From a virus: a DNA stretch of 64,000 bases. How positions within the stretch are numbered: position 1 is the stretch's first letter; each line of letters starts with the position of its first letter. A program made the position numbers and the translations under genes. Location: the IMG/VR virus record IMGVR_UViG_3300018868_001080. One strand, given 5' to 3'. The notes beneath the pieces are model-generated. The model did no database searches. It saw nothing but the letters and a program-made list of their open reading frames with translations, and was not told the origin of the DNA. Of the stretch, positions 1 through 64,000 are shown in pieces.

Positions 1-753
1 AATATCTCACTTGTGCATACACCAGCCAATGATGGTACCAACGCATTCATTCAATTGGGTGAATTCACTACTGGCAGTACCACTGCATCTGCATTCTCTG
101 GATTCCGATTGGAATACAATGAAGCAACAAATTCATTATCTTTGAGTAGTTTGTTTGGATCCACAATCAACAACACATTGACCATAGATGTTTCTGGCAA
201 TGTGACAGTACAGAACAGTATCTCTGCAGGTGGATCCATCAGTGCTAGTAATTTTGCAGGCTATACCCCATACACAGTCACATTCACACCATTCACCTCA
301 GGCGGTGTTGGCACTGGTCCAGGTGGCACTCTGTTTTTCCCTGCTGCACTGTCTGGTACCATACCCAGCAGTGAATTGTCAACCAGATTCATAAACAATC
401 GAGGAGCAATTGATGGTGTGTTATTTTTTGCCAATGATGGAGCAGCGAACACAAAACAATACACACTGGAATTTGCAAAAGATGCTGCGTTCACTTCACA
501 AAAAACATCCATATATCTCAAAGCTACTGGTGAAACACCCAATTCAATCATGAGGCCTGTGAATGGTTCTTTTGCCAATGGTCGCATTGTAATGCCCAGT
601 GCAAATGCTACTCAACCATGGGGCGCCAGTGGCCAATTGATTGCATACCCATATGCAACAGGTGACTCCATATACTACAGAATTGGCTTTGCGTATCCAA
701 CTGCATTTGAAAATATGGGATTGTCTGCAGGTTACATCAGAATTATTCCTTAA
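1..753 (+). CDS. Tail fibre/virion structural protein, C-terminal part (5'-truncated)
   Basis: Frame open from base 1; G/S/T-rich beta-strand sequence typical of fibres. Confidence 0.5.
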   Translation, partial: NISLVHTPANDGTNAFIQLGEFTTGSTTASAFSGFRLEYNEATNSLSLSSLFGSTINNTLTIDVSGNVTVQNSISAGGSISASNFAGYTPYTVTFTPFTSGGVGTGPGGTLFFPAALSGTIPSSELSTRFINNRGAIDGVLFFANDGAANTKQYTLEFAKDAAFTSQKTSIYLKATGETPNSIMRPVNGSFANGRIVMPSANATQPWGASGQLIAYPYATGDSIYYRIGFAYPTAFENMGLSAGYIRIIP

Positions 754-756
754 CTC

Positions 757-790
757 TTGAATTACGCACTGCTCAGGTTATCATGGAGCG
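757..790 (+). promoter_or_regulatory. Sigma70-type promoter TTGAAT-N16-TATCAT, 6 nt before GTG
   Basis: TTGAAT 757-762, TATCAT 779-784, GTG 791; the same geometry recurs across the window. Confidence 0.55.
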
Positions 791-1231
791 GTGAAGCATT
801 TTATAACTTGGCATGCATTTGATGGTTATGTGCAGGAGCTTGCACAACACATCAAACAAAGCATGGACACTGATCTGCACGACATAGTGGGTGTGTCTCG
901 AGGTGGGTTGGTGCTGGCTGCAGCACTCAGTTATGCCTTGAACATAAAAAATGTGCATAGTGTTGGCATAAGAAGTTACACTACCAACAATGATCAGCAA
1001 GATATTCAAGTGTACCAGCACCTGAATCTTGGCGATTTGAGACATCATGTGCTGGTTGTGGATGATGTTTCTGACACAGGCAACACATTCCTGCATCTGC
1101 AAAAACTACTCATCAACAAACAAGTCACCACTGCAAGCTTGGCCACAAAGTGCGACACCAAGTTGGTACCAGACCACAGTGCATTGCAGCTGGATTCCAG
1201 TATTTGGATTGTATTTCCTTGGGATAAATAG
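791..1231 (+). CDS. Type I phosphoribosyltransferase (xanthine-guanine PRT-like)
   Basis: VGVSRGG motif, PRPP-binding loop VLVVDDVSDTGNT, C-terminal WIVFPW. Confidence 0.85.
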   Translation: MKHFITWHAFDGYVQELAQHIKQSMDTDLHDIVGVSRGGLVLAAALSYALNIKNVHSVGIRSYTTNNDQQDIQVYQHLNLGDLRHHVLVVDDVSDTGNTFLHLQKLLINKQVTTASLATKCDTKLVPDHSALQLDSSIWIVFPWDK

Positions 1232-1355
1232 TTGATCATGAAGCACATAAGAATGCTTGACGTGGGTGGAGATTCCGTTACAATAGATTAAATATTAATG
1301 AAACAAATTCACTTGTTGACTTTATCTTTTTAAGTTAAAAAGTTTCAAACCGTTT

Positions 1356-1919
1356 ATGCAAATAACAACCAAAATAAAGAAGCTAGGTGCTATGTTGATG
1401 TGCTTGCTGGTAACATCTGTTACCATCAGCTACACCTCATACAAACAAAAACAAAAGCTGTGCATCAAAGATATACAGACAGAGCTAAAGACAGCCACCC
1501 CATTGGCTGAGAAACAGATGGCCACGGCCATCAATGTTGCAAATGATGGCATCCGATACAAGAATGAGTTTATCCCCAAGACAAACAGCTTTCGGGTGTT
1601 AACAGTGCGACTCACAGTGTATTGGGCCAAAGGCGGCAACACTGATAGCAACAGCAGAAAGTGCTTGAGCTCCACAGGCTACACCTTGAAACAAGGTGAC
1701 TCCATTGCCGTGGATCCAAAGATTATACCATATAATAAAGATGTGATCATACCCAATGTTGGATTGGTTAAAGCAGTGGATACCGGCACAGATGTAGTTG
1801 GAAAGAAAGCATCTGGTGGTAGAATGCCTGTTATAGATGTATTTTTCATGCATAAAGAAGATGCAGAACGTTTTGCAAATAACTACCCAAAAGTGGTTAA
1901 GGTAGCTGTTCTCAATTAA
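1356..1919 (+). CDS. Membrane-anchored 3D-domain (MltA-like) cell-wall protein
   Basis: N-terminal hydrophobic helix; three-Asp motifs IAVDPKIIP, AVDTG, IDVF. Confidence 0.75.
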   Translation: MQITTKIKKLGAMLMCLLVTSVTISYTSYKQKQKLCIKDIQTELKTATPLAEKQMATAINVANDGIRYKNEFIPKTNSFRVLTVRLTVYWAKGGNTDSNSRKCLSSTGYTLKQGDSIAVDPKIIPYNKDVIIPNVGLVKAVDTGTDVVGKKASGGRMPVIDVFFMHKEDAERFANNYPKVVKVAVLN

Positions 1920-1927
1920 ATATATGC

Positions 1928-2602
1928 ATGCATGCAGAGATTAAGCAACAGTTGTTTGGTGGTGAGGTATCAGACTACTACCAAGCAGTAGACCCCAAGA
2001 GCATCAAACAAGACAATGCAGAGCTCGCTGACATCTATGCCAGCGTAAGCAATAAACGCATTGTTGCGGAAGGTGCAGATCTGCCACCTCCGCCTCCTGC
2101 CATTGTGCAGAAAGCGGCTAACAATTCACTGAGCTACCAAGAGATTTATGATATCATCAAAGATCATGAAGGTTACAGGCCTCAAGTGTACAAAGATTCA
2201 GTTGGCAAGCCCACCATTGGCATTGGATTCAATTTGACTCGATCCGATGCACGTGCACTCATCAAACAAGTGGGTGCTGATTATGACCAGGTATTAACAG
2301 GCAAACAATTATTGAATGACAAGCAAATCAATACACTGTTTGAATTGTCTTTGCGAACTGCATACAAAGATGCAGAAAAATTCATACCTGACTTGTTCAA
2401 TCAGCCCAGGAATGTGAAACTGGCATTGATTGACCTGGCTTTCAATCTGGGATATGACCGGTTAAGCAAATTCAAGAACACAAAAGCACATTTGATTGCA
2501 GGGGACTACAACAAAGCAGCAAATGAATTGATGAACAGCAAATGGGCAGGTCAGGTGAAACGCAGAGCGCAAAACTTGGCTAAGCTGCTGGTAACTGCTT
2601 AA
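1928..2602 (+). CDS. GH24/T4-type lysozyme with N-terminal extension
   Basis: HEGYRPQVYKDSVGKPTIGIG (E-x8-D-x5-T), AFNLG, SKWAGQV; Pro-rich linker; TAAATA-N5-ATG. Confidence 0.85.
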   Translation: MHAEIKQQLFGGEVSDYYQAVDPKSIKQDNAELADIYASVSNKRIVAEGADLPPPPPAIVQKAANNSLSYQEIYDIIKDHEGYRPQVYKDSVGKPTIGIGFNLTRSDARALIKQVGADYDQVLTGKQLLNDKQINTLFELSLRTAYKDAEKFIPDLFNQPRNVKLALIDLAFNLGYDRLSKFKNTKAHLIAGDYNKAANELMNSKWAGQVKRRAQNLAKLLVTA

Positions 2603-2804
2603 CTTTTTTTCTTTTGCGAATTGTATCCTTGGGAAATTTTAATATGGCTGTTTTGTCAGTGGCAGGAAACGTTTTACTCACATCCACTTGTGTGGTGCCC
2701 ATGCTGGGACCTCTGGTTGCATGCACAGTAGGATAATACAAGGTGTTGCTCTCGTGATACACCAACACTGCGTCAACTAGCTTGTCAAACTTACTTGGTT
2801 GCAT
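2580..2804 (-). CDS. Small hypothetical protein with basic C-terminus
   Basis: Overlaps the stop of the upstream fibre gene; SKFDKLVD N-terminal pattern. Confidence 0.5.
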   Translation of the reverse strand: MQPSKFDKLVDAVLVYHESNTLYYPTVHATRGPSMGTTQVDVSKTFPATDKTAILKFPKDTIRKRKKVKQLPAA

Positions 2805-3954
2805 TCTTTAGTTGCTCCACCTCTTGTTTGAGCTCCTTGATACAATTGATGAGCAGCGGGATGATCTTATCATAATTAACACCCAAGTAACCATCTGTTC
2901 TCAATGAGGTGGCTTCAGGTATTACTTTCTGCACATCCTGTGCAATGACTCCTACATCATGTGTGCTGTCTTTCTTCCAATCAAACTCCACACCTCGCAG
3001 TGTGTCAATCTTTGCAAGTGAATTCTCTATTTCTTTGATGTTAGTTTTTGCGCGTTCATCTGATGTGTAGAAAGCAATGATGTCTCCTTGCACTCTCAAC
3101 AATTGTGACACATCACAATTGCCTACAATTGTCGTGTCGCGCTTCAATGTAATGCTGGTTGGTGCTGTTACATCAATGATGTCTGTGTCGTATCCGATGT
3201 TAATGGTAGAGGGTACACCCAAGGTGATGGATCCTGTGATGCCATTTGTGGCATTAATTACACCAATGCCACCACCAGATGATACTATTGTTGAGAAATC
3301 GATGGGCCCGAGCACCCCACTGTACCTGCCAAGCACTTGTCCATTGCCAATAAAGATCTGTTCAATGGGTGCATCAAAATTGTTGGTGTTTCCCAGAATT
3401 GTGAATGGTGAGATTGATCCTAAATAACTGATGGGCACTGATCCTGGCTTCAATCTCACTTGATTGTTGTTGATGTCAATGGTGGTGTTGTCTGGATTGA
3501 CTTGTATGCTTGTGCCTGCACCACCCACCAACCCACTGCCCACATTGCTTGAATTGATGTGTATGGGCATGATGCCAAATTGCTTGACCTGCAATGCAGA
3601 GGATGTGTTGAATTCCACTGTGCTGTTATCAACTTTGATCACAAAATCTATTTCAGCCCAATTGCTCTGTGTCTGCCCAGTGCCACCTGTCAAGAAGTAC
3701 ATGAGATTACTGTCATCATCATACAGAAAATCACCTATCTCGGCACCTGAAAGCAAGTTAAAATTCAGAGTAGTAAAATTTCTTATGCCATAATTTCTTG
3801 CGCCCACTGCAATGCCACCATTGGTTGAACCATCTCCTATGTACAACCGCTGTGTATCTGTGTACCAACCAGGCTCACCTGCATTCAAAATCACAGTTTT
3901 GCCTGTTTGTCTGAGTCCTCGTCTAAACACCAGCTTTGTTATTTGATTGGCCAT
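2791..3954 (-). CDS. Tail fibre protein with C-terminal S74 intramolecular chaperone
   Basis: N-terminal GEPGWYTDTQRLYIGDG fibre motif; C-terminal TSDERAKTNI..GVIAQDV..VNYDKI autocleavage domain. Confidence 0.8.
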   Translation of the reverse strand: MANQITKLVFRRGLRQTGKTVILNAGEPGWYTDTQRLYIGDGSTNGGIAVGARNYGIRNFTTLNFNLLSGAEIGDFLYDDDSNLMYFLTGGTGQTQSNWAEIDFVIKVDNSTVEFNTSSALQVKQFGIMPIHINSSNVGSGLVGGAGTSIQVNPDNTTIDINNNQVRLKPGSVPISYLGSISPFTILGNTNNFDAPIEQIFIGNGQVLGRYSGVLGPIDFSTIVSSGGGIGVINATNGITGSITLGVPSTINIGYDTDIIDVTAPTSITLKRDTTIVGNCDVSQLLRVQGDIIAFYTSDERAKTNIKEIENSLAKIDTLRGVEFDWKKDSTHDVGVIAQDVQKVIPEATSLRTDGYLGVNYDKIIPLLINCIKELKQEVEQLKNATK

Positions 3955-4025
3955 ATAGTGTTATTTATCTTAATCCCAACTTAGCAATTTGCATAATAAT
4001 ATTTATCATGTATTATTGATATTAC

Positions 4026-4364
4026 ATGAAAACTATACCTATTACTTGTGTTATATCTGGCAAAAAGAATTTGTTCAACATGGAGTACTACAATAGCAAA
4101 GCGGCAAAGTTCAATGGCAAAGACAATCTTGTCAAGTATTACATCACTTCAGAGGTGAAGAGGTTGGCAGAAAAAGGGTTAAATGTTGCAGAAATTCGTA
4201 AGATTGTAGGTTCTTCTTCAGATGTAACTGTGGATGCAGCTTATTACAACGACATTAAGAAACATAATAATGTTGAGAATAGATTAAATAATTTTGTACC
4301 GCTTTCGGTGTTTTCATGCTTTGAAACAGACAAAGAGGTAACAAAATTTTTGAGCTTAATATGA
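4026..4364 (+). CDS. Hypothetical protein
   Basis: ORF preceded by TTGCAT-N16-TATTAT; ATGA-type overlap with the next gene. Confidence 0.6.
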   Translation: MKTIPITCVISGKKNLFNMEYYNSKAAKFNGKDNLVKYYITSEVKRLAEKGLNVAEIRKIVGSSSDVTVDAAYYNDIKKHNNVENRLNNFVPLSVFSCFETDKEVTKFLSLI

Positions 4365-4603
4365 CCAACATAACCAGAGTTAAACAATACCTTGCTGTGC
4401 TCGACAGTGCTACCAAACTGGCCATCATTGATGCAGAGAGCGGCATAAAAATAAACTACATTAATGTTGGTTACAACATTGTGAACGGTCCCATCATCAC
4501 CGGTGACAGGTGCACCATCATCATGCAGAAGACCAGTGGCACGAAGTTTGGCAGAATTTATCGACTGCCCTCAGGCGCGCTGCAAAATCAATTTCAAATC
4601 TAG
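4361..4603 (+). CDS. Hypothetical protein
   Basis: Overlapping start/stop with the upstream ORF. Confidence 0.55.
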   Translation: MTNITRVKQYLAVLDSATKLAIIDAESGIKINYINVGYNIVNGPIITGDRCTIIMQKTSGTKFGRIYRLPSGALQNQFQI

Positions 4604-4680
4604 TAAGCAAGTTATTCTTTTTTCATCAAAATTGCCTAGATAACTTGTTGATAAATTTTATTTGCACCTATAATGATGGT

Positions 4681-5241
4681 ATGGTAAATGTACTTGACAG
4701 CGCAAGCAAAGCTTTAACGCTTGATAAGTTTGTTGCGTTAAATGAAATGGACACAAGCTGTCTGTTTTATGGCACTGTGCTTCGCAGTGAATTTGATGTG
4801 GAGCGCATTGGCATTAACAAAAAATTTCACCCACAACGATTTTATGCCATTGAGAAAAATAATAAAAATTATGGCATAATCTACTTGTATGGTTCTTTCT
4901 TGCAACCCAAGAGCAAGTACAAAGACCTTACTACAAATTTAGATTCTTTTTATCATTTGCCTCAAACACACACAGAAACAAATTACAAGAAAATACTTTC
5001 TATTTATGGCTTGAGCTGCAATGAAACATATCGATACTTTTCACAAGGTGTCTACCCCATTGATTCTGCATGCAGAACTGAAGTGTTTAGTAATAAGATT
5101 AATTTTAATGAGTATTTCAAGGGCAACACTGAATACCCTTTCTTCTTAACTATTGTGTCACCTATTATTTTTTATTTTTCAAATGCAGGACAGAATATTC
5201 TGGATTTTAAAAATTATTTGCAGTCCAATACCAAGCTATAG
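4681..5241 (+). CDS. Hypothetical protein (start revised to MVNVLD)
   Basis: TATAAT 4669-4674 lies 6 nt before ATG 4681. Confidence 0.6.
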   Translation: MVNVLDSASKALTLDKFVALNEMDTSCLFYGTVLRSEFDVERIGINKKFHPQRFYAIEKNNKNYGIIYLYGSFLQPKSKYKDLTTNLDSFYHLPQTHTETNYKKILSIYGLSCNETYRYFSQGVYPIDSACRTEVFSNKINFNEYFKGNTEYPFFLTIVSPIIFYFSNAGQNILDFKNYLQSNTKL

Positions 5242-5268
5242 ACTTGTATACATTAAATATTCTATTAC

Positions 5269-7521
5269 ATGAAAGTGGTCAAACGTGATGGCTCTGTTGC
5301 TAAATTTAATATTGAAAAAATCAATAAAATAATTAGTTGGGCAGTAGATGGCATACAGGATGTGAGCTTCTCTGAAGTTGAAATTAATGCAAAATTAAAT
5401 TTAGTGGAGCACATAACTACAAAAGAGATACACAAAGTATTGATTGAGTCTGCTGCTAATTTAATTTCCCTTGACAAACCCAACTACCAATATGTTGCTG
5501 GTAGACTCTTGAATTATCAATTGAGAAAAGATGTTTGGGGTGGCAAGCATGCACCCAGATTGATTGATGTGATTAAAGGGGGTATCAAGACGCAAATCTA
5601 TGATGCAGTTATTATGGAGAAATACTCTGCTGAAGAGTTGAATAAAATTGGAGAACACATTGATCACGACAGAGATTTTATTTTTACATATGCAGGCATC
5701 AGACAACTTTGTGACAAGTACCTCATCAAGAATCGAGTGACTGATGTGATCTATGAGACACCGCAATTTGCTTATGCGCTCATTGCAGCTTATTCTTTTA
5801 TTAATTATCCCAAAGATGTGCGCCTGGAATATGTGAAGCGTTTTTACAACGCAATTTCCAGACACAAGATAAATTTACCCACCCCCATCATGGCAGGCAT
5901 GCGTACCACTTCGCGTAATTATGCCAGTTGCTGCTTGATTGGTGTGGATGATAACAAGGAATCTATTACTGCATCTGGCACTGCAATTTCTATTGCTACT
6001 GCCAGTCGCTGTGGCATAGGCATAGACATATCCAGAATACGTGGCATTGGTGCACCGGTTCGCAATGGTGAAGTGCTGCACACTGGTGTGATACCGTTTT
6101 TAAAAATTTATGAAGCGTCTGTCAAGGCATGGCAACAGAACGGACTTCGTGGCGGGTCTGCCACCACAAACATACAATGGTGGCATTACGAAATAGAAGA
6201 TATTGTTGTTCTCAAGAACAACGCAGGGACTGATGATAACAGGGTGAGAAAACTTGATTATACAGTAGGCATGTCCAAGCTATTCTACGACAGGGTCATT
6301 AGCAATGACAGTATCACACTGTTCAGTCCTCATGAAGTGCCACATCTGTTTGAAGCATGGGGCACACCCAGGTTTGATAAGGTGTATGCAGAATGTGAGA
6401 GTGATAAACAGATAAAGATGAAGAAAAGTATTTCTGCACGCAAACTGTTCTCTCTCATAGTCAAGGAGCGAGTAGAAACAGGCAGAATATATATTCTCAA
6501 TATTGACAGTGCCAACACACATGGGGCATGGCTGGACAAGGTGACCATGAGCAATTTGTGCACAGAAGTGATACAACCTACCATTCCTTTGAAAGATTTC
6601 AATGACCCGGAAGCAGAAATTGGCATGTGCATTTTATCAGCAATCAATATGCTTGAAATTCGAGATTGGAAAGATCTGGAAAAAACATGTGATTTGGTAG
6701 TTCGCTTCTTGGATGAAGTGATTGATGTGCAAGACTATTTCAACAAAGCAGCTGAGAATTTTGCTAAGAAGCGCAGAAGCCTGGGCATTGGCATCACCAA
6801 CCTGGCTGCATTTTTTGCAAAGAACGAAGTATCATACAACTCAAAAGCTGCATTGGTGTTGATTGATGAATGGATGGAACACTTTCAATACTACCTGCTA
6901 GCATCCAGCGTGAATCTGGCCAAAGAAAAAGGTCGGTGTGAAAAGTTTGACCGCACAAAATACTCACAAGGCATTCTGCCAATTGACACATACAAGAGCA
7001 AGGTTAATGACCTTGTGAAGCGCAAGCTAACTCTTGATTGGGATGACCTTAGAGCAGAGATCACCAAGCATGGTCTGAGACATTCTACTTTATCAAGCTG
7101 CATGCCATGTGAGTCAAGTTCTGTTATTCAATCTTCAACAAATGGTGTTGAACCAGTGAGATCATTGATGACATACAAAACATCAAAAATGGGCAAGTTG
7201 CCGGTGCTTGTACCCAACCCCAGCAAATATGGTAATCACTATGAATTGGCTTATGGCTTCCAGGACAACACTGGCATTATTAATGTCAATGCTGTTGTTC
7301 AGAAATATATCGACATGGCCATCTCAACTAACCTGTACTATAACTACAAACACTATGCAGACAACATATTGCCGGACAGTAAGGTGATGAAAGAATTGAT
7401 GTATGCATACAGTGTGGGTCTCATCAGTCTGTACTACAATAACACAGATGACGGCGACAAAGAACAATCTCTGGATCAAAAAGAAGACAGAGATTGCTCC
7501 AGCGGTGCATGCAAATTGTAG
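5269..7521 (+). CDS. nrdA: Class I ribonucleotide reductase alpha subunit with ATP cone
   Basis: VVKRDG ATP cone, PTPIM, ASCCL, SNLCTE catalytic motif, LYY, C-terminal CSSGAC. Confidence 0.97.
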   Translation: MKVVKRDGSVAKFNIEKINKIISWAVDGIQDVSFSEVEINAKLNLVEHITTKEIHKVLIESAANLISLDKPNYQYVAGRLLNYQLRKDVWGGKHAPRLIDVIKGGIKTQIYDAVIMEKYSAEELNKIGEHIDHDRDFIFTYAGIRQLCDKYLIKNRVTDVIYETPQFAYALIAAYSFINYPKDVRLEYVKRFYNAISRHKINLPTPIMAGMRTTSRNYASCCLIGVDDNKESITASGTAISIATASRCGIGIDISRIRGIGAPVRNGEVLHTGVIPFLKIYEASVKAWQQNGLRGGSATTNIQWWHYEIEDIVVLKNNAGTDDNRVRKLDYTVGMSKLFYDRVISNDSITLFSPHEVPHLFEAWGTPRFDKVYAECESDKQIKMKKSISARKLFSLIVKERVETGRIYILNIDSANTHGAWLDKVTMSNLCTEVIQPTIPLKDFNDPEAEIGMCILSAINMLEIRDWKDLEKTCDLVVRFLDEVIDVQDYFNKAAENFAKKRRSLGIGITNLAAFFAKNEVSYNSKAALVLIDEWMEHFQYYLLASSVNLAKEKGRCEKFDRTKYSQGILPIDTYKSKVNDLVKRKLTLDWDDLRAEITKHGLRHSTLSSCMPCESSSVIQSSTNGVEPVRSLMTYKTSKMGKLPVLVPNPSKYGNHYELAYGFQDNTGIINVNAVVQKYIDMAISTNLYYNYKHYADNILPDSKVMKELMYAYSVGLISLYYNNTDDGDKEQSLDQKEDRDCSSGACKL

Positions 7522-7546
7522 ATTAAATATATAGAGAGTATATTAT

Positions 7547-8194
7547 ATGAATATGAACATGGATGATATTATCAAACAAGCGAGCCACGATGAACCGAGA
7601 AATGTTAGTTTTTTTCTGCAAGCGCTTGACGTCTTAAAATCAAAAAACAAAGAGATGTACACTATGGTAGAATTGGGATGTTCAGAAGCACATTATTCTG
7701 CAATCTTTAATGAAAAGTTTGATCATCAATGTAAAAATATTATGGTAGAACCAATTATAGAGGTGTGGCAGAAGTTTGGGCAAAATTATTTTCAAGATAA
7801 AAAAGATGCATATTTCTATAATAACTATCTCTGTGACCTTGTGTGGGCTGGTTGGGGTGGACCAGATGTACCTTTTGTTGTGGATCTAAAATCAAAAATT
7901 AATAAAATTAATTTTAATCAACTATTGGCAGAATCAAATACTACTTTTATAGATATGCTTCATATGGATCTGCAGGGTGCAGAATATTATGTATTAAAAG
8001 AAATTATTGAAAATCAATTGATTAAAAAAACTAATTATGTGTTTATTATGACACATAATTTTGCTGATATAAATTATGATTCATATTTGAAATTATTATC
8101 TGATAACAATTTAAATGATAATATTGTATTTGCAGATTCTTCATATATAGAAAATGGCGATGGTCTTATAATCTTAAGAATTGAGAATTCATGA
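7547..8194 (+). CDS. FkbM-like SAM-dependent methyltransferase
   Basis: MVELGCSEAHYS motif I and IDMLHMDLQGAE motif; AT-rich. Confidence 0.7.
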   Translation: MNMNMDDIIKQASHDEPRNVSFFLQALDVLKSKNKEMYTMVELGCSEAHYSAIFNEKFDHQCKNIMVEPIIEVWQKFGQNYFQDKKDAYFYNNYLCDLVWAGWGGPDVPFVVDLKSKINKINFNQLLAESNTTFIDMLHMDLQGAEYYVLKEIIENQLIKKTNYVFIMTHNFADINYDSYLKLLSDNNLNDNIVFADSSYIENGDGLIILRIENS

Positions 8195-9255
8195 AGACTG
8201 TGCTCAATCTTAAGAATGTAGATTATACCAAACAACCATTGTTCTTTGGTGAAGATCTCAATTTGCAGCGTTATGACAGATTCAAGTATCCCATATTTTT
8301 TGAATTGTTTAAAAAGCAAGAAGAATTTTTCTGGTGGCCACATGAAATAAGTCTGCAAAAAGATAGAAACGATTACAAGGAGCTTACCAAAGAAGAGCGC
8401 TTTGTTTTTGATACCAATTTGCGGTTTCAAACATTGGGGGACAGCATGTTGTCCAGATCAATTCATTCTTTGAGAGAGCATGTAACTAATCCCGAGCTTG
8501 AGATTTGCATGAACACCTGGGCAAGGTTTGAAGGCATTCACAGCTATTCATATTCATACCTGCTCAACAATGTGCACCCAGATGCATCTGGCTTCTTTGA
8601 TAGCATCATGGAGGACAAGGAAATAGTGGGCAGAGCTGAATTTATCAGAGGGCGGTTTGATAAAATCTTGGGCAGCGATGACAAGAAGGACTTGAAAGAG
8701 AAAGTGTTTGACTGCATATTGTCTATTAACTGCATGGAAGGTTTGATATTCTATGTGTCTTTTGCATGCTCTTTTTACTTTGGGTACAGAGGCAAAATGG
8801 AAGGCAATTCTAAGATCATTAAATTTATTCAAAGGGATGAAGCGTTGCATTTTGCAATCACTCAAAATTTAATCAAGACTCTGCGTGATGATGATAGGGA
8901 AGGTTTTTCCACTCTGGTCAAGAAGAGCGAAGACAAGATATATGCATTTTATGAACAAGCTGCCAAGAATGAAATTGAATGGGCCCAATACTTGTTCAGC
9001 AAAGGGTCGTTGCTTGGCTTGAACGCTGATGTGCTGGGTGGTTATTCACGGTGGTTGTGCGACACAAGACTGCGGTCTTTGGGGTACAAGAAAATCTTTA
9101 ATGAGAAAAGCAATCCCATTGCAGGGTGGCTAGACAGCTACCTGGACAGTAGCAAGGTGCAAGTTGCTCCTCAGGAAACTGAAATTAGTGCATACAAGAT
9201 AGGCGCGCGGGATACTAGTCTATCTGAAGACACATTCGAAGACATCAAGCTATAA
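8191..9255 (+). CDS. nrdB: Ribonucleotide reductase beta subunit
   Basis: FWWPHEI, EGIHSYSY, MEGLIFYVSF, RDEALH, PQETEI. Confidence 0.97.
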   Translation: MKTVLNLKNVDYTKQPLFFGEDLNLQRYDRFKYPIFFELFKKQEEFFWWPHEISLQKDRNDYKELTKEERFVFDTNLRFQTLGDSMLSRSIHSLREHVTNPELEICMNTWARFEGIHSYSYSYLLNNVHPDASGFFDSIMEDKEIVGRAEFIRGRFDKILGSDDKKDLKEKVFDCILSINCMEGLIFYVSFACSFYFGYRGKMEGNSKIIKFIQRDEALHFAITQNLIKTLRDDDREGFSTLVKKSEDKIYAFYEQAAKNEIEWAQYLFSKGSLLGLNADVLGGYSRWLCDTRLRSLGYKKIFNEKSNPIAGWLDSYLDSSKVQVAPQETEISAYKIGARDTSLSEDTFEDIKL

Positions 9256-9491
9256 TGTTTAATAATTTTTTTCTTGAGACGTTGTCTGAGGAGGAGTACA
9301 GCATACTGTACCTCATAGCTTATAATGCCATTGTTCGCGTTTGTGATTATGAACCTGGACCAGAGGTGGTTCCTATGCTGAGAGTTGATGTGACGCTGAA
9401 GCAGATTGACAAGCTCAAGAAGAAGGCAACTGAGAGTGGATTGCCTGTCTTAGAATCATTAACAAAAAGAATTCAGGAGTATAGCGCTTAG
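9255..9491 (+). CDS. Hypothetical protein
   Basis: TAATG coupling to nrdB. Confidence 0.55.
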   Translation: MFNNFFLETLSEEEYSILYLIAYNAIVRVCDYEPGPEVVPMLRVDVTLKQIDKLKKKATESGLPVLESLTKRIQEYSA

Positions 9492-9504
9492 TATAAATAT
9501 AATC

Positions 9505-9867
9505 ATGATTAGCATTGTATCACCGCTTCTAAGAATCCAAAATCAGATTCGAATCTGCCACTGGCAAACAACAAGTTATGCTGAGCACAAAGCATTTGGC
9601 AAAGCATATGAACATTTAGATGGACTGATTGATAGCTTCATTGAAGCTTTTTTTGGCAAATATGGCAGGAATAAGGCCAGGTTGTCTTATAACATTGAAT
9701 TGAAGAATTATGAGGGTGACTTCAGCTTGTTCATGCAAGATGGCATCGATTTCTTGAAAAATTTAAATTCTGAACTCACTGCACAAGAAGATTCAGAACT
9801 GCTCAACATTCGAGATGAGATGTTGCAGGAGCTGTACACTCTCAAGTATCTGCTCACTCTCAAGTAA
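9505..9867 (+). CDS. Ferritin/Dps-like four-helix protein (DUF5856-like)
   Basis: HWQTTSYAEHKAF..LIDSFIE and RDEML..YLLTL motifs; TATAAATA promoter. Confidence 0.75.
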   Translation: MISIVSPLLRIQNQIRICHWQTTSYAEHKAFGKAYEHLDGLIDSFIEAFFGKYGRNKARLSYNIELKNYEGDFSLFMQDGIDFLKNLNSELTAQEDSELLNIRDEMLQELYTLKYLLTLK

Positions 9868-9879
9868 TTATCAATCAAC

Positions 9880-9962
9880 AGCCTGAGGTCAGATTCGAAC
9901 TGACGCGCCCTTGCGGGACAGGTTTACAAAACCTGTGCAATCGGCCACTATGCGACTCAGGC
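9880..9962 (-). tRNA. tRNA-Thr(UGU) with atypical long variable arm
   Basis: Acceptor GCCTGAG/CTCAGGC; anticodon arm CAGGT-TTTGTAA-ACCTG; V-arm CCC-GCAA-GGG; T-arm GTCAG-TTCGAAT-CTGAC. Confidence 0.85.
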
Positions 9963-10055
9963 ATGTGTAAGACACCACTACTTATCACCAATTGTTAATA
10001 ATACATGTCTATATGGTATATTTAAAATTGTTAAATAAATAACTGAGTCTTAAGT

Positions 10056-10143
10056 GGGTAGGTGGCAGAGCTGGTCTATTGCATCTGACTTGAAATCAGA
10101 AGTACCAGCAATGGTACCGTGGGTTCGAATCCTACCCTGCCCG
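10056..10143 (+). tRNA. tRNA-Ser(UGA)
   Basis: Acceptor GGGTAGG/CCTGCCC, anticodon arm TCTGA-CTTGAAA-TCAGA, long V-arm, G73. Confidence 0.93.
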
Positions 10144-10152
10144 CGTTAGATG

Positions 10153-10365
10153 TTATTTCTTTGCTTTTGGATCTTCAGGTGCAATCCGCAACTCACCAAT
10201 TTGCTTGAAATTTAATTCTCTGCCATCTGCACCACAAACAGCTTGGCCATCCACATAACCAATCATTCTGTTGCCTTGTCTAACTGGGGTGACTCTTTTG
10301 TCTCCCAAGTATCGATATCGGTGAATACAATTCTTAAAACCTGTTCTTGATGCTGCCATGTCCAT
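10153..10365 (-). CDS. Hypothetical protein
   Basis: ORF fills the gap between the tRNA and the methyltransferase. Confidence 0.5.
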   Translation of the reverse strand: MDMAASRTGFKNCIHRYRYLGDKRVTPVRQGNRMIGYVDGQAVCGADGRELNFKQIGELRIAPEDPKAKK

Positions 10366-10418
10366 AGTTATATAATTTCAAACAATAGTCCACTATTGAA
10401 TCATATAAATAAAGACAG

Positions 10419-11063
10419 GTGATTAAAAAAATTAATAATTTTGAAATTGAAGTTAATGAATTAACTGCAGATACACGGGGCTTAAAGTATATTCCTCAGA
10501 TCAAAGATATGGACAATGATGCAGATCAATTTGCATTAAATTTGGGTTGTAAGTGTACTGCAGAAGTATCATCTAATAATTACTCTTTAATGGAAGAGTT
10601 AGCTAAAAAATATACAAAAGATGGTGTTGTTGAGATTGGTGTTAACAGAAATGGTGCGGGTTCATTTACATGGGCACTTTTAAATAATAAACCCAAAACA
10701 ACAATCTATTTGGGCATAGATATAGATGATAAAAGCAGTATAAACGATAGGGGAAACAGTGTTTATACAATACAAGCTAATTCGTTTGATCATGAAAATA
10801 TTCGTAAATATATGAAGCAAATAGGATTAAGTAAAATCTCTCTTCTGTTCATTGACGGGTGGCACTCGGTAAATGCAGTAATTAATGACTGGAAGTATTC
10901 AGATTTGCTAGCAGAAGATGGTATAGTTGTTTTTCATGATACGAATTTTCACCCCGGTCCTACTATTTTTCTCGACGCCATAGATAATTCTATTTTTAAG
11001 GTTGAAAGGTATTTTGCAGATCAACTTGACGATTGTGGTATGGGTGTAGCATACCGCATATAA
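10419..11063 (+). CDS. Class I SAM methyltransferase (Methyltransf_24-like)
   Basis: VVEIGV, LGIDID, LLFIDGWHS, IVVFHDTN. Confidence 0.8.
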   Translation: MIKKINNFEIEVNELTADTRGLKYIPQIKDMDNDADQFALNLGCKCTAEVSSNNYSLMEELAKKYTKDGVVEIGVNRNGAGSFTWALLNNKPKTTIYLGIDIDDKSSINDRGNSVYTIQANSFDHENIRKYMKQIGLSKISLLFIDGWHSVNAVINDWKYSDLLAEDGIVVFHDTNFHPGPTIFLDAIDNSIFKVERYFADQLDDCGMGVAYRI

Positions 11064-11141
11064 TAACAAATTAAACTCACAGGTGTTGATTATTTGTAAG
11101 TATACTTATAATAAATAGTTCTTCTGCAACGATTGTTCGAT

Positions 11142-11214
11142 GGGGGATTAGCTCATTTGGTAGAGCGGTAGCTTTGCAAGCTATAGGTGACCGGTTCGAT
11201 CCCGGTATCCTCCA
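11142..11214 (+). tRNA. tRNA-Ala(UGC)
   Basis: Acceptor GGGGGAT/ATCCTCC with G3.U70, anticodon loop TTTGCAA, A73. Confidence 0.95.
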
Positions 11215-11245
11215 AATTACTCAGTTATCCAGACTAAGTAATTAT

Positions 11246-11518
11246 ATGTTCAAGCAGCGCAATTGTGTCACTGTAAAAGCCATATTATACATAGGCATTG
11301 CATCATTAACCACGCTCATGTCAGACATGAGTGACTTTAAATCGTTTTCTGAAATTAATCCTGTCAAAGCCGCTTTAATAGCCGTTAATTTCTTATTGCA
11401 AGGCATGATTGCCTGGAGAGCATTCTTGGATCAATCAGTTGGGCGAGCTCGCATTGATGCAGCCATGCAGAAAAAACAAGAGAAACAATTGGAACTAATA
11501 GTGGAAGGTCCTAAGTAA
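11246..11518 (+). CDS. Holin-like membrane protein (start revised to MFKQRN)
   Basis: Two hydrophobic helices, charged C-terminus, first gene of the lysis cassette; TAAGTA-N5-ATG. Confidence 0.55.
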   Translation: MFKQRNCVTVKAILYIGIASLTTLMSDMSDFKSFSEINPVKAALIAVNFLLQGMIAWRAFLDQSVGRARIDAAMQKKQEKQLELIVEGPK

Positions 11519-11522
11519 TTAC

Positions 11523-11972
11523 ATGAAATACATCTTGTTTGCTGCACTTGCTCCACTGTTTGTTGTAGGTTGTGCCACCACCAGTTCCAATGGTAAAATT
11601 GATGCAGCTCAAACTGTTGAAAATGCATTACCATACATTGCACCTGCTGTCACCCTGACTTGCACAATTGTTCTGAACCAAGCTTTGGATGAGAATGATC
11701 GCATTGAAAAAGCAAAAATGATCAACAACGTTGCCACCATTGTCGAGGGGCTAACGCGTGGTGCAACACCCACACCAGACCAACTGCAGAAAGCACTCAC
11801 AGATTATCTGCCAGTGGAAAAAACTCATTGGGCGAAATATGTTGTGGCTTTGAAAGATTTATATGCCACTCAGTTCAACAGAGTAAATGGTGACGCTAAA
11901 CTTGCAGTTGTTGTGCTCAATGCAATCGCTAAAGGTTGCAAGGATGCAACTGAAGGCTACGTCAATAACTAA
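11523..11972 (+). CDS. Lipoprotein
   Basis: Signal peptide with lipobox VVGC; TAAGTA-N5-ATG. Confidence 0.7.
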   Translation: MKYILFAALAPLFVVGCATTSSNGKIDAAQTVENALPYIAPAVTLTCTIVLNQALDENDRIEKAKMINNVATIVEGLTRGATPTPDQLQKALTDYLPVEKTHWAKYVVALKDLYATQFNRVNGDAKLAVVVLNAIAKGCKDATEGYVNN

Positions 11973-12172
11973 TGCCAACTGGCATCATACAGGCTTTGTT
12001 GAGTGCTGTTGCAGGTATTTTCGGTGCAATTAACAATGTGTTTGGTGCGAAGAATACCAAAGATATGAAGGATCGGCAACTGCAACAAAAAGAGATTGAT
12101 TTTGAGAGTGGCATTGAAAGTGCTATTAAGGAGAAAAATGTTAAGAAAATTCGCGATATTCTTTCTGAGTAG
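11972..12172 (+). CDS. Small membrane protein, i-spanin-like
   Basis: N-terminal TM helix plus charged helical tail; overlaps the next lipoprotein gene. Confidence 0.5.
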   Translation: MPTGIIQALLSAVAGIFGAINNVFGAKNTKDMKDRQLQQKEIDFESGIESAIKEKNVKKIRDILSE

Positions 12173-12557
12173 TTTTTTATTTTGCTCGTGTACAACAGTT
12201 ACACCTGACAAAGTAACAGATGAAATAGCCTCTTATGATGCAACAACACCTTCAGGGTATGATGTACAGAATTCTGGCTTCATTGGCTTTACGGATGATG
12301 GGCGGGGTCTTATTACTCAGTTTGGTCTGCTCCGGTACAACACCCTCATCAAAGCGTACAAGATAAGATTCAAGTCCTTCAAAGGTGTGGAACTAAACGA
12401 AAATGATGGTATAACAGAATACACCGATAAACGCAGCAACAAGCTTTATATCATAGATCAACAGCATTTGGTGTATTACGCTGTTCTCAATGGCTGGCGC
12501 AAAGATGGTAAAGAGCCTGATTCCATTTGGGATAAGACCAAGGACCTTGTCAAATGA
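12138..12557 (+). CDS. Lipoprotein, o-spanin-like (start revised to MLRKFA)
   Basis: AAGGAG SD at 12128-12133; lipobox FCSC; overlaps the upstream TM gene. Confidence 0.55.
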   Translation: MLRKFAIFFLSSFLFCSCTTVTPDKVTDEIASYDATTPSGYDVQNSGFIGFTDDGRGLITQFGLLRYNTLIKAYKIRFKSFKGVELNENDGITEYTDKRSNKLYIIDQQHLVYYAVLNGWRKDGKEPDSIWDKTKDLVK

Positions 12558-13039
12558 AGACAGACTTAAGCATTATAGATGAAAGAAGTGCAAAAAATGT
12601 TGCAACTCTGCATCCCAAAGTACAAGAAATTTTTCGAAACTGGATAGCAGAAAGTCAAATATTGGCCAAAGCTCATGGCTATGAATATAAGGCCATTTCT
12701 GGAAATCGAACATGGGATGAGCAGGGTAAGATTTATGCACAAGGAAGAACATCACCCGGTAAGATTGTGACAAATGCAAAACCCGGGTACAGCAATCATA
12801 ATTATGGCATTGCGGTTGATATGGGAGTCTTCAAAGATGGTAAGTACCTGGATGCATCAAAGCCAACAGAAGCGCAAACCTTTCACAATAAAGCTGCAAT
12901 TATTGCAGAAAAATATAATATTGAATGGGGCGGTAGTTGGAAATCTTTTAAGGACTACCCACATTTTGAATATAAAACAGGCAAGACATTGAGTCAATTG
13001 AGACAGCTAGTAGCTGAAGGCAAAGATATTCTATCTTAG
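12554..13039 (+). CDS. M15 family (L-Ala-D-Glu-type) peptidase endolysin
   Basis: RTWDEQ..YAQGR, SNHNYGIAVD, WGGSW..DYPHFE. Confidence 0.92.
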   Translation: MKTDLSIIDERSAKNVATLHPKVQEIFRNWIAESQILAKAHGYEYKAISGNRTWDEQGKIYAQGRTSPGKIVTNAKPGYSNHNYGIAVDMGVFKDGKYLDASKPTEAQTFHNKAAIIAEKYNIEWGGSWKSFKDYPHFEYKTGKTLSQLRQLVAEGKDILS

Positions 13040-13044
13040 AGTGC

Positions 13045-13090
13045 TTGCATACAGTAAGATTGCCTATATACTAATATTGTTCTTTAACAA
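13045..13090 (+). promoter_or_regulatory. tmRNA promoter TTGCAT-N16-TATACT followed by boxA-like TGTTCTTTAACA
   Basis: TTGCAT 13045-50, TATACT 13067-72, TGTTCTTTAACA 13078-89. Confidence 0.6.
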
Positions 13091-13094
13091 CGAT

Positions 13095-13498
13095 GGGGGT
13101 GAATGGAATCGATTGAACAGTGGGGCTCCTGAGTGCAAGTACCGGGGCATGCCGGTTTATCAATAGCAAATCAAATCAAATGCCGAAGACACATTCGACA
13201 TGGCCATGAGTTTAGAGGAGGCTGACGCAATTCTTGCTGCAGCTAACTTCGAAGATTCAACAGCCACACTTGAGCTAGTTTAAGCTCAATCGTCTCATTG
13301 TAGGTTGGAACCAGTAAGATGAGGCGTGTTACAGGTTCCTGACTTGGTGTGTTATGATGGTTATCTGCCAAGCGTATAAAATCATCATATTGAGTATGTT
13401 TTGTTTAGTTTAATATGCTCTGAAGTTCAACTAAAATAAACTTGTAGTGCTTGTGCGCGAAATTGTTCAAGACCTGGGTTCAAATCCCAGCACCTCCA
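13095..13498 (+). ncRNA. ssrA: tmRNA
   Basis: GGGGGTG/CACCTCC-A acceptor with G3.U; T-arm CTGGG-TTCAAAT-CCCAG; internal tag ORF 13182-13283 with its stop in hairpin TTGAGCT/AGCTCAA. Confidence 0.92.
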
Positions 13499-13528
13499 TT
13501 TGTTTTGCATTGCAGCATAAATAATTGT

Positions 13529-13711
13529 GTGGTAAGTTTAACTGCTAACTTGACCGGCACCAGCTTGTATCAACGCTTTCTTGACGAGCGGTTCTGTATT
13601 CTTCAAAACAAATGGTACATGTCAGAGCGTGAGGGCAGGGATGTGGGGTTTGAGAGAGCACTGCTGGATTGGGTTTTTAATCACAGAAACAACTGGCTAA
13701 AGAACAAATAA
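13529..13711 (+). CDS. DUF4032-like small protein (start revised to GTG 13529)
   Basis: ILQNKWYMSEREGRDVGFERALLDW motif; TAAATA-N5-GTG. Confidence 0.7.
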   Translation: MVSLTANLTGTSLYQRFLDERFCILQNKWYMSEREGRDVGFERALLDWVFNHRNNWLKNK

Positions 13712-16165
13712 TTATTTCTTGGCATTCAGAGTAGGTTGTGGTGCAATTCTGTTGCCAGATTTTGTAGTTAACCCGCTTGCAGAGTCTCTCACTGCATTGT
13801 TGGATCTCTTCAATGTTAACGGCAGATTTTTGAATGTGTGACTATGACCATACAGTACAACACAGTCTTTGTCTGAGAATTGGCCTGTGGTTGTTGCAGA
13901 GTACACTGGTGCAGGCATGCCTCCAACGAATCCAGTCACAGAGGCCTTCACAGGCAAATCAAACATGGCACTCACAGTCACTTCATGACCAGCAGAATCA
14001 AAAAATATACCTATGGGTGTGCCCACAGGCACATAACCAATGTATCCCACACCAGGTGCAATGTCATTATATCCAATGATCTTTGGCACCAAGTTGGTTT
14101 GACCTGTGACAATTGTTCGATTGGTCTCTTGTATTTCCACTGGGGCTGTGATGTGGTTGACTGTCAGTTCACCCTCAATGTGTGCACCACCACCCACCAC
14201 CATGTTGCGCGCCACACCCAAGTTACTTTCAATAACAACTTGTTGGTTGTGTCGCTGCTTGATGTTCACAATGTCTGCTATCAATTGCAGTTTTTGTCCA
14301 CCATCAATGCACACCTCATTCTCACTAGCAATGTTTACCTGTTGACCAGCAATGTTAGTAATGGTGCCACTCACATTCACTGGTCCATAGCTTTTGAAAT
14401 TGATGCCACCAGCTCCTACCATTAAATTGTATCTGTTGCCAATGGTTTGTGTGAACGTACCACCAGGCAAATCATCCACATGCACATACTCAACCACAGG
14501 GCTTGGCTGTTGACTGTTGAACACACCTTCTGGGTGCACAATGACTGCATTGATGCTCATTTTTCCTACCTTGTCAATTCTTGTGGATGGCAGATCATTG
14601 ATGTCCATGCCAATGGTTTCAATTTTATTTTTTGTAATGCTAATGATCTCGCTGCCACCCACTCCCATTTGTTTCTCCAGATTTGCAAAATTATCCATGT
14701 TATCTGAAATGTATTTTGCTATTTGTTGCTTGCGAGGTTCAGTTAAGAAGTCACCATCTTGTGTGCTGGGGCTAATTCCTGAGCCATTGCATGCAGGACA
14801 CGTATCACCAAAGATTGTACCACCACCAGGAAATTTGCCTGAAGTGGCTGGTATGCCAATGGCAAAAGGTATAACAGCTGGTATGCCCATGTTGGACCAT
14901 GGTGAGTTTATCAAGGAAGTTGTTTCACCAGTGCCTGCATATACAAAGATGTTGTTTATTTTCCAATAGAAATCTTTGATATTCGTGCACACTGGACATG
15001 CTGCATTTTTGCCACTTTTGGATTGCAGGGGAGAGCTCAGATTAATGAATCCTTTTTTGACTGCATCCGCTCTTCTTGTTTCAAATAACTGCTTCAAGTC
15101 AGCCAATCCACGCAACAACTCTTTGTATTGTACGTGTGGCACGTAATTTAGATTTCCAATCTTTCTGTACAAATCTCCTCTGACAACACTGTCAAAATCT
15201 CTGCCCACATACAGATTTTTAAACCCATTGACTGTCAAGAACTGATCCTGCATCACAAGCTTTTGATCAGATTGAGTTGCAAGTTCTATGTTTGTAAAAT
15301 TATTAAATTCCTTGAATGAGCCAGAGAAATGTGTCATCTTGAGCACTTCACGATTGTCTGTGTTAACGAACTCCAGTGTGCCACCTTTCTGATTGATTAC
15401 ATACTTGTTGCGATACGTGTCAACATTTATGTCAAAAATGTCTTTGCCAGACAGAGAATAGTTTTCATAATACCCTGGGTAATCCTGCCCAGGTGCACTG
15501 TCACCCACACTGTCCACGCTATCATATATGCCCTTCCAATCATCCTTGCCATAGGCAACAGCAAAGTAAACTGGATGCATGACGTCACCATCTGTAAAAA
15601 ATACATACACATGTGAGCCCACATTGGGCACACCAAATGTGCCTTTGGCTCGGTTGGAATAACTGTTGGGTACATAATTGTAACTGTACTTGTTTGTGAT
15701 GTTGGTATTGTATTTTGCAGGGTCACTGAATGCATCGTTTAGTTTATACTCCACTGACTCATACACATTGGCCGGTTTTCCACCAATGTTATCAATGTTC
15801 TGATTGCCAATGTCCACGTTTTTTTCCAGTGTGGGGGCAAATGTGCTCAACCTTGCAGTATCAGACACAGAACCTGTGGCAGTAAAATAATTGAACCGAC
15901 CACTTGCAGCTTCACCACTGATGGGTGCAGCACATTCAGCCCAAGGCAGCTGCAGCTTCAAGTCTTCCAATATGGTGTTTATGCTGCTGTTGATGTTGTT
16001 GCCAAGAAATTTAAATTTCTTATCATTCAATGTGTCCACCCAGCCACGGTATGTTGTGGCCATCAAATGCGGCACCCACACTTTGACACGTCCGCGTCTT
16101 TGTGGATCATTATTTTGAACCACCATGCCCATGTAATTTCCGTAAAATTTCTGTCTCTTAGCCAT
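13712..16165 (-). CDS. Baseplate hub/central spike protein (gp5/VgrG-like), no lysozyme domain
   Basis: N-terminal YMGMVVQNNDPQRRGRVKV..LPWA..PNVGSHVYVFF OB-fold motifs; beta-helix repeats; C-terminal HSH. Confidence 0.8.
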   Translation of the reverse strand: MAKRQKFYGNYMGMVVQNNDPQRRGRVKVWVPHLMATTYRGWVDTLNDKKFKFLGNNINSSINTILEDLKLQLPWAECAAPISGEAASGRFNYFTATGSVSDTARLSTFAPTLEKNVDIGNQNIDNIGGKPANVYESVEYKLNDAFSDPAKYNTNITNKYSYNYVPNSYSNRAKGTFGVPNVGSHVYVFFTDGDVMHPVYFAVAYGKDDWKGIYDSVDSVGDSAPGQDYPGYYENYSLSGKDIFDINVDTYRNKYVINQKGGTLEFVNTDNREVLKMTHFSGSFKEFNNFTNIELATQSDQKLVMQDQFLTVNGFKNLYVGRDFDSVVRGDLYRKIGNLNYVPHVQYKELLRGLADLKQLFETRRADAVKKGFINLSSPLQSKSGKNAACPVCTNIKDFYWKINNIFVYAGTGETTSLINSPWSNMGIPAVIPFAIGIPATSGKFPGGGTIFGDTCPACNGSGISPSTQDGDFLTEPRKQQIAKYISDNMDNFANLEKQMGVGGSEIISITKNKIETIGMDINDLPSTRIDKVGKMSINAVIVHPEGVFNSQQPSPVVEYVHVDDLPGGTFTQTIGNRYNLMVGAGGINFKSYGPVNVSGTITNIAGQQVNIASENEVCIDGGQKLQLIADIVNIKQRHNQQVVIESNLGVARNMVVGGGAHIEGELTVNHITAPVEIQETNRTIVTGQTNLVPKIIGYNDIAPGVGYIGYVPVGTPIGIFFDSAGHEVTVSAMFDLPVKASVTGFVGGMPAPVYSATTTGQFSDKDCVVLYGHSHTFKNLPLTLKRSNNAVRDSASGLTTKSGNRIAPQPTLNAKK

Positions 16166-16198
16166 TGAATTATTAATATTTACTGTTATAATGAACAT
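16165..16198. promoter_or_regulatory. Overlapping divergent promoters: TTGAAT-N16-TATAAT (+) and TAAATA (-)
   Basis: TTGAAT 16165-70, TATAAT 16187-92, ATG 16199; tattta near 16177-82 on the minus strand. Confidence 0.65.
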
Positions 16199-17029
16199 AT
16201 GCTAATGAAAGTATCACATGAAACGCCTGTGTCTCTGTTGGAATATTCAAAGACTTACAATGATTTTGACTACTGTCTGGTGCATCTGTTGCATGAAAAT
16301 GTGGGGTCACCTCAACAGTTAGATTATTATAGTTTCTATAAATTTGGCAGAACTCTTCACAACAGAGAGGTGTTGCTGGACAATTCCATATTTGAACTTG
16401 GCAAAGCTTTTGATCCAGTGCAATTTCATAAATCTGTGCTGGACATTGAGCCAAACATGTACATTGTGCCAGATGTGCTGGAGGATATGCAAGGCACTGT
16501 GCACAGTTTCAAAGAGTTTGGTGACAAGAGAGATGACATAAGAAATGCATTTCAAACAAAAGCCATTGGTGCCATCCAAGGTAAGAACTGGCATGAGCTC
16601 CAAGAGTGTTACAAGTACATGTCTGAAAATGCAGACATGATTGCCATCAGTTTCGATTTTAGCTATTACCAGATCACGGGAGAGGGTGAGAACCCATTGG
16701 AGAGATGGTGCTCTGGCCGGCAACGTTTCATCACAGACTTGATGAACACAGGCATATGGGACTGGAACAAGCCTCACCATTTGCTGGGATGCTCCTTGGC
16801 CAAGGAATTCAGGTATTATGTGGACAATGATATTAGCAACATTGTTTCATGTGATACCAGCAACCCCATTGTGGCCGCCATCCATGGATTAAAATATGAT
16901 GCAGATTATGGGCTGACTACCAAGCCTTCAACCAAGCTGGTCGATCTAATTGCACATGAATTTACCGTTGATCAACTTGAGCTGTTAAAGTATAATACAT
17001 CCATGTTCAAGAAGATTATTCGCAGATGA
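16199..17029 (+). CDS. dpdA: TGT-fold 7-deazaguanine insertion enzyme (DpdA/DpdA3-like)
   Basis: LLDNSIFE, IVPDVL, GAIQG, HHLLG, SCDTSNP motifs; context with queF and a formyltransferase. Confidence 0.75.
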   Translation: MLMKVSHETPVSLLEYSKTYNDFDYCLVHLLHENVGSPQQLDYYSFYKFGRTLHNREVLLDNSIFELGKAFDPVQFHKSVLDIEPNMYIVPDVLEDMQGTVHSFKEFGDKRDDIRNAFQTKAIGAIQGKNWHELQECYKYMSENADMIAISFDFSYYQITGEGENPLERWCSGRQRFITDLMNTGIWDWNKPHHLLGCSLAKEFRYYVDNDISNIVSCDTSNPIVAAIHGLKYDADYGLTTKPSTKLVDLIAHEFTVDQLELLKYNTSMFKKIIRR

Positions 17030-17598
17030 AGCGTCCTTGGGTTGCATTTTTTAGCCAAACGGGAACAGAGATTCAACAGCTATGCAACAAGCTTGGCACA
17101 TATCCAGATTTGATTGTTACCAATCAACATCAACAAGGGAAAATTAACAAAGATTTGCTCACTGTTGCAACATCCAGAGCTGTATTATTGAACATGCGCA
17201 ACTGGGAAGTGTTGCCTGTGAAACCTAGTCTCAAGGATTACACTGACGCATTAGCTGGGTATGAGGAAAAAGATCCGCTCATCACACTGCATGGCTACCT
17301 GCGCATCATACCCAAGGAAATTTGTAACAAGTATGAGATGTACAATCTGCATCCTGGTCTTATTAATAAGTTTCCAGAACTCAAAGGCTACAACCCACAA
17401 GAGCGCGCTTTTATTGATGGATACAAAAGTGCAGGGTGTGTAATTCATAAAGTGACTCCTGGTGTTGATGAAGGTGACATCATATCATACAGTGAAATTG
17501 ATATTGATAGTCTCACACTACCTCAGGTGTACAGTGCATTGCATGCATGTGCACAGACACTGTGGCAGTCATTTCTCAGCCCACATGTTGCAGCTTAA
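17026..17598 (+). CDS. PurN-like formyltransferase (candidate preQ1 formyltransferase, DpdN-like)
   Basis: FFSQTG, LHGYLRII, YNLHPGL, GCVIHKVTPGVDEG. Confidence 0.85.
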   Translation: MKRPWVAFFSQTGTEIQQLCNKLGTYPDLIVTNQHQQGKINKDLLTVATSRAVLLNMRNWEVLPVKPSLKDYTDALAGYEEKDPLITLHGYLRIIPKEICNKYEMYNLHPGLINKFPELKGYNPQERAFIDGYKSAGCVIHKVTPGVDEGDIISYSEIDIDSLTLPQVYSALHACAQTLWQSFLSPHVAA

Positions 17599-17639
17599 TG
17601 ATAGCATTTTTGCAGGTGTGTATATAATATAATTACATT

Positions 17640-18008
17640 ATGAATAAAGAACATGTGCATGACGGTGACGCTGAAATTGTAAATGTTGTAGAGAATACAT
17701 ACCCACAGACATGTGATGAATTTAAAAAGATACAACTGGAACAGTACACAGTTTTTTGCAAGAAACAGAATGACTATGGTCCTCATAACATAAGCCTGGG
17801 ATCTGACTTGAAGCAACAAGAAGACAGAGAAGCATCCATCTCTGCCATTGTGGTGCGGTTGAATGATAAAATACAGCGACTCATAAACATGGTGCTGAGA
17901 AGAAAGACGTTTGTGGCTGCAAATGAATCCATATTTGATGCATTTTCAGATTCTGCTGTGTATTGCATCATTGCTGAGATTATCAAGAGAGGCAAGTGGT
18001 GCAAGTAG
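17640..18008 (+). CDS. Nucleotide-modification-associated domain protein (Nmad1/DUF1599)
   Basis: KKQNDYG..VRLNDKIQRL..ESIFDAFSDSAVYCII. Confidence 0.8.
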   Translation: MNKEHVHDGDAEIVNVVENTYPQTCDEFKKIQLEQYTVFCKKQNDYGPHNISLGSDLKQQEDREASISAIVVRLNDKIQRLINMVLRRKTFVAANESIFDAFSDSAVYCIIAEIIKRGKWCK

Positions 18009-18009
18009 T

Positions 18010-18180
18010 ATGTCATTAATGCATGCATGGAGAACATGGAATACCAAAGTTAAATCCCTTGAGGATGAATTGAGTATCATGTTGCAAGAGAACAAGATTC
18101 TTTTGGAAGAAATAAAGATGCTTAAAAAGCTTGTGTATGACTTGGAGATAGAGTATACTACCTTGATACGACGCAAATGA
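18010..18180 (+). CDS. Small coiled-coil protein
   Basis: Heptad pattern; coupled to both neighbours. Confidence 0.45.
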   Translation: MSLMHAWRTWNTKVKSLEDELSIMLQENKILLEEIKMLKKLVYDLEIEYTTLIRRK

Positions 18181-18767
18181 TATTCACTTTCACAGGCCCT
18201 CAGTGTTCTGGCAAATCTACATTGCTACAAGCATGTAAGAAGCATTATGACAGTCGGCTTACATATGTGGAAGAGGTTACACGACTCATCAAACGTGAGT
18301 TTGATGTGCCTATCAATGAAGAAGGTGCATGTGATATTACTCAGACTTTAATCTTGAATAAAGAATTTGAGAACCTGTTTATTGGTTACAAGTTGAGTGG
18401 CTTCCAAGGTATTCTGCATGATCGATGTTTGTTGGATGGCATGATATATACAAACTACTTTGCAGAAAAATATGGCAGGAACAAGTTCCAATTCTCAGAA
18501 GCTTTGGGTGCACGGTATTATTATTCACACATACACCGGTATGATCATATCTTTTATACCAATCCGCATGATGTGCCCATGGAAGATGATGGTGAAAGAA
18601 GCACGTGTGATCATTTCAGATCGCGCATCACTAGCATGTATGAAAATTTCTGGTTGGATGATATCAATATTCGTGGCAAAGTTACTATATTGCGGGGCAC
18701 TGTGGCAGAGCGTATGGAGCAGATCAAAGCTAAATTGCATGAGTTGCTGCCAAGTGCTACACGGTGA
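18177..18767 (+). CDS. P-loop nucleotide (dNMP-type) kinase
   Basis: GPQCSGKST, LHDRCLLD, EDDGERS. Confidence 0.8.
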   Translation: MIFTFTGPQCSGKSTLLQACKKHYDSRLTYVEEVTRLIKREFDVPINEEGACDITQTLILNKEFENLFIGYKLSGFQGILHDRCLLDGMIYTNYFAEKYGRNKFQFSEALGARYYYSHIHRYDHIFYTNPHDVPMEDDGERSTCDHFRSRITSMYENFWLDDINIRGKVTILRGTVAERMEQIKAKLHELLPSATR

Positions 18768-20089
18768 GTGACATGCCCTTTTGTTTGGCCCCTTGGGCAG
18801 GCATACATGCATTGCCAGATGGCCTGGTGTATCCTTGTTGCATGTCCACATTTGATCCTGAGAACGCGTTTGGTGACCTGAATGATAATGCAATTGAAGA
18901 TATCTTGAATTCAGAAAAAGCCAAGCAATTCAGATGCAAGATGATGGCAAATGAGCCAGATCAGAAGGCTTGCAGCCATTGCGTGAGTGAGGAAAAGACA
19001 GGTACAAAGAGTTTTCGTCATCACTGGAATACCAAGTATGCACATGCACTGCCACTTGTTGACAAGACAGACAAAGATGGTCATTATCATTTTGAAAACT
19101 TTCCCTACATTGATATACGGTTGTCCAGTTTGTGCAATTTTAAATGCAGAATGTGTCACAGTGGTTTGAGCTCTTCTTGGTTGCTAGAGGATGTGAAGTA
19201 TGCATCAAATTATCAAAATTCTTTCAATTCCAAGACTGGTGTCATTGAAATACCACAAAAAGAAAAACTTATCAAATTTATCATTGACAGAATTGAGCAT
19301 GTGGAAGAAATTGAGTTTGCAGGTGGTGAGCCTTTTCTAATATCTGATTACTTCACTTTGATAAAAGAATTTAAAAGGGTAAACAATCTTAACGTTAAAA
19401 TAAGATTTCATACCAATGCATCATCTTTGTTTTGCAAAGGTGAGTACATACCGGACTTACTCAAAGAGTTTAAGAACGTTTTTATCATGCTAAGCATTGA
19501 TGGTCATGCCCAAGTTAATGACTACATGAGAAAAGGAAGCATATACAAAAAAATTATTGCAAATGTGAGTCAGCTCAAGCAAATTGTGCCTCAAGCATTC
19601 CTAAGATTGGTACCCACCATTAGCATACCCACCATATACAGTGTGCCTTTCCTGTATGCAGACTTTCTACGCAAAGGGTTAGTTGGTCATGCAGACATTG
19701 CATGCAGACCATTGTACGGGCCTGAATATCTGAACATACAAACATTGCCGTTGGAGGACAAGTTAAAAATTCTAAAGTTTTACAATTGCTTCATTGACAA
19801 TGTGGCAGTTAAGCTTTTGCAGCGTTTCTCAGAAGAAAGTGTTGCATATGTGCGGCAAGAGTTCTCATCCATCATGAATTTCATGTTGCTCAAGAATCAA
19901 ATTGAGCCATTCAATAGCAAGAGATTCAAAGAGAGCATCAAGCGACTGGATGTGAGACGCAATGAAAGTTATGAAGATATTTTTCCTGAAACTGCACATC
20001 TGTTGTCAGGTGATGTGTCAACATACAACTTGGATATCAAATATAATGAGTTGAAGAACTTTGTAGATGGTATACAATATAACCAATGA
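18764..20089 (+). CDS. Radical SAM protein with N-terminal twitch/SPASM-like domain
   Basis: CLAPW..PCC..CSHC; CNFKCRMC; FAGGEPF. Confidence 0.9.
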   Translation: MSDMPFCLAPWAGIHALPDGLVYPCCMSTFDPENAFGDLNDNAIEDILNSEKAKQFRCKMMANEPDQKACSHCVSEEKTGTKSFRHHWNTKYAHALPLVDKTDKDGHYHFENFPYIDIRLSSLCNFKCRMCHSGLSSSWLLEDVKYASNYQNSFNSKTGVIEIPQKEKLIKFIIDRIEHVEEIEFAGGEPFLISDYFTLIKEFKRVNNLNVKIRFHTNASSLFCKGEYIPDLLKEFKNVFIMLSIDGHAQVNDYMRKGSIYKKIIANVSQLKQIVPQAFLRLVPTISIPTIYSVPFLYADFLRKGLVGHADIACRPLYGPEYLNIQTLPLEDKLKILKFYNCFIDNVAVKLLQRFSEESVAYVRQEFSSIMNFMLLKNQIEPFNSKRFKESIKRLDVRRNESYEDIFPETAHLLSGDVSTYNLDIKYNELKNFVDGIQYNQ

Positions 20090-21006
20090 ATACAGAATTA
20101 GATAACAGTAATATTGCCAAGCATTTGGGTAAGATCACTGGGTACAAGTGCACTTATGATCCCACATTGTTGGTTCGTGAACCCAGATGCAACAACAGAA
20201 AGCATTTGAATATTAGTGATGAAGCACCACCCTTTTGTGGTTATGATATTTGGAATGCATATGAGGTGTCTTGCTTGACCAATGAAGGCATGCCCATTGC
20301 TGCCATTGCCAAGTGTGTGTACCCTGCAACCAACAAATACATTGTGGAGTCCAAGTCCATCAAGCTGTACATGAATACTTTCAACATGGAGAAGTTTAGT
20401 GGCAGCATAGTTAGCGTTTTGAAGCAGTTGGAACAGGTGATTGCAAAAGACCTATCCACCCTATTAGAAACTGATGTGCAGGTCTATGTTCGTCTTACAA
20501 AAGCGGTTGATGAAGAGATGCATTATCCTCCCTTGTTTCCACGCACTGCATATCCTACACTGGAGAACAACATTGATGTGACGACTATCAAGTCCAGAGG
20601 TTACAAAGAGGATCCAGAATTACTTGGTTGGTTGCAAGGTGATGCAAGCAAAGTGCAGCGCTTTCATTCCGCCCTGTTAAAGAGCAATTGCCGGGTCACA
20701 TCCCAACCAGATTGGGGTGATGTGTACATACATTACAAAGGACCTTATGAGCTTAACCAAACCTCTTTGTTGCAATACATTGTGTCATTCAGAGATGAAT
20801 GTCATTTTCATGAAGAGATATGTGAGACCATTTACAAGCGCTTGCATGATCTGACAAAACCTGAAGAGCTCATGGTGGCCTGTTTGTATGTGAGACGTGG
20901 TGGCATTGACATCAATCCCATCCGAGCCAGTAGCCCAGAGCTGTTGGCACAGAATTGTGCCATTTGGGACAAGTACAAGTACTTTACTAAAACAGTGCGT
21001 CAGTGA
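20086..21006 (+). CDS. queF: preQ0 reductase QueF (bimodular type)
   Basis: VESKSIKLY, KSNCRVTSQPDWG, FHEEICE, RRGGIDINP. Confidence 0.95.
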   Translation: MNTELDNSNIAKHLGKITGYKCTYDPTLLVREPRCNNRKHLNISDEAPPFCGYDIWNAYEVSCLTNEGMPIAAIAKCVYPATNKYIVESKSIKLYMNTFNMEKFSGSIVSVLKQLEQVIAKDLSTLLETDVQVYVRLTKAVDEEMHYPPLFPRTAYPTLENNIDVTTIKSRGYKEDPELLGWLQGDASKVQRFHSALLKSNCRVTSQPDWGDVYIHYKGPYELNQTSLLQYIVSFRDECHFHEEICETIYKRLHDLTKPEELMVACLYVRRGGIDINPIRASSPELLAQNCAIWDKYKYFTKTVRQ

Positions 21007-21399
21007 TTAACCGTTGAGATTCCAGAGCCTGCGCTGCTCTGAGCTCACACTGTCAAAACCATTGTCTGCCAATGTCTGTGCTGCTGTGCCAGTGGCACAT
21101 GTGAAGATGGAGCTGGAATTGTTTGCCCTTTGCAGTGCAAATTGTGCACCATCATAAGCTTTGTCCACTCGGAATGATGTGTCGACACCATCAAGGGAGC
21201 CTGAAAGGACTGCATATGTGCTTGTCAAGCTACCAGTAGCAGCTTGAAACAGCAATGACTGTGCAGTGCTGCCTATGGTAATGAGATTGACTCCCAGAAA
21301 ACTACCTGCAGCATCTACAGCTGACTTGGATAGGTTCAAAGATGTGGGGTTTGAAACAGCGGGATCCTTGACTTGATATGTGAATGAAATTGATGCCAT
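21007..21399 (-). CDS. Late hypothetical protein, possibly capsid-associated
   Basis: Downstream of gp23; TAAATA-N5-ATG. Confidence 0.55.
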   Translation of the reverse strand: MASISFTYQVKDPAVSNPTSLNLSKSAVDAAGSFLGVNLITIGSTAQSLLFQAATGSLTSTYAVLSGSLDGVDTSFRVDKAYDGAQFALQRANNSSSIFTCATGTAAQTLADNGFDSVSSEQRRLWNLNG

Positions 21400-21441
21400 G
21401 TAATTATTTATGCAAAATTATCATAATTTTTGTTAATAACC

Positions 21442-21474
21442 AAAAAAAAAGGGCCCCGCAAGAGGCCCTTTTTT
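21442..21474. terminator. Bidirectional intrinsic terminator after gp23
   Basis: A9-GGGCC..GCAA..GGCCC-T6. Confidence 0.85.
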
Positions 21475-21531
21475 AACTATCCTAGGACTTACTAGGTGAA
21501 ATATTTTTCTTTTACAACTCTATCTCTTCGG

Positions 21532-23034
21532 TTAGAAGTAGACTGATTGTGTTCCAGGGGTAAAGGCAACGCCTAGACCCGAGAGGATGATAACGTGATA
21601 GTACAAGTTAGCACCAAAGATGTTATCGACAACACCGTAGCGGGTCATGAGACCAACACGGGGTGCGAAATCATTGGGACCAATTGTACGCTGTACCATG
21701 ACAGGGATGTATGGGCAGTAGATAATACCAGTATCATAGAACTCAGGACCCTTGTAGCCCAGAAGGGCATACTCGAGTGGCTGATTCCGGGTACCAGATT
21801 GGAACTGTGCCTCAGTACGTGTGTCACGATACACATTAAAACGTCCACCAAGCGAACCTACCTTAGCCACGCCTACCGGTTGTGTGTTTACGTTACCCTG
21901 GACAGGTACCCACTGGAATTCAGGGAGCATCTCTAGGATAGCACAAACGCGAGGTGTTGCAACAACAAAGTTGGCTGCACCACGACGATTACGAACGGCA
22001 ATACGGTTAGCTTCGATAATTAGTCTCTGATAGAAATCGCGATTACGTTCAACGAGCCAACGGCCGTCTGCTGAAGCTGGGCTCCAAACAGAGTAGCCGG
22101 CGCCTGCGCCAGCGTTTAGAGCGACCTGGATCATGCGGATGATCATTTCACGATCGATTTCTGCCTGTAGCTCATAGCTCATAGCATTTGTCAATTCTGT
22201 GTCAATGTCAATACCGTTCATGTTCTTGAGATCTTGCTCTAATTCAACTGACCAACGCGCGCCTAGTCTACGTGTACCGGCTTCAACTGCAGTTTTCTCG
22301 AAGGAAACCACGACCTGAGGGATAGATCCCGTCAATTCGTAATCCTTGAGAATACGTGCCACACCTGCATCTGATCCGAGGATCGAGAAGGCAGAGTTAC
22401 CGGACAAGCCGGCAGATGATGTACCAGTGAAACGTGTATCTAGGAACTGATAACCCAATTCTTGTCCATCAGTACCTGCGGCAGTCTGACTGCCGTAGTT
22501 TGTACCAACGGTTGTACCGGTGGCTGATGGCTGACCATCAACACCGTTACCAAGGGCTTCATTCTCGTAACGATAGCGCAAAGCAAATGCCAAACCCACT
22601 GGGCCTGACATGGGCTGCACGCCAACGATTTCATTAGAAATAAGTTCGGGGAACGTTCTACGAATCATGGGAATCAAGATCTTAGGAAGACGATAATCAC
22701 CAGCTGCATAGGTATCAGTTCCAGGTGTGCCAGCTGGATTTGAATTCCAACCGCCTGTTTGTGATGTGCCTATTGAGCCACCGGCAGTGCCGGCAGCATT
22801 TGAACCAGCTTGATTAGCATAACCAACGGCAGGGCTATAATTAGGCCCTGCTTCTCTCAAGCACCACTGCTCTTGGTTTTCCAAGAGAATGGCTGTGTTC
22901 AAACGGGTATGATCATCTTCGATAGCTGCAACGTTCTTGGAAGTGTAATCCAATACTGGACTCCACTTTTCAAGAAGAGCTGAAGCTCTTGACTCGTCAA
23001 TGTATGACTGCGAAGGACGAACAACTTTTTTCAT
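21532..23034 (-). CDS. gp23: Major capsid protein (T4 gp23-like)
   Basis: TAILLENQ, GVQPMSGPVGLAFA, WSVELEQDLK, EIDRE, YCPYIP, GLMTRYG. Confidence 0.97.
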   Translation of the reverse strand: MKKVVRPSQSYIDESRASALLEKWSPVLDYTSKNVAAIEDDHTRLNTAILLENQEQWCLREAGPNYSPAVGYANQAGSNAAGTAGGSIGTSQTGGWNSNPAGTPGTDTYAAGDYRLPKILIPMIRRTFPELISNEIVGVQPMSGPVGLAFALRYRYENEALGNGVDGQPSATGTTVGTNYGSQTAAGTDGQELGYQFLDTRFTGTSSAGLSGNSAFSILGSDAGVARILKDYELTGSIPQVVVSFEKTAVEAGTRRLGARWSVELEQDLKNMNGIDIDTELTNAMSYELQAEIDREMIIRMIQVALNAGAGAGYSVWSPASADGRWLVERNRDFYQRLIIEANRIAVRNRRGAANFVVATPRVCAILEMLPEFQWVPVQGNVNTQPVGVAKVGSLGGRFNVYRDTRTEAQFQSGTRNQPLEYALLGYKGPEFYDTGIIYCPYIPVMVQRTIGPNDFAPRVGLMTRYGVVDNIFGANLYYHVIILSGLGVAFTPGTQSVYF

Positions 23035-23113
23035 ATTTTGAATAAATTTCTCCGTAACATAAGTCGACCGTTTTTTTCCTATTAAGGCTAAAGCCTAAAC
23101 GAAACTGCAAAAA

Positions 23114-24001
23114 TTAGTATTTGCTGAGCTCTTTGAGGTAGTATTTGGATGAATCATCATCAGCAGGCAGATTTGTGTTCTCACCAATTATTTTTTCTTC
23201 AATAATGGGACGATCTACCTGGGATGAAGATGAATCTTCAACTGCTTCAGTGGCCAGTGTTTCGAGCCGTTCTGTCTCAGACTTTTCAAACATTTTAACA
23301 GTGTAGTCAAAATTCTCTTTGACAAATTCAGGATTCTTGCCAGCAAAAAGTTTAACAACTTGTTTAACTTTCTGTGGATCCATGTCTTTTGTCTTTTCTG
23401 CAAAGAGATTTGTTTCTTCAATCTCTTGGAGTTTTGACTTCAATGCTGCATTCTCTGAGAGAACAGCTTCAAGCTTTTTATAAGCTTCATTAATTTGATT
23501 CTTGCCGTCAACAATGGCATCACGAATAGAACTATTCGCAAGTGCTTCATCAACAGCCAGAGTCTTTTTGATGCCTTCAAGAACAGCAACTGCTCGCTTG
23601 TTCTTTACTGCTTCATTGATTGATGCAGCAGGTATTGCTTCATCAATGTAAAGTTCCAAATAATTTGATATGTTTTCAACCAAATTGCCTTTGAAATTCT
23701 TGGCGTCTTTGTCAGACATGTTTTCATATTTTTTGAGAACATTCTGCAATTTGCCAGTGTGATCAGCAACCACTGCTTCATACACTTTGGTCAGCTTGGC
23801 TGTGTGATCTGTGTCAATGGCAGATACTAGCTTCTCAAGCTTGCTGGAATAATCTTCATCTTGCTCAATGAGTGCTTTCTCAACATGCAGTTGCACCTTG
23901 GTGTTGACTGCTTCATTAAAAATATTCTGCAACTCATTCAATGTCTCTTCAGACAAAATATCTTTGGTTGCTTCTTTGAGTACGTCTTTTACTTCTTTCA
24001 T
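23114..24001 (-). CDS. gp22: Prohead core scaffolding protein (gp22-like; start revised to MKEVKD)
   Basis: Acidic coiled-coil between gp21 and gp23; LVENISNYLE, YYLKELSKY. Confidence 0.85.
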   Translation of the reverse strand: MKEVKDVLKEATKDILSEETLNELQNIFNEAVNTKVQLHVEKALIEQDEDYSSKLEKLVSAIDTDHTAKLTKVYEAVVADHTGKLQNVLKKYENMSDKDAKNFKGNLVENISNYLELYIDEAIPAASINEAVKNKRAVAVLEGIKKTLAVDEALANSSIRDAIVDGKNQINEAYKKLEAVLSENAALKSKLQEIEETNLFAEKTKDMDPQKVKQVVKLFAGKNPEFVKENFDYTVKMFEKSETERLETLATEAVEDSSSSQVDRPIIEEKIIGENTNLPADDDSSKYYLKELSKY

Positions 24002-24008
24002 AAATTGT

Positions 24009-24161
24009 TTATTTTGCAACCTTGGAGATTCTTTGCATGATCTTCTCTTCAATTGCAGTCTTTAAGTATTTATTGGCCGCGGCAAAGTTTTTCTCAGAAA
24101 TTGCTTGAATAAATTGATTAATTTTCAGCTTTGCCCCGTTCTTGACTAAGTCTTTCTGCAT
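24009..24161 (-). CDS. 50-aa prohead core-like protein (gp67-like), absent from the ORF track
   Basis: MQKDLVKNGAKLKINQFIQAISEKNFAAANKYLKTAIEEKIMQRISKVAK; TAAATA-N5-ATG; lies in the head module. Confidence 0.65.
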   Translation of the reverse strand: MQKDLVKNGAKLKINQFIQAISEKNFAAANKYLKTAIEEKIMQRISKVAK

Positions 24162-24169
24162 AAAAATAT

Positions 24170-24844
24170 TTATACTGCCAGAGTCATTTTTTTAAAGAAA
24201 TTTGATATTTGTTCTTTTAAATATGACTCCACATCCACTCTAGGCAAGTTCTTCAGTGTGTTGCAAAACGTGTCATACACCTCTGCATACTTGCCATCTG
24301 CTTCCAGAACAAACTGCTTGGATTCCAGAATACCATTGACAAAGGCCTTGGGAAACGATGGATCTGCAACACAATCAATGGCCACCAGACGCATTTCTGT
24401 GACACGTTGTATGCCACTGGATTGTTCTTCAAGCTTGCCCAAGGCGCGCGATGACATGCCAACTCGCACACCATCATTCACAAGAGAGCGCACAATCATG
24501 CCCATGGGGGTGGTTAACACCTTGGATTTGCCATAAAATACATTACCATCTTGCTTGAGCTCTGTAACCAAGTGACAAGCTCTTTCCAAGTCCACATCAG
24601 CAGTGGTGGGGTGATTTAATTCTCCCATGGAGCGGTTATTCTTGATGAGCTCGTCACTGTACCGTGTTACTTCACGTGCCATTTCATTCACATCATACAC
24701 TCTGTTATTTTTATTAACACCTTCAGCCATCATGTATGGTCCATTGATGTACAGAGTGGCAGGGCCTTTGGAATTCTTCTCTTCTAAAACATATTCAAAT
24801 TGTTCTTCAGGAGCAGGTCTTTCTACCAATAGTTTTAGAGCCAT
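24170..24844 (-). CDS. gp21: Prohead protease (gp21-like)
   Basis: NKNNRVY, GELNHP, GMSSRALG, DCVADPS. Confidence 0.95.
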   Translation of the reverse strand: MALKLLVERPAPEEQFEYVLEEKNSKGPATLYINGPYMMAEGVNKNNRVYDVNEMAREVTRYSDELIKNNRSMGELNHPTTADVDLERACHLVTELKQDGNVFYGKSKVLTTPMGMIVRSLVNDGVRVGMSSRALGKLEEQSSGIQRVTEMRLVAIDCVADPSFPKAFVNGILESKQFVLEADGKYAEVYDTFCNTLKNLPRVDVESYLKEQISNFFKKMTLAV

Positions 24845-24882
24845 AATAATATTTATATCTTGGAAATGCTATTTTTATGAGC

Positions 24883-25725
24883 TTAGTACAGATATCCTGT
24901 CAAAATAACCTTACCATTTAATACAGTATAACTACCATTGCCTATGGCATATGCTGTGTCTACGCGCAAATATAATGTGTCGCCAGGTGTAGCAGTAGTT
25001 GACCGGGCGGCGGTTAATGAGCTTCTAGCCCACTGATTGATACTCAAAGTAGCACTACTTGAAAATGGTGACACCGTGGGTGTGATCTGATTGGCCAAGA
25101 CAGTGGCTGAGTTGCTGTTGTAAACTCTAAAAACGGGCATGGTGTCAGTACTACCCACAGCACCAGTCACAGCGTCCACTGTGAAAATGAGATCTTGTGG
25201 TGCAAACCTAAAGCCTGCTGGCACAACACCTATGGTTGCATAAGTGCCAACTGCAGCCAGATAATTAACTGTGCCAGTTGTGTACACTTGGTTTCTTAGA
25301 AAGGAGCTTGTGCCTGATGTGGCAGCAGCAAAAGTACCAGTGCCAGTTCTATATATGATGCCGTTATCAGTTATGTTATGCAAGGCTAATGCTTGACCTG
25401 ACAAAGCAGTTACCGGGCTGCCTGCCACGCCATCACCATCAGTGACCGCGATGCCAGTGCCACTTGCTATGGTTCTGCCTGCTACTGTGCCAGCTGCAGT
25501 TCTGGTTATGAGACCATTTGTGCCTAAGTTGTGCAACGCCAATGCTTGGCCGGATAAAGCGGTTACCGGGCTGCCTGCCACGCCATCACCATCAGTGACC
25601 GCGATGCCAGTGCCACTTGCTATGGTTCTGCCTGCTACTGTGCCAGCTGCAGTCCTAGTTATGAGACCATTTGTATTCAAGTTGTGCAACGCCAATGCTT
25701 GTCCTGTTAATGATATTTGACCCAT
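24883..25725 (-). CDS. Fibre-like structural protein with 51-aa tandem repeats
   Basis: About 2.4 copies of GQALALHNL.TNGLITRTAAGTVAGRTIASGTGIAVTDGDGVAGSPVTA; late promoter. Confidence 0.65.
   Translation of the reverse strand: MGQISLTGQALALHNLNTNGLITRTAAGTVAGRTIASGTGIAVTDGDGVAGSPVTALSGQALALHNLGTNGLITRTAAGTVAGRTIASGTGIAVTDGDGVAGSPVTALSGQALALHNITDNGIIYRTGTGTFAAATSGTSSFLRNQVYTTGTVNYLAAVGTYATIGVVPAGFRFAPQDLIFTVDAVTGAVGSTDTMPVFRVYNSNSATVLANQITPTVSPFSSSATLSINQWARSSLTAARSTTATPGDTLYLRVDTAYAIGNGSYTVLNGKVILTGYLY
25345..25710. repeat. 153-bp near-identical tandem repeat
   Basis: gccatcaccatcagtgaccgcg at about 25429 and 25582. Confidence 0.8.
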
Positions 25726-25741
25726 GTAGTTATTTATCTAC

Positions 25742-27370
25742 CTAGATAACCCTATCAATAAAGTATTTTGGTAATCTGTCTTTGTGTGTCTTTATGACAT
25801 CCACTATGTTACCGTCCAGGATGTACGTAACAGAGTAATCATTTTTGCTTCTTGTAGCTCTTCCAGTTGCTTGCACCATGGCGTTCAACATTTTATCAAT
25901 GTACCAGGTTTTGTCCAATTCAAACAACTTCTTGATTCTTTTGGAAGATAATGGCAAGTATGGCAGTTTGACTATGATTTGAAATCTAGCCAATTCATCC
26001 TTGAGATCAATACCAAAGGACAATGATGGTGACACCAGCACAGTAGGTGCACTGCTCAAGGAATGCTCCTTGAGAATATCTTCATTTTTTGACGATAGCT
26101 CCCTGAAGAGAAATCTATCACCACTCAAATTTGCTTTAATATATTCTGTTATCTCCATGGTATGGGTGTGTATGATACCCTTTTCATCTTTATGAAAATC
26201 ACAAATTTGCTTAATCTTGTTAACAATTTCTGGCAATTCTGTTTTAATGGTTTTATAGTTTAACTTGTTCTTAGATGTGACATATATGGGTGATTTTGAC
26301 GATTCAAAAGTGGAGTCAACCTCCACATATTCATAATCTTTGATGCCCAGCGTTTTTGCAAAGTTTTTATGATCAATGATGGTAGCAGACATTAACAAGA
26401 TGTTATCACCATAATCAAAGATATATTTTGATAATTTGTCCACTTTGAGTGGTGTGAACAAGGCACGGCGTGAATCCTTGTCCACAACAAACTCACACTC
26501 ATCCCACAGCGATTCAATAATTGCAAGATTGCTGTGTAGGTTCTTGAGATAGCGAATTTTAATTTTGTCCAATGGAGATAGATTGGTTATTTTTTTGGTG
26601 TTCCTGCTTTGTAGCAGGCCAATTGTTTCGCTGAGACGAAAGATGAGCTCGTACAGCCAGACACGAGTTTTCTGCATGCTCTCTGTGACCAGAGGCAGCA
26701 CACTGATATCGTAGCTCCTCAATCTGTCATAATCAATGAGAGCAGAGAACCGTCTCACCAATTCATCCTCTAATTCTGACGCTTCATCACACACAATAAA
26801 ATTTTTTCGTTTCACATGATCTGGCAGAGATAAAAACATTTTGTAATTTAAAATGGAGAACCTGTCCAGCAGAGCAGTGTTTCTTGCAGCATAATAAGGA
26901 CATATATTTTTTGTCCAGCAATCCTCCTTGAGCTTGCTTACTAATACACATGGTGCAGACTCCACATCAAAATTTTCATCCACATGGCATTGATAATTTG
27001 TTTTGCCCTTCAATAGTTTGCCATCCTCAAACAACTGAATGTATTGGTCTTGCAGAGATTTTGTTATGGTCAGAGTGAAGGTGCCAAAGGCAGGTTCCTT
27101 CCTTGCGTCTGCTTCATGTGTATAATTGCCACTGTAATCTTGTCTGAATGCATCATAACTGTTGATAAGACTGGTATATGCTGCAGTGGGTGGTGTGCTC
27201 AGATTAGCCAATGTCTTGCCAAGAAAGCTTTTACCTGTGCCTGTGGGCGCACAGCAGATCACAAACTTCTTTCCTTTGGCAAAAGCTTTCTCAACACCAT
27301 CAATCAACTGTATCTGACTGCTGCTCGGAGTATAGTTTTGAGGAAAATAAGAAACTAATTTTTTCTGCAC
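25742..27370 (-). CDS. DinG/XPD-family SF2 helicase with putative Fe-S cluster
   Basis: APTGTGKS, four Cys ending CPYY, DEASELE, LMSAT, GIDL, QATGRATR. Confidence 0.88.
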   Translation of the reverse strand: MQKKLVSYFPQNYTPSSSQIQLIDGVEKAFAKGKKFVICCAPTGTGKSFLGKTLANLSTPPTAAYTSLINSYDAFRQDYSGNYTHEADARKEPAFGTFTLTITKSLQDQYIQLFEDGKLLKGKTNYQCHVDENFDVESAPCVLVSKLKEDCWTKNICPYYAARNTALLDRFSILNYKMFLSLPDHVKRKNFIVCDEASELEDELVRRFSALIDYDRLRSYDISVLPLVTESMQKTRVWLYELIFRLSETIGLLQSRNTKKITNLSPLDKIKIRYLKNLHSNLAIIESLWDECEFVVDKDSRRALFTPLKVDKLSKYIFDYGDNILLMSATIIDHKNFAKTLGIKDYEYVEVDSTFESSKSPIYVTSKNKLNYKTIKTELPEIVNKIKQICDFHKDEKGIIHTHTMEITEYIKANLSGDRFLFRELSSKNEDILKEHSLSSAPTVLVSPSLSFGIDLKDELARFQIIVKLPYLPLSSKRIKKLFELDKTWYIDKMLNAMVQATGRATRSKNDYSVTYILDGNIVDVIKTHKDRLPKYFIDRVI

Positions 27371-27383
27371 GTACTAATTGTAG

Positions 27384-27722
27384 TTATAAGAACTCAATGA
27401 TCAAGGTATTATCGTAAAATTTTGAAAACTTCTGTCTTTTTAAAAGCTTAATAATTGTCTCCAGTTCCTTATTCTTCTTGGTGAGTGTGTAATTTGTGTA
27501 ATCAAAAAATAGTTGGTTTTTTTCAAATTTATATGTGTACGGGTAAGGTATTTCAATATATTTGTATGCATTGTCTCCCACACAAAGCTTGAAGTGCAGA
27601 TAGAACTCTTTGAAGGAAAAAAGTATCAGCTTGCCCTCTCTTAATATTTTGTTATTGATTTTAAATTTGAGATCTTTTTGAAAAATCGAAGTCACATCTT
27701 TTTCTAAATTAAGAATGCTCAT
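27384..27722 (-). CDS. Hypothetical protein
   Basis: Coupled ORF within an operon. Confidence 0.6.
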   Translation of the reverse strand: MSILNLEKDVTSIFQKDLKFKINNKILREGKLILFSFKEFYLHFKLCVGDNAYKYIEIPYPYTYKFEKNQLFFDYTNYTLTKKNKELETIIKLLKRQKFSKFYDNTLIIEFL

Positions 27723-28099
27723 GTGTTCATGAACCTTTCTTTCTCTGCAACTGACATGAAGCGCAGACTTTCATTAAAATATTTCCAAAATTCATCATCC
27801 GTGATAGGTATTGTTTTTATGAGCTCACAGCTCTCCATGTTGATGCATCTAAAATCTTGCATGAAAATGTCCCATGTTATGATAATATTTTTGTTAGTAG
27901 GATCAAATTTTGGTCGTCTTTTAGGCTGCTTGTAATTTAATAAGATCTTACCATTTATACTACCCAACAAGCCTGCACTGTTGGTGCATAGCATTCTGCG
28001 CGTGAGCGGTTCACCTGCAACAGGCCGCTTCCTAGAAAACTTCACTTCACAAACATTATTTTCTAGGAGATTTTTTAGGGACCCTAGTGTTATTTTCAT
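27719..28099 (-). CDS. SH3/WYL_2-like beta-barrel protein (start revised to MKITLG)
   Basis: VCEVKF..RRMLCT..ITWDI..DFRCI pattern. Confidence 0.6.
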   Translation of the reverse strand: MKITLGSLKNLLENNVCEVKFSRKRPVAGEPLTRRMLCTNSAGLLGSINGKILLNYKQPKRRPKFDPTNKNIIITWDIFMQDFRCINMESCELIKTIPITDDEFWKYFNESLRFMSVAEKERFMNT

Positions 28100-28508
28100 T
28101 ATCCTTACGTGTGGTGCATATGCCAAAGATGCGTTGTTCATTAATAAAAATGCCTTTGTCAATCTTACCATACCCCTCCACATCAATGTTTGAAATGGGT
28201 ACCCCGAGATTATTTGGAAAGCAAATGACGTCACCGGGAGTGGTGTGTCTCACGCTTGGACCTGTAAGAATTACTCTGCCCAATCGCCATGCTTTTGTTT
28301 CAGCATTTACAGGCACCAGAATGCCATTGCGTATGATGTCTTTTCCATTGTCCGATTCATCAATAAAAATAGCAAGAATAATATCATCTAGCACTTGTTT
28401 CAGGTTGTGTCCTAAGAATACTGAATCAAACGTATTTTTAGGCAGATCAGCGAAATCAATTAAACTCTTGGGAACTGGGCCCAGAGCATCTACAGATAGT
28501 TTTGACAT
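28056..28508 (-). CDS. GroES-like co-chaperonin (gp31-like)
   Basis: VLDDIIL..GILVP..GRVILTGP..PGDVICF..INEQRIFG. Confidence 0.75.
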   Translation of the reverse strand: MSKLSVDALGPVPKSLIDFADLPKNTFDSVFLGHNLKQVLDDIILAIFIDESDNGKDIIRNGILVPVNAETKAWRLGRVILTGPSVRHTTPGDVICFPNNLGVPISNIDVEGYGKIDKGIFINEQRIFGICTTRKDNENNTRVPKKSPRK

Positions 28509-28852
28509 ATGATGTAATGATTTATCTCTCTTTTTGAGAGTTCAAGGTTTCGCGACAACATTGTTAGATTTGCATCTTCTTCTTTTTCTTTGTTATTGTT
28601 TTTCTTCATGTAGTCTATCTTGCTAAAGTTGTACCTCGGTAAGAAGTTTTTCAAGAAGTGAAAATGCTCCTGTTTGGACAGGTTAGTAAATCTGTTTGTA
28701 GTTATGTTGATAACATTGGCCAGTTCCTTGCTATGAAATGAACACCAGCGGTTAATCATATATGGTATATAGGAATTGTTGTTATCGTGATTTATTTCTC
28801 GCTTTTTCTTTGAAAAAAGAATAGAGTTAAGAAAATCAAAGATTGTATCCAT
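28490..28852 (-). CDS. gp62: Clamp loader small subunit (gp62-like)
   Basis: FDFLNSI..YIPYMINRWCS..HFHFL..LELSKREI. Confidence 0.75.
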   Translation of the reverse strand: MDTIFDFLNSILFSKKKREINHDNNNSYIPYMINRWCSFHSKELANVINITTNRFTNLSKQEHFHFLKNFLPRYNFSKIDYMKKNNNKEKEEDANLTMLSRNLELSKREINHYIICQNYL

Positions 28853-29436
28853 TAGCAAATGACTTTTGTCGTTGCAATGAATATGTTGTCGTTGAGATGG
28901 TAGAACAGATCGATAACTTCAGACATGAAGCTGTTTGCTTGATCATCTGTAAGATCTGTTGAGTATGCAAAGGCAGGTGCTTTTTTTCCTGCTTTAATAT
29001 TGATGCCTGTATGACCCAGGGCAACATCATTCTTAGTGTATGTGATACTAACGCTGCACTTGCCGCGAGGTTGTGCAACACCACCTTGTGTATGCTCCTT
29101 GTGCACAATCAAATCATCACCCTTCATTTCAATTGGTGCTTTGAGGTATTGTGTTGACAGTATATTTGCAATTTGAGTATTTAAAAGTCTCTGATATGCC
29201 ACTGCACCAAAAGCATCCAGGTACGGAATTTCCCAAAGGAAATTAATAGCATCATCACTGTATATGTAATCAGCATTAAGAATATCCTCACTGTCAATCA
29301 TGCCCTCTGCTTCAACTTGCATGGGTGCTCGAAAAGCAACAATGTTGCCGATGGGCAGAGTTTTATCTCGAAAAAACTTATAAGCAAATCGAGAGTGTAG
29401 CAACGAACCGTCATATATTTTTTGACTAATAATCAT
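28852..29436 (-). CDS. DUF366 / lipoate-ligase-fold protein
   Basis: YDGSLLH..IVAFRAPM..AVAYQRL..GDDL..KCSVSI..HTGIN. Confidence 0.7.
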   Translation of the reverse strand: MIISQKIYDGSLLHSRFAYKFFRDKTLPIGNIVAFRAPMQVEAEGMIDSEDILNADYIYSDDAINFLWEIPYLDAFGAVAYQRLLNTQIANILSTQYLKAPIEMKGDDLIVHKEHTQGGVAQPRGKCSVSITYTKNDVALGHTGINIKAGKKAPAFAYSTDLTDDQANSFMSEVIDLFYHLNDNIFIATTKVIC

Positions 29437-29466
29437 TTAATAATAATAATATGTTAAGTTTGTATA

Positions 29467-30474
29467 TCAACTATTTTCTATTTGGGATTTAATCCAGAAA
29501 TAAGTTTTCTCTAACCCTGCAACCAATGGGCTACATGGCTGCCAATTCAATTGCTTGTGTATCAACTTGTTGCAAGAATTTCTGCCTCTTACACCGGTAG
29601 GCCCATCCAGCTTGTAGTTTTTTATAATTTTTTTATTTTCAAATGAACATGCCAAGTCAACCAATTGATTGATGGTTACTCGTTCCACAGAACCAATGTT
29701 CACTGGTTCTGCAAAGTCTGATTGCATCAATCTGCGAATGCCTTCAATGCACTCATCAATATACAAGAAGGATCTAGTCTGCTCACCATCACCCCAGATT
29801 TCAATGTCGCCTGTGGATTGCAACACTTTGCGACAAATTGCAGCTGGTGCCTTCTCTCTACCACCCTGCCATGTACCTTGGGTGCCAAAGATGTTGTGAA
29901 AGCGAGCAATGCGCACGCTCAAATTGTAATTGCGGCTGTAAGCCAAGTATAACCTCTCACTAAAAAGTTTTTCCCAGCCATACTCACTGTCTGGGTTTGC
30001 AGGGTATGCGCTGTCTTCACTGCAGTTGGGATTGTTGGGGTCCAATTGATTGTGTTCTGGATACATGCAAGCACTGCTGCTATAAAAAATCTTTTTGCCT
30101 GCATAATTATATGCTGCAGCTGTCTTGCACACATTTAAATTGATAGTTGCAGAATTTTGCATCACATCTGCATCATGTTCTTTTGTGAAGATGTAGCCTG
30201 CACCACCCATGTCAGCAGCCAATTGATACACCTCGTCAAATGGCGTGACAACACTAGCTGTGCTATAATGCCAACTGGCATTCATTGCTCTTTTTACGGC
30301 GCTAGGATCTGTGAGATCCATTATAAAAAATTCATCCGCACCAGTATCAGAATACTCTGGGTGTTTTAAATCTATGCCTCGAACAAAATACCCCTCACTC
30401 TTCAATCTCGTTACAAGGTGGTTGCCAATGAATCCACCTGCACCAAGCACTAATGCTTTCTTGATATTACTCAT
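29467..30474 (-). CDS. NAD-dependent epimerase, GDP-mannose 3',5'-epimerase-like
   Basis: GAGGFIG, LAADMGGAGYI, YSSSACMYP, YGWEKL, GREKAPAAICRK. Confidence 0.92.
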   Translation of the reverse strand: MSNIKKALVLGAGGFIGNHLVTRLKSEGYFVRGIDLKHPEYSDTGADEFFIMDLTDPSAVKRAMNASWHYSTASVVTPFDEVYQLAADMGGAGYIFTKEHDADVMQNSATINLNVCKTAAAYNYAGKKIFYSSSACMYPEHNQLDPNNPNCSEDSAYPANPDSEYGWEKLFSERLYLAYSRNYNLSVRIARFHNIFGTQGTWQGGREKAPAAICRKVLQSTGDIEIWGDGEQTRSFLYIDECIEGIRRLMQSDFAEPVNIGSVERVTINQLVDLACSFENKKIIKNYKLDGPTGVRGRNSCNKLIHKQLNWQPCSPLVAGLEKTYFWIKSQIENS

Positions 30475-31192
30475 ATCTTAATATAGAATGTATCGATTCA
30501 ATATCAAGAAGGTTTTTTAGAATTTTTGCGTTGGGCACAACGCAATGACCACCGATTTTCTTGGAACCATACAGCACAGGTCTTGTCACATTCTTTTTGC
30601 CCAATGCTAAATAACCTTCATTATAAGTGAGATTATATGTTGTCATGACTTCTTCAAAATTTAACCCTTCTGTTTCACATAACTTGAGCACATCGTTATG
30701 AAACGCAATGCAAATGCCATAATATGTAGTGTCCAGTAGTTTTGCATATTCTGTGGTCTTGCTATTTTTGCAAATCAACGATTTAATATTCAGACAGTTC
30801 AAGTGCTCTTGATATTTTTTTGCTACAGAGCGGTCATCTGCACCAATGTATTTTAAGAAGAGCTTTATGCCTGTATCCAGATTAGGATGCAAGCCGCGAA
30901 CAGGTGAATGACAGGTGTTGCCAATGATCTTGCTTGTTGTGCCTGGTACAACTGTGGAGTGTATGACAGTGAGTTTTGGTGCGTTTTCTGAGATGTAATT
31001 GTTGACTGTAGTAACAAAATTCTCTGTAAATGGTATGCAGACGTTTAGTACATCACAGTTTTTTATGTCATCGTTGCAATTAAACTTGGGGTCTACAATG
31101 TATACTGAAGATGCAAAGTCCTTGTGCTCTCTGTACACCTTGGCAAGGCTACTACCAATTTCACCATACCCAATGATGCCTATTTTGTACAT
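30467..31192 (-). CDS. NDP-sugar dehydrogenase-like protein (short form)
   Basis: GYGEIG, HSTVVPG, EYAKL, GGHCV catalytic Cys. Confidence 0.8.
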   Translation of the reverse strand: MYKIGIIGYGEIGSSLAKVYREHKDFASSVYIVDPKFNCNDDIKNCDVLNVCIPFTENFVTTVNNYISENAPKLTVIHSTVVPGTTSKIIGNTCHSPVRGLHPNLDTGIKLFLKYIGADDRSVAKKYQEHLNCLNIKSLICKNSKTTEYAKLLDTTYYGICIAFHNDVLKLCETEGLNFEEVMTTYNLTYNEGYLALGKKNVTRPVLYGSKKIGGHCVVPNAKILKNLLDIESIHSILRYE

Positions 31193-32157
31193 TTTTTATT
31201 TTTGTAGAAATTTACAACTTCTTCAATTACTTCATCAACATTTTTTGTAGGCTTCCAACCAAGATGTTGTTTAATTTTTTCACTATTAGGAATTTTTTCA
31301 GGAGCTTCAGAGAAAAGAGGACCATGTAATGACACTGGATCAACATGACTAATATTTGACATTGTATGTGTAAGCTCTTTTACTTTCTCTGCAAGATACA
31401 GCACAGTTCTTTCGTTTTGCTCGTAACCGATATTCCATTCATGGTTCCAGTATTCATCAGGTGCAGTTGAAGTTAAATATATGCCATCAACTATATCTTT
31501 TACCCAGGTGAAAGCTCTGAGCTGCAATCCATTATAATAAACTGTGATGTCCTCATTGTTTAGTGCTTGGTCTACAAATCTTGGCAAAACAAAGCCACCA
31601 TCAGGCAGTTGATACTCACCTGTAATATTAAATGGTCTGATGATCTGATATTTAAAATTGGAATTAATTTTACCATGATTAGCCAGAACTATTTCTGATA
31701 GTAATTTTGAAATTGCATATTCATTTCTTACAGTAAAAGGTCCATGTAAAACTTTATCGTCTTCTTCTTTCAGATAACTTTTACTGGCTCTATATCCATA
31801 GATTTCAGATGTGGATATGAACAGCAGGGGACATTTGTTGTGATTTGCTCCGTTGATTGCCCAGTATATATCATCTAAAATCAATCTCGCCATATTACCA
31901 GAATGCTTGAGGACACCAACCGGGCCCACTGGTGATGCGAGGTGCAGTATTAAATCAAACTTGGGCAGATCCGCCCACTTGACATGCAAAATGTTGTCCA
32001 CAATAACCTGTGTATCTTTGGTAATGGAGTGATCTGCAGGTATGGCATTCGATGACATGTTATCAATGATGGTAATGCTCCAGCCAAGCGCTTTCCACTT
32101 CTCAATGCAGTGTACACCTACGAATCCTAGACCACCAGTGATAAGAATCCTTTTCAT
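31180..32157 (-). CDS. NAD-dependent epimerase/decarboxylase (UDP-GlcA decarboxylase-like)
   Basis: TGGLGFVG, HLASP, STSEIYG, YAISK, RPFNITG. Confidence 0.85.
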   Translation of the reverse strand: MKRILITGGLGFVGVHCIEKWKALGWSITIIDNMSSNAIPADHSITKDTQVIVDNILHVKWADLPKFDLILHLASPVGPVGVLKHSGNMARLILDDIYWAINGANHNKCPLLFISTSEIYGYRASKSYLKEEDDKVLHGPFTVRNEYAISKLLSEIVLANHGKINSNFKYQIIRPFNITGEYQLPDGGFVLPRFVDQALNNEDITVYYNGLQLRAFTWVKDIVDGIYLTSTAPDEYWNHEWNIGYEQNERTVLYLAEKVKELTHTMSNISHVDPVSLHGPLFSEAPEKIPNSEKIKQHLGWKPTKNVDEVIEEVVNFYKNKKCTK

Positions 32158-32199
32158 CACTATAATTAGCACATGTTATTGTTATTTCAATCTACCTTA

Positions 32200-32931
32200 T
32201 CAGACGTAACTAGTAATTAATTTTCTATTGGCTATTAGTGATGATCCGGATGGCCCGGATTCAGGTTTATCATAATCTATATTGAGGATTGAATCACTCC
32301 ACTTCTTCCATGTAGTACTAATATCAGATCTGGGGTCACCATTGAATAGATCCCAGTGTGGGTATTTTTCTTCAGCTAAAGTTTTTACAATAACAAAGTG
32401 GTCATAACCATTGTATTTTTGCAGCCAATGTGGTGTGGAGCTATGACCACCAGGCACATTGAGAGGCGATTTCCAGGTGGTATCATAAGTGCTCTCCTGG
32501 CTCTCATAAAGGGCTAAATCTGCTTCATACAATCTCCACACCCAATCACGATCTTCCCAACCACCATGAATGAACCTCTCGTCCCACCAGCCTATTTTTC
32601 TGATTAATTCTTTTGCAAACCCCATGAACCCAACATTATAAAGCAGCACACACGACATGCCATTCTCAAGTAAATGCAGCATTTTTTCCACTTCTTCTGG
32701 TTTCGGATAAGTGCGATCGTTAATTAATATTACCCATTCCGTTGGTGAAGTAACAATAGCGTGGTTTATGAGCTGAGAGTATGAGGGGTACATTTTAGGA
32801 TACCTATCGATTCTATTGTTCCAGTGTACTTTGTATTTTGCCTCTAACGGCTTTAATGCCTCTATTTGTTTATTTGTTATATCTCTACTGCAACCACAGT
32901 GCAAGCTAATTGTAAATTCGTCAATTTTCAT
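32200..32931 (-). CDS. GT-A fold glycosyltransferase
   Basis: ILINDR, IGWWDERF..GWEDRDW. Confidence 0.7.
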   Translation of the reverse strand: MKIDEFTISLHCGCSRDITNKQIEALKPLEAKYKVHWNNRIDRYPKMYPSYSQLINHAIVTSPTEWVILINDRTYPKPEEVEKMLHLLENGMSCVLLYNVGFMGFAKELIRKIGWWDERFIHGGWEDRDWVWRLYEADLALYESQESTYDTTWKSPLNVPGGHSSTPHWLQKYNGYDHFVIVKTLAEEKYPHWDLFNGDPRSDISTTWKKWSDSILNIDYDKPESGPSGSSLIANRKLITSYV

Positions 32932-33344
32932 ATAAAATCAGTGCATATGCCGTAACAATTATAGTTTAACTGTTTCCAATCATTTTGCAAGTGCACAATA
33001 ATGCTTTTTTCATTCACTGCTTTGCCTGGATATGTCCAAATATAACCATTGGAAGTTAATGTCCGTTCATCAGATTCATGCCAGAAGCAAGCAACATTTT
33101 TATTTAAAAGAAATATTAATGCATCTAAATTTTTTGCATGCCACCAAATGCTCTTAAGCTCAAAAAAGGAGCCATCAACAGCATGATCAGGCGCATCGTG
33201 ACCAAGAAACAAACCCCCATGAGTTGCATGGACATCAACCTCGCAATCATAACCCATGTTCAATACTTTTTTTATTTGTTCCGGGGTATTTTCCAATGTT
33301 AAGTTCGAGCCGCTTGTATTGCCTCTGTGTGAAATTAGCTTCAT
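32928..33344 (-). CDS. Short PLC/GDPD-like phosphodiesterase
   Basis: ISHRGN..ENT..DCEVDV..LGHD..HAKN..GICTD. Confidence 0.75.
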   Translation of the reverse strand: MKLISHRGNTSGSNLTLENTPEQIKKVLNMGYDCEVDVHATHGGLFLGHDAPDHAVDGSFFELKSIWWHAKNLDALIFLLNKNVACFWHESDERTLTSNGYIWTYPGKAVNEKSIIVHLQNDWKQLNYNCYGICTDFI

Positions 33345-33347
33345 CTG

Positions 33348-34544
33348 TTATGCAGAAACTATGCCCCACTTTTCAATGGCTTGGTTATATTCCTTGCCAT
33401 GTTCCTTATCAATAGCTTGCCGCATAGCCAAGGCACCAGATCGGGAGCCACCTGGATGGCCGTGCACTGCACCACCTACATTTGCCATAAAATCATTACC
33501 CACCCTGCCAATACAGAAATCAACTAGACCGGGATGCATTCCGCAACTAAGAGCTGGCACAGTATTGCCTTCTCTTAAAATTTTTAATGCTTGCATCAAT
33601 TCAATTTCATCATCATTGCTATAACCACCAACCATACCTGCTTGTATTGTATCAGCACCCATGAGAGTTGCTAACTGACAAACAACAGGCCAAGCAATAG
33701 AGAATCTATGACTTCTATCTGTAAATACTCTGTCGCCGCTTTTTTGAAAATGTAAGAATACTGGTAAATCTAACTTACGAATGCTATTATAAACCCCCAG
33801 ACCGCTCCATACATTTATGTGTACTCCGTTGCCGCCCAGTTCGCTTACTTTGCGTACCCTATCTAAAACAACATGTGGATCTCCATTAATTGTGTGGCAA
33901 AAAGCTATTTTTTTCTTTTGTGTTGAAAGATAGTTAGCTATAACTTCTACCCTTTCCTCCAACCGGCAACATGCAGGGTTACTCATTATTTCATCTTCTT
34001 TAATAAAATCAACACCACCCTCAACAACTTGTTTAACCATTTCAAGCAAAACTTTTGAAGTGATACCAGTTTTGGGTTTAATAATAGCACCAAAAAGCGG
34101 TTTGTTAAATTGATTGGTTAATTTCCTCAATCCTGTGATGCCAAATTTTGGGCCCAAGAAATGCTGCTTAACACATTCTGGTATTAGCAAATCAATTAAT
34201 CTGCAGCTAGTGATCAGATCGATATCTACATGACCTCCCATGAGCTGGCACAATAAATGGCTAATACCATCGTTATCCCAGTCACTATTGATAACAGGAA
34301 ATCCTATCTCTACCATACCAGCCTTTTGTTCCTCTAATTTCTTTTCATCCGCAAATATAATACAGCTGTGATTTTCAAACAAGCTGTCTGTCTCCCATTC
34401 ATTTCTTACATTAGGATTACCAACACTTTGACCTATGGCTAGGTTCCAAGCTGCTGCTTTGAGAGATTGGTTGCTTGACATTCTATATGTGGCAACAACA
34501 TATTTGTTGATGTCTACCTCTTCCTTGTTACGGAAAATTTTCAT
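33348..34544 (-). CDS. RuBisCO-like protein (form IV-type)
   Basis: GPKFG, IIKPKTG, GGVDFIKEDE, ALSCG, NVGGAVHGHPGG. Confidence 0.92.
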   Translation of the reverse strand: MKIFRNKEEVDINKYVVATYRMSSNQSLKAAAWNLAIGQSVGNPNVRNEWETDSLFENHSCIIFADEKKLEEQKAGMVEIGFPVINSDWDNDGISHLLCQLMGGHVDIDLITSCRLIDLLIPECVKQHFLGPKFGITGLRKLTNQFNKPLFGAIIKPKTGITSKVLLEMVKQVVEGGVDFIKEDEIMSNPACCRLEERVEVIANYLSTQKKKIAFCHTINGDPHVVLDRVRKVSELGGNGVHINVWSGLGVYNSIRKLDLPVFLHFQKSGDRVFTDRSHRFSIAWPVVCQLATLMGADTIQAGMVGGYSNDDEIELMQALKILREGNTVPALSCGMHPGLVDFCIGRVGNDFMANVGGAVHGHPGGSRSGALAMRQAIDKEHGKEYNQAIEKWGIVSA

Positions 34545-34854
34545 ATTTATCTCCTGTCACAGAAGGTGTTTTTACAACTATAAGTTCGCAATCTTCAAAA
34601 AAAGTGGGATCTGCTATTTCATTTGGTTCAATAACAAAAACATCTCCTTGTTGTAAAATTTTTTCTTGTATCATCATTTTACCTTTGATTAGATAGTTAA
34701 TCTCCGTCGCAACTTTATGCAAGTGCTTTGGCCAGCATTCACCTTTCTGATGCTGCTTATAGCAGACTTCAAATTCTTTTGTCTTGAGAACAGAAGGGCT
34801 AAAATCACCGATAAACCACCCACCTTTAAAAGTATTAATGTTATAGATTTTCAT
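34528..34854 (-). CDS. Cupin protein
   Basis: GWFIGDF..HLHKVATEINY..GDVFVIEP. Confidence 0.8.
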   Translation of the reverse strand: MKIYNINTFKGGWFIGDFSPSVLKTKEFEVCYKQHQKGECWPKHLHKVATEINYLIKGKMMIQEKILQQGDVFVIEPNEIADPTFFEDCELIVVKTPSVTGDKYENFP

Positions 34855-35569
34855 ATATTTGTTCTGTAAAATAATTTAAATCGTCTGGCACACCAATGGG
34901 GTAATGGAGATTATAGTAATAAGGTATAATTTTCTTACCATCTCTTATCATGTAATTGTATGAAGGTGCAACATAAAATTCATTACCATATCTTTCATCT
35001 TTTTTTATCATTTCGTTTGCTGAATAAACAAAATCAGAACCCTTGGACCAAAAGTGCAGACCATTTGTTGCAATATTACTGATTACAATTTTTTCTTTTA
35101 TTTCCTGAATTCTTAAATCTTCACTAAGCTTTATGTAGCTATTTTTATTGGAATTAGAATGAAAGGCACCAACAATGCCATCTGCTTGATTAAATTTAGC
35201 AAAATTAAGTAAATTTTTAATATTAAAATCAACAATAATCTGGTCACAATTTACTATAATAAGCTGTTGACTGTTGTTGATATATTTTTCAGCTAGTAAG
35301 CATGTGCACGCGGGTCCTTCAGTAAGAGCCTCAGCAACTATGAGCTCATAATTAATGTCTAGTGAATCAAGAATGTCTTTGAAGCTTTTATCTGTACTGA
35401 GTTGTGATGAGATAATTAAAAAAAATTTAGTTTGTTTATCTTGTGATAGGTTATCAATGATGCGAGTTACCATCGGCTTGCCTTTCACATCAATCAGGGG
35501 CTTGAGCTCACCCGGGTGAGTTTTGCTAAATCGAGAGCCCACCCCAGCCATGGGTATAACCATATTCAT
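34841..35569 (-). CDS. Sugar-phosphate nucleotidyltransferase
   Basis: IPMAGVGSRF..KPLI, NCDQ, IKEK, EFYVAP. Confidence 0.88.
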   Translation of the reverse strand: MNMVIPMAGVGSRFSKTHPGELKPLIDVKGKPMVTRIIDNLSQDKQTKFFLIISSQLSTDKSFKDILDSLDINYELIVAEALTEGPACTCLLAEKYINNSQQLIIVNCDQIIVDFNIKNLLNFAKFNQADGIVGAFHSNSNKNSYIKLSEDLRIQEIKEKIVISNIATNGLHFWSKGSDFVYSANEMIKKDERYGNEFYVAPSYNYMIRDGKKIIPYYYNLHYPIGVPDDLNYFTEQIYENL

Positions 35570-35573
35570 GGCA

Positions 35574-36236
35574 TCAACAACCGATTATGCCGTCTGCACG
35601 TACAATATAAAATGTCTTATGAATTATATTAACATTAATATTGTTTGCATTTAAATGTGCACCTAGTATACCCTCTGGACATGGTTGTTTTATACGCTCG
35701 GTGCCTTCATTATCGTTGTAAACTTTTGCATATGTGTCCATAGTATTCGAATTACCGTATGCAAACCAATCATTTATACCACCGCAGCCACCTGGGCGGT
35801 CCATAAGATATACCTGCTTCTCTGCACAGTTGTGTAGATTTATTTTTTCGCTATAAAGCAAATCCCATCTTACTCTTACTACAACATCATACTTAAAATT
35901 ATTAACCCGCTCGTATTCTTTCTTAAGATCATTACTTCTTGTAATAGACCTGAGCATGCTCTTTGTATTTTCAGAAAAGGTGGGGTAATCAAAACAGAAA
36001 GAGATTGGCTTTAGAAAATTAACTACGTCAGTTATATCATAATCTGTATACTTGCCATAGGGTGTTGTGTCATGGTCGTTGAAATCATTCTTATAAGCAC
36101 TATCGTCATGCTTATGCCAGCAATGGCAAAACACATCACAATTGTAAGGATCGATTAGATGGTCTTTTAAGCTTTGGCGTACATAATTAAAGCTACGTAT
36201 TTGACCTGATAAACAAACAGCTACTTTCATTTCCAT
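35574..36236 (-). CDS. Putative glycosyltransferase
   Basis: VAVCLSGQIR..YDVVVRVRWD..NDWFAYG. Confidence 0.65.
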   Translation of the reverse strand: MEMKVAVCLSGQIRSFNYVRQSLKDHLIDPYNCDVFCHCWHKHDDSAYKNDFNDHDTTPYGKYTDYDITDVVNFLKPISFCFDYPTFSENTKSMLRSITRSNDLKKEYERVNNFKYDVVVRVRWDLLYSEKINLHNCAEKQVYLMDRPGGCGGINDWFAYGNSNTMDTYAKVYNDNEGTERIKQPCPEGILGAHLNANNINVNIIHKTFYIVRADGIIGC

Positions 36237-36241
36237 ATAAT

Positions 36242-37063
36242 TTATTTGATGGGGTAGCGCCTATTGTATTCCTCGAATAACCAAGGCTGGCCACCTGCAA
36301 AATGTCTGTAGATTATATTATTTGGATCGGCATGCACAATATCATATGTGTTGGGCTTTGTTGGTGTGAACGTTTTATCGCCTGTCTCGTCCAATAGATG
36401 TGTAACGTTCCATTCTGTTGGCAGTATATCAACATTCTCAAGCAATTCGTCCAGCGACAGAACAGTTTTTTCAGTTACTTCAGAATGCAGACCGTTGTTA
36501 GGTAGATCATAGAAAGGCGTCCAGCTATGAGGTTTTATGCCAGCATGCACATAGTATGCCTGCTGATCACCATGATAAAAGGTTCTCTTTTCATTAAAAT
36601 GTTCGTTCCAAATTTTAAAATCTTTGTTTTCATAGAATTTCTCTCTTGAAGTAATCAGATTGATTAGCTTGCGGGTGAATGGCGAGATTTTGAGAATAAA
36701 GAATCCAAAGCAATGTGTGTTGCCTGAATCAATTGCATAGGTGAAACTTTTCTTGGGCTCATAAAACTTATCGAGCTGAGCAATAAAAACGTCTGCATCA
36801 TATTGATATATAACATCACCATCCACAAGCTTGCCTGAGTCAACTAAATCTTTGAAAAGATACCACCTGTTGAAATGAAAATTATCACCAGGGTGAAGCT
36901 CTGGGAAGTAGATTTGTGGAGTAAAATTGGTTTGATTGATCTCAATATACTTTAACCCGTGCATCTCACAATATTTTCTATTGCGCGGCTCAATATACTT
37001 TCTGAATAAGTTTTCGCGTTCACCGTGCCATATAGCAAAATTTAAGAAATATTTCTTCATCAT
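36242..37063 (-). CDS. Putative GT-A glycosyltransferase
   Basis: YDADV DxD motif, GDQ, EWN, HFAG. Confidence 0.65.
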   Translation of the reverse strand: MMKKYFLNFAIWHGERENLFRKYIEPRNRKYCEMHGLKYIEINQTNFTPQIYFPELHPGDNFHFNRWYLFKDLVDSGKLVDGDVIYQYDADVFIAQLDKFYEPKKSFTYAIDSGNTHCFGFFILKISPFTRKLINLITSREKFYENKDFKIWNEHFNEKRTFYHGDQQAYYVHAGIKPHSWTPFYDLPNNGLHSEVTEKTVLSLDELLENVDILPTEWNVTHLLDETGDKTFTPTKPNTYDIVHADPNNIIYRHFAGGQPWLFEEYNRRYPIK

Positions 37064-37081
37064 TCTAATATATACTATTAA

Positions 37082-37903
37082 TTAGCTTTTGCAAGTACTT
37101 GCGGCATCGAGAATTAATTTTTTATAATAATTGAAGTCTGATTTGTATGTTTCTTTTTTACTCACCTCAGCATACTTGGTCATGAGCAGCTCCGGTGTTA
37201 AATCTTCCCATGAGTTAATAAAAAGAATTGGGCAATCTTTAAAATAAACCACTGGTATATCTTTTAAAACAATGGGCACTGTTCCTACATACATTGACTC
37301 CCAGATTCTATGACAGTCAACACTGTTTCCTGGTGGTGAAATAACATACTTGTATGTGCTTAGTTTGCGCAAATAGTCTTCAAAGCTATGCTTATGAAAA
37401 TCGAAATCGATAAAATCGTAATGTTTGATCTTCTGTATTGCATGAGACCTCTCATTGGGATTTGTGTTGGGATCAAAGTTACAGTAAACAAGATTCTTTT
37501 TACTATTGTTCTCATTAATTATTTTTAATATTGTTTCTTTGTTACCGTGAGGCCAAACTTCATTTGCCATACCTATGGGTATGGTTTGTAATTTATTGTG
37601 CATAACATGGCAATTCATGCCAAACCATTTGACGAGATGCGGGTTGTTGAGAATCGATAGATGTTCTGTTGTGACTGGTGCATCTGCATCATGCGTAATC
37701 AAGACAAACGGGTAATTAATGTTGGGTAAATTTTCTCTTGCAAATAGAGAAATGTTATCACCATGAAGAAAAATAATATTTTCGTCAGGGTTGTATGTAA
37801 TTTTCTTACCATATCTAGATATGTAGTTGCTTGCAAGGCTCAACAACTTATCTGGTGTAATTATAAAATCTGTATTATTCACTTTTCTTAATAAACTCTT
37901 CAA
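37082..37903 (-). CDS. Exostosin/GT47-like glycosyltransferase
   Basis: YKYVISPPGNSVDCHRIWES..VPIV. Confidence 0.75.
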   Translation of the reverse strand: MKSLLRKVNNTDFIITPDKLLSLASNYISRYGKKITYNPDENIIFLHGDNISLFARENLPNINYPFVLITHDADAPVTTEHLSILNNPHLVKWFGMNCHVMHNKLQTIPIGMANEVWPHGNKETILKIINENNSKKNLVYCNFDPNTNPNERSHAIQKIKHYDFIDFDFHKHSFEDYLRKLSTYKYVISPPGNSVDCHRIWESMYVGTVPIVLKDIPVVYFKDCPILFINSWEDLTPELLMTKYAEVSKKETYKSDFNYYKKLILDAASTCKS

Positions 37904-38792
37904 TGCATTTCTTATTATGCATGTGTAGGTTGAAGATAGGAATCTTCTTATCCTTATAAATCACATAGGGTTTCTTATCAAATCCTACTGAGATGCTTTT
38001 CTCGATGAGCTCCTTGCCAACATAGTGACGGTATTCCACATAGCCTGGTGGATGGTTTTGATTAGTACCACCGAGAAACATGCCATAGGGATTAGGATCA
38101 AAAAGCATCTGCATTTCGTTAAAATTTTCAGAAAACGGTCCTGATGGCACACATGGTAGCATTTTATAATTTTTTCCGTATTTGTAGATTAAGTCGAGCA
38201 AGGCCATGTCTGTAATCCAGCTATAAAAATGCCCAACATGACTGCGTAGAGCTTCCTCACCTTTCTTGATGAGCTTCACATGAAGGTCCAGAAGTGTCTG
38301 TGCTGCTGCACTATCTTTTACAAAGATACAGCATGGTGCAGAAGCGGACGGCGCTTCATTGCAAAATCCAAACTCACCTGGTTTAAAAAATTTGCTTATG
38401 TTTGAAATATCATCAAATATAAGATTGTCACCTTCCAGATGCAGAGTATCTTTGAGGTCTCTTTTGATGATAAAAATGAGAAATAGGAATACACGAATTG
38501 TTGTGTTGAACCAGAATGCATCAGTCATATACCTGGGCCATTTTGTTTTAAATATATGAATAATTTCTTTATACTCCTCTGTCTGAAGCAGTGGTTCCAC
38601 ATCCACAGAATTTTCGTGCTTGTATTTTTCTTGTAAAATAATATATGCATTATCTGCATGTTTTTTATTAAAAGCAAGTGTCTGTTTGTAGTAATCAGGC
38701 AGAGAGGCAGGTGCGTAGATATTTTCCTCACTACTAGGAATACTGGTGGGTAGAAATGTTCTGTCTAGAAAGAACGAAACCAAATTACTCAT
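37875..38792 (-). CDS. Putative glycosyltransferase-like protein
   Basis: FWFNTTIR, HLEGDNL, NLHMH; island context. Confidence 0.5.
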   Translation of the reverse strand: MSNLVSFFLDRTFLPTSIPSSEENIYAPASLPDYYKQTLAFNKKHADNAYIILQEKYKHENSVDVEPLLQTEEYKEIIHIFKTKWPRYMTDAFWFNTTIRVFLFLIFIIKRDLKDTLHLEGDNLIFDDISNISKFFKPGEFGFCNEAPSASAPCCIFVKDSAAAQTLLDLHVKLIKKGEEALRSHVGHFYSWITDMALLDLIYKYGKNYKMLPCVPSGPFSENFNEMQMLFDPNPYGMFLGGTNQNHPPGYVEYRHYVGKELIEKSISVGFDKKPYVIYKDKKIPIFNLHMHNKKCIEEFIKKSE

Positions 38793-39588
38793 ATTTTTTA
38801 GTAAAAAATGCCTTGGTCAGATCTTTTTTGTCATATTGATGCACAATGGCAAAAGGTTGTTGACCTGGCTTGGTAAGCAGATTGTTGCATATCCATTTTT
38901 CACTCAAATCATTTTTCTCATCAGCTGCAGACAGGTGTATTAAGAATTCATCTCCATGCGGGAGAATCTCTAGCTGCAGACTCTTCCTCACATATGTTAA
39001 GAGATTTAAAATAACTTGATCGTATGCAAAATAATTTCTTTGTGGTAGAATGATGCTCAGCTCTGTTGCAACTTGCTTTTGATAATCAATTAGCTTGTCA
39101 ATATTACCAATGGTAACGCCACAATTCAAAATCTTCTTGTCCTTTACCCCATCGTAACTCTCACTGTACCCGAACTTGTACCAAGTTGTGTTGGTGTCAC
39201 AGTCTCTAAAATAGTTTCGTTCTTCTGCAAGCACAGTGCTGTTTGCAGGGAATTTTTTTGCATATTCAACAAAGGGGTCTTTTTGAAAAATGACATCCAC
39301 ATCTGTCATCAAAGCTGTCTGACAATTCGTTTGTGCTTTGATCTCTTTCAAGAGAAGATAAAATACAATGGGTTTTAAATTGTACGGTGTGAGGCTTCTA
39401 ATATTATGTTTTTCGGCAAATTTATAGTAATTTATTATTTGTATCTTCTTTTGATCAATTGGCAGGCTCGAGCAATCCAGATCAGTTACAAGGAATAAAA
39501 CACCATCCACATTGTCATTAAAGCTCTTGAGAAATGGTTTCAAGTAGTTGTAGTTAAACCCCAGAGATAGTGCAATAGTACAATTCAT
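38785..39588 (-). CDS. Putative GT-A glycosyltransferase
   Basis: TDVDVIFQKDPF, LNCGV, DQVILN, VHQYD. Confidence 0.7.
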   Translation of the reverse strand: MNCTIALSLGFNYNYLKPFLKSFNDNVDGVLFLVTDLDCSSLPIDQKKIQIINYYKFAEKHNIRSLTPYNLKPIVFYLLLKEIKAQTNCQTALMTDVDVIFQKDPFVEYAKKFPANSTVLAEERNYFRDCDTNTTWYKFGYSESYDGVKDKKILNCGVTIGNIDKLIDYQKQVATELSIILPQRNYFAYDQVILNLLTYVRKSLQLEILPHGDEFLIHLSAADEKNDLSEKWICNNLLTKPGQQPFAIVHQYDKKDLTKAFFTKKYE

Positions 39589-40448
39589 TGTGTTAGTTTA
39601 AAGTAGTGTTGCTCTAATTCAACTTCATTTTCAAAAGGTTGGTACCACCTGCAATTGTTTACTGTGGGTCGCTTCTCCAGAACATTGAACACATAATTCC
39701 ACCAAATACGATTGACAATAGGGTCGCGTCTAAATACATCTTCAGTATAATAATTTTCAACAAATGCTTTGTCACTGGAACAACCATCATGATTTATATG
39801 AAAGGAAACAAAAGGTAATTTGTTTAGATTCTTGCATTTACACAAGCAATTGAGCATGGTGAAGAAATATGTATCCCAATAATTGTGACCAAGTATGAAC
39901 TGTTTAAGAGATTTTGTTACACGCTTCCATGTGCTGTTTTTAATTGCAAAAGCATCAAACCCGTGCACTGAGTATGCATCTGCAACAGGTGTATCGTCAA
40001 GTGATTTAATATTGCTAATGCAGGCTTTGCTTGAGGGATAACACTCATACTCTGCAGTAATGTGCTTGATGAACCTATCAGAAATTATTATGTCACTGTT
40101 TGTGAATAAGAAATAGTCACTATCAATATCTGACATGACATCAAATATTTCATTTACAATTGGTAATTCTCTCTTGTTGTTGTTGATATCATTTTCTCTC
40201 AAACTATACTCTTGTGATAGATGGGCTTGTTTAAAATACTCCTTTACAACTGCATTTGACTTCTTTTTTAATTTGTTGATGGTAATGAATCCATCATAAA
40301 CTAATTGATCTTCTTGAAACGTTATTATATACAGTTCAACGTTTTTAAATTTTTGCTTTAATTTTTGCAAGCTCTCAATGCACAGCATTTCACGATGATT
40401 CAATCTATCGTAAGGCTTGAAAGCATTTATACCAATTGCAATTTTCAT
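39585..40448 (-). CDS. Putative glycosyltransferase
   Basis: FTNSDII, GFDAF, YWD. Confidence 0.6.
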   Translation of the reverse strand: MKIAIGINAFKPYDRLNHREMLCIESLQKLKQKFKNVELYIITFQEDQLVYDGFITINKLKKKSNAVVKEYFKQAHLSQEYSLRENDINNNKRELPIVNEIFDVMSDIDSDYFLFTNSDIIISDRFIKHITAEYECYPSSKACISNIKSLDDTPVADAYSVHGFDAFAIKNSTWKRVTKSLKQFILGHNYWDTYFFTMLNCLCKCKNLNKLPFVSFHINHDGCSSDKAFVENYYTEDVFRRDPIVNRIWWNYVFNVLEKRPTVNNCRWYQPFENEVELEQHYFKLTQ

Positions 40449-41227
40449 GGTTTAATTTGCTTCAAAAAGCTAACAACCTCTTGCTTTGTTTTGATGGGTA
40501 TTTGATTCACCATGACACCGTGTTTTTTAACAAAATATTCCCACTCTTTATGAATTTTTAGAGTACGAGAGCCATCAGGATTATCTGGGGCATCAATGCG
40601 GCTGCTCGTCTCTGGGTTATTCATAATGTAATTATCTGAATTTGTTAAATCTGCAAACCACCAGAACGGCGCTGCATAATCTCCACGCACAGACTCTCTA
40701 TATGTGAGGTCAACATCCCATGCAAACCTATATCCAGTGTCATATAAGCCAGTCTTGCTGTAGCACGAAGCATGATGATATGTGAACTCGTTGCACATGT
40801 TTGGATAAAATGAAATGCTTGTATCTTTGCTATATTCTACAGTTAGTTTTGGTGTTCGTTTTTCTGGTGCACCAGATTCCCAGGATGTACTCACAAATGA
40901 AAAGTACTTCAAGTTGCTTGCTTTGGATGCCTCAATATATTTGTAGAATATATTCTTGTCTTTGATGATCATGTCATCTTCAATTATAAAAATATGATCA
41001 CATTTTTTTTCCAAAAGAAAATTAATACAATCATTTCTGCATACACTTGGATACCTATTTTTGTGATGCTGTATCCAATCAGAATCATATTTTTTAGAAT
41101 ATTCTTTCCCACCATTAACTGTCACAAGTTCATCAATTGTATCACGTGGTAGAGAATTGTACAATGCATCATAATAATGCTCAGTATTATATGTGGTGAT
41201 ACCTACTCCAATTTTCTGTGTGTTCAT
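40445..41227 (-). CDS. GT2 family glycosyltransferase
   Basis: GVGITTYN, VNGG, FIIEDDM. Confidence 0.8.
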   Translation of the reverse strand: MNTQKIGVGITTYNTEHYYDALYNSLPRDTIDELVTVNGGKEYSKKYDSDWIQHHKNRYPSVCRNDCINFLLEKKCDHIFIIEDDMIIKDKNIFYKYIEASKASNLKYFSFVSTSWESGAPEKRTPKLTVEYSKDTSISFYPNMCNEFTYHHASCYSKTGLYDTGYRFAWDVDLTYRESVRGDYAAPFWWFADLTNSDNYIMNNPETSSRIDAPDNPDGSRTLKIHKEWEYFVKKHGVMVNQIPIKTKQEVVSFLKQIKP

Positions 41228-41988
41228 AATGATTTAAAATATTCAATAACCTTATCCAAGCCATCATATGGCTGACCAGGGTCTGTAACATCAATATTAT
41301 ATTTTTGTTTGAATCTATCCACACCATTTCTAAAATTCTTCATCCAATCACCTTTCCTTATGGTAGATTTATCATGATGGTAGTCTTGATCAACAATGTA
41401 TTGGTTGCTGTTCTCTAGGTCAATGAACCAACGGAACGGTGGGTGGTATCCATGCCTTATAGCATTCATGGTATGATCCACATGCTCCATGGCATTGACA
41501 TATTGCTCATCCATCAATCCTATTTGGTCAAAGACTGATTTGTGGTAATAACTGCATGCTCCATACACATTAAAATACAGAGCCACTCTTTGTCCTCGTA
41601 TTTCAAAGATTTTGCGGGGGATTGGCACATTGTTCTGTTTGTTATCTTGACCATGTAAGCAGTAGTTAAAATGCTTCACTCTGGTCTTTTTGCTTGCTGC
41701 AACATATGCAGCAAATGCATTGTCAAGAAAAACAACATCATCCTCCACAAGAAAAATGTGATCGCAACCTTTTGCCAAGAGAAATTCTATGGCTTTGTTC
41801 TTTGACTTGCCAACACCTAGATTCACTTCATTATTAATAATATGCATACCTGGTTGCATAATTTTATCAAATCCATCATTAACAACAACTAATTCATCAT
41901 ACCAATCTGGCTTGAGACTTTTGATGCATTCTCTAAGAAATGATGGCCGATCACAAGTGATAACACCTATCCCAGTTTTTTCTTTCAT
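41224..41988 (-). CDS. GT2 family glycosyltransferase (paralogue of its neighbour)
   Basis: GVITCDRP, VVNDG, FLVEDDV, IGLMDE. Confidence 0.85.
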   Translation of the reverse strand: MKEKTGIGVITCDRPSFLRECIKSLKPDWYDELVVVNDGFDKIMQPGMHIINNEVNLGVGKSKNKAIEFLLAKGCDHIFLVEDDVVFLDNAFAAYVAASKKTRVKHFNYCLHGQDNKQNNVPIPRKIFEIRGQRVALYFNVYGACSYYHKSVFDQIGLMDEQYVNAMEHVDHTMNAIRHGYHPPFRWFIDLENSNQYIVDQDYHHDKSTIRKGDWMKNFRNGVDRFKQKYNIDVTDPGQPYDGLDKVIEYFKSL

Positions 41989-42016
41989 CTCTTGTATTGT
42001 ATATTAAATAATAGAG

Positions 42017-42742
42017 ATGTCAAACAATAGTAATTATGTCAACATATCAGATCTACCTGTAATACCCGAAATAGCACCTGGTGATTATTTTGTAGTTAAA
42101 ACACCACAAGGCCAGGCTCTCATAGATTATGCAGATCTGCCATTTACCACAGTTTCAGGCAACAACGTCACCATATTCGGATCACTCTCTTCAAATTCCC
42201 TTACTGTGAGTACATCCATTTCAGCAGCATCAGCATACATTACCCAAATATATGTTGATGGTGTTTCTGGTCTTAACACAACAGGCAACTATAACACATT
42301 TGACATACGCTCAGGTATCATTGTGGATGTAGGCAACACCACTTCAGATTACATCATCTCATTGAGTGCAACTACAGACACAAAATTGAATGCTGTTTCA
42401 GCTGCAGTGCCAAAAATCTTTACTGACAGTGGAATTATATATATTAATGCTTCTGTTTCAGCACCCTCATTCTCAGAGGTGTGCATTGGCAACAATAATG
42501 TGCCGCAGAATTTGTTCATTCAGCCAGATGACATAAACATTCAGTACCTGTTTAATACTGAATTGGATTCGTTTCTCTTGACCAATTATCTCTCATCCAT
42601 ACCCATGGTATATATTGAGGAGAATGTGAGTAACAGTTACACCAATAGTAACAGTAAAATTCAGTTCAGAGCCGTATTCAGACCGCCACTCAAGAGTAGT
42701 GCCAGGGTAGCATGGAACATAGCAAAAGTATATTCTAGCTGA
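42017..42742 (+). CDS. Late structural-like protein
   Basis: NISDLP N-terminus, S/T-rich, TAAATA-N6-ATG. Confidence 0.55.
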   Translation: MSNNSNYVNISDLPVIPEIAPGDYFVVKTPQGQALIDYADLPFTTVSGNNVTIFGSLSSNSLTVSTSISAASAYITQIYVDGVSGLNTTGNYNTFDIRSGIIVDVGNTTSDYIISLSATTDTKLNAVSAAVPKIFTDSGIIYINASVSAPSFSEVCIGNNNVPQNLFIQPDDINIQYLFNTELDSFLLTNYLSSIPMVYIEENVSNSYTNSNSKIQFRAVFRPPLKSSARVAWNIAKVYSS

Positions 42743-43500
42743 TGGACACTGTAATCACATCGTTGCTGTCATCAGATTTATTTCTTATTGAAACGCCTAG
42801 CGGCACAGGCACAATAGATGCATCTCAAGTTAATTATGTTTCAACACAATTTCAAAAAATTTATTCCCTCATCGGTACATACTCACTCAATGTGCGGGAA
42901 GCTACAGCCAACACTTTAACTGTGCAGAGAATTAAGCCTTTTACTACTAACGTTGCTACAGTCACAGGCAACTTCAACACCTTTGTGTACAATTCCGGGT
43001 TAATTGTATCTGCATACAACACAACAAGCTCAGAAGTTAACTCCATAAGCTCCACCATAACCAGAGAGATAAGCGCGCTGTCTGCATCCGTGTACAATGT
43101 ATTCTTTGAATCAGGTACTGCCAGAATCCCTCAATACATACATCAATACAATGTTAATCAGTCCACACAAATAACTTTAACAGGTGCAAAGACTGTACCG
43201 GCTGGTGTTGTCATTGCTGCACAAAACATAAGGTTCAAAGTTTTGTTTGATGGTTTCACTGACATTGGCGATAACACTTTTGTGACATACAACACAGCTT
43301 TTCCGTTTGTATATTTGAAAGATTTTGATTATACCATGTCTAACGGTTTTGACAAAAAGAATGATGATAATGGTAATGATTATGTGGACCCAGCCACACG
43401 ACAAGTTGTATTGCCAATAATAATTGCAAATATGCCTGCTGCAGGCGACCCCGCAAGTGGTGGTGTGCTGTTCACCTGGAAAGTCCAGAAATTTTACTAA
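42742..43500 (+). CDS. Structural-like protein, paralogue of the upstream gene
   Basis: Shared D.F...TP.G...ID, GN.NTF....G.IV....T.S, L.A.SA.V...F..SG. Confidence 0.55.
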   Translation: MDTVITSLLSSDLFLIETPSGTGTIDASQVNYVSTQFQKIYSLIGTYSLNVREATANTLTVQRIKPFTTNVATVTGNFNTFVYNSGLIVSAYNTTSSEVNSISSTITREISALSASVYNVFFESGTARIPQYIHQYNVNQSTQITLTGAKTVPAGVVIAAQNIRFKVLFDGFTDIGDNTFVTYNTAFPFVYLKDFDYTMSNGFDKKNDDNGNDYVDPATRQVVLPIIIANMPAAGDPASGGVLFTWKVQKFY

Positions 43501-43715
43501 TTGTTTTTGGAGTGAAAGTGCAGAGCTTTGGATATTTTATCCAAGATTACTTTGGGGCTGTGCCCTTCGCCCATGAGTCTGTTAAATTCTAGTTTGAATG
43601 CTTTAATAAATTCACTGGATAGCTGCAGATTGCGTGGATAAAATAACCGTCTCTTGAAGGTGATGGAACCGTAGCCCTCAAACAGGGCAGCAAATTTCTT
43701 GTTGAAACGGCTCAC
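43497..43715 (-). CDS. Small late protein
   Basis: TAAATA-N5-GTG. Confidence 0.55.
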   Translation of the reverse strand: MSRFNKKFAALFEGYGSITFKRRLFYPRNLQLSSEFIKAFKLEFNRLMGEGHSPKVILDKISKALHFHSKNN

Positions 43716-43723
43716 ACATATAT

Positions 43724-44470
43724 TTATCTTTTGGGTATGATAAGATTGCTGTAAAAGGATTTTTCATGCTTCTCTTTTTCAGATATCTGTTTCTGTGTGT
43801 TAATCAACTCCTCCATTTGCGAGGATGCTTGTATATCACTGATTACACTCTGATCTTCACCAATTAGATCGCCGTTCACATTGAGGTAATACCTCACCAA
43901 TTGTATTCTTTCCTCAGGCTTGCCAAAAATTTCCACTATGCCAGGTGAATCATCCTTGGGAAAAAACACAGACACACCTGTTTTTTGAATTTGTTGCACA
44001 ATGGTTTTGAATATGTTGTCTATTTCTTTGATGTAGACTTCATCTATCTCGCGCTTGTCATCTTGCACAACGGGCACAGGTGCTACACGTGTTATAGGTG
44101 TGAAGAATATGATGTCCAGATAGCGCATAGACTCACGCACCAACGGTATGCACTTGTCAATGAATTTGTCATCAAATTTATCGGGAGTCTTGCTGTTGCC
44201 CCAAAGAGAGTATATGATGTTATCCAAGGGACAACGGTCAAATATGATTTTGCTTCCCCTTTCACAATTTTTCTGCATGTCATCAATCATGCAGTTTAGT
44301 ATCTTCCACTGCAGATCTGGTGTGGATTCCTTGCTATGGGGTGCCTTCTCTTGCTTCAATATTTTTCTGTAACTTGAATCAATCTGTTTGTAGGATGGCC
44401 ATTCCTTTATGAAATCATTTATGAAGGTTGTTTTGCCTTGACAAGCGGATCCAGATACAGCAATTCTCAT
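43724..44470 (-). CDS. P-loop nucleotide kinase (start revised to MRIAVSG)
   Basis: GSACQGKTT, FDRCPLD, DDKRE. Confidence 0.8.
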   Translation of the reverse strand: MRIAVSGSACQGKTTFINDFIKEWPSYKQIDSSYRKILKQEKAPHSKESTPDLQWKILNCMIDDMQKNCERGSKIIFDRCPLDNIIYSLWGNSKTPDKFDDKFIDKCIPLVRESMRYLDIIFFTPITRVAPVPVVQDDKREIDEVYIKEIDNIFKTIVQQIQKTGVSVFFPKDDSPGIVEIFGKPEERIQLVRYYLNVNGDLIGEDQSVISDIQASSQMEELINTQKQISEKEKHEKSFYSNLIIPKR

Positions 44471-44524
44471 AACATATTTTACAGTTAATTTCAATATTTG
44501 CAAGCCTGCTTAAATAACATTATT

Positions 44525-45973
44525 ATGTGCGGTTTTCTAGTAACAAACAAGCCAGTGTCAGATGCAGAATTGGACCATGCAAATTTTTATATCAAATTCA
44601 GGGGGCCTGATCATACCGAGAAAACAAAAATAGAAAATATTAGCTTCATACACAACCTGCTCAGTCTCACAGGAGAATTTAGACCCCAGCCAATTTTTAA
44701 AGATAATATAGCTGTGGTCTATAACGGTGAAATTTATAATTTTAAGGAATTAGATAAAGATGCAAAATCAGACGGTGATGTAATTATTCCACTGTACAAA
44801 GAATATGGTGCCAATTTTCTTGATAAACTTGATGGTGAGTTCTCCATAGTGCTTATTGATTTTAATACAAACAAAGCAATATTAGCTGTTGACACCTTTG
44901 AAACAAAACCTCTGTATGTTGCACACAAGGGCCCATACTTTGGTGCTGCATCTCTGAGAAGCGGTTTAGTAAGGCTGGGATTCAAACATATAAGAGAATT
45001 GAGATGCAATACAGGTATAATATATAATATAAAGTCACTAGCAGTTGAGGACATATTTGAAATACATAAGTTTGATGTTGAAAATGAGCACAAGAAAACC
45101 TTTGATGATTGGCATAATGCCTTTGAAGCAGCAGTTTTGAAGCGGCTAAAATATGTGGATCTTAAGAAAACTGGAGTTGGTCTGCACTTAAGTGAGGGTC
45201 ATGACAGTGGCTCTATTGCAGCGTGCCTTAAAAAATACAACCTTTCGGATGATATCTTAATACATTCTTTCATAACACAGGATATGCATCCTGAAGTCTT
45301 GAGGTGGAGACATGGGCTTGATCAGGATACTTTGCCAAAGAATGGCAGTGGAGAAATTTTTAAATCTCCAAATTTTAAACGATCCATACTTGATAGTATA
45401 AGAGAGGAGGATTTTGTTTTGAGCAATATTTTATATAAGAAAAGAGTTGAGGATTTTGATTATTTTACAATGACACCCGAAGCAAAGCTGGAAGTAAGAA
45501 ATTCCTACTATCATTTCACAAGAAATATGTACCATCTTATATACAGAGCTAGATTGAAACATAGTTGCAGAATAGGGCTGGGTGGTTATGGTGGTGATGG
45601 TGTGTCAAGTGCGTGGGTAAATAAAATTTATAAGAAATATGGAAGCATATGGCCTATTATTAATTTCAGGGATAACTCGATGTATCTATCAGATATAATA
45701 GCAGGTTCTCTGGGAGTTGAAGTAAGAAACCCTTACATGGATAAAGCATTATGGCAGGAGTCTTTCTGGATGGATAAATCTGTCTATAGAAATGAAAACA
45801 ATAATCATAAACCACCATTGCATGACTATCTTGAGAAAGAGAAATTTCCATTTTATAAGAGAGATAAAAACAACGATATAGAGTTCTTCTGGATTGGATT
45901 CGGTAATTTTCTGAACTTTAACTCAGTACATAAAGACCCTATTTATGTACCGCAACCTGATATTACACTTTAA
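44525..45973 (+). CDS. Asparagine synthetase-like class II glutamine amidotransferase/ATP pyrophosphatase
   Basis: N-terminal MCG, RGPD, YNGEIYN, LSEGHDS PP-loop, GYGGD, EVRNPY. Confidence 0.85.
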   Translation: MCGFLVTNKPVSDAELDHANFYIKFRGPDHTEKTKIENISFIHNLLSLTGEFRPQPIFKDNIAVVYNGEIYNFKELDKDAKSDGDVIIPLYKEYGANFLDKLDGEFSIVLIDFNTNKAILAVDTFETKPLYVAHKGPYFGAASLRSGLVRLGFKHIRELRCNTGIIYNIKSLAVEDIFEIHKFDVENEHKKTFDDWHNAFEAAVLKRLKYVDLKKTGVGLHLSEGHDSGSIAACLKKYNLSDDILIHSFITQDMHPEVLRWRHGLDQDTLPKNGSGEIFKSPNFKRSILDSIREEDFVLSNILYKKRVEDFDYFTMTPEAKLEVRNSYYHFTRNMYHLIYRARLKHSCRIGLGGYGGDGVSSAWVNKIYKKYGSIWPIINFRDNSMYLSDIIAGSLGVEVRNPYMDKALWQESFWMDKSVYRNENNNHKPPLHDYLEKEKFPFYKRDKNNDIEFFWIGFGNFLNFNSVHKDPIYVPQPDITL

Positions 45974-46715
45974 GTGCTTTGTCCCAAATTACAAGCTGCA
46001 GACGCGGGCTAAAATTGAACATGTGCTTCTTGCAAAGATCGGCTACCATGGCCGCCTTTTCTGCTAATTCTGCCCTGCTGCCACAACAAGGCATCAACCA
46101 TACACGATTCTTTGGCACATTAACGTCAGGGTTGTTTATATACTTCTCCAGGATTTCCTGCACATCAGATTCACCGCTAACAACAAACTTGAACCCTGAC
46201 CCATTCTCTGCATGCCACTTTAAAACAGCGGGCTTGTATCTCTTTTCAACAGCATCCCCATTATTAGACAGTTTTGGTGATGTTGTGAACGTTGCCCTAT
46301 ATTCTGTTAGCCAGGCTTCATCCGGCAGAATGGTTGCATTGGTTTCAAAATCAATAACCGGCGTGTATCCAAATCGGTCTGCATACGAGCGCACTAATTT
46401 GAGCAATTGCTTCTGTTGAATGAGTGGTTCACCGCCAGTGATCTTCCATATGGCACCCTCGCGCAACTTGCACTCATATCCCTCTTGCAACAACAGATCC
46501 AATATGCTGTCCAAAGTCAACTTGTTCTTTACAGACCAGCTCACAAAGCTGTCACAACCATGTGGTGCAGCTGCAGAAGCAAATCCTTTGCATGTGAGGT
46601 TGCACATAGAAAGGCGCATGAACACAGAAGGCATGCCGGCATATTCACCTTCACCTTCAATGGTGTAAAAAATCTTATCATCACTAAGAAATAGTGTATC
46701 AATTGCATCAGTCAT
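45963..46715 (-). CDS. queE: 7-carboxy-7-deazaguanine synthase
   Basis: FYTIEGEG..GMPSVFMR..CNLTC..CDS, TGGEP, FETN, SPKL, SPRLQ. Confidence 0.92.
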   Translation of the reverse strand: MTDAIDTLFLSDDKIFYTIEGEGEYAGMPSVFMRLSMCNLTCKGFASAAAPHGCDSFVSWSVKNKLTLDSILDLLLQEGYECKLREGAIWKITGGEPLIQQKQLLKLVRSYADRFGYTPVIDFETNATILPDEAWLTEYRATFTTSPKLSNNGDAVEKRYKPAVLKWHAENGSGFKFVVSGESDVQEILEKYINNPDVNVPKNRVWLMPCCGSRAELAEKAAMVADLCKKHMFNFSPRLQLVIWDKALKV

Positions 46716-46818
46716 ATGTTTATAATAAATTATATTTCTTTGTTTTCAACTGGTTTCCTTGTTCAATATTATAATATATATGCCTCAAAAGAATGTTGCA
46801 CAGAATAAATAATTACAG

Positions 46819-47562
46819 ATGTCGAAAAAAGACAAGCTGCGTAAAAGAGCTGTAAGACAAGCCAAGGATGAAAACGGTATCATCAAGAATGACATTTTTC
46901 TCAACTTTAAAATTGATCAAAAATTTCACCTAAATGATCATCACAAAGCCTTTGTAGAGAAAGCCATGGCAGACACCTCACAGATTATATTCTGTGATGG
47001 TCCTGCAGGTTCTTCCAAAACATATCTGGCAGTTTATGTGGCTTTGTCCATGTTGCGAGACAAAAAAATAGAGGAAATAGTATACATCCGCAGCATTGTG
47101 GAGTCTGCCACAAGAAAATTAGGCAGCTTGCCTGGTGAAGTGGATGAAAAGTTCAAACCATGGAGCATACCATTAGTGGAGAAATGTGATGAACTTGTGG
47201 GTAAACAAATAACAGAAATGCTTTTTGAAAGCGATTACTTGAAGAGTATTCCAGTAAATTTCTTGCGTGGTTCAACATTTGCAAACAATGTTGTGATAGT
47301 GGATGAAGCGCAAAACTTGGAGCACAGTGAATTGGTCACTATTTTAACCCGGTTTGGCAAAAACTGCAAGCTGTTTGTCATTGGTGATTCCTTGCAATCA
47401 GACATACAGAAATCCGGCTTTGAGAAGATAATGCATGCATTTAATACAGAACAAAGTCATGAGAATGGCATCAGTGCGTTCCATTTCACAGAAGATGACA
47501 TCACACGCAGCAAGCTGCTCAAATTTATTGTGAAGGTTATTGCCAGTATCAAGATGAAGTGA
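46819..47562 (+). CDS. phoH: PhoH-like ATPase
   Basis: GPAGSSKT, LGSLPG, LRGSTF, DEAQN, GDSLQSD. Confidence 0.93.
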   Translation: MSKKDKLRKRAVRQAKDENGIIKNDIFLNFKIDQKFHLNDHHKAFVEKAMADTSQIIFCDGPAGSSKTYLAVYVALSMLRDKKIEEIVYIRSIVESATRKLGSLPGEVDEKFKPWSIPLVEKCDELVGKQITEMLFESDYLKSIPVNFLRGSTFANNVVIVDEAQNLEHSELVTILTRFGKNCKLFVIGDSLQSDIQKSGFEKIMHAFNTEQSHENGISAFHFTEDDITRSKLLKFIVKVIASIKMK

Positions 47563-47761
47563 TTTGAGACAATCTCTCTAATTCTTCAAGCGCTCTGCGA
47601 ATATTCTGTTGTGCCTCTGCACTGTACCCGGATGTAGCATCATGATGTGAATCTGCATCTGTTGCAGTCACCTCTTTGTCACCATTGATTATGGTGTTCA
47701 TTCTGCTCAACACATCTGTCTTGAGCTTTTGCAATTGCGGGTCTTTGTCGCGATGCACCAT
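47549..47761 (-). CDS. Hypothetical protein
   Basis: Abuts the queD stop codon. Confidence 0.5.
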   Translation of the reverse strand: MVHRDKDPQLQKLKTDVLSRMNTIINGDKEVTATDADSHHDATSGYSAEAQQNIRRALEELERLSQITSS

Positions 47762-48400
47762 TCAAGTGCCCCAAGAGGTTCCTGCATAAGGATTGCTTAT
47801 GCCGCGTGTCACTTTGTTGGTGAGCGGTGCACCAGACTCAATGTTCAGACCTGCATTCACTGCAGTTACATTCTGTAGTGCAGGTGGTATGGTAGTTGTA
47901 ACAGTTACTGCAGCTGCATTGCCTGAAGCTATACTGGTAGCGGTATGTGCAGTTTGTGTGGCTGTGGCAATTGCAATTGCAGAATTCTTCTCATGTTCCC
48001 ACACTTCCACCTGTTTAACCCAGCAACGACCATTGGTAAGATGTCTCACATGTCGATCAGCTGTCTCCAAGCACCATTCTGCAGTACGCTCGATGCCTAC
48101 TCCATTTTCCATGATGCGTGGTAATGCTGCACCTGCATGACCCAATGCAATGAATGTATCAAGTAGAGGATCATCACCTGCAATGCATAATGTATGATCA
48201 AATTGATGTTCTAATGCTTGCTTCAATTCCTTGAGACCACCAAAATCTACAACCCAATTTCTTGCATCTAAGTGTTCACACTCAAACCAAAATTTTGCCA
48301 CCAATCGGTAACCATGCACATATTTGCAATGACTGTCTGCTCTCCATTGTCTGAATGCGCAACTTCCCAGCTCTATAATCTTTGTACTTTCATGTTTCAT
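47762..48400 (-). CDS. queD: 6-carboxytetrahydropterin synthase with C-terminal extension
   Basis: HCKYVHGY, VVDFG, FDHT, VWEHEKNSA. Confidence 0.9.
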   Translation of the reverse strand: MKHESTKIIELGSCAFRQWRADSHCKYVHGYRLVAKFWFECEHLDARNWVVDFGGLKELKQALEHQFDHTLCIAGDDPLLDTFIALGHAGAALPRIMENGVGIERTAEWCLETADRHVRHLTNGRCWVKQVEVWEHEKNSAIAIATATQTAHTATSIASGNAAAVTVTTTIPPALQNVTAVNAGLNIESGAPLTNKVTRGISNPYAGTSWGT

Positions 48401-48406
48401 ATTTGA

Positions 48407-48502
48407 ATTATAACTGTGTTTGTTCGTTAATCAACTGTATACATACCAACTCTTTATATTACTGTATTATTATAACCAAATTAATTTAGAAATCAACTGT
48501 AT
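48407..48502 (-). promoter_or_regulatory. Tandem duplicated promoters ATACAG-TTGATT-N16-TATAAT
   Basis: Copies at 48407-48440 and 48469-48502. Confidence 0.7.
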
Positions 48503-48544
48503 TTGTTTGGAATTTATGCAATATAATGTTGCAACATGCACTTA

Positions 48545-49513
48545 TTAACTCTTGAGAGATCGGAGTGCGGTTATGGCTTGCTGATCATTAGGATTTTTTC
48601 TAATTCTTTGTATGAGTTCTTCTGCACGGCCTACATTCTGTTGCACTGGTGCTGTATCAGTGGCCACTGGATCTGCTGCACCAGTAATACCACCGCGACG
48701 GGCAGTACCAGCTATCTGTCGTTGCAACTGCTGCGGTGCACCACCTGCAGCAGACTTGAGCGCTTGACCCAATGCACGCGGTGCATTCACAATGCGTGAA
48801 TATGCACCAATGCCTTTGGTGAGCGCATTTACTGGTGCAGCTGCAATTTTACTGATCATATCTGGTCCCCGGGGTTGTGCAGGTTGTGGTGCAAGTGCAG
48901 CTGCAGCTGCAGCTTGTGCAGACACTTGATTGCGATAATTCTGATTGACAGTTCGTCCTGGTGCGCGCTGCTGCTGTGGTTGCTTTGGTTTGATTGTTGC
49001 TTTGGGTGCACTATTAGATGGTGCTGCAGGTGCGACAGGAGGAGCTGGAGGTGGTGGTATTTTTCCGCCCCCGGCAGTAGCTACAGGTGCTTTTACTGCA
49101 GGTGCAGGTGCTACTGCTGGTGCTGGAGCTACAGGTGGTACAGGTGCTACTGCAGGTGCAGGTGCTACAGGTACCGGGACAACTGCTGGCGCCCTTGATG
49201 CAGGCTTTACAGGTGCATTGGGCACTGTCTTGTACTTGCTGATAATATCCTGATACCTGCTCTCAAACTCTGACATCTTCTTTTTTGCAGCTGACTTCTC
49301 TCCCTGTGGTGCACTTGGGTCATTTGCAATCCTATTCATTACATCATACTGCTTGGCTATTTTTGCAGCATCAACAGGCTTTTTGCTTGCAGGTGCAGGC
49401 ACTGTCGTTGCTGCAGCTTGACTGGGCTGCGGCAATGATGGTCGAGGTGGTGGTAGCTGAGGTACACCCTGCTCTTCAATTAAACTGTGGAAGAAATTAT
49501 TAAACTTGCTCAT
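48545..49513 (-). CDS. Pro/Ala-rich low-complexity protein
   Basis: PAVAP repeats; MSKFNNFFHSLIEE N-terminus. Confidence 0.6.
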   Translation of the reverse strand: MSKFNNFFHSLIEEQGVPQLPPPRPSLPQPSQAAATTVPAPASKKPVDAAKIAKQYDVMNRIANDPSAPQGEKSAAKKKMSEFESRYQDIISKYKTVPNAPVKPASRAPAVVPVPVAPAPAVAPVPPVAPAPAVAPAPAVKAPVATAGGGKIPPPPAPPVAPAAPSNSAPKATIKPKQPQQQRAPGRTVNQNYRNQVSAQAAAAAALAPQPAQPRGPDMISKIAAAPVNALTKGIGAYSRIVNAPRALGQALKSAAGGAPQQLQRQIAGTARRGGITGAADPVATDTAPVQQNVGRAEELIQRIRKNPNDQQAITALRSLKS

Positions 49514-49913
49514 TGCTTAGAATATACTCCTTGTACAAATCTTTTATATGCACATCATTCAAGCCATTGTCCTTGAGTATGGCTTCAATTGCCACAATGT
49601 CAGCCAAATTGACAATCATTTCACCTGCAGGTGCACCCAGTTTTTGCAGAATAAAAGCTTTTAATCCTTGTAAATTATTGTGTGTAGGTGCTGCCACCAT
49701 GGAAGCAGGCAGATCCACCATGGGGTTCATGTCTTGTGCAGGTTGCATCACTACAATGGAAACTGAGCCACCACACTCATGCAGCACATAACCCTCATAG
49801 CCTGCATATGCTTTGAATGCATCATGCTCTTTGTTGAGAGGATCAAACTTTATGCGTATTCTTTTCAAATTCTGCGCTTTGGCAGTACTCTCAATTAGTT
49901 GATCAAATTTCAT
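49500..49913 (-). CDS. Late hypothetical protein
   Basis: MKFDQLIES N-terminus; TAAATA upstream. Confidence 0.6.
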   Translation of the reverse strand: MKFDQLIESTAKAQNLKRIRIKFDPLNKEHDAFKAYAGYEGYVLHECGGSVSIVVMQPAQDMNPMVDLPASMVAAPTHNNLQGLKAFILQKLGAPAGEMIVNLADIVAIEAILKDNGLNDVHIKDLYKEYILSNEQV

Positions 49914-49965
49914 TGACTATAATATTTATTATTGAATATCACAAACTTTAAGTTATATTATTAAT

Positions 49966-50613
49966 ATGTCTACAAAAGTATTAATTCCATACGCAAATCA
50001 TAACCACCCTCGATCTGAACAAGAGAAGCAGGAGATCATTGCACATGCTGCAAAAGCTTATGAAGCATATCTGGATGCATTGTGCATTGATTGGCGCAAT
50101 GATCCCAACAGTTCCAACACACCACACCGAGTGGCCAAAGCCTTTGTGGAAGATCTGGCCAGTGGTTGTTACAGTACCCCGCCCAAGGTGACTGCGTTTG
50201 CAAATGTGGACCAGTATGATGGCATTGTGTGTCAGAACAACATCAGAGTAACCTCACTTTGCTCTCATCACCATGCAGCGTTCACTGGTGTGGCACATGT
50301 GGCATACATACCTGCACGTGATGGCAAGGTCATTGGATTGAGCAAGCTTAATCGCATTGTGGACTGGTTTTCACGCAGACCACAGGTGCAAGAAAATCTC
50401 ACCATGCAAATTCATACACATATTGATGAAGCTTGTGTGAAGAACAATGGTGTAGCAGTCATGATTGAAGCCAAGCATTCATGTTGTTCCAACCGCGGCA
50501 TCAAGCATGATTCTACTATGCGCACTGCGCGCATGTCTGGTGCATTCCTGGACAATGGCGACAACTCTCGTTCAGAGTTTTACAAGTTCATTGAATTTGC
50601 ACAAGTGCATTAA
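49966..50613 (+). CDS. folE: GTP cyclohydrolase I
   Basis: TPHRVAK, SLCSHH, GLSKLNR, QVQENLT, HSCCSNRG. Confidence 0.95.
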   Translation: MSTKVLIPYANHNHPRSEQEKQEIIAHAAKAYEAYLDALCIDWRNDPNSSNTPHRVAKAFVEDLASGCYSTPPKVTAFANVDQYDGIVCQNNIRVTSLCSHHHAAFTGVAHVAYIPARDGKVIGLSKLNRIVDWFSRRPQVQENLTMQIHTHIDEACVKNNGVAVMIEAKHSCCSNRGIKHDSTMRTARMSGAFLDNGDNSRSEFYKFIEFAQVH

Positions 50614-50655
50614 GTCTCATCCAGCTCCAATTGATCATCACTTGCTTGCCCTGCA

Positions 50656-51312
50656 CTAAGCCATCTGGCGTCTTGCCGATGTGTCGCAAGATTGCATATC
50701 TGAAGTGCCTTTTAGCAAAAGCGGTTCTCTTAGGCTAAGCTCAATTGACTTGAGATTTTCACTGAACTCAAGCAGAGGAGCAGTGCTAGGAATCAAGCCA
50801 ATCTTTTGCAAAGCTAAAAAGGTGGGCGGGTGATTCATGGCATTTCTAATTTTAGCAGGGGACGCTCGACCATTGGCAATAACCTCTGAGAGGATATCCT
50901 TGGCAATCATGGCAGTATACTCATTGGCCGCATTTGCTTCAAACATCTGCTCGTCACTATACCCCTCAATTCTGGTTGGTTCTGCAATCTCATACAGCTC
51001 AGCCAACAACTTTTCCAGGATAACAATCTCTTGCTTGTTTAACTCATAGGCTTCAAGTGCAGCTGGAATAACAGATTGCATCTCAATTAACTCTGCCTCC
51101 AGGGTGAGGATGACGTGTGGGAGTGCATTTTTTTTTCTACAATTGGCCAGCTCCATTTCTTTGGCCTTGAGCTTCTTTTCGCCCACCTCCTGCAGCATGG
51201 CAGCTCGGTAGCGTCCCTCCAAAAATCCCTTCAGTGTCTTGATCTTCTCCCAAGTAGTCTCTCCAATTACTTGGTAGCGGTAATTAAACTCTGTATTTAG
51301 TTTTGCAGCCAT
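50656..51312 (-). CDS. Coiled-coil protein downstream of the propeller-repeat fibre
   Basis: Helical ORF; TAAGTA-N6-ATG. Confidence 0.6.
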   Translation of the reverse strand: MAAKLNTEFNYRYQVIGETTWEKIKTLKGFLEGRYRAAMLQEVGEKKLKAKEMELANCRKKNALPHVILTLEAELIEMQSVIPAALEAYELNKQEIVILEKLLAELYEIAEPTRIEGYSDEQMFEANAANEYTAMIAKDILSEVIANGRASPAKIRNAMNHPPTFLALQKIGLIPSTAPLLEFSENLKSIELSLREPLLLKGTSDMQSCDTSARRQMA

Positions 51313-51339
51313 AAATTATACTTACTTTATAGCTATAAA

Positions 51340-54075
51340 TTATCCATATGCAGCTGCTGCAGGGCCACTCCTGGCTGTACCCACTCCTGCCACATCATTG
51401 CCCACCACTCCAGTGTTAGTAACCAGGTTAGTCATGGAAACACCGGATCCTACGGATCCATAGCCAAAGATGGCTTTGTCAGTACCATATGCAGCTGCTG
51501 CAAGGGCGAATCTAGGTGTGCCTACCCCTGTCACATCATTGCCCACCACTCCAGTGTTAGTAACCAGGTTAGTCATGGAAACATTACCGCCTGTACCTCC
51601 CCCATAACCAAAAATGGCTTTGTCAGTACCATATGCAGCTGCTGCAAGGGCGGTCCTAGCTGTGCCCACCCCAGTCACATCATTGCCCACCACTCCAGTG
51701 TTGGTAACCAGGTTAGTCATGGAAACATGGGAAGCTACATATCCATAACCAAAGATGGCTTTGTCTGTACCATATGCAGCTGCTGCAAGGCCACTCCTGG
51801 CTGTACCCACTCCTGCCACATCATTGCCCACCACTCCAGTGTTAGTAACCAGGTTAGTCATGGAAACATTACCGCCTGTACCTCCCCCATAACCAAAGAT
51901 GGCTTTGTCTGTACCATATGCAGCTGCTGCAAGGTCACTCCTGGCTGTACCCACTCCTGCCACATCATTGCCCACCACTCCAGTGTTGGTGACCAGGTTA
52001 GTCATGGAAACATTACCGCCTGTACCCCCATAACCAAAGATGGCTTTGTCTGTACCATATGCAGCTGCTGCAAGGGCATACCTAACTGTACCCACCCCAG
52101 TCACATCATTGCCCACCACTCCAGTGTTGGTGACCAGGTTAGTCGTGGAGACCAAAACACCCCCAGCTGCAAATCCATAACCAAAAATGGCTTTGTCAGA
52201 AGTAGTAGGTGTTATTACATCACCATACCTGGTTGCAAATGTTGCATAGAATGTTCTAATTGCCCCTACGTTGCAGTACAGTGGTCCACTGGTGTAAGAC
52301 CACACACCACCAGTGGTTCTCTTGAGAACATGAAAGGAGTTATCAAAATTAGGACTGCCTTCATATGTGCTCACAAACAGTCCCAAGGAATTGTCTGCAA
52401 AGACATCCAGCTTGGCTGATTGGATGCTACTGGCTTCAGAGGGATTGAAGGCAATTCCACCCAAACCTGATCCCTGACATGATGCAACAACTGTGTTGGA
52501 TATGATGGTGTTGGTAGTAAAATTATATTCTATGAGCGCTATGGCTGCACGTGGAAGAGACACTGTTTTCTTGACGTATATGATGTAGGCTATGTTGCTG
52601 TCTGTTTTGCTGAAGTCCAGCCCAACAATGGGTGATCTGCCATCAAGATTGTCTCCACCGCCAATGCCGGGATCAATCCTGTAGTCAGTGGCCACACTGG
52701 CGTCTGTGTATATGGCCACATTATCAAAGTAGAGTGTACCAGCTGAAGTGACACCAGCAGTGTGAAAGACACCCAAGTAATCGCAATTGTAATCATAATT
52801 ATACACAATGCCGGGGCTGCCATCAAAAATCAAAGCATTGTCCGGATATGAATGTATGGTGTTACTGCTTCCGCTGGCTCCGCCCCCGGGGTAAGCTAAC
52901 TTATAACCTGATGCATTTGTCTTGTCTTGCACCGCAATCAATGCAGCACCATTTGCACGGAAATCGCGCGCCACAGCGCTTATTTGCGTTGGTGTGGACC
53001 ATGTGAGACCTCTGTCAGTTGAAGAAGAAGTAAACAGAGGTTTGGTATTTGAGGTGCCGGTATCGAAATAGAAATAATAATATGTGTTGTCAGCAGCTAT
53101 GAAGAGATGGTCAGTGCCTGGAAAGAATGAGACTGGTGGTGCAAGATTGGCTGGTGTGGAGACTATATCCCATGATGTGCCGTTCCATCTTCTGACAGAT
53201 CTGAAGAGACCAGGGTCTCTGGCATTTGTAACCATTGCAACCAAACTATTATTTGCACCACTCTCATAAGCCATGACCATTTGTGTCCTGCTATTTCCTG
53301 CAAAGGGAATTGTCGTGATTTTGCTCAGTGTCACCAGATTGTTGGTATATTCTCTTATTTCAAAAGGAGGTTTGCCTGTATCCAAAGCGGTTCCCTGAGC
53401 CAGAAAGGACATTTTCTGTACAATAACAGAAACAGGATTTGTGGGTGTGGGTGTCACAGTGGGTGTCACAGTGGGTGTCACAGTGATTGTGGGCGTCACA
53501 GTGGGTGTCACAGTGATTGTGGGCGTCACTGTGGGTGTCACAGTGGGTGTCACAGTGGGCGTCTCAGTGATTGTGGGCGTCACAGTGGGTGTCACAGTGC
53601 ATGTGGGTGTCAGAGATATGGTGGGTGTAATTGTAATGGTTGGTGTGACTGTGTTGGTAGGCGTCACTGTGGGTGTCTCAGTGGGTGTCACAGTGCATGT
53701 GGGTGTAATTGTAATGGTTGGTGTCACAGTAGGTGTCACTGTGGATGTAACGGTGATGGTAGGCGTCACAGTAGGTGTTGCAGTGCGTGTGGGTGTAATG
53801 GTGGGTGTTGCAGTGCGTGTGGGTGTAATGGTGGGTGTTGCAGTGCGTGTGGGTGTAATGGTGGGTGTCACAGTAGGTGTAGCGGTTGGGGTGGGTGTAA
53901 CTATTGTAGGCGTTACTGTGATTGTAGGTGTTGGTGTTATTGGTACAATCACATAGTTGGTATCTGTTTTTGTAACATTAACAATTGATGCTAAATTCTT
54001 TTTCACATACTCTACACCATTTATAGTGACATAATTGTAACCAGACAATGCTGCTATATTTGGTAGTACTATCAT
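51340..54075 (-). CDS. Large adhesin/fibre: PT-rich linker, BNR/Asp-box domain, six Kelch-like C-terminal repeats
   Basis: (PT[VI]T)n, SSTDRGLTWS Asp-box, six ~47-49-aa repeats. Confidence 0.75.
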   Translation of the reverse strand: MIVLPNIAALSGYNYVTINGVEYVKKNLASIVNVTKTDTNYVIVPITPTPTITVTPTIVTPTPTATPTVTPTITPTRTATPTITPTRTATPTITPTRTATPTVTPTITVTSTVTPTVTPTITITPTCTVTPTETPTVTPTNTVTPTITITPTISLTPTCTVTPTVTPTITETPTVTPTVTPTVTPTITVTPTVTPTITVTPTVTPTVTPTPTNPVSVIVQKMSFLAQGTALDTGKPPFEIREYTNNLVTLSKITTIPFAGNSRTQMVMAYESGANNSLVAMVTNARDPGLFRSVRRWNGTSWDIVSTPANLAPPVSFFPGTDHLFIAADNTYYYFYFDTGTSNTKPLFTSSSTDRGLTWSTPTQISAVARDFRANGAALIAVQDKTNASGYKLAYPGGGASGSSNTIHSYPDNALIFDGSPGIVYNYDYNCDYLGVFHTAGVTSAGTLYFDNVAIYTDASVATDYRIDPGIGGGDNLDGRSPIVGLDFSKTDSNIAYIIYVKKTVSLPRAAIALIEYNFTTNTIISNTVVASCQGSGLGGIAFNPSEASSIQSAKLDVFADNSLGLFVSTYEGSPNFDNSFHVLKRTTGGVWSYTSGPLYCNVGAIRTFYATFATRYGDVITPTTSDKAIFGYGFAAGGVLVSTTNLVTNTGVVGNDVTGVGTVRYALAAAAYGTDKAIFGYGGTGGNVSMTNLVTNTGVVGNDVAGVGTARSDLAAAAYGTDKAIFGYGGGTGGNVSMTNLVTNTGVVGNDVAGVGTARSGLAAAAYGTDKAIFGYGYVASHVSMTNLVTNTGVVGNDVTGVGTARTALAAAAYGTDKAIFGYGGGTGGNVSMTNLVTNTGVVGNDVTGVGTPRFALAAAAYGTDKAIFGYGSVGSGVSMTNLVTNTGVVGNDVAGVGTARSGPAAAAYG
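51343..52200. repeat. Six ~141-147-bp tandem repeats with variable loops
   Basis: DKAIFGYG-x-VS.TNLVTNTGVVGNDV.GVGT-x-AAAAYG. Confidence 0.9.
53440..53945. repeat. Pro-Thr coding short tandem repeats
   Basis: Iterations of gtgggtgtcaca-type units. Confidence 0.9.
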
Positions 54076-54080
54076 GATGA

Positions 54081-54485
54081 TTACTTGTTAATGTCAATGA
54101 GTGCATTCAATTTTTGTAGAAATTCCATGCCCAACAACACTGGTGTTTCATTTCTGCTTCTGTCTGCTATTGAAAACTTCACCTTGTTATATTTTTTGCC
54201 TTTGAAAATAATGTCAAACTCCACAATGGGTCTGCTTTCATTAACACCTGATCCAATGTGTATCACAATTGTGTCTGCAATTTTTTTCTGCAAACGCAAA
54301 TTGTTGGGTGTGGAAACAAAGGTGACTGTGCCATTCTCTATCTGTATGTTGCGACCGTCCAGCACGTTAAAAGCACTGTTGCCTGAATCTGCCATGCTAT
54401 CCACCACACCAACACCTTCAATGGTAATGGACTCTATTAAATTGACTATGTTTTTCTCGTAATAGTACTGCCGGAAGGGATTCAC
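54081..54485 (-). CDS. Retropepsin-like aspartic peptidase (RimK-associated type)
   Basis: MADSGN motif, RPIV, DRSRNETPVLLG. Confidence 0.75.
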   Translation of the reverse strand: MNPFRQYYYEKNIVNLIESITIEGVGVVDSMADSGNSAFNVLDGRNIQIENGTVTFVSTPNNLRLQKKIADTIVIHIGSGVNESRPIVEFDIIFKGKKYNKVKFSIADRSRNETPVLLGMEFLQKLNALIDINK

Positions 54486-54489
54486 CCCA

Positions 54490-54699
54490 TTATTTATTCT
54501 TTTTATTATATGAAAGCTTGGTGGGCCGCTCTATATATTCTTCCAGGTGCTTTGCAAATGTCTTTACTTGTTCCACAACAATGTCCTTCTCCTCACCCTT
54601 GAGCTTCTTGGTGCGTTCATACAGATCCAGTATGAAATCTGAGCTTATTCTGATGTAACTCACACCCTCTTTGAGCTCAGTTTTCTTTAAAAATTTCAT
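54490..54699 (-). CDS. Small late protein
   Basis: TAAGTA-N5-ATG. Confidence 0.55.
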   Translation of the reverse strand: MKFLKKTELKEGVSYIRISSDFILDLYERTKKLKGEEKDIVVEQVKTFAKHLEEYIERPTKLSYNKKNK

Positions 54700-54772
54700 T
54701 TAAATACTTAAGAGAAAAGTTGATAAGGCTACTATTTGTTGAGATAATATGCTCGATCACATAAATATTATC

Positions 54773-55306
54773 ATGTACAGAGATGATATTAACAATTTAA
54801 ATAATGCCTTCTTAAAGGTAATAAATGAAGGTGTAGCAGATTTAGGACCTCAGGCAGACTCACAGCAGGGTTTGTCACCAGTGATACCCACCATAATCAA
54901 GGGCAAGCAAGAGGAGTGTGAGGATTGTGGGTGCGATGGCAGCTCTACAGCTGCATCAGTCAATCCACCGGATGCTGATGAAATTGAAATGGCCAGGGGT
55001 GAGCTACACAACACCATTCGCCATGCCATTAGTTTGTATGCAAAACTCAAAACAACCAACAATCTTGAGGCTTGGGTGCGCGCAAAAATAACAAAAGCTG
55101 CAGATTATTTGAACTCTGTGAAACATTACATGGACACTGATGAAGTGCAGAGTGAGCAAAATGAAGAACAGGAATTGTTCAATGCTCTTGATCAAGGTTC
55201 AACAGATATCATGCACAAACTTTCCAGCATACTTGCACGTGAAAGCAAGGAAAATTTAGAAAAAATCTTGTTTGAAGTGGTGCAGTTGATTGAAAAGAAA
55301 ACTTAA
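54773..55306 (+). CDS. Late hypothetical protein (start revised to MYRDDI)
   Basis: LEAWVRAKITKAADYL motif; TAAATA-N5-ATG. Confidence 0.65.
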   Translation: MYRDDINNLNNAFLKVINEGVADLGPQADSQQGLSPVIPTIIKGKQEECEDCGCDGSSTAASVNPPDADEIEMARGELHNTIRHAISLYAKLKTTNNLEAWVRAKITKAADYLNSVKHYMDTDEVQSEQNEEQELFNALDQGSTDIMHKLSSILARESKENLEKILFEVVQLIEKKT

Positions 55307-56091
55307 TACATCATTCGACCAACTGTCAAACCGCCATCCACCTGGTAGGGCGGGTTGGTGAGTTTGTTACCAAATGCCTTGTCTGTATCTTTCATCAATT
55401 CTTTGCCCAGAAAGCTGTTCACTTCATTCTCTTCGCTGCTGTAGCTTGCAAGATGCTTGTCAAAGATTTTCTTAATCTTGTCATGATTGCTGGTGTACAT
55501 CTTCTTAATTAAATTCATCTTCTGATTGTCAGTGAGCGTGCTATACATCTTGCGCAATTCAGATGCACTCTCAATATCCTTGCCAAAGATGTTGCTACCA
55601 AATTTAATTGCTGGAAATGTGTATATGTAGCCATGCTTGGAAAATGGTTCCATGTTTGCAACAGAATAATCCTGAAAATATGATGCAGTACCATCCTTCT
55701 TGATGCGTGTGAACAATGACTGCCTGGTGGGGTCTTGCTTCTCTTTGCTACTCACTGCAAATACAGCCTTATCTTTATCAGGATTATATTTCTTGAGAAT
55801 CTCCTCTGATCTGAATGGTGACTTCACTTCAATAATTTTATTCGGGTCTATGCCTGTGGATGATATTATGAGCTTCTTCTCTTGAGCTGTGAATGGTCTC
55901 TCCTCTGTGTAGCCTGTTATGGCTATGTAGGTATCTGCATCTGGAAATGTATGTTGTATGTTATCGAAAATGCTTTTATGGCCCAAATGAAAAGGATGAA
56001 AGCCACCTGGAAAAATTACTACTGTCTTGCCCGTACTCTCTACAATAAAATGCTTGTGAACAATGCTCTCTACCAATGCATCGAATTTCAT
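55303..56091 (-). CDS. Cytidylyltransferase-like (HxGH) nucleotidyltransferase
   Basis: FPGGFHPFHLGH, SASELR. Confidence 0.8.
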   Translation of the reverse strand: MKFDALVESIVHKHFIVESTGKTVVIFPGGFHPFHLGHKSIFDNIQHTFPDADTYIAITGYTEERPFTAQEKKLIISSTGIDPNKIIEVKSPFRSEEILKKYNPDKDKAVFAVSSKEKQDPTRQSLFTRIKKDGTASYFQDYSVANMEPFSKHGYIYTFPAIKFGSNIFGKDIESASELRKMYSTLTDNQKMNLIKKMYTSNHDKIKKIFDKHLASYSSEENEVNSFLGKELMKDTDKAFGNKLTNPPYQVDGGLTVGRMMY

Positions 56092-56414
56092 CTATTTAAA
56101 TCTACATCCGGATCATATTTTCTCACCAGTGTGATGAGCTGTGTGAGTACTTCCTTGGCATTCTCCGGGTTAATGTCTGGCAGCTCAATGATGGTGTCTG
56201 TGTCTGTGGTGTCAGGCTTGATCACAAGAGCTTTCTTCAGCAACCTCACCAGCATTGTCTCACCTTCAGAAGTTAAAGGTGCAGCAGGTTGAGCAGCAAC
56301 AGGTGCAGCTGCATCTGCAGGTGGCATGGCGGCATCTTGTGCAGGGGGCAATGCAGAGGCAGGCTCCTGTTCAAGTAGGTGCTGATATTTTTTCAGAGTT
56401 TCTAGAAATTTCAT
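56088..56414 (-). CDS. Hypothetical protein
   Basis: MKFLETL..LLEQ N-terminus, PA-rich. Confidence 0.6.
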   Translation of the reverse strand: MKFLETLKKYQHLLEQEPASALPPAQDAAMPPADAAAPVAAQPAAPLTSEGETMLVRLLKKALVIKPDTTDTDTIIELPDINPENAKEVLTQLITLVRKYDPDVDLNR

Positions 56415-56417
56415 AAA

Positions 56418-56876
56418 TTAGGTTTGTATTTGACCTGCCACGCTTTTTATTTTTGAAGAAAGCTTCTTGAGAAGAACACCATAGGATCTTTCAATATCTT
56501 TCTGCGGATTATCAAAAGGATTCAGCCCACCCTTTGCCTGTCCACCTGCGAGGTTTTTTACCAACATTACATCACTGGCAGAAATTGAATTTTTACCTAG
56601 AATACTTGATGAATTTTCTGCATTCTCTTCACCGCCACCTGTGTCAGATGCATCTGCAACCTGGTTACCATCTTCATCCATATCAATAATGTTGTAGCCT
56701 GCAGCATGCTTGCGCATCATGCAATAACACTTTTTCTTGGAAGTGGGATGCTGATATTTGTGTATCACATCAAATTCATCGGAAACATCTGCACAATTAT
56801 CTGACTCCATGGCGCTAGCTTCACGCAGATCCAGATCTTCATATATAGAAGACAGCTTCACAAGGTACTTGCTCAC
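56418..56876 (-). CDS. Late hypothetical protein
   Basis: TAAATA-N5-GTG. Confidence 0.6.
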   Translation of the reverse strand: MSKYLVKLSSIYEDLDLREASAMESDNCADVSDEFDVIHKYQHPTSKKKCYCMMRKHAAGYNIIDMDEDGNQVADASDTGGGEENAENSSSILGKNSISASDVMLVKNLAGGQAKGGLNPFDNPQKDIERSYGVLLKKLSSKIKSVAGQIQT

Positions 56877-56887
56877 ATATGTATTTA

Positions 56888-57454
56888 TTATCTCAGAAGC
56901 AGTTGTTTGGATTTTATTGCATTAAAGTACACATCAGATAAGAAGGTTAACCCATACTTCTGTGTAAAAATGCGGATCTTACGGAAAGTATACTGCTCAT
57001 AGCTGGTTCTATCAATAAGAGCTCTTATTCTGTACAGAATCTCCATTCCCCTGGCCTCATTCTTTTTTACCAGATACACAAAGGACTTGAATGTATGGCT
57101 TGTGATGAATATTCGCACAGGAAGCAATCTCATGACTTTGCGAAGCAACATTTCAATGAACAGAGTCAGCTCTTCTTCAGCAATGTATTTGTTCAGATCA
57201 GTTTTGATCAGATTGCTTGTGCTGTAAAATACAACCACCTTCTCACTGCATCGCGCATGCAGTATCTCCTCACACAATGCATGTATGATGCCGTGGTACA
57301 GCAGCTTCCTGATGTCTTTGTTTGCGAGTCTGATATCAGTTAATTTGTAGTCATTCAAGTGTGCAAAGAAATTGTGCAGAATTTTGTCATTGTAAATTTT
57401 TTCAAAATCAATAACATACAAGTTGTGTGTTGGTAGCAGTATGCTGTCTGACAT
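56888..57454 (-). CDS. Hypothetical protein
   Basis: TTGAGT-N16-TATACT-N7-ATG. Confidence 0.6.
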   Translation of the reverse strand: MSDSILLPTHNLYVIDFEKIYNDKILHNFFAHLNDYKLTDIRLANKDIRKLLYHGIIHALCEEILHARCSEKVVVFYSTSNLIKTDLNKYIAEEELTLFIEMLLRKVMRLLPVRIFITSHTFKSFVYLVKKNEARGMEILYRIRALIDRTSYEQYTFRKIRIFTQKYGLTFLSDVYFNAIKSKQLLLR

Positions 57455-57481
57455 GTATTGTAGTATATGTGCGGTATGACA

Positions 57482-57907
57482 TTACTCAACAAATCGGTTC
57501 TTAAATTCTGTTGGTGGCGTGCCTATGCGTACATTTATTATGCCGTTGTAATAGTTGTCATTGAGCAGCACATCTCTGGCTATTTGTTCTTTTATTTCAA
57601 AATAAGCTAACTCCCATTTGGATCCACATGTGCGTAGAATTTTAAATTCAAACTGTTCTTTGCCAAGCTTCAGCATATCTGCATTCAATTCATTTGATGA
57701 GCTAGTATAGCCTCTCCAGCTTGATTCCTTGATTTCAATTCTATTTCTAGTCTTGCCCTTGAGCGGCTTTTTCTTGTGTCTGGATTTGCACTGCTTCTTG
57801 CCAATGTACTTCTTGTTGGTGCTTAGATTCGTTATTTCGTATATGAAGCCAAATGTTGTTTCATCAATAACAACACCATCTGCCAATAGCCAGTGTCCGG
57901 TGTCCAT
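57482..57907 (-). CDS. Stand-alone GIY-YIG nuclease domain protein
   Basis: GFIYEITN..KKYIGKK, WRGYTSS, YYN. Confidence 0.8.
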   Translation of the reverse strand: MDTGHWLLADGVVIDETTFGFIYEITNLSTNKKYIGKKQCKSRHKKKPLKGKTRNRIEIKESSWRGYTSSSNELNADMLKLGKEQFEFKILRTCGSKWELAYFEIKEQIARDVLLNDNYYNGIINVRIGTPPTEFKNRFVE

Positions 57908-57935
57908 GTCTTACTTAATTTGCATGCATCAGAAA

Positions 57936-58205
57936 TCACATGCCTGTAAGAGGCCTGCGCATAACCACCATTTTCACCTTGCCCTTGCCTTTGCTCTTTC
58001 TTCCCTTAGCACCCAAAGCAACTGGCGACCGGTAATCGTCCTTGTTATATTCATCTTTACCGGGTGTGCCTGAGGGTATATCCTTCCAATCAGATGTTTG
58101 GAACGTTCCCAGAGATCCCCCGGAACCTGCTGTATTAGAAGCTGCAACTGTCATTGCACCTGCATCCTCTATGAGCTTGGCAAACAATATATCAAACATT
58201 TTCAC
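57936..58205 (-). CDS. Small late protein resembling the gp23 N-arm, with basic C-terminal tail
   Basis: About 24/42 identities to gp23 residues 76-117; TATAAATA-N6-GTG. Confidence 0.75.
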   Translation of the reverse strand: MKMFDILFAKLIEDAGAMTVAASNTAGSGGSLGTFQTSDWKDIPSGTPGKDEYNKDDYRSPVALGAKGRKSKGKGKVKMVVMRRPLTGM

Positions 58206-58239
58206 TTTAATTATTTATAGTATACATTATAATAAAGAT

Positions 58240-58638
58240 ATGGAATATAACATATCAAGCATATTAGCTGAGATAAAGCAAGATGTAACAGTGGATGAAT
58301 TGAATCTACGAGAGGTGCAATTCCGGTTGCCAGCTATCAAGCACAAGTATGCAGGTCTTCTGATCAGATCCAAAATTGAGCTCAACAACAAGAAGAAAGA
58401 GCTTGATGAGCAGCGCAAGAATGCTGTGGAGCAAATAAAAGAAAAAAGCCCCATCAAATTGGCACCTAACACACTGTATGATACTGCAAGCGAACTGCCC
58501 AACCTCAAGAAAATACGCAGCGAAATTGAGGAAATGGAACTGCTAATAACATTGCTGGAGAAAACTGAGAAAACTCTGGCCTCCATGACATATGACATAA
58601 AGAACATTATAGAGATACAAAAGCTTGAAACTACATGA
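58240..58638 (+). CDS. uvsY: Recombination mediator UvsY-like (start revised to MEYNIS)
   Basis: D..VDE.NL..P..KHKY, YDIKNIIE; upstream of uvsW. Confidence 0.8.
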   Translation: MEYNISSILAEIKQDVTVDELNLREVQFRLPAIKHKYAGLLIRSKIELNNKKKELDEQRKNAVEQIKEKSPIKLAPNTLYDTASELPNLKKIRSEIEEMELLITLLEKTEKTLASMTYDIKNIIEIQKLETT

Positions 58639-60098
58639 TAAAGATTGATCTGGATGGTAAAAAGAACAAAGCTACTCTCACCGGGCTTTACTTTGATGAA
58701 ATAAGAGAGAATTTCTCTGTTAAGAACAAAGCTGCCGTATTCCTGAAGCGGTACGCCCGTTACATACCATCGCGCATTTACAGTATTACACCTACCGGCA
58801 GATTTGATCCATGCCTGACACTAGAACTACAGAAATTTTTTCTTGAAAAACAATATGCCTGCACCATTGAAATTTCCGAAGACATAAAGAAGATAATTAC
58901 ACCATCTGTTTATTCATGGCAACAGAATGCAAATTTTTCTCCTGTGCCTTACAAGTTGAAGTTAGATTTGCGTGATTATCAGGAGGAGATAGTCAAACAG
59001 TGCCTAGCCTCAGGCAGAGGCACAGTGGTACTTGCAACTGCTGGTGGCAAGACTCTTGTAATGGCTTCACTGATATCATCTGTGTACCGTTTTCACAATA
59101 GCAAATTCAAATGTCTGCTTGTGGTGCCAGATCGCGGTCTTGTGGAACAAACATTCAATGATTTTGTTGAATATGGTGTACCCTTGTCATTCTCCAAGTG
59201 GACAGGTGATAACAAGCTGGACCTCACTTCAAATATTATAATCGCCAACCTAGGCATACTGCATAGCAAGAATTCGAATTTGTCTTGGCTAGAAAATATT
59301 GACATGGTGGTAGTGGATGAAGTGCATAAGATTAGAAAAGGAAAGGAAGTTAACAAGCTGCTAGCCCTGATCAAGACACCGCACAAATTTGGCTTCACTG
59401 GAACCTTGCCTGAGGAGAAAGAGGACCAGTGGAATATTATTGGAAAGATTGGACCACTGTTGTATGAAAAGAATAGTTATGAACTACGAACTGAAAACTA
59501 TGTAAGTAATGCAAGCATACAAATGCTCAATATTTTCTATCAGACTGTGCCCAAGCGCAACAGTGGTAACTTCACACCCACTGATTTCTACAGGAAAGAG
59601 CTCGATTTTATCATTGATAATAAATTCAGGAACATACTGCTGTCGAAAATTGTAAACAAAGTTTCAAAGAACGTTCTCATCTTAATTGACTTCATCAAGC
59701 ATGGTGAAATACTTGAAGCTACTCTCAAGGCAAGCTGCCCTGGCAAAAAGATATTTTTTATTCGCGGTGAAGTTGAAGTGGAAGAAAGAGAGAGAATTAA
59801 GAGCATCATTGAAGCAGACAATGATGTGGTTGTGGTTGCCATTTCCAAGATATTTTCTACTGGTATCAATGTCAAGAATTTACACTACATCGTATTTGCA
59901 GGCGGTGGCAAAGCTAAGATTAAAACTGTTCAATCTATTGGTAGAGGTTTACGCTTGCATATTAACAAGGATAAGCTTATAATATTTGATATATCAGATC
60001 AGCTGTATTACGGTATACAGCATACTAGCAAAAGAAAACAAATTTATGAAAAAGAAAAAATCCAATACAACACCACCGATATCTACGAAAAAGCCTAA
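58635..60098 (+). CDS. uvsW: UvsW SF2 helicase
   Basis: LRDYQ, ATAGGKT, DEVH, GFTGT, FSTGIN, QSIGRGLR. Confidence 0.95.
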   Translation: MIKIDLDGKKNKATLTGLYFDEIRENFSVKNKAAVFLKRYARYIPSRIYSITPTGRFDPCLTLELQKFFLEKQYACTIEISEDIKKIITPSVYSWQQNANFSPVPYKLKLDLRDYQEEIVKQCLASGRGTVVLATAGGKTLVMASLISSVYRFHNSKFKCLLVVPDRGLVEQTFNDFVEYGVPLSFSKWTGDNKLDLTSNIIIANLGILHSKNSNLSWLENIDMVVVDEVHKIRKGKEVNKLLALIKTPHKFGFTGTLPEEKEDQWNIIGKIGPLLYEKNSYELRTENYVSNASIQMLNIFYQTVPKRNSGNFTPTDFYRKELDFIIDNKFRNILLSKIVNKVSKNVLILIDFIKHGEILEATLKASCPGKKIFFIRGEVEVEERERIKSIIEADNDVVVVAISKIFSTGINVKNLHYIVFAGGGKAKIKTVQSIGRGLRLHINKDKLIIFDISDQLYYGIQHTSKRKQIYEKEKIQYNTTDIYEKA

Positions 60099-60552
60099 AA
60101 AAGATAAACCTTTTTATGTTAGTCCCAAGGAATTTGAGGCAGAGATTACTATCTATTACAACACTGGCAACATGTCCATCAATCTGGGCGAATCAATTAC
60201 CAAGATTGCCAATGGCTTGAGCTATGCCCCTAACTTTATCAACTACACTTACAAGGATGACATGATTGGCGATGCAATTGTGAAGATGTTTTCTGCTTTA
60301 AAAAATAAGAAGTTCAGATTAAACAGCGGGTTCAGCCCCTTTTCTTACTTTACAACAATTGCTTTCCATGCCTTCATCAACAGAATTAAAAAAGAAAAGA
60401 AGCACCATGCTGCAATCAATGATTACAGGGAAAAGGTGTACACTGATTTGATTCATTCTTGCCCGGGCGGTGAACACATATACGTTAAACCAACTGACAA
60501 CCCTCATACAGATGATGGTGAGAACGGTGTGTACAGTAATTTGAATGGTTAA
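60046..60552 (+). CDS. gp55: Late transcription sigma factor (gp55-like)
   Basis: IANGLSYAPNFINYTYKDDMIGDA, PFSYFTTIAFHAFINRIKKEKK. Confidence 0.92.
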   Translation: MKKKKSNTTPPISTKKPKKDKPFYVSPKEFEAEITIYYNTGNMSINLGESITKIANGLSYAPNFINYTYKDDMIGDAIVKMFSALKNKKFRLNSGFSPFSYFTTIAFHAFINRIKKEKKHHAAINDYREKVYTDLIHSCPGGEHIYVKPTDNPHTDDGENGVYSNLNG

Positions 60553-61597
60553 GCTTAATAACAAGAAAATATGCTGCTTTTCTGATGTACATATTGGTGT
60601 ACACCAGAATAATGTCTTTTGGTATAATGTTGCCCAAAAATTCTTTACTTGGGTAGCACAAGAACTCAAGAGTAGACAGATTGAAGATATCATCATTTGT
60701 GGTGATTTGTTTCACTACCGGGATGAAATCTCTGTGCACACCATTCACCTTGCATCACAGCTCTTGGCAGAATTAAAAGACTTCAACATCATAATGCTGG
60801 TCGGTAATCATGATGCTTACTACAAGGACCGGTCTGATGTAAATTCTCTAACACCGTTTGCAGGATGGCCCAACATACGCGTCATTTCCCAAGCTACTTC
60901 GTCTTTTAATTTCAACAGAGAACTTTCTTTTATACCATGGGGCACAGATCCTAAGCTTCTGCCTGATAGTGAAGTGATGTTTGGCCACTTTGAAATTGAA
61001 ACATTCAAGATGAACAGCCATAAAATATGTGAACGCGGCATCAAAGCATCACAATTACTCGACAAGGCTAAACTTGTTATCTCAGGACATTTTCACCTCA
61101 AAGATGAACGCAAATATGCTGAAGGCACAATTCTCTATTTAGGAAGCCCTTACCAGATGGATTTTGGTGATGTGGAGAGCCAAAAAGGTATCCACATATT
61201 GGACCTCAACACTTTAAAATATGAGTTTGTTGAGAATGATAACTACCCCAAGCATAAAAAAATTCTTTTATCAGATCTTATTAAAGAAGAGGGATTCACA
61301 GATAAAGTTAAAGATGAGTTTAAGGATAATATAGTTAAATTTATTGTTGATAAGAATATTACTGCAGATGAGATTGATTTATTGCTTGAAAAATTATCCA
61401 CGCTTAACCCCTTGTCAATTAATGTAGACTATGCTGTTAATTTCAATAAGTTTTCTGTGCAGAATGATCCAAACTGTGATTTGTCAGGGGTGAACATACC
61501 CAAGGCTATTGAAGAATTTGTAAACATGCTTGATGATATTAACAACAAGCAAGAGATTATAGAGTATACAACAGAGTTGTTTAAAAGGGTCAAATGA
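60545..61597 (+). CDS. gp47: Recombination nuclease subunit (gp47/Mre11-like)
   Basis: SDVHIG, GDLF, GNHD, GHFE, SGHFH. Confidence 0.93.
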   Translation: MVKLNNKKICCFSDVHIGVHQNNVFWYNVAQKFFTWVAQELKSRQIEDIIICGDLFHYRDEISVHTIHLASQLLAELKDFNIIMLVGNHDAYYKDRSDVNSLTPFAGWPNIRVISQATSSFNFNRELSFIPWGTDPKLLPDSEVMFGHFEIETFKMNSHKICERGIKASQLLDKAKLVISGHFHLKDERKYAEGTILYLGSPYQMDFGDVESQKGIHILDLNTLKYEFVENDNYPKHKKILLSDLIKEEGFTDKVKDEFKDNIVKFIVDKNITADEIDLLLEKLSTLNPLSINVDYAVNFNKFSVQNDPNCDLSGVNIPKAIEEFVNMLDDINNKQEIIEYTTELFKRVK

Positions 61598-63399
61598 AGA
61601 AAATCATATTCAAAAAGATCTCTGTAAAAAACTTTCTATCTGTGGGCAGTGAACCGGTAGTCATTGACTTCAAATCAGGTTTGCACATCATTACAGGTCT
61701 TAACAAGGACAAGGAAGATCGCCGCAATGGTGTAGGCAAGTCAACTATTGCAGATGCCATATACTTTGCTATCTTTGGTGACACATTAAGAGAGCTCAAG
61801 AAAGAACATATTGTTAACAACACCAACAGAGAGAATTGTGAGATTATATTAGATTTTGATATTGAAGGATTTGAGCACAAGGATGAATACAAGATTGTAA
61901 GAATGCTGGAACCTTCACGGTGTTACATCTATAAGAATGGTGAAGACAAGACACGAGACAGTATTGTCAATACTACTGAATACATCTTCAAGAAGATCAA
62001 TTGCTCTCCAGATATTTTCCAAAATTGCGTAATAATGACAGTCAATAACACTGTACCTTTCATGGCAAAAAAGAAGATTGAAAAGCGTAAGTTTATTGAA
62101 GGTATCTTTAATCTAGAAGTGTTCGGTACCATGTTGCAACAACTACGAGAAGAGTACAACGAATCAAAGAAGAATTTTGACATTGAATCTACTAAATGTG
62201 TTGAAATTGAAAGCAACCTGGCATCACAGGTAGCTGCAAGTGAAGCTTACAACAAAGAGCGTGACGTCAAGAGACAGAAGTATATTACCCGCAAAGAAAA
62301 CAACACAAAGGAATTGCAGAGTTTGAGTGAGAATGCCAAGGAGTTTGCTGTGCTGGATGTCAAGAAGATAGAGAAGGATATAGATGCTCTTACTGCAAAA
62401 GCACAGAAGATTGATCAAGAGGTCATTGCATTGCGCGACAAAACATCATCTTACAAGACACAGATTGAATTGAAGGAAAAAACACACAAACATATTGGAA
62501 CAGACAAAGATGTGTGTCCAACATGTCTGCGTGGTTTGGAAGATAAAGACAGGCACAACATCAAAGAAGAGAAGCAAAAAATTAAGCAAGACATCAGCAA
62601 TTTTGAGAGCAAGATAGCTAGCAATCTCAAGAAAGAAGAAGAGTCTTCTGCTCTGGAGCTCAAGCTTTATGGAGCAGTGGACAGCTTGAAGAGCAAAATA
62701 AATAGTTTTAATCTTGAGCAAAAAGAGCTTGAAAATATTAAGCTCAGAATCAATCAATTAAACCTGTGGCAGAAAGAGTTAGACGTGGATTTAGCTGAAG
62801 TTAGCAAAGCCAATAATCAACACAATGCGAATATAGAAGCAATTACAAAGCGATTGGAAGAAGTAAAAACCTTGCTTGAGAAAACAAAAATGCATCTCAA
62901 CATGCTTGATGCAGTAAAATTTGTTTTATCAGAAGAGGGTGTGAAGTCTTATATTGTAAAGAAGATTTTGCAGTTGTTCAATAGCAAATTGGCTTACTAC
63001 TTAAAAAAGATGGATGCCAATTGCATTTGCATATTCAACGAATACTTTGAAGAAGAGATCATTGATGAAAAAGGCAAACCATGCTCTTACTTTAATTTTA
63101 GTGGTGCAGAGCGCAAGAATATAGACTTGGCATGCCTGTTTGCTTTCATGGACATCAGACGTTTGCAAGGCAATGTGGCGTTTAATTTCAGTGTGTATGA
63201 TGAATTGTTTGATTCATCTTTGGATGAAAAAGGAGTGGAGCTGGTGTTAGGTATTTTGAGAGAAAGAATTGAAAAGTACAACGAATGTATCATGGTGATC
63301 AGTCATCGCAAAGAGAGTGTTAAATTTGCTTCTGGTGATATTATCTACTTGGAAAAGAAAAACGGAATCACCAAGCGAGTAGAGTACAGCGACTATTAA
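61594..63399 (+). CDS. gp46: Recombination ATPase subunit (gp46/Rad50-like)
   Basis: NGVGKST, CPTC zinc hook, FSGAE, YDELFDSSLD, ISH. Confidence 0.95.
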   Translation: MKKIIFKKISVKNFLSVGSEPVVIDFKSGLHIITGLNKDKEDRRNGVGKSTIADAIYFAIFGDTLRELKKEHIVNNTNRENCEIILDFDIEGFEHKDEYKIVRMLEPSRCYIYKNGEDKTRDSIVNTTEYIFKKINCSPDIFQNCVIMTVNNTVPFMAKKKIEKRKFIEGIFNLEVFGTMLQQLREEYNESKKNFDIESTKCVEIESNLASQVAASEAYNKERDVKRQKYITRKENNTKELQSLSENAKEFAVLDVKKIEKDIDALTAKAQKIDQEVIALRDKTSSYKTQIELKEKTHKHIGTDKDVCPTCLRGLEDKDRHNIKEEKQKIKQDISNFESKIASNLKKEEESSALELKLYGAVDSLKSKINSFNLEQKELENIKLRINQLNLWQKELDVDLAEVSKANNQHNANIEAITKRLEEVKTLLEKTKMHLNMLDAVKFVLSEEGVKSYIVKKILQLFNSKLAYYLKKMDANCICIFNEYFEEEIIDEKGKPCSYFNFSGAERKNIDLACLFAFMDIRRLQGNVAFNFSVYDELFDSSLDEKGVELVLGILRERIEKYNECIMVISHRKESVKFASGDIIYLEKKNGITKRVEYSDY

Positions 63400-63998
63400 T
63401 CGTAAGAGGTATAGTTTCTATCACCTATTGTGCTGGGAACCACTCTTTTTCCAAACTCTCTGCGTGCAATGTCTTCAATGTCTGGTTCAAGCCCAGGCTC
63501 CAGGACCACTGGTTCCTTAGTAGTGTCTTCTGGGTTAGCTAGCTTGTAGTAATCTGCAGTAAGATCCACAAAGTTCTGAAAATAGTCAAAATTATCGCTT
63601 TGGTCCACCTTAAAGAATTCATCCTTCTCCTTCTTATCAAGCATGTCTTCTGCCGCACTACGCGCAGCTGTTGTGATCTGCTTCTTTAATTCATCAGGGT
63701 TGCTGGTGTTGAAAGAATCTGGCAGCTCATCATACACTCTGGGGCTTATCTTGTCATACTTACCAAAATTGGGTGTACCTGTTCGAGTGTAAACACCTTC
63801 AACTTCTGCTGCAGCACTCTTGCCTGCAACATCTTCATTCTTTGCACCAGCTTCCACTGCCTTGGTGACTGCCACAGGTGAAGCTGCTGATCCACCCTCA
63901 CCATCTGTGCGGATTACATTGAGTAAATTGTCTGCAATACGCGCAGTGTACACTGCCTGTGTCTTGCCAATCTTGAGCTCATTCTTAATGAGATTGAT
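63396..63998 (-). CDS. Hypothetical acidic protein (5'-truncated by window end)
   Basis: Frame open to the window edge. Confidence 0.55.
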   Translation of the reverse strand: MNLIKNELKIGKTQAVYTARIADNLLNVIRTDGEGGSAASPVAVTKAVEAGAKNEDVAGKSAAAEVEGVYTRTGTPNFGKYDKISPRVYDELPDSFNTSNPDELKKQITTAARSAAEDMLDKKEKDEFFKVDQSDNFDYFQNFVDLTADYYKLANPEDTTKEPVVLEPGLEPDIEDIARREFGKRVVPSTIGDRNYTSYD

Positions 63999-64000
63999 TA

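Follow-up and report, generated by a model that had tools for sequence, protein, structure and literature searches.

A DpdA3/DpdN-type operon in an uncultured T4-like phage predicts formylated preQ1 in place of DNA guanine, with a possible base swap at the nucleotide level

The only phage experimentally characterised as carrying 7-(formylamino)methyl-7-deazaguanine (fdPreQ1) is Flavobacterium phage immuto_2-6A, whose DNA contains 345,000 fdPreQ1 per 10^6 nucleotides and gives no dG peak (PMC10516641). Complete replacement of G has been reported only in phages with a DpdA3-type transglycosylase, among them Campylobacter Firehammervirus CP220 (dADG) and Cellulophaga phage phiST (dDG), which end at the CDG-derived bases ADG and DG and lack QueF and DpdN (PMC10516641). 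The DpdA1 and DpdA2 phage subfamilies, by comparison, reach at most ~30% of G, and bacterial DpdA (bDpdA), whose partner is a ParB-like ATPase and not the kinase-fold protein that accompanies DpdA3, modifies <0.1% of G (PMC10516641). In the DpdA/DpdB/DpdC system of Salmonella Montevideo, DpdA places the base in DNA only with the help of the ATPase DpdB (PMC10164549).

A related operon occupies positions 16199-21006 of the window (the whole 64,000-nucleotide stretch analysed), which comes from an uncultured, T4-like contig estimated to be 53% complete. It comprises seven ORFs on the + strand, and further pathway genes lie elsewhere on the contig:

16165..16192, +, sigma-70-like promoter match (TTGAAT, 16 nt, TG-TATAAT), by consensus only
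16199..17029, +, DpdA3-type guanine/7-deazaguanine transglycosylase, minimal TGT TIM barrel, 276 aa (homology and AF2 model)
17026..17598, +, DpdN-type (PurN-like) formyltransferase (PF00551, E 1e-16)
17640..18008, +, putative DUF1599/Nmad1-like helical protein, 122 aa (sub-threshold Pfam, phrog_1485)
18010..18180, +, conserved ORF, 56 aa, coiled-coil-like as read from sequence (tblastn conservation)
18177..18767, +, AAA_28 P-loop kinase-fold protein, DpdA3-associated (PF13521, E 4e-15)
18764..20089, +, N-terminal-twitch radical SAM protein, 441 aa (NF033640 N_Twi_rSAM, E 3e-90)
20086..21006, +, two-domain QueF, preQ0 to preQ1 nitrile reductase (PF14819, PF14489)
43724..44503, -, second AAA_28/dNK-like kinase (PF13521, E 5e-12; dNK, E 5e-5)
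44498..45973, +, AsnB-like class-II glutamine amidotransferase adjoining QueE (GATase_7, E 5e-19)
45963..46715, -, QueE, radical SAM 7-carboxy-7-deazaguanine synthase (NCBIfam QueE models, Fer4_12)
47762..48400, -, QueD, 6-carboxytetrahydropterin synthase (PF01242, E 2e-17)
49966..50613, +, FolE, GTP cyclohydrolase I (PF01227, E 1e-47)
G000:C1:69855-70499, same contig, outside the window, QueC (PF06508, E 2e-59)

Every gene named in a preliminary description of this DNA, including QueE, QueD and FolE at 45963-50613, lies where it was placed. The operon content given there (DpdA, formyltransferase, Nmad1, kinase and QueF) holds, but as five of the seven ORFs counted here; the radical SAM enzyme, described there separately and outside this pathway, the 56-aa ORF, QueC and the second AAA_28 kinase had not been included.

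The phage shares with immuto_2-6A the core order DpdA3, DpdN, kinase, QueF (25-45% identity), the same preQ1 pathway and the HGY variant of the QueD motif, and both are large myoviruses. It differs in having the DUF1599-like gene, the 56-aa ORF and the radical SAM gene, and in lacking the small ORF between DpdA3 and DpdN as well as a nearby PRA-PH hydrolase and phosphoribosyltransferase. The operon sits here in the structural region, flanked by a gp5-like hub gene and the major capsid gene, and this phage, unlike immuto_2-6A, is known from its genes alone.

The preQ1 pathway is complete on the contig. FolE and QueD are 55% and 42% identical to their immuto counterparts, and both QueD proteins have a C-x3-H-G-Y variant of the QueD motif; that of the present phage carries an Ala/Thr-rich C-terminal tail of ~70 aa. 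QueE is matched by several NCBIfam QueE models, each below its cut-off (best E 1.5e-13). QueF (45% identical to immuto QueF) contains both domains (QueF_N, E 3e-32; QueF, E 7e-22), the ESKSIKLY motif and Cys202 within SNCRVTSQPDWG, while its match to TIGR03138 (E 3e-76) falls below the cut-off of that model. Together, FolE, QueD, QueE and QueC would convert GTP to preQ0, which QueF would reduce to preQ1. The DpdN start codon and the DpdA3 stop codon share an ATGA overlap, as read in the sequence. The formyltransferase has 45% identity to immuto DpdN YP_010114479, keeps the PurN-type N107/H109/D148 motifs and would formylate the aminomethyl nitrogen. Since these enzymes and DpdA3 are recognised by homology, the virion DNA should very probably carry fdPreQ1 instead of most or all G and resist restriction. 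The formylated preQ1 proposed in the preliminary description is thus well supported, because homology and synteny tie the four core genes to those of immuto_2-6A, in whose DNA fdPreQ1 stands for all G.

DpdA3 is predicted to be a minimal TGT-fold enzyme that would exchange guanine for the 7-deazaguanine base on deoxyribose. The ORF has no Pfam match in the profile search; it matches phrog_19058 (E 3e-50), the annotated DpdA of immuto_2-6A (40% identity, E 1e-64) and the CP220 homologue (41% identity). Its AF2 model (pLDDT 96.5) is a confident TGT barrel, with tRNA-guanine transglycosylases as top Foldseek matches (E 2e-9) and, by VIA, Z 18 and rmsd 3.0 Å over ~236 of 276 residues. Across 87 sequences D61, D92, H194, G197 and D219 never vary, with Q127 nearly invariant and F65 conserved among close relatives, and D61-x3-F65, D92 and D219 are spaced like Asp95/Phe99, Asp130 and Asp256 of bacterial DpdA, with which the protein shares the TGT fold and the same catalytic aspartates (PMC10164549). 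It is considerably smaller than the bDpdA chain 7ui4_A (276 versus 436 residues), has neither the Cys/His zinc ligands nor the zinc subdomain of TGT, and belongs to an acidic family (median pI 5.4). Fusions of DpdA3 with DpdN occur (P0125, P0154), and none with the kinase was found among the best 150 cluster representatives.

As a whole explanation, we favour a DpdA3/DpdN-type guanine-replacement system of a T4-like phage in which the swap would occur at the nucleotide level, with a probability of roughly 0.55. The earlier suggestion that synthesis is "probably at nucleotide level" becomes, on comparative genomics, a serious possibility; in the published proposal the exchange takes place on DNA after replication. 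The odds appear about even that the base is swapped on free dGMP or another deoxyguanosine nucleotide or nucleoside, rather than in completed DNA. In that case the modified nucleotide would be re-phosphorylated by the co-transcribed kinase-fold protein, possibly aided by the paralogue at 43724..44503, and the phage's own T4-type polymerase would incorporate it, much as T4 deals with hydroxymethyl-dCMP. The T4 hydroxymethylcytosine pathway uses the dCTPase gp56, the dCMP hydroxymethylase gp42 and the dNMP kinase gp1. It provides an analogy for a pre-replicative scheme in which the canonical nucleotide is cleared, the dNMP modified, re-phosphorylated by a dedicated kinase and polymerised, although the T4 enzymes belong to unrelated families and act on a pyrimidine, and the route is proven in T4 while we infer it here.

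The pairing of DpdA3 with a kinase is nearly constant among the relatives compared. In a set of 74 related IMG/VR loci, 73 have a P-loop gene of the kinase fold after DpdA3, and the remaining one is interrupted by an insertion; because the loci are phylogenetically clustered, this count represents far fewer independent observations. The pairing recurs in three cultured lineages, immuto_2-6A, CP220 (where the AAA_28 kinase follows directly) and CC_R7, and in Chryseobacterium phage MA9V-3 a distant DpdA3-like gene has a kinase of a different family (AAA_18/33) immediately beside it. The operon kinase matches phrog_2107 "thymidylate kinase" (E 6e-20), immuto gp203 (25% identity, E 6e-12) and CP220 gp057 (31% identity). 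Its profile gave only weak hits, to thymidylate kinases (E 0.004) and to the ribosylnicotinamide kinase NadR (E 0.03), and its substrate is not readable from sequence. The paralogue beside QueE shares the DRCxxD motif and is kept in all five related genomes (52-82% identity). Moreover, a GMP reductase (NF003966, E 4e-99) accompanies the operon in 20 of the 74 relatives, inside it in 16 and past the neighbouring gp5-like gene in four. immuto_2-6A encodes a phosphoribosyltransferase and, two genes upstream of DpdA3, a MazG-clan PRA-PH hydrolase; CP220, unlike the present phage, has an HD + AAA_33 protein directly upstream, and phiST a dUTPase/MazG-like neighbour. These associations, the minimal acidic DpdA3 without zinc ligands, the restriction of complete replacement to DpdA3 phages and the report that no working DpdA3 was obtained in E. 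coli (PMC10516641) make a nucleotide-level swap plausible.

According to the published route, DpdA3 instead exchanges guanine for free preQ1 or formyl-preQ1 in duplex DNA that has just been replicated, the P-loop protein is an ATP-using helper in the role of DpdB, and the nearby nucleotide enzymes are ordinary phage metabolism. We regard this as possible at somewhat under even odds. The TGT/DpdA enzymes that have been characterised all use polynucleotide substrates, and DpdA3 has kept the active-site residues. An NTP-using partner is encoded adjacently in bacterial Dpd and in phage DpdA1/DpdA2 as it is here, and since bacterial DpdA needs its ATPase partner DpdB, the P-loop neighbour need not be a nucleotide kinase. 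TGT insertion of 7-deazaguanine is effectively irreversible, so that complete replacement on DNA is conceivable. A post-replication event was also argued for by the authors who defined DpdA3 (PMC10516641), and this contig yielded no MazG or HD enzyme that would clear dGTP. Against exchange on DNA, the DpdA3 partner is acidic and of a small kinase-type fold, not ParB-like, with no recognisable DNA-binding domain; GMP reductase, NTP pyrophosphatases, HD hydrolase and phosphoribosyltransferase have no obvious role in such exchange yet recur by DpdA3 in separate lineages; the zinc subdomain is missing; and the DNA-acting subfamilies stop at the partial replacement noted above.

The 122-aa protein had been proposed as a MazG-like Nmad1 that removes canonical dGTP, a role the comparison does not support, because its gene tracks DpdN: it is present in 42 of the 74 loci, each time with DpdN, and absent from all 21 that have DpdA3, kinase and QueF but lack DpdN. 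The Pfam DUF1599/Nmad1 match is below threshold (E 0.031; 15 bits versus a cut-off of 25), although DUF1599 is the best Pfam family in five of 11 orthologues and is carried by 28 of the 30 nearest ESM-Atlas clusters; the AF2 model is poor (pLDDT 62), and no kinship with the immuto MazG-clan hydrolase was detected. The 56-aa ORF, whose stop overlaps the kinase start, is found by tblastn at the same position in relatives, with 77% identity in L152 and 39-55% in L006, L007, L010, L026, L125 and L132. Both proteins may be accessory to the formylation branch.

What distinguishes this operon is the radical SAM insertion, common to one relative (a 217-kb contig). Within the operon the gene occurs only here and in L026 (85% identity), that is, in one of the 74 related operons. 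It starts at GTG 18764 (alternative ATG 18773) and overlaps both the kinase stop and the QueF start; the protein scores 303 bits against NF033640 (cut-off 170), and its CX3CX2C motif (C124/C128/C131) and N-terminal twitch cysteines (7, 25, 26, 58, 70 and 73) are intact. Compared with L026, no other gene of the operon is as well conserved; its dN/dS of ~0.04 at nearly saturated synonymous sites indicates strong purifying selection, and it would be a functional gene, recently inserted. This raises the possibility, independent of the route, that it is a tailoring enzyme and that the two phages make a 7-deazaguanine beyond fdPreQ1, with a side chain that is, for example, methylated, oxidised or cross-linked; any action on the base would make the end product something other than plain fdPreQ1. 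Also in favour of tailoring, the orthologues group in a small clade of their own (~9 clusters at ≥52% identity, then a fall to ≤33%), but we consider it unlikely: besides the rarity of the gene, uptake of unrelated genes is common in phage operons, none of the relatives with a structure or a name points to a substrate, and the family seems mobile and not tied to deazaguanine, because 79 other viral homologues (~30% identity) have no deazaguanine genes nearby and sit in paralogue arrays with carbamoyltransferase and B12-radical-SAM genes.

A role in RNA or cofactor metabolism, with the TGT-like enzyme acting on tRNA, the formyltransferase serving as purine-synthesis PurN and the Que proteins boosting host queuosine, would fit the use of cellular TGT and Que genes in tRNA modification and the PurN model matches of DpdN, but is highly improbable given that its PurN and Fmt matches lie far under the cut-offs (50 versus 150 bits), that the nearest relatives are DpdA3 and DpdN of a phage with fdPreQ1 shown in its DNA, that the missing zinc subdomain is the tRNA-binding one and that DpdA3-DpdN fusions exist.

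The promoter match stops 7 nt upstream of the DpdA3 start, and such matches are no more numerous in this region than expected from shuffling. The AsnB-like amidotransferase (asn_synth_AEB, E 3e-30, below cut-off) is probably not a core pathway member; it occurs in one of five related genomes, there with an in-frame TAG.

The window derives from a linear 112,223-bp IMG/VR virus record with an estimated CheckV completeness of 53%, and its source is a T4-like myovirus. The operon at 16199-21006 (+) is placed between a gp5-like hub gene and a Gp23-type capsid gene, and a sigma-70-like match (TTGAAT-16-TATAAT) ends 7 nt before its first start codon. All five genes named in the preliminary description are present, within an operon that has seven ORFs, and QueE, QueD, and FolE were likewise found at the positions assigned to them. 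The arrangement is as follows:

13712-16198, -, gp5-like hub gene
starts at 16199, +, ORF 1, DpdA3-like, 276 aa (no Pfam match; phrog_19058)
+, ORF 2, PurN-like formyltransferase (DpdN), its ATG overlapping the preceding stop codon (ATGA)
+, ORF 3, 122-aa helical protein, Nmad1-like
18010-18180, +, ORF 4, 56-aa ORF between the Nmad1-like gene and the kinase
+, ORF 5, AAA_28 P-loop kinase
+, ORF 6, radical SAM protein of 441 aa, twitch/SPASM domain at the N terminus (NF033640, E 3e-90)
ends at 21006, +, ORF 7, two-domain QueF
21532-23034, -, Gp23-type major capsid gene

The stop codon of the 56-aa ORF overlaps the kinase ATG, and its product looks by eye like a coiled coil; several relatives keep it in the equivalent position (77% identity in the related locus L152, 39-55% elsewhere). 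A near-identity DNA search with the operon against 50,697 phage records returned no match.

The base 7-(formylamino)methyl-7-deazaguanine (fdPreQ1) has been characterized experimentally in Flavobacterium phage immuto_2-6A, where it amounts to 345,000 per 10^6 nucleotides and dG is absent (Cui, Hutinet et al., PMC10516641). The names DpdA3, for the transglycosylase subfamily, and DpdN, for the formyltransferase, were coined by the same authors (PMC10516641). The gene order in immuto_2-6A is DpdA3, small ORF, formyltransferase, 'thymidylate kinase', and QueF, and the proteins of the window are 40% (DpdA3), 45% (DpdN), 25% (kinase), and 45% (QueF) identical to their counterparts there. The DpdN alignment extends over 184 aa (E 2e-57), and the protein contains a PF00551 formyltransferase domain (E 1e-16, 61 bits against a cut-off of 26) with the Asn/His/Asp residues of PurN (N107, H109, and D148). 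Its gene adjoins DpdA3, and fused DpdA3-DpdN proteins occur in other phages. By sequence identity the formyltransferase goes with immuto DpdN, and it is predicted to act on preQ1 or dPreQ1. QueF is composed of QueF_N (PF14819, E 3e-32) and QueF (PF14489, E 7e-22) domains, with Cys202 and the ESKSIKLY motif present, and scores 257 bits against TIGR03138, under the cut-off of 293. QueC lies on the same contig, ~5.7 kb past the window end, and with QueE, QueD, FolE, and QueF it completes the gene set leading from GTP to preQ1. The QueD proteins of the window and of immuto are alike in carrying C-x3-H-G-Y, whereas the canonical motif is C-x3-H-G-H. Given this shared motif and the kinship and synteny with the immuto system, the replacement of G by fdPreQ1, the formylated preQ1 product proposed in the preliminary description, has good support, and we regard it as a sound prediction. 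The core system has already been described, from one cultured phage, and the operon is, as judged from its sequence, a new and somewhat extended member of this known DpdA3/DpdN fdPreQ1 system.

The QueD protein of the window (47762-48400, -) has an Ala/Thr-rich, low-complexity C-terminal extension of ~70 aa that is missing from immuto QueD. An AsnB-like amidotransferase gene (44498-45973, +) was considered as a pathway member of the Gat-QueC type and rejected as a core part, being missing from four of five related genomes, both complete ones included; it overlaps QueE head to tail, and the sole relative carrying it (1/5) has an in-frame TAG. Four ORFs near FolE, all on the - strand (48545-49513, 49500-49913, 50656-51312, and 51340-54075; 322, 137, 218, and 911 aa), gave no Pfam or NCBIfam match, and the three smaller ones (48545-49513, 49500-49913, and 50656-51312) gave no PHROG match either.

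The AF2 model of DpdA3, built from an 87-sequence alignment, has a pLDDT of 96.5, and Foldseek ranks tRNA-guanine transglycosylases (TGTs) of bacteria and eukaryotes highest (E 2e-9, probability 1.00). VIA-align places ~236 of its 276 residues on Zymomonas TGT and an archaeal archaeosine TGT with a Z of 18 and an rmsd of 3.0 Å. Invariant across the 87 sequences are D61 (LDNSIFE), D92 (PDV), H194 and G197 (HHLLG), and D219 (DTSNP); Q127 is nearly invariant, and F65 is invariant only among 15 close relatives. The D61-x3-F65 spacing equals that of Asp95/Phe99 in Salmonella DpdA, the second Asp ~31 residues on corresponds to Asp130, and HLLG...DTSNP aligns directly with HLLG...SIDSTTP of 7ui4, a solved chain of bacterial DpdA, placing D219 at about Asp256; these equivalences come from motif alignment, not residue-level superposition. 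D61, D92, and D219 are the probable three active-site aspartates (acid/base, base recognition, and nucleophile). There is no conserved Cys/His after D219, and the TGT zinc site is therefore absent. The TGT-fold model and the conserved residues, with the zinc site missing, point to a genuine but minimal guanine/7-deazaguanine transglycosylase with predicted exchange activity. The family is acidic (median pI 5.4, net charge -8), and whether its substrate is a macromolecule or a small molecule is not readable from sequence. No significant match among PDB sequences was obtained for DpdA3, the kinase, or the 122-aa protein by single-sequence or profile search, apart from weak ones with the kinase profile. 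Published attempts with DpdA3 in E. coli failed (PMC10516641).

Among cultured phages, kin of DpdA3 at E < 1e-40 are confined to two groups, the Flavobacterium 'immuto' phages, whose homologue is annotated as a DNA guanine transglycosylase (E 1e-64 to immuto), and the Campylobacter Firehammervirus phages (41% identity to CP220, E 4e-45), with at least 94% of the length aligned; phiST was not retrieved by tblastn with DpdA3. Relatives in uncultured phages form 3014 clusters at 90% identity and 1067 at 50%. With the chemistry coming from few cultured phages, these numbers raise the possibility that whole-genome G replacement is a widespread anti-restriction strategy. Natural fusions found among the cluster representatives P0125, P0154, P0127, P0244, P0143, and P0170 join DpdA3 to DpdN (447 aa), a GNAT-like domain (419 aa, weak Pfam match), an Nmad1-like tail (361 aa, weak), a nameless 317-aa N-terminal region, or a NUMOD3 homing-endonuclease module, and no DpdA3-kinase fusion was found among the best 150 cluster representatives. 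Distant DpdA3-like genes (23-25% identity) are present in the cultured Bacillus phage BSTP12 (L192) and Chryseobacterium phage MA9V-3 (L193). That of BSTP12, annotated 'NadR' and with a weak DUF6610 match, is flanked by genes for a P-loop protein and DNA polymerase I, with genes annotated as Gat-QueC, 6-carboxytetrahydropterin synthase (QueD), GTP cyclohydrolase 1, and FolE nearby.

Two IMG/VR scans yielded ~80 related loci, each counted once, whose DpdA3 identities range from 50 to 84%. Wherever flanks are visible, the operon adjoins the major capsid gene in nearly all, and usually the gp5-like gene is a neighbor too. Of the 74 loci that extend 2.4 kb or more downstream of DpdA3, the kinase is present in 73, QueF in 72, DpdN in 53, the 122-aa protein in 42 (never without DpdN), a GMP reductase in 20, and the radical SAM gene in one; the sole kinase-less locus is broken by an insertion and stops short of where the kinase would lie. 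The GMP reductase (323 aa; PF00478 E 2e-53, NF003966 E 4e-99; L007:7402-8373, also in the related loci L008, L009, L011, L012, L013, and L026) lies between DpdN and the gene for the 122-aa protein in 16 of the 74, the window's nearest relative included, and past the gp5-like gene in four more; it is absent from the window's own 112-kb contig. DpdN is a real variable, since a complete relative (G003, 209 kb, with terminal repeats) has DpdA3, kinase, and QueF and lacks DpdN genome-wide. Phages of this kind presumably stop at dPreQ1 instead of proceeding to fdPreQ1. They make up a sister group of T4-like phages (L015-L019, L025, and genome G003) that has only DpdA3, kinase, and QueF, followed by two to three unnamed + strand genes.

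As the 74 loci are close kin, their counts are not independent, and separate lineages are more telling. In CP220, an HD + AAA_33 protein is followed by DpdA3 and an AAA_28 kinase, and CC_R7 has QueC, DpdA3, kinase, and DNA polymerase in order. The immuto phage encodes a PRA-PH hydrolase of the MazG clan two genes upstream of DpdA3, and the interval between its QueE and FolE contains a phosphoribosyltransferase gene. In MA9V-3 an AAA_18/33 kinase gene is immediately adjacent to the distant DpdA3-like gene (E 6e-3), and a dCTP-deaminase-like gene is close by. A dUTPase/MazG-like neighbor has been reported for phiST (PMC10516641). The recurring neighbors of DpdA3 all handle mononucleotides: they comprise kinases from several P-loop families, GMP reductase, a phosphoribosyltransferase, and either NTP pyrophosphatases or an HD hydrolase. 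MazG and HD searches of the window's own contig gave nothing above threshold, an absence that means little in about half a genome.

These neighborhoods suggest, with a probability that we put at about 0.4, that DpdA3 does not modify DNA and acts on free deoxyguanosine nucleotides or nucleosides, such that complete replacement of G is pre-replicative and served by a dedicated kinase, with GMP reductase or an NTP pyrophosphatase biasing the pool in some lineages. A deoxyguanosine nucleotide would be converted, re-phosphorylated, and then polymerized in a T4-like scheme, the purine counterpart of the T4 hydroxymethylcytosine pathway, and complete replacement, found only with DpdA3, fits such a scheme. 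Exchange could instead take place on DNA with the P-loop partner as a helper: every characterized TGT or DpdA works on a polynucleotide, and bacterial DpdA needs the ATPase DpdB (PMC10164549), so that an accessory P-loop protein would have a precedent, though simple exchange of a free base into completed DNA would leave the mononucleotide-handling neighbors without a purpose. The two routes stand at roughly even odds, with the nucleotide route slightly favored. The nucleotide-level synthesis put forward in the preliminary description is a good hypothesis backed by comparative genomics, and the neighborhoods offer a concrete alternative to the published post-replicative model for 100% replacement. 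If the nucleotide route is correct, DpdA3 would be the first enzyme with a TGT fold to use a mononucleotide as substrate, and the pathway would supply enzymes for making 7-deaza-dGTP analogues for sequencing and synthetic biology.

The operon kinase belongs to AAA_28 (57 bits against a cut-off of 27), and a profile of 15 orthologues gives weak matches to thymidylate kinases (E 0.004-0.03) and to the NadR ribosylnicotinamide kinase (E 0.03), with no match to the Pfam Thymidylate_kin model; its substrate is not deducible from family membership. The 2023 paper on immuto_2-6A makes no mention of any kinase (PMC10516641). Prediction of a complex between DpdA3 and the kinase (score 0.02, mark 0.32) gave no answer and counts neither way. 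A second AAA_28 kinase (43724-44503), which has the DRCxxD motif in common with the operon kinase and is kept in five of five relatives, could carry out a further phosphorylation or serve the phage as a dNMP kinase of general use.

The 122-aa protein scores 15 bits against DUF1599/Nmad1 (PF07659; cut-off 25, E 0.031), a family whose characterization is taken here from the Pfam description line. DUF1599 is the best Pfam family for five of its 11 orthologues (best E 0.012), and it occurs in 28 of the 30 nearest Atlas clusters, carried by 19-59% of their members. The AF2 model, of four helices, is too poor to judge the fold (pLDDT 62), and gave no Foldseek match with E < 3. Kinship with MazG, PRA-PH, or dimeric dUTPase was sought through Pfam, PDB profiles, and Foldseek with no match, and hhalign of the family against the immuto PRA-PH hydrolase indicated no relation (probability 0.15%). 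When the family was aligned by hhalign to the C-terminal extension of P0244, a DpdA3 fusion (E 0.024, probability 2%), KxxxYG and RLxDKxxR emerged as common motifs, a weak likeness that is suggestive only. The earlier proposal that this protein clears dGTP in the manner of MazG fits badly, because its gene follows DpdN, not DpdA3, and kinship with the MazG clan was not found.

The only feature special to the window is the radical SAM insertion. The protein, with SPASM at residues 7-73 and Radical_SAM at 121-276, exceeds the curated N_Twi_rSAM (NF033640) cut-off (303 bits against 170), its CX3CX2C motif is formed by C124/C128/C131, and the N-terminal twitch contains Cys 7, 25, 26, 58, 70, and 73. 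In an IMG/VR scan and a metagenome scan, such a gene was seen within a DpdA3 operon only in the window and in a single other phage, whose 217-kb genome is complete and whose capsid protein shares 95% identity with that of the window. Between these two phages the radical SAM proteins are 85% identical, with synonymous sites nearly saturated, a dN/dS of ~0.04, and the lowest dN of the operon, a pattern of substitution from which the gene is clearly functional. Its strong conservation inside the operon of two phages could mean a further, undescribed base, though action of the enzyme on the deazaguanine base itself seems improbable. Its orthologues are a small clade of about nine clusters, within a viral family that has more than 590 IMG/VR matches, typically at ~30% identity. 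The homologues form tandem arrays, about five paralogues per locus, alongside carbamoyltransferase and B12-radical-SAM genes and without deazaguanine genes. The N-twitch arrays collected in the scans (L027-L105, for example L071 and L077) comprise 411 members in 79 loci, about five per 13 kb, and are adjoined by several unnamed families.

Follow-up and report, generated by a model that had tools for sequence, protein, structure and literature searches.

The analysis reported here points to a small gene of an uncultured lake T4-like phage whose product reads as the major capsid protein gp23 from just before its maturation cut to the end of its N-terminal arm, with no HK97 body. Most likely, this conserved arm copy gene is no gene fragment but encodes a head protein of a new sort that a protease processes, and the protein appears to be cargo with a capsid-targeting leader, a variant of that known kind. 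We know of no description of a free, selected copy of the N-terminal arm of a capsid protein. The gene occurs in every long genome of the clade that could be checked, and related gp23 capsid proteins in public metagenomes number more than 4600.

The small gene and its likeness to the capsid arm

The gene occupies 57936..58205 on the minus strand of the window, by which we mean the whole 64,000-nucleotide stretch of phage DNA that was analysed, and comprises 89 codons and a stop in the open reading frame that the first-pass annotation had described. Its start codon is a GTG, which is taken to be the conserved start because distant orthologues have only GTG at this place and no ATG at the second possible start. 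The late-type element TATAAATA stands 6 nt upstream of the GTG (58212..58219, minus strand) and is also present in the 74%-identical relative. The NATAAATA element is placed 0-12 nt (mostly 4-8) upstream of the starts of the gp21, sheath and tube genes and of the small gene, an arrangement that suggests promoter activity of the NATAAATA/TATAAATA element and late transcription of the small gene. If NATAAATA works as a -10 box of the T4 type, one would expect late mRNAs with little or no leader and no Shine-Dalgarno sequence. Sites of NATAAATA in the window were noted at 24850-24857, 24167-24174, 9492-9499, 10404-10411 and 58212-58219, together with about 15 others. Between the window and the phage genome record there are 16 single-base differences in 64 kb (positions 2949, 15780, 17136, 18182, 20114, 22794 and ten more), none of them inside the small gene, and the one at 22794 alters one residue of the gp23 arm.

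The gene for the gp23 major capsid protein lies at 21532..23034 on the minus strand (PF07068 (Gp23), E 4.9e-93), and the copied segment corresponds to gp23 residues 62-127 (22654..22851, minus strand), after the L-R-E maturation site. BLASTP with composition-based statistics aligned residues 16-88 of the small protein with residues 71-144 of its own gp23 at 30/74 identities (E 2e-13). When either partner was shuffled 2000-5000 times the best shuffle scored 59-70 against an observed score of 121-123 (z 16-19), so that G/S/T composition is no explanation for the match. The resemblance to the gp23 N-arm noticed in the first-pass annotation is thus significant by BLASTP and by shuffle statistics; its mapping of gp23 residues 76-117 to nt 22684-22809 is correct, and the L-I-E and L-R-E motifs, the basic tail and the TATAAATA element at 58212-58219 to which it drew attention are all present. 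The single other match to the small protein in its own 112-kb record is again gp23 (E 5.8e-11). Over 49 aligned codons the two genes have a nucleotide identity of 54% and use the same codon at 11 of 26 identical residues, and in this sense the DNA is indeed, as had been claimed, more diverged than the protein.

The small protein stops at the R-R motif of the arm, short of the span of the Pfam Gp23 model (gp23 residues 118-474), and it has no Pfam match and so no detectable HK97-fold body (P and A domains) of PF07068. Outside the arm, gp23 is mostly invariant between relatives, while the segment after the maturation cut is hypervariable and exists in several distinct types; the arm copy in the small protein is better conserved than the gp23 arm itself. 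As aligned, the gene derives from the 5' part of gene 23, cleavage site included.

Orthologues, modules and the capsid arms of the clade

Near orthologues with 74-86% identity occur in other lake metagenomes, and a profile search of 1.8 billion representative proteins together with IMG/VR scans returned further small orthologues with identity down to 23%. Comparison with the 74%-identical orthologue gave a dN/dS of 0.089 at a dS of about 1.9, with comparable values for neighbouring genes, and the selection on the protein that had been suspected at first reading is therefore purifying (dN/dS 0.09). In the family alignment (n=15) the frame is intact throughout and the indels are all in-frame. 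The small gene was present in 8/8 long records that could be paired, two of them complete per CheckV. Wherever the context is visible, it lies between a divergent uvsY and a GIY-YIG gene of 134-146 aa, and the same four ORFs follow further downstream in relatives with sufficient flank. This is a real gene that is subject to selection and occurs throughout this phage clade, having been found in every related record examined.

In the window, the gene directly downstream encodes a GIY-YIG protein of 141 aa (57482..57907, minus strand; Pfam SegE_GIY-YIG, domain only) and probably shares a transcript with the small gene, whose stop codon overlaps the GIY-YIG start in one lineage. The GIY-YIG protein is 65-86% identical in the twelve relatives compared and its gene holds the same place in all records looked at. 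Based on this identity and synteny, we regard it as a fixed gene and no mobile seg element, and the small ORF is not its cargo. T4 has 24, hoc, inh and segE near uvsW, and the echo of the inh/segE neighbourhood that had been proposed for this locus fails on the same grounds. Located beside uvsY and uvsW, the GIY-YIG protein may be a late DNA-debranching nuclease.

A phage collection searched with the small protein (tblastn) and with the locus (blastn) gave no match, the nearest gp23 in that collection being 34% identical. Neither Pfam nor PHROGs holds a family for the small protein, in the ESM Atlas it falls only among unnamed viral clusters, and cyanophage P-SSM2 lacks a duplicate of its gp23 arm. 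A single Gp23-family gene was found in G001 and in G000, with no gp24-type vertex paralogue in the complete relatives and no other Gp23-family gene piece in the genome. With one Gp23-family gene only, there is no gp24-type vertex protein, and the pentons are presumably made of gp23. Origin of the small gene as a relic of a gp24-type gene was ruled out, given that the arm fits the clade's own gp23 type and that the T4 papers give an N-fist for gp23 only.

All 15 family members have a common plan, in which a leader is followed by the gp23 arm copy, an inserted Lys/Arg tract and a closing RR motif. The leader of the window's protein, residues 1-13 (58167..58205, minus strand), is a proposed capsid-targeting sequence with a gp21 cleavage site, and carries Phe4, Leu7 and Phe8 ahead of L-I-E at 11-13. 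Across the family the leader is 10-17 aa long and ends in hydrophobic-x-Glu, with Phe4 in 15/15 members and the closing Glu, put forward at first reading as a candidate cleavage site, likewise kept in 15/15, even though identity between members falls as low as 23%. At position 7 stands Leu, Phe, Tyr or a similar residue; in clades 2 and 3 the leaders are aromatic at positions 4 and 7 and hydrophobic at 8, with Glu at 10 or 11. At P3, clade 1 and one clade-2 genome have Leu or Ile and the other members Cys, Phe or Met, and in these other members the cognate gp23 sites are in part non-canonical at P3 too. An AF2 monomer model from 15 sequences placed a helix at residues 3-14 and no fold beyond it (pLDDT 58).

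The copy of the gp23 N-fist/N-arm, identified by BLASTP, shuffles and the arm tree, takes up residues 14-64 (58014..58166, minus strand). The orthologue P0007 retains G-P-N-Y-x-P-A-V, the residues directly after the gp23 cut, which makes the x-E of the leader positionally homologous to the gp23 maturation site. Residues 65-89 (57939..58013, minus strand) are, by the 15-sequence alignment and by charge, a Lys/Arg-rich tract and then hydrophobic-x-R-R-P. Since the closing hydrophobic-x-R-R-(P) corresponds to M-I-R-R of gp23, the basic tract is taken to be an insertion into the arm, and it reads as such in one relative in which the preceding residues are those of gp23 up to K-I-L. The sequence of the tract is variable, with a net charge of +7 to +13 over the last 32 residues in all members, and the mature forms have a pI of 9.9-12 and a net charge of +6 to +13 in 15/15. 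In this alignment, conservation is modular, with the leader, the arm and the basic tail each retained.

The first-pass annotation had raised the question whether each homologue tracks its cognate capsid, and by scores and tree it does so at the level of clades and not genome by genome. In eight genome pairs from three clades, the scores of small proteins against arms were 106-142, 38-129 and 53-62 within clades and 12-90 between clades, and orthologous small proteins from different clades score only 14-64 with each other. Cognate pairing summed to 762 compared with 490 +/- 94 for permuted pairings (p 0.0004), the pairs being phylogenetically non-independent and amounting effectively to three clades. 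A nine-residue string is common to the small protein and its own gp23 in two clade-2 genomes and is absent from clade 1. Within clade 1, every small protein finds its best score with the gp23 arm of the same single relative, and that of the window scores 122 against its own arm and 136 and 132 against the arms of two relatives. In the ML tree of 25 arm segments each small-protein group nests among gp23 arms, with the clade-3 copies grouping with a foreign arm type, and monophyly of the small proteins is rejected by the AU test (delta lnL 38, p 0.00015; 62 columns with many indels).

Recent gene conversion was not supported: where the small protein and the gp23 of the same genome have identical residues (18-30), the codon is shared at only 5-16. 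So few shared codons mean that any conversion is old and that the likeness is held at the protein level. Clades 2 and 3 have similar leaders and different arms, a pattern that speaks for a single ancestral gene with later re-matching of its arm in preference to independent duplications. Judged by these scores and this tree, the arm copy remains similar to the capsid arms of its own clade.

The leader, the prohead protease and other late genes

The capsid-targeting sequence (CTS) of T4 is MKTYQEFIAE. Its positions 4 and 7 serve targeting and positions 8 and 10 processing, and gp21 cleaves after L/I-x-E (PMC9026906). By position, the leader pattern of the family resembles this CTS, the leader of the window having 13 residues versus 10 in T4. 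A gp21-type prohead protease, the presumed processing enzyme, is encoded at 24170..24844 (minus strand; Peptidase_S77, E 7e-30) with TATAAATA 5 nt before its ATG, and the genome also codes for a T4-type scaffold protein. Between the gp21 and gp22 genes lies a 50-codon ORF (24009-24161, minus strand) with its own TATAAATA; a 47-codon counterpart precedes the protease gene in the complete relative, and the product may be a small core protein.

A leader-type motif ending at residue 7-17 was found in 8/19 late ORFs of this genome (background 9.7%, p 2e-4) and in 18/48 of a complete relative (background 7.1%, p 2e-9), where late ORFs are those with the NATAAATA element and the control consists of internal windows of the same proteins, not early-gene N-termini, hydrophobic-x-Glu being a short motif. 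Late ORFs with leaders of the M-K-F-D-x-L-x-E type lie at 55303-56091, 49500-49913, 56088-56414 and 56418-56876, all on the minus strand, and more leaders of this type occur at G000 positions 84682 and 102123 (window numbering). One leader-bearing late ORF encodes a cytidylyltransferase-like enzyme, which implies either that enzymes are packaged, like T4 Alt, or that the leader is less specific than assumed. The leader-bearing late ORFs may represent a set of head-packaged proteins, and in combination with this set the CTS-like 13-residue N-terminus of the small protein suggests, in the first place, a head-internal protein that is packaged and processed. Should the leader function as a CTS, the packaging-tag system of T4 would be far older and wider than the T-even phages, these lake phages would package a whole set of tagged proteins, and the tag could be read straight from sequence in uncultured phages.

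Possible roles in the head and comparison with known systems

A head protein packaged and processed in the T4 style agrees with the leader and its Glu, with the late-type element, with the protease and with the basicity of the mature part; we hold this assignment to be evenly balanced. In the mechanism proposed here, the amphipathic leader of 13 residues would take the protein into the scaffolding core of the prohead in the manner of the T4 CTS, and a gp21-type protease would cut after L-I-E. The arm copy of about 50 residues would then engage the same partner surfaces as the capsid arm, and the Lys/Arg tract would hold the peptide of 76 residues left after processing (pI about 10) to packaged DNA or to the acidic core. 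Targeting, cleavage, head location and DNA contact of the small protein are predicted from features of its sequence, and we see about an even chance that it is a head-targeted, gp21-processed internal or core protein mimicking the capsid arm. A plain DNA-binding internal protein needs no conserved arm copy, which indicates that the arm has a further role, only guessed at in this reading; inside the head, the arm copy could bind scaffold, attach in trans to the shell or influence the contacts between shell and core.

The T4 literature describes the copied segment. In T4, the N-fist consists of the first 25 residues of gp23*, and the N-arm comes next; each N-fist touches four subunits and helps to build the Soc binding site (PMC9958956). 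Before expansion of the head, gp23 residues 66-105 lie inside in disordered form, probably on the scaffold, and expansion brings them to the outer surface; the head-length mutations A66D, A94V and G97S map to these same residues (PMC9546572). As in T4 the segment, in which head-length mutations lie, probably contacts the scaffold and later staples capsomers, a copy acting in trans would be a direct handle on its working.

Among the more specific readings, it seems to us rather unlikely that the detached arm docks in trans on the lattice or the shell-core interface, with the lysine tail holding DNA and with recurrent conversion or co-evolution keeping the match, although such a docking arm, if true, would be a new class of head component helping to set capsid stability or size. 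An unlikely reading, the chief proposal of the first-pass annotation, is that the processed peptide becomes part of the mature shell and fills N-fist/N-arm sites without a gp23 neighbour, at the portal vertex and the pentons, its tail reaching the DNA. The segment copied would suit such a role, being the N-fist/N-arm segment that stabilises the expanded shell in T4, and the copies lie near the capsid arms of their own clade; there is no gp24-type vertex paralogue in the complete relative, and conservation is higher in the copy than in the gp23 arm, which would be expected of a free peptide that has to bind more tightly than one that is tethered. However, no match is seen genome by genome, the copy in the window fitting two relatives' arms better and those of clade 3 going with a foreign arm type. 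In addition, the T4 arm ends on the outer surface, so that outward threading of a peptide freed inside is hard to picture, and a few sites per head would be a small job for a gene with a consensus late-type element. Quite improbable, in our judgement, is an assembly regulator that competes with or supplements shell-core contacts and thereby helps to determine head size or shape, as T4 gp67/gp68 probably do, or that serves as a decoy substrate in gp21 timing. The equivalent T4 residues 66-105 do lie inside the prohead, probably on the core, and carry A66D, A94V and G97S, the small core proteins of T4 are cut by gp21 and implicated in size determination (PMC9026906), and the family retains the gp23 cleavage context. 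Competition for scaffold sites nevertheless leaves the conserved Lys/Arg tail unexplained, unless the acidic core is bound, and a single cleavage motif differs from the several cuts made in T4 core proteins.

A small basic DNA-binding partner of the downstream GIY-YIG nuclease, with the capsid-like segment as a relic, is a very unlikely identity for the protein. The two genes adjoin in every genome seen, with the stop/start overlap in one lineage, and as no Endonuclease VII family gene was found in two complete relatives the nuclease may play an important part late in infection. Synteny is just as strong for four more genes downstream, though, so the adjacency is not specific; moreover, a relic would stay neither near-invariant within a clade nor like the clade's capsid arms, and the leader and its conserved Glu would go unexplained. 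T4 seg genes flank genes 23/24, and the ORF adjoins a GIY-YIG gene of the SegE Pfam family, which would agree with a decaying gene 23 or 24 fragment, homing-endonuclease cargo that is open by chance; we consider this hardly credible. The dN/dS is 0.09 with dS saturated, the frame is intact in 15 diverged sequences with indels in-frame only, the GIY-YIG gene is found in every relative at 65-86% identity and not sporadically, and the genome holds no other piece of a Gp23-family gene. The dN/dS of 0.09, together with presence in all related records examined, ruled out a pseudogene or homing-endonuclease cargo.

The processed head protein that we favour can be compared with several known systems. 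In phiKZ-like giant phages, whose ejection and inner-body proteins bear propeptides, a gp21-related protease cleaves many head proteins after Glu, and the products remain in the head (PMC9026906). Those proteins are, in contrast, large, unrelated to the capsid protein and cut at the motif S/A-x-E. T4 gp67 is acidic and is cut more than once. The small protein differs from gp67 and gp68 in being basic with one cleavage motif, and no similarity to them was found, although it is small as they are and probably late too, and they belong to the scaffolding core, are cut by gp21 and are linked to head size (PMC9026906). T4 gp24 offers a further likeness as a gp23 paralogue with a short leader, its propeptide of 10 residues being removed after L-x-E (PMC9026906, PMC9546572). 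In gp24 the HK97 fold is complete and, according to the T4 papers, there is no N-fist, whereas the small protein consists of fist and arm with no fold.

The closest likeness is to the internal proteins of T4: small, strongly basic and cleaved a single time behind the CTS, they contact DNA through lysines. No sequence homology to IPI, IPII or IPIII was found (no Pfam or PHROG match), so that the small protein is at most IP-like in its working, and it differs from internal proteins in that its predicted mature part is a copy of the capsid arm that stays similar to the capsid. To our knowledge, no internal protein has been described whose mature part copies a capsid arm. Nonetheless, the small protein resembles the CTS-bearing internal proteins of T4 in being small and highly basic with a late-type element, and in a leader of about 10 residues with aromatic or hydrophobic residues at 4, 7 and 8 and hydrophobic-x-Glu at its end, and, as at the IP loci of T-even phages, several late ORFs with similar leaders stand in one genome.
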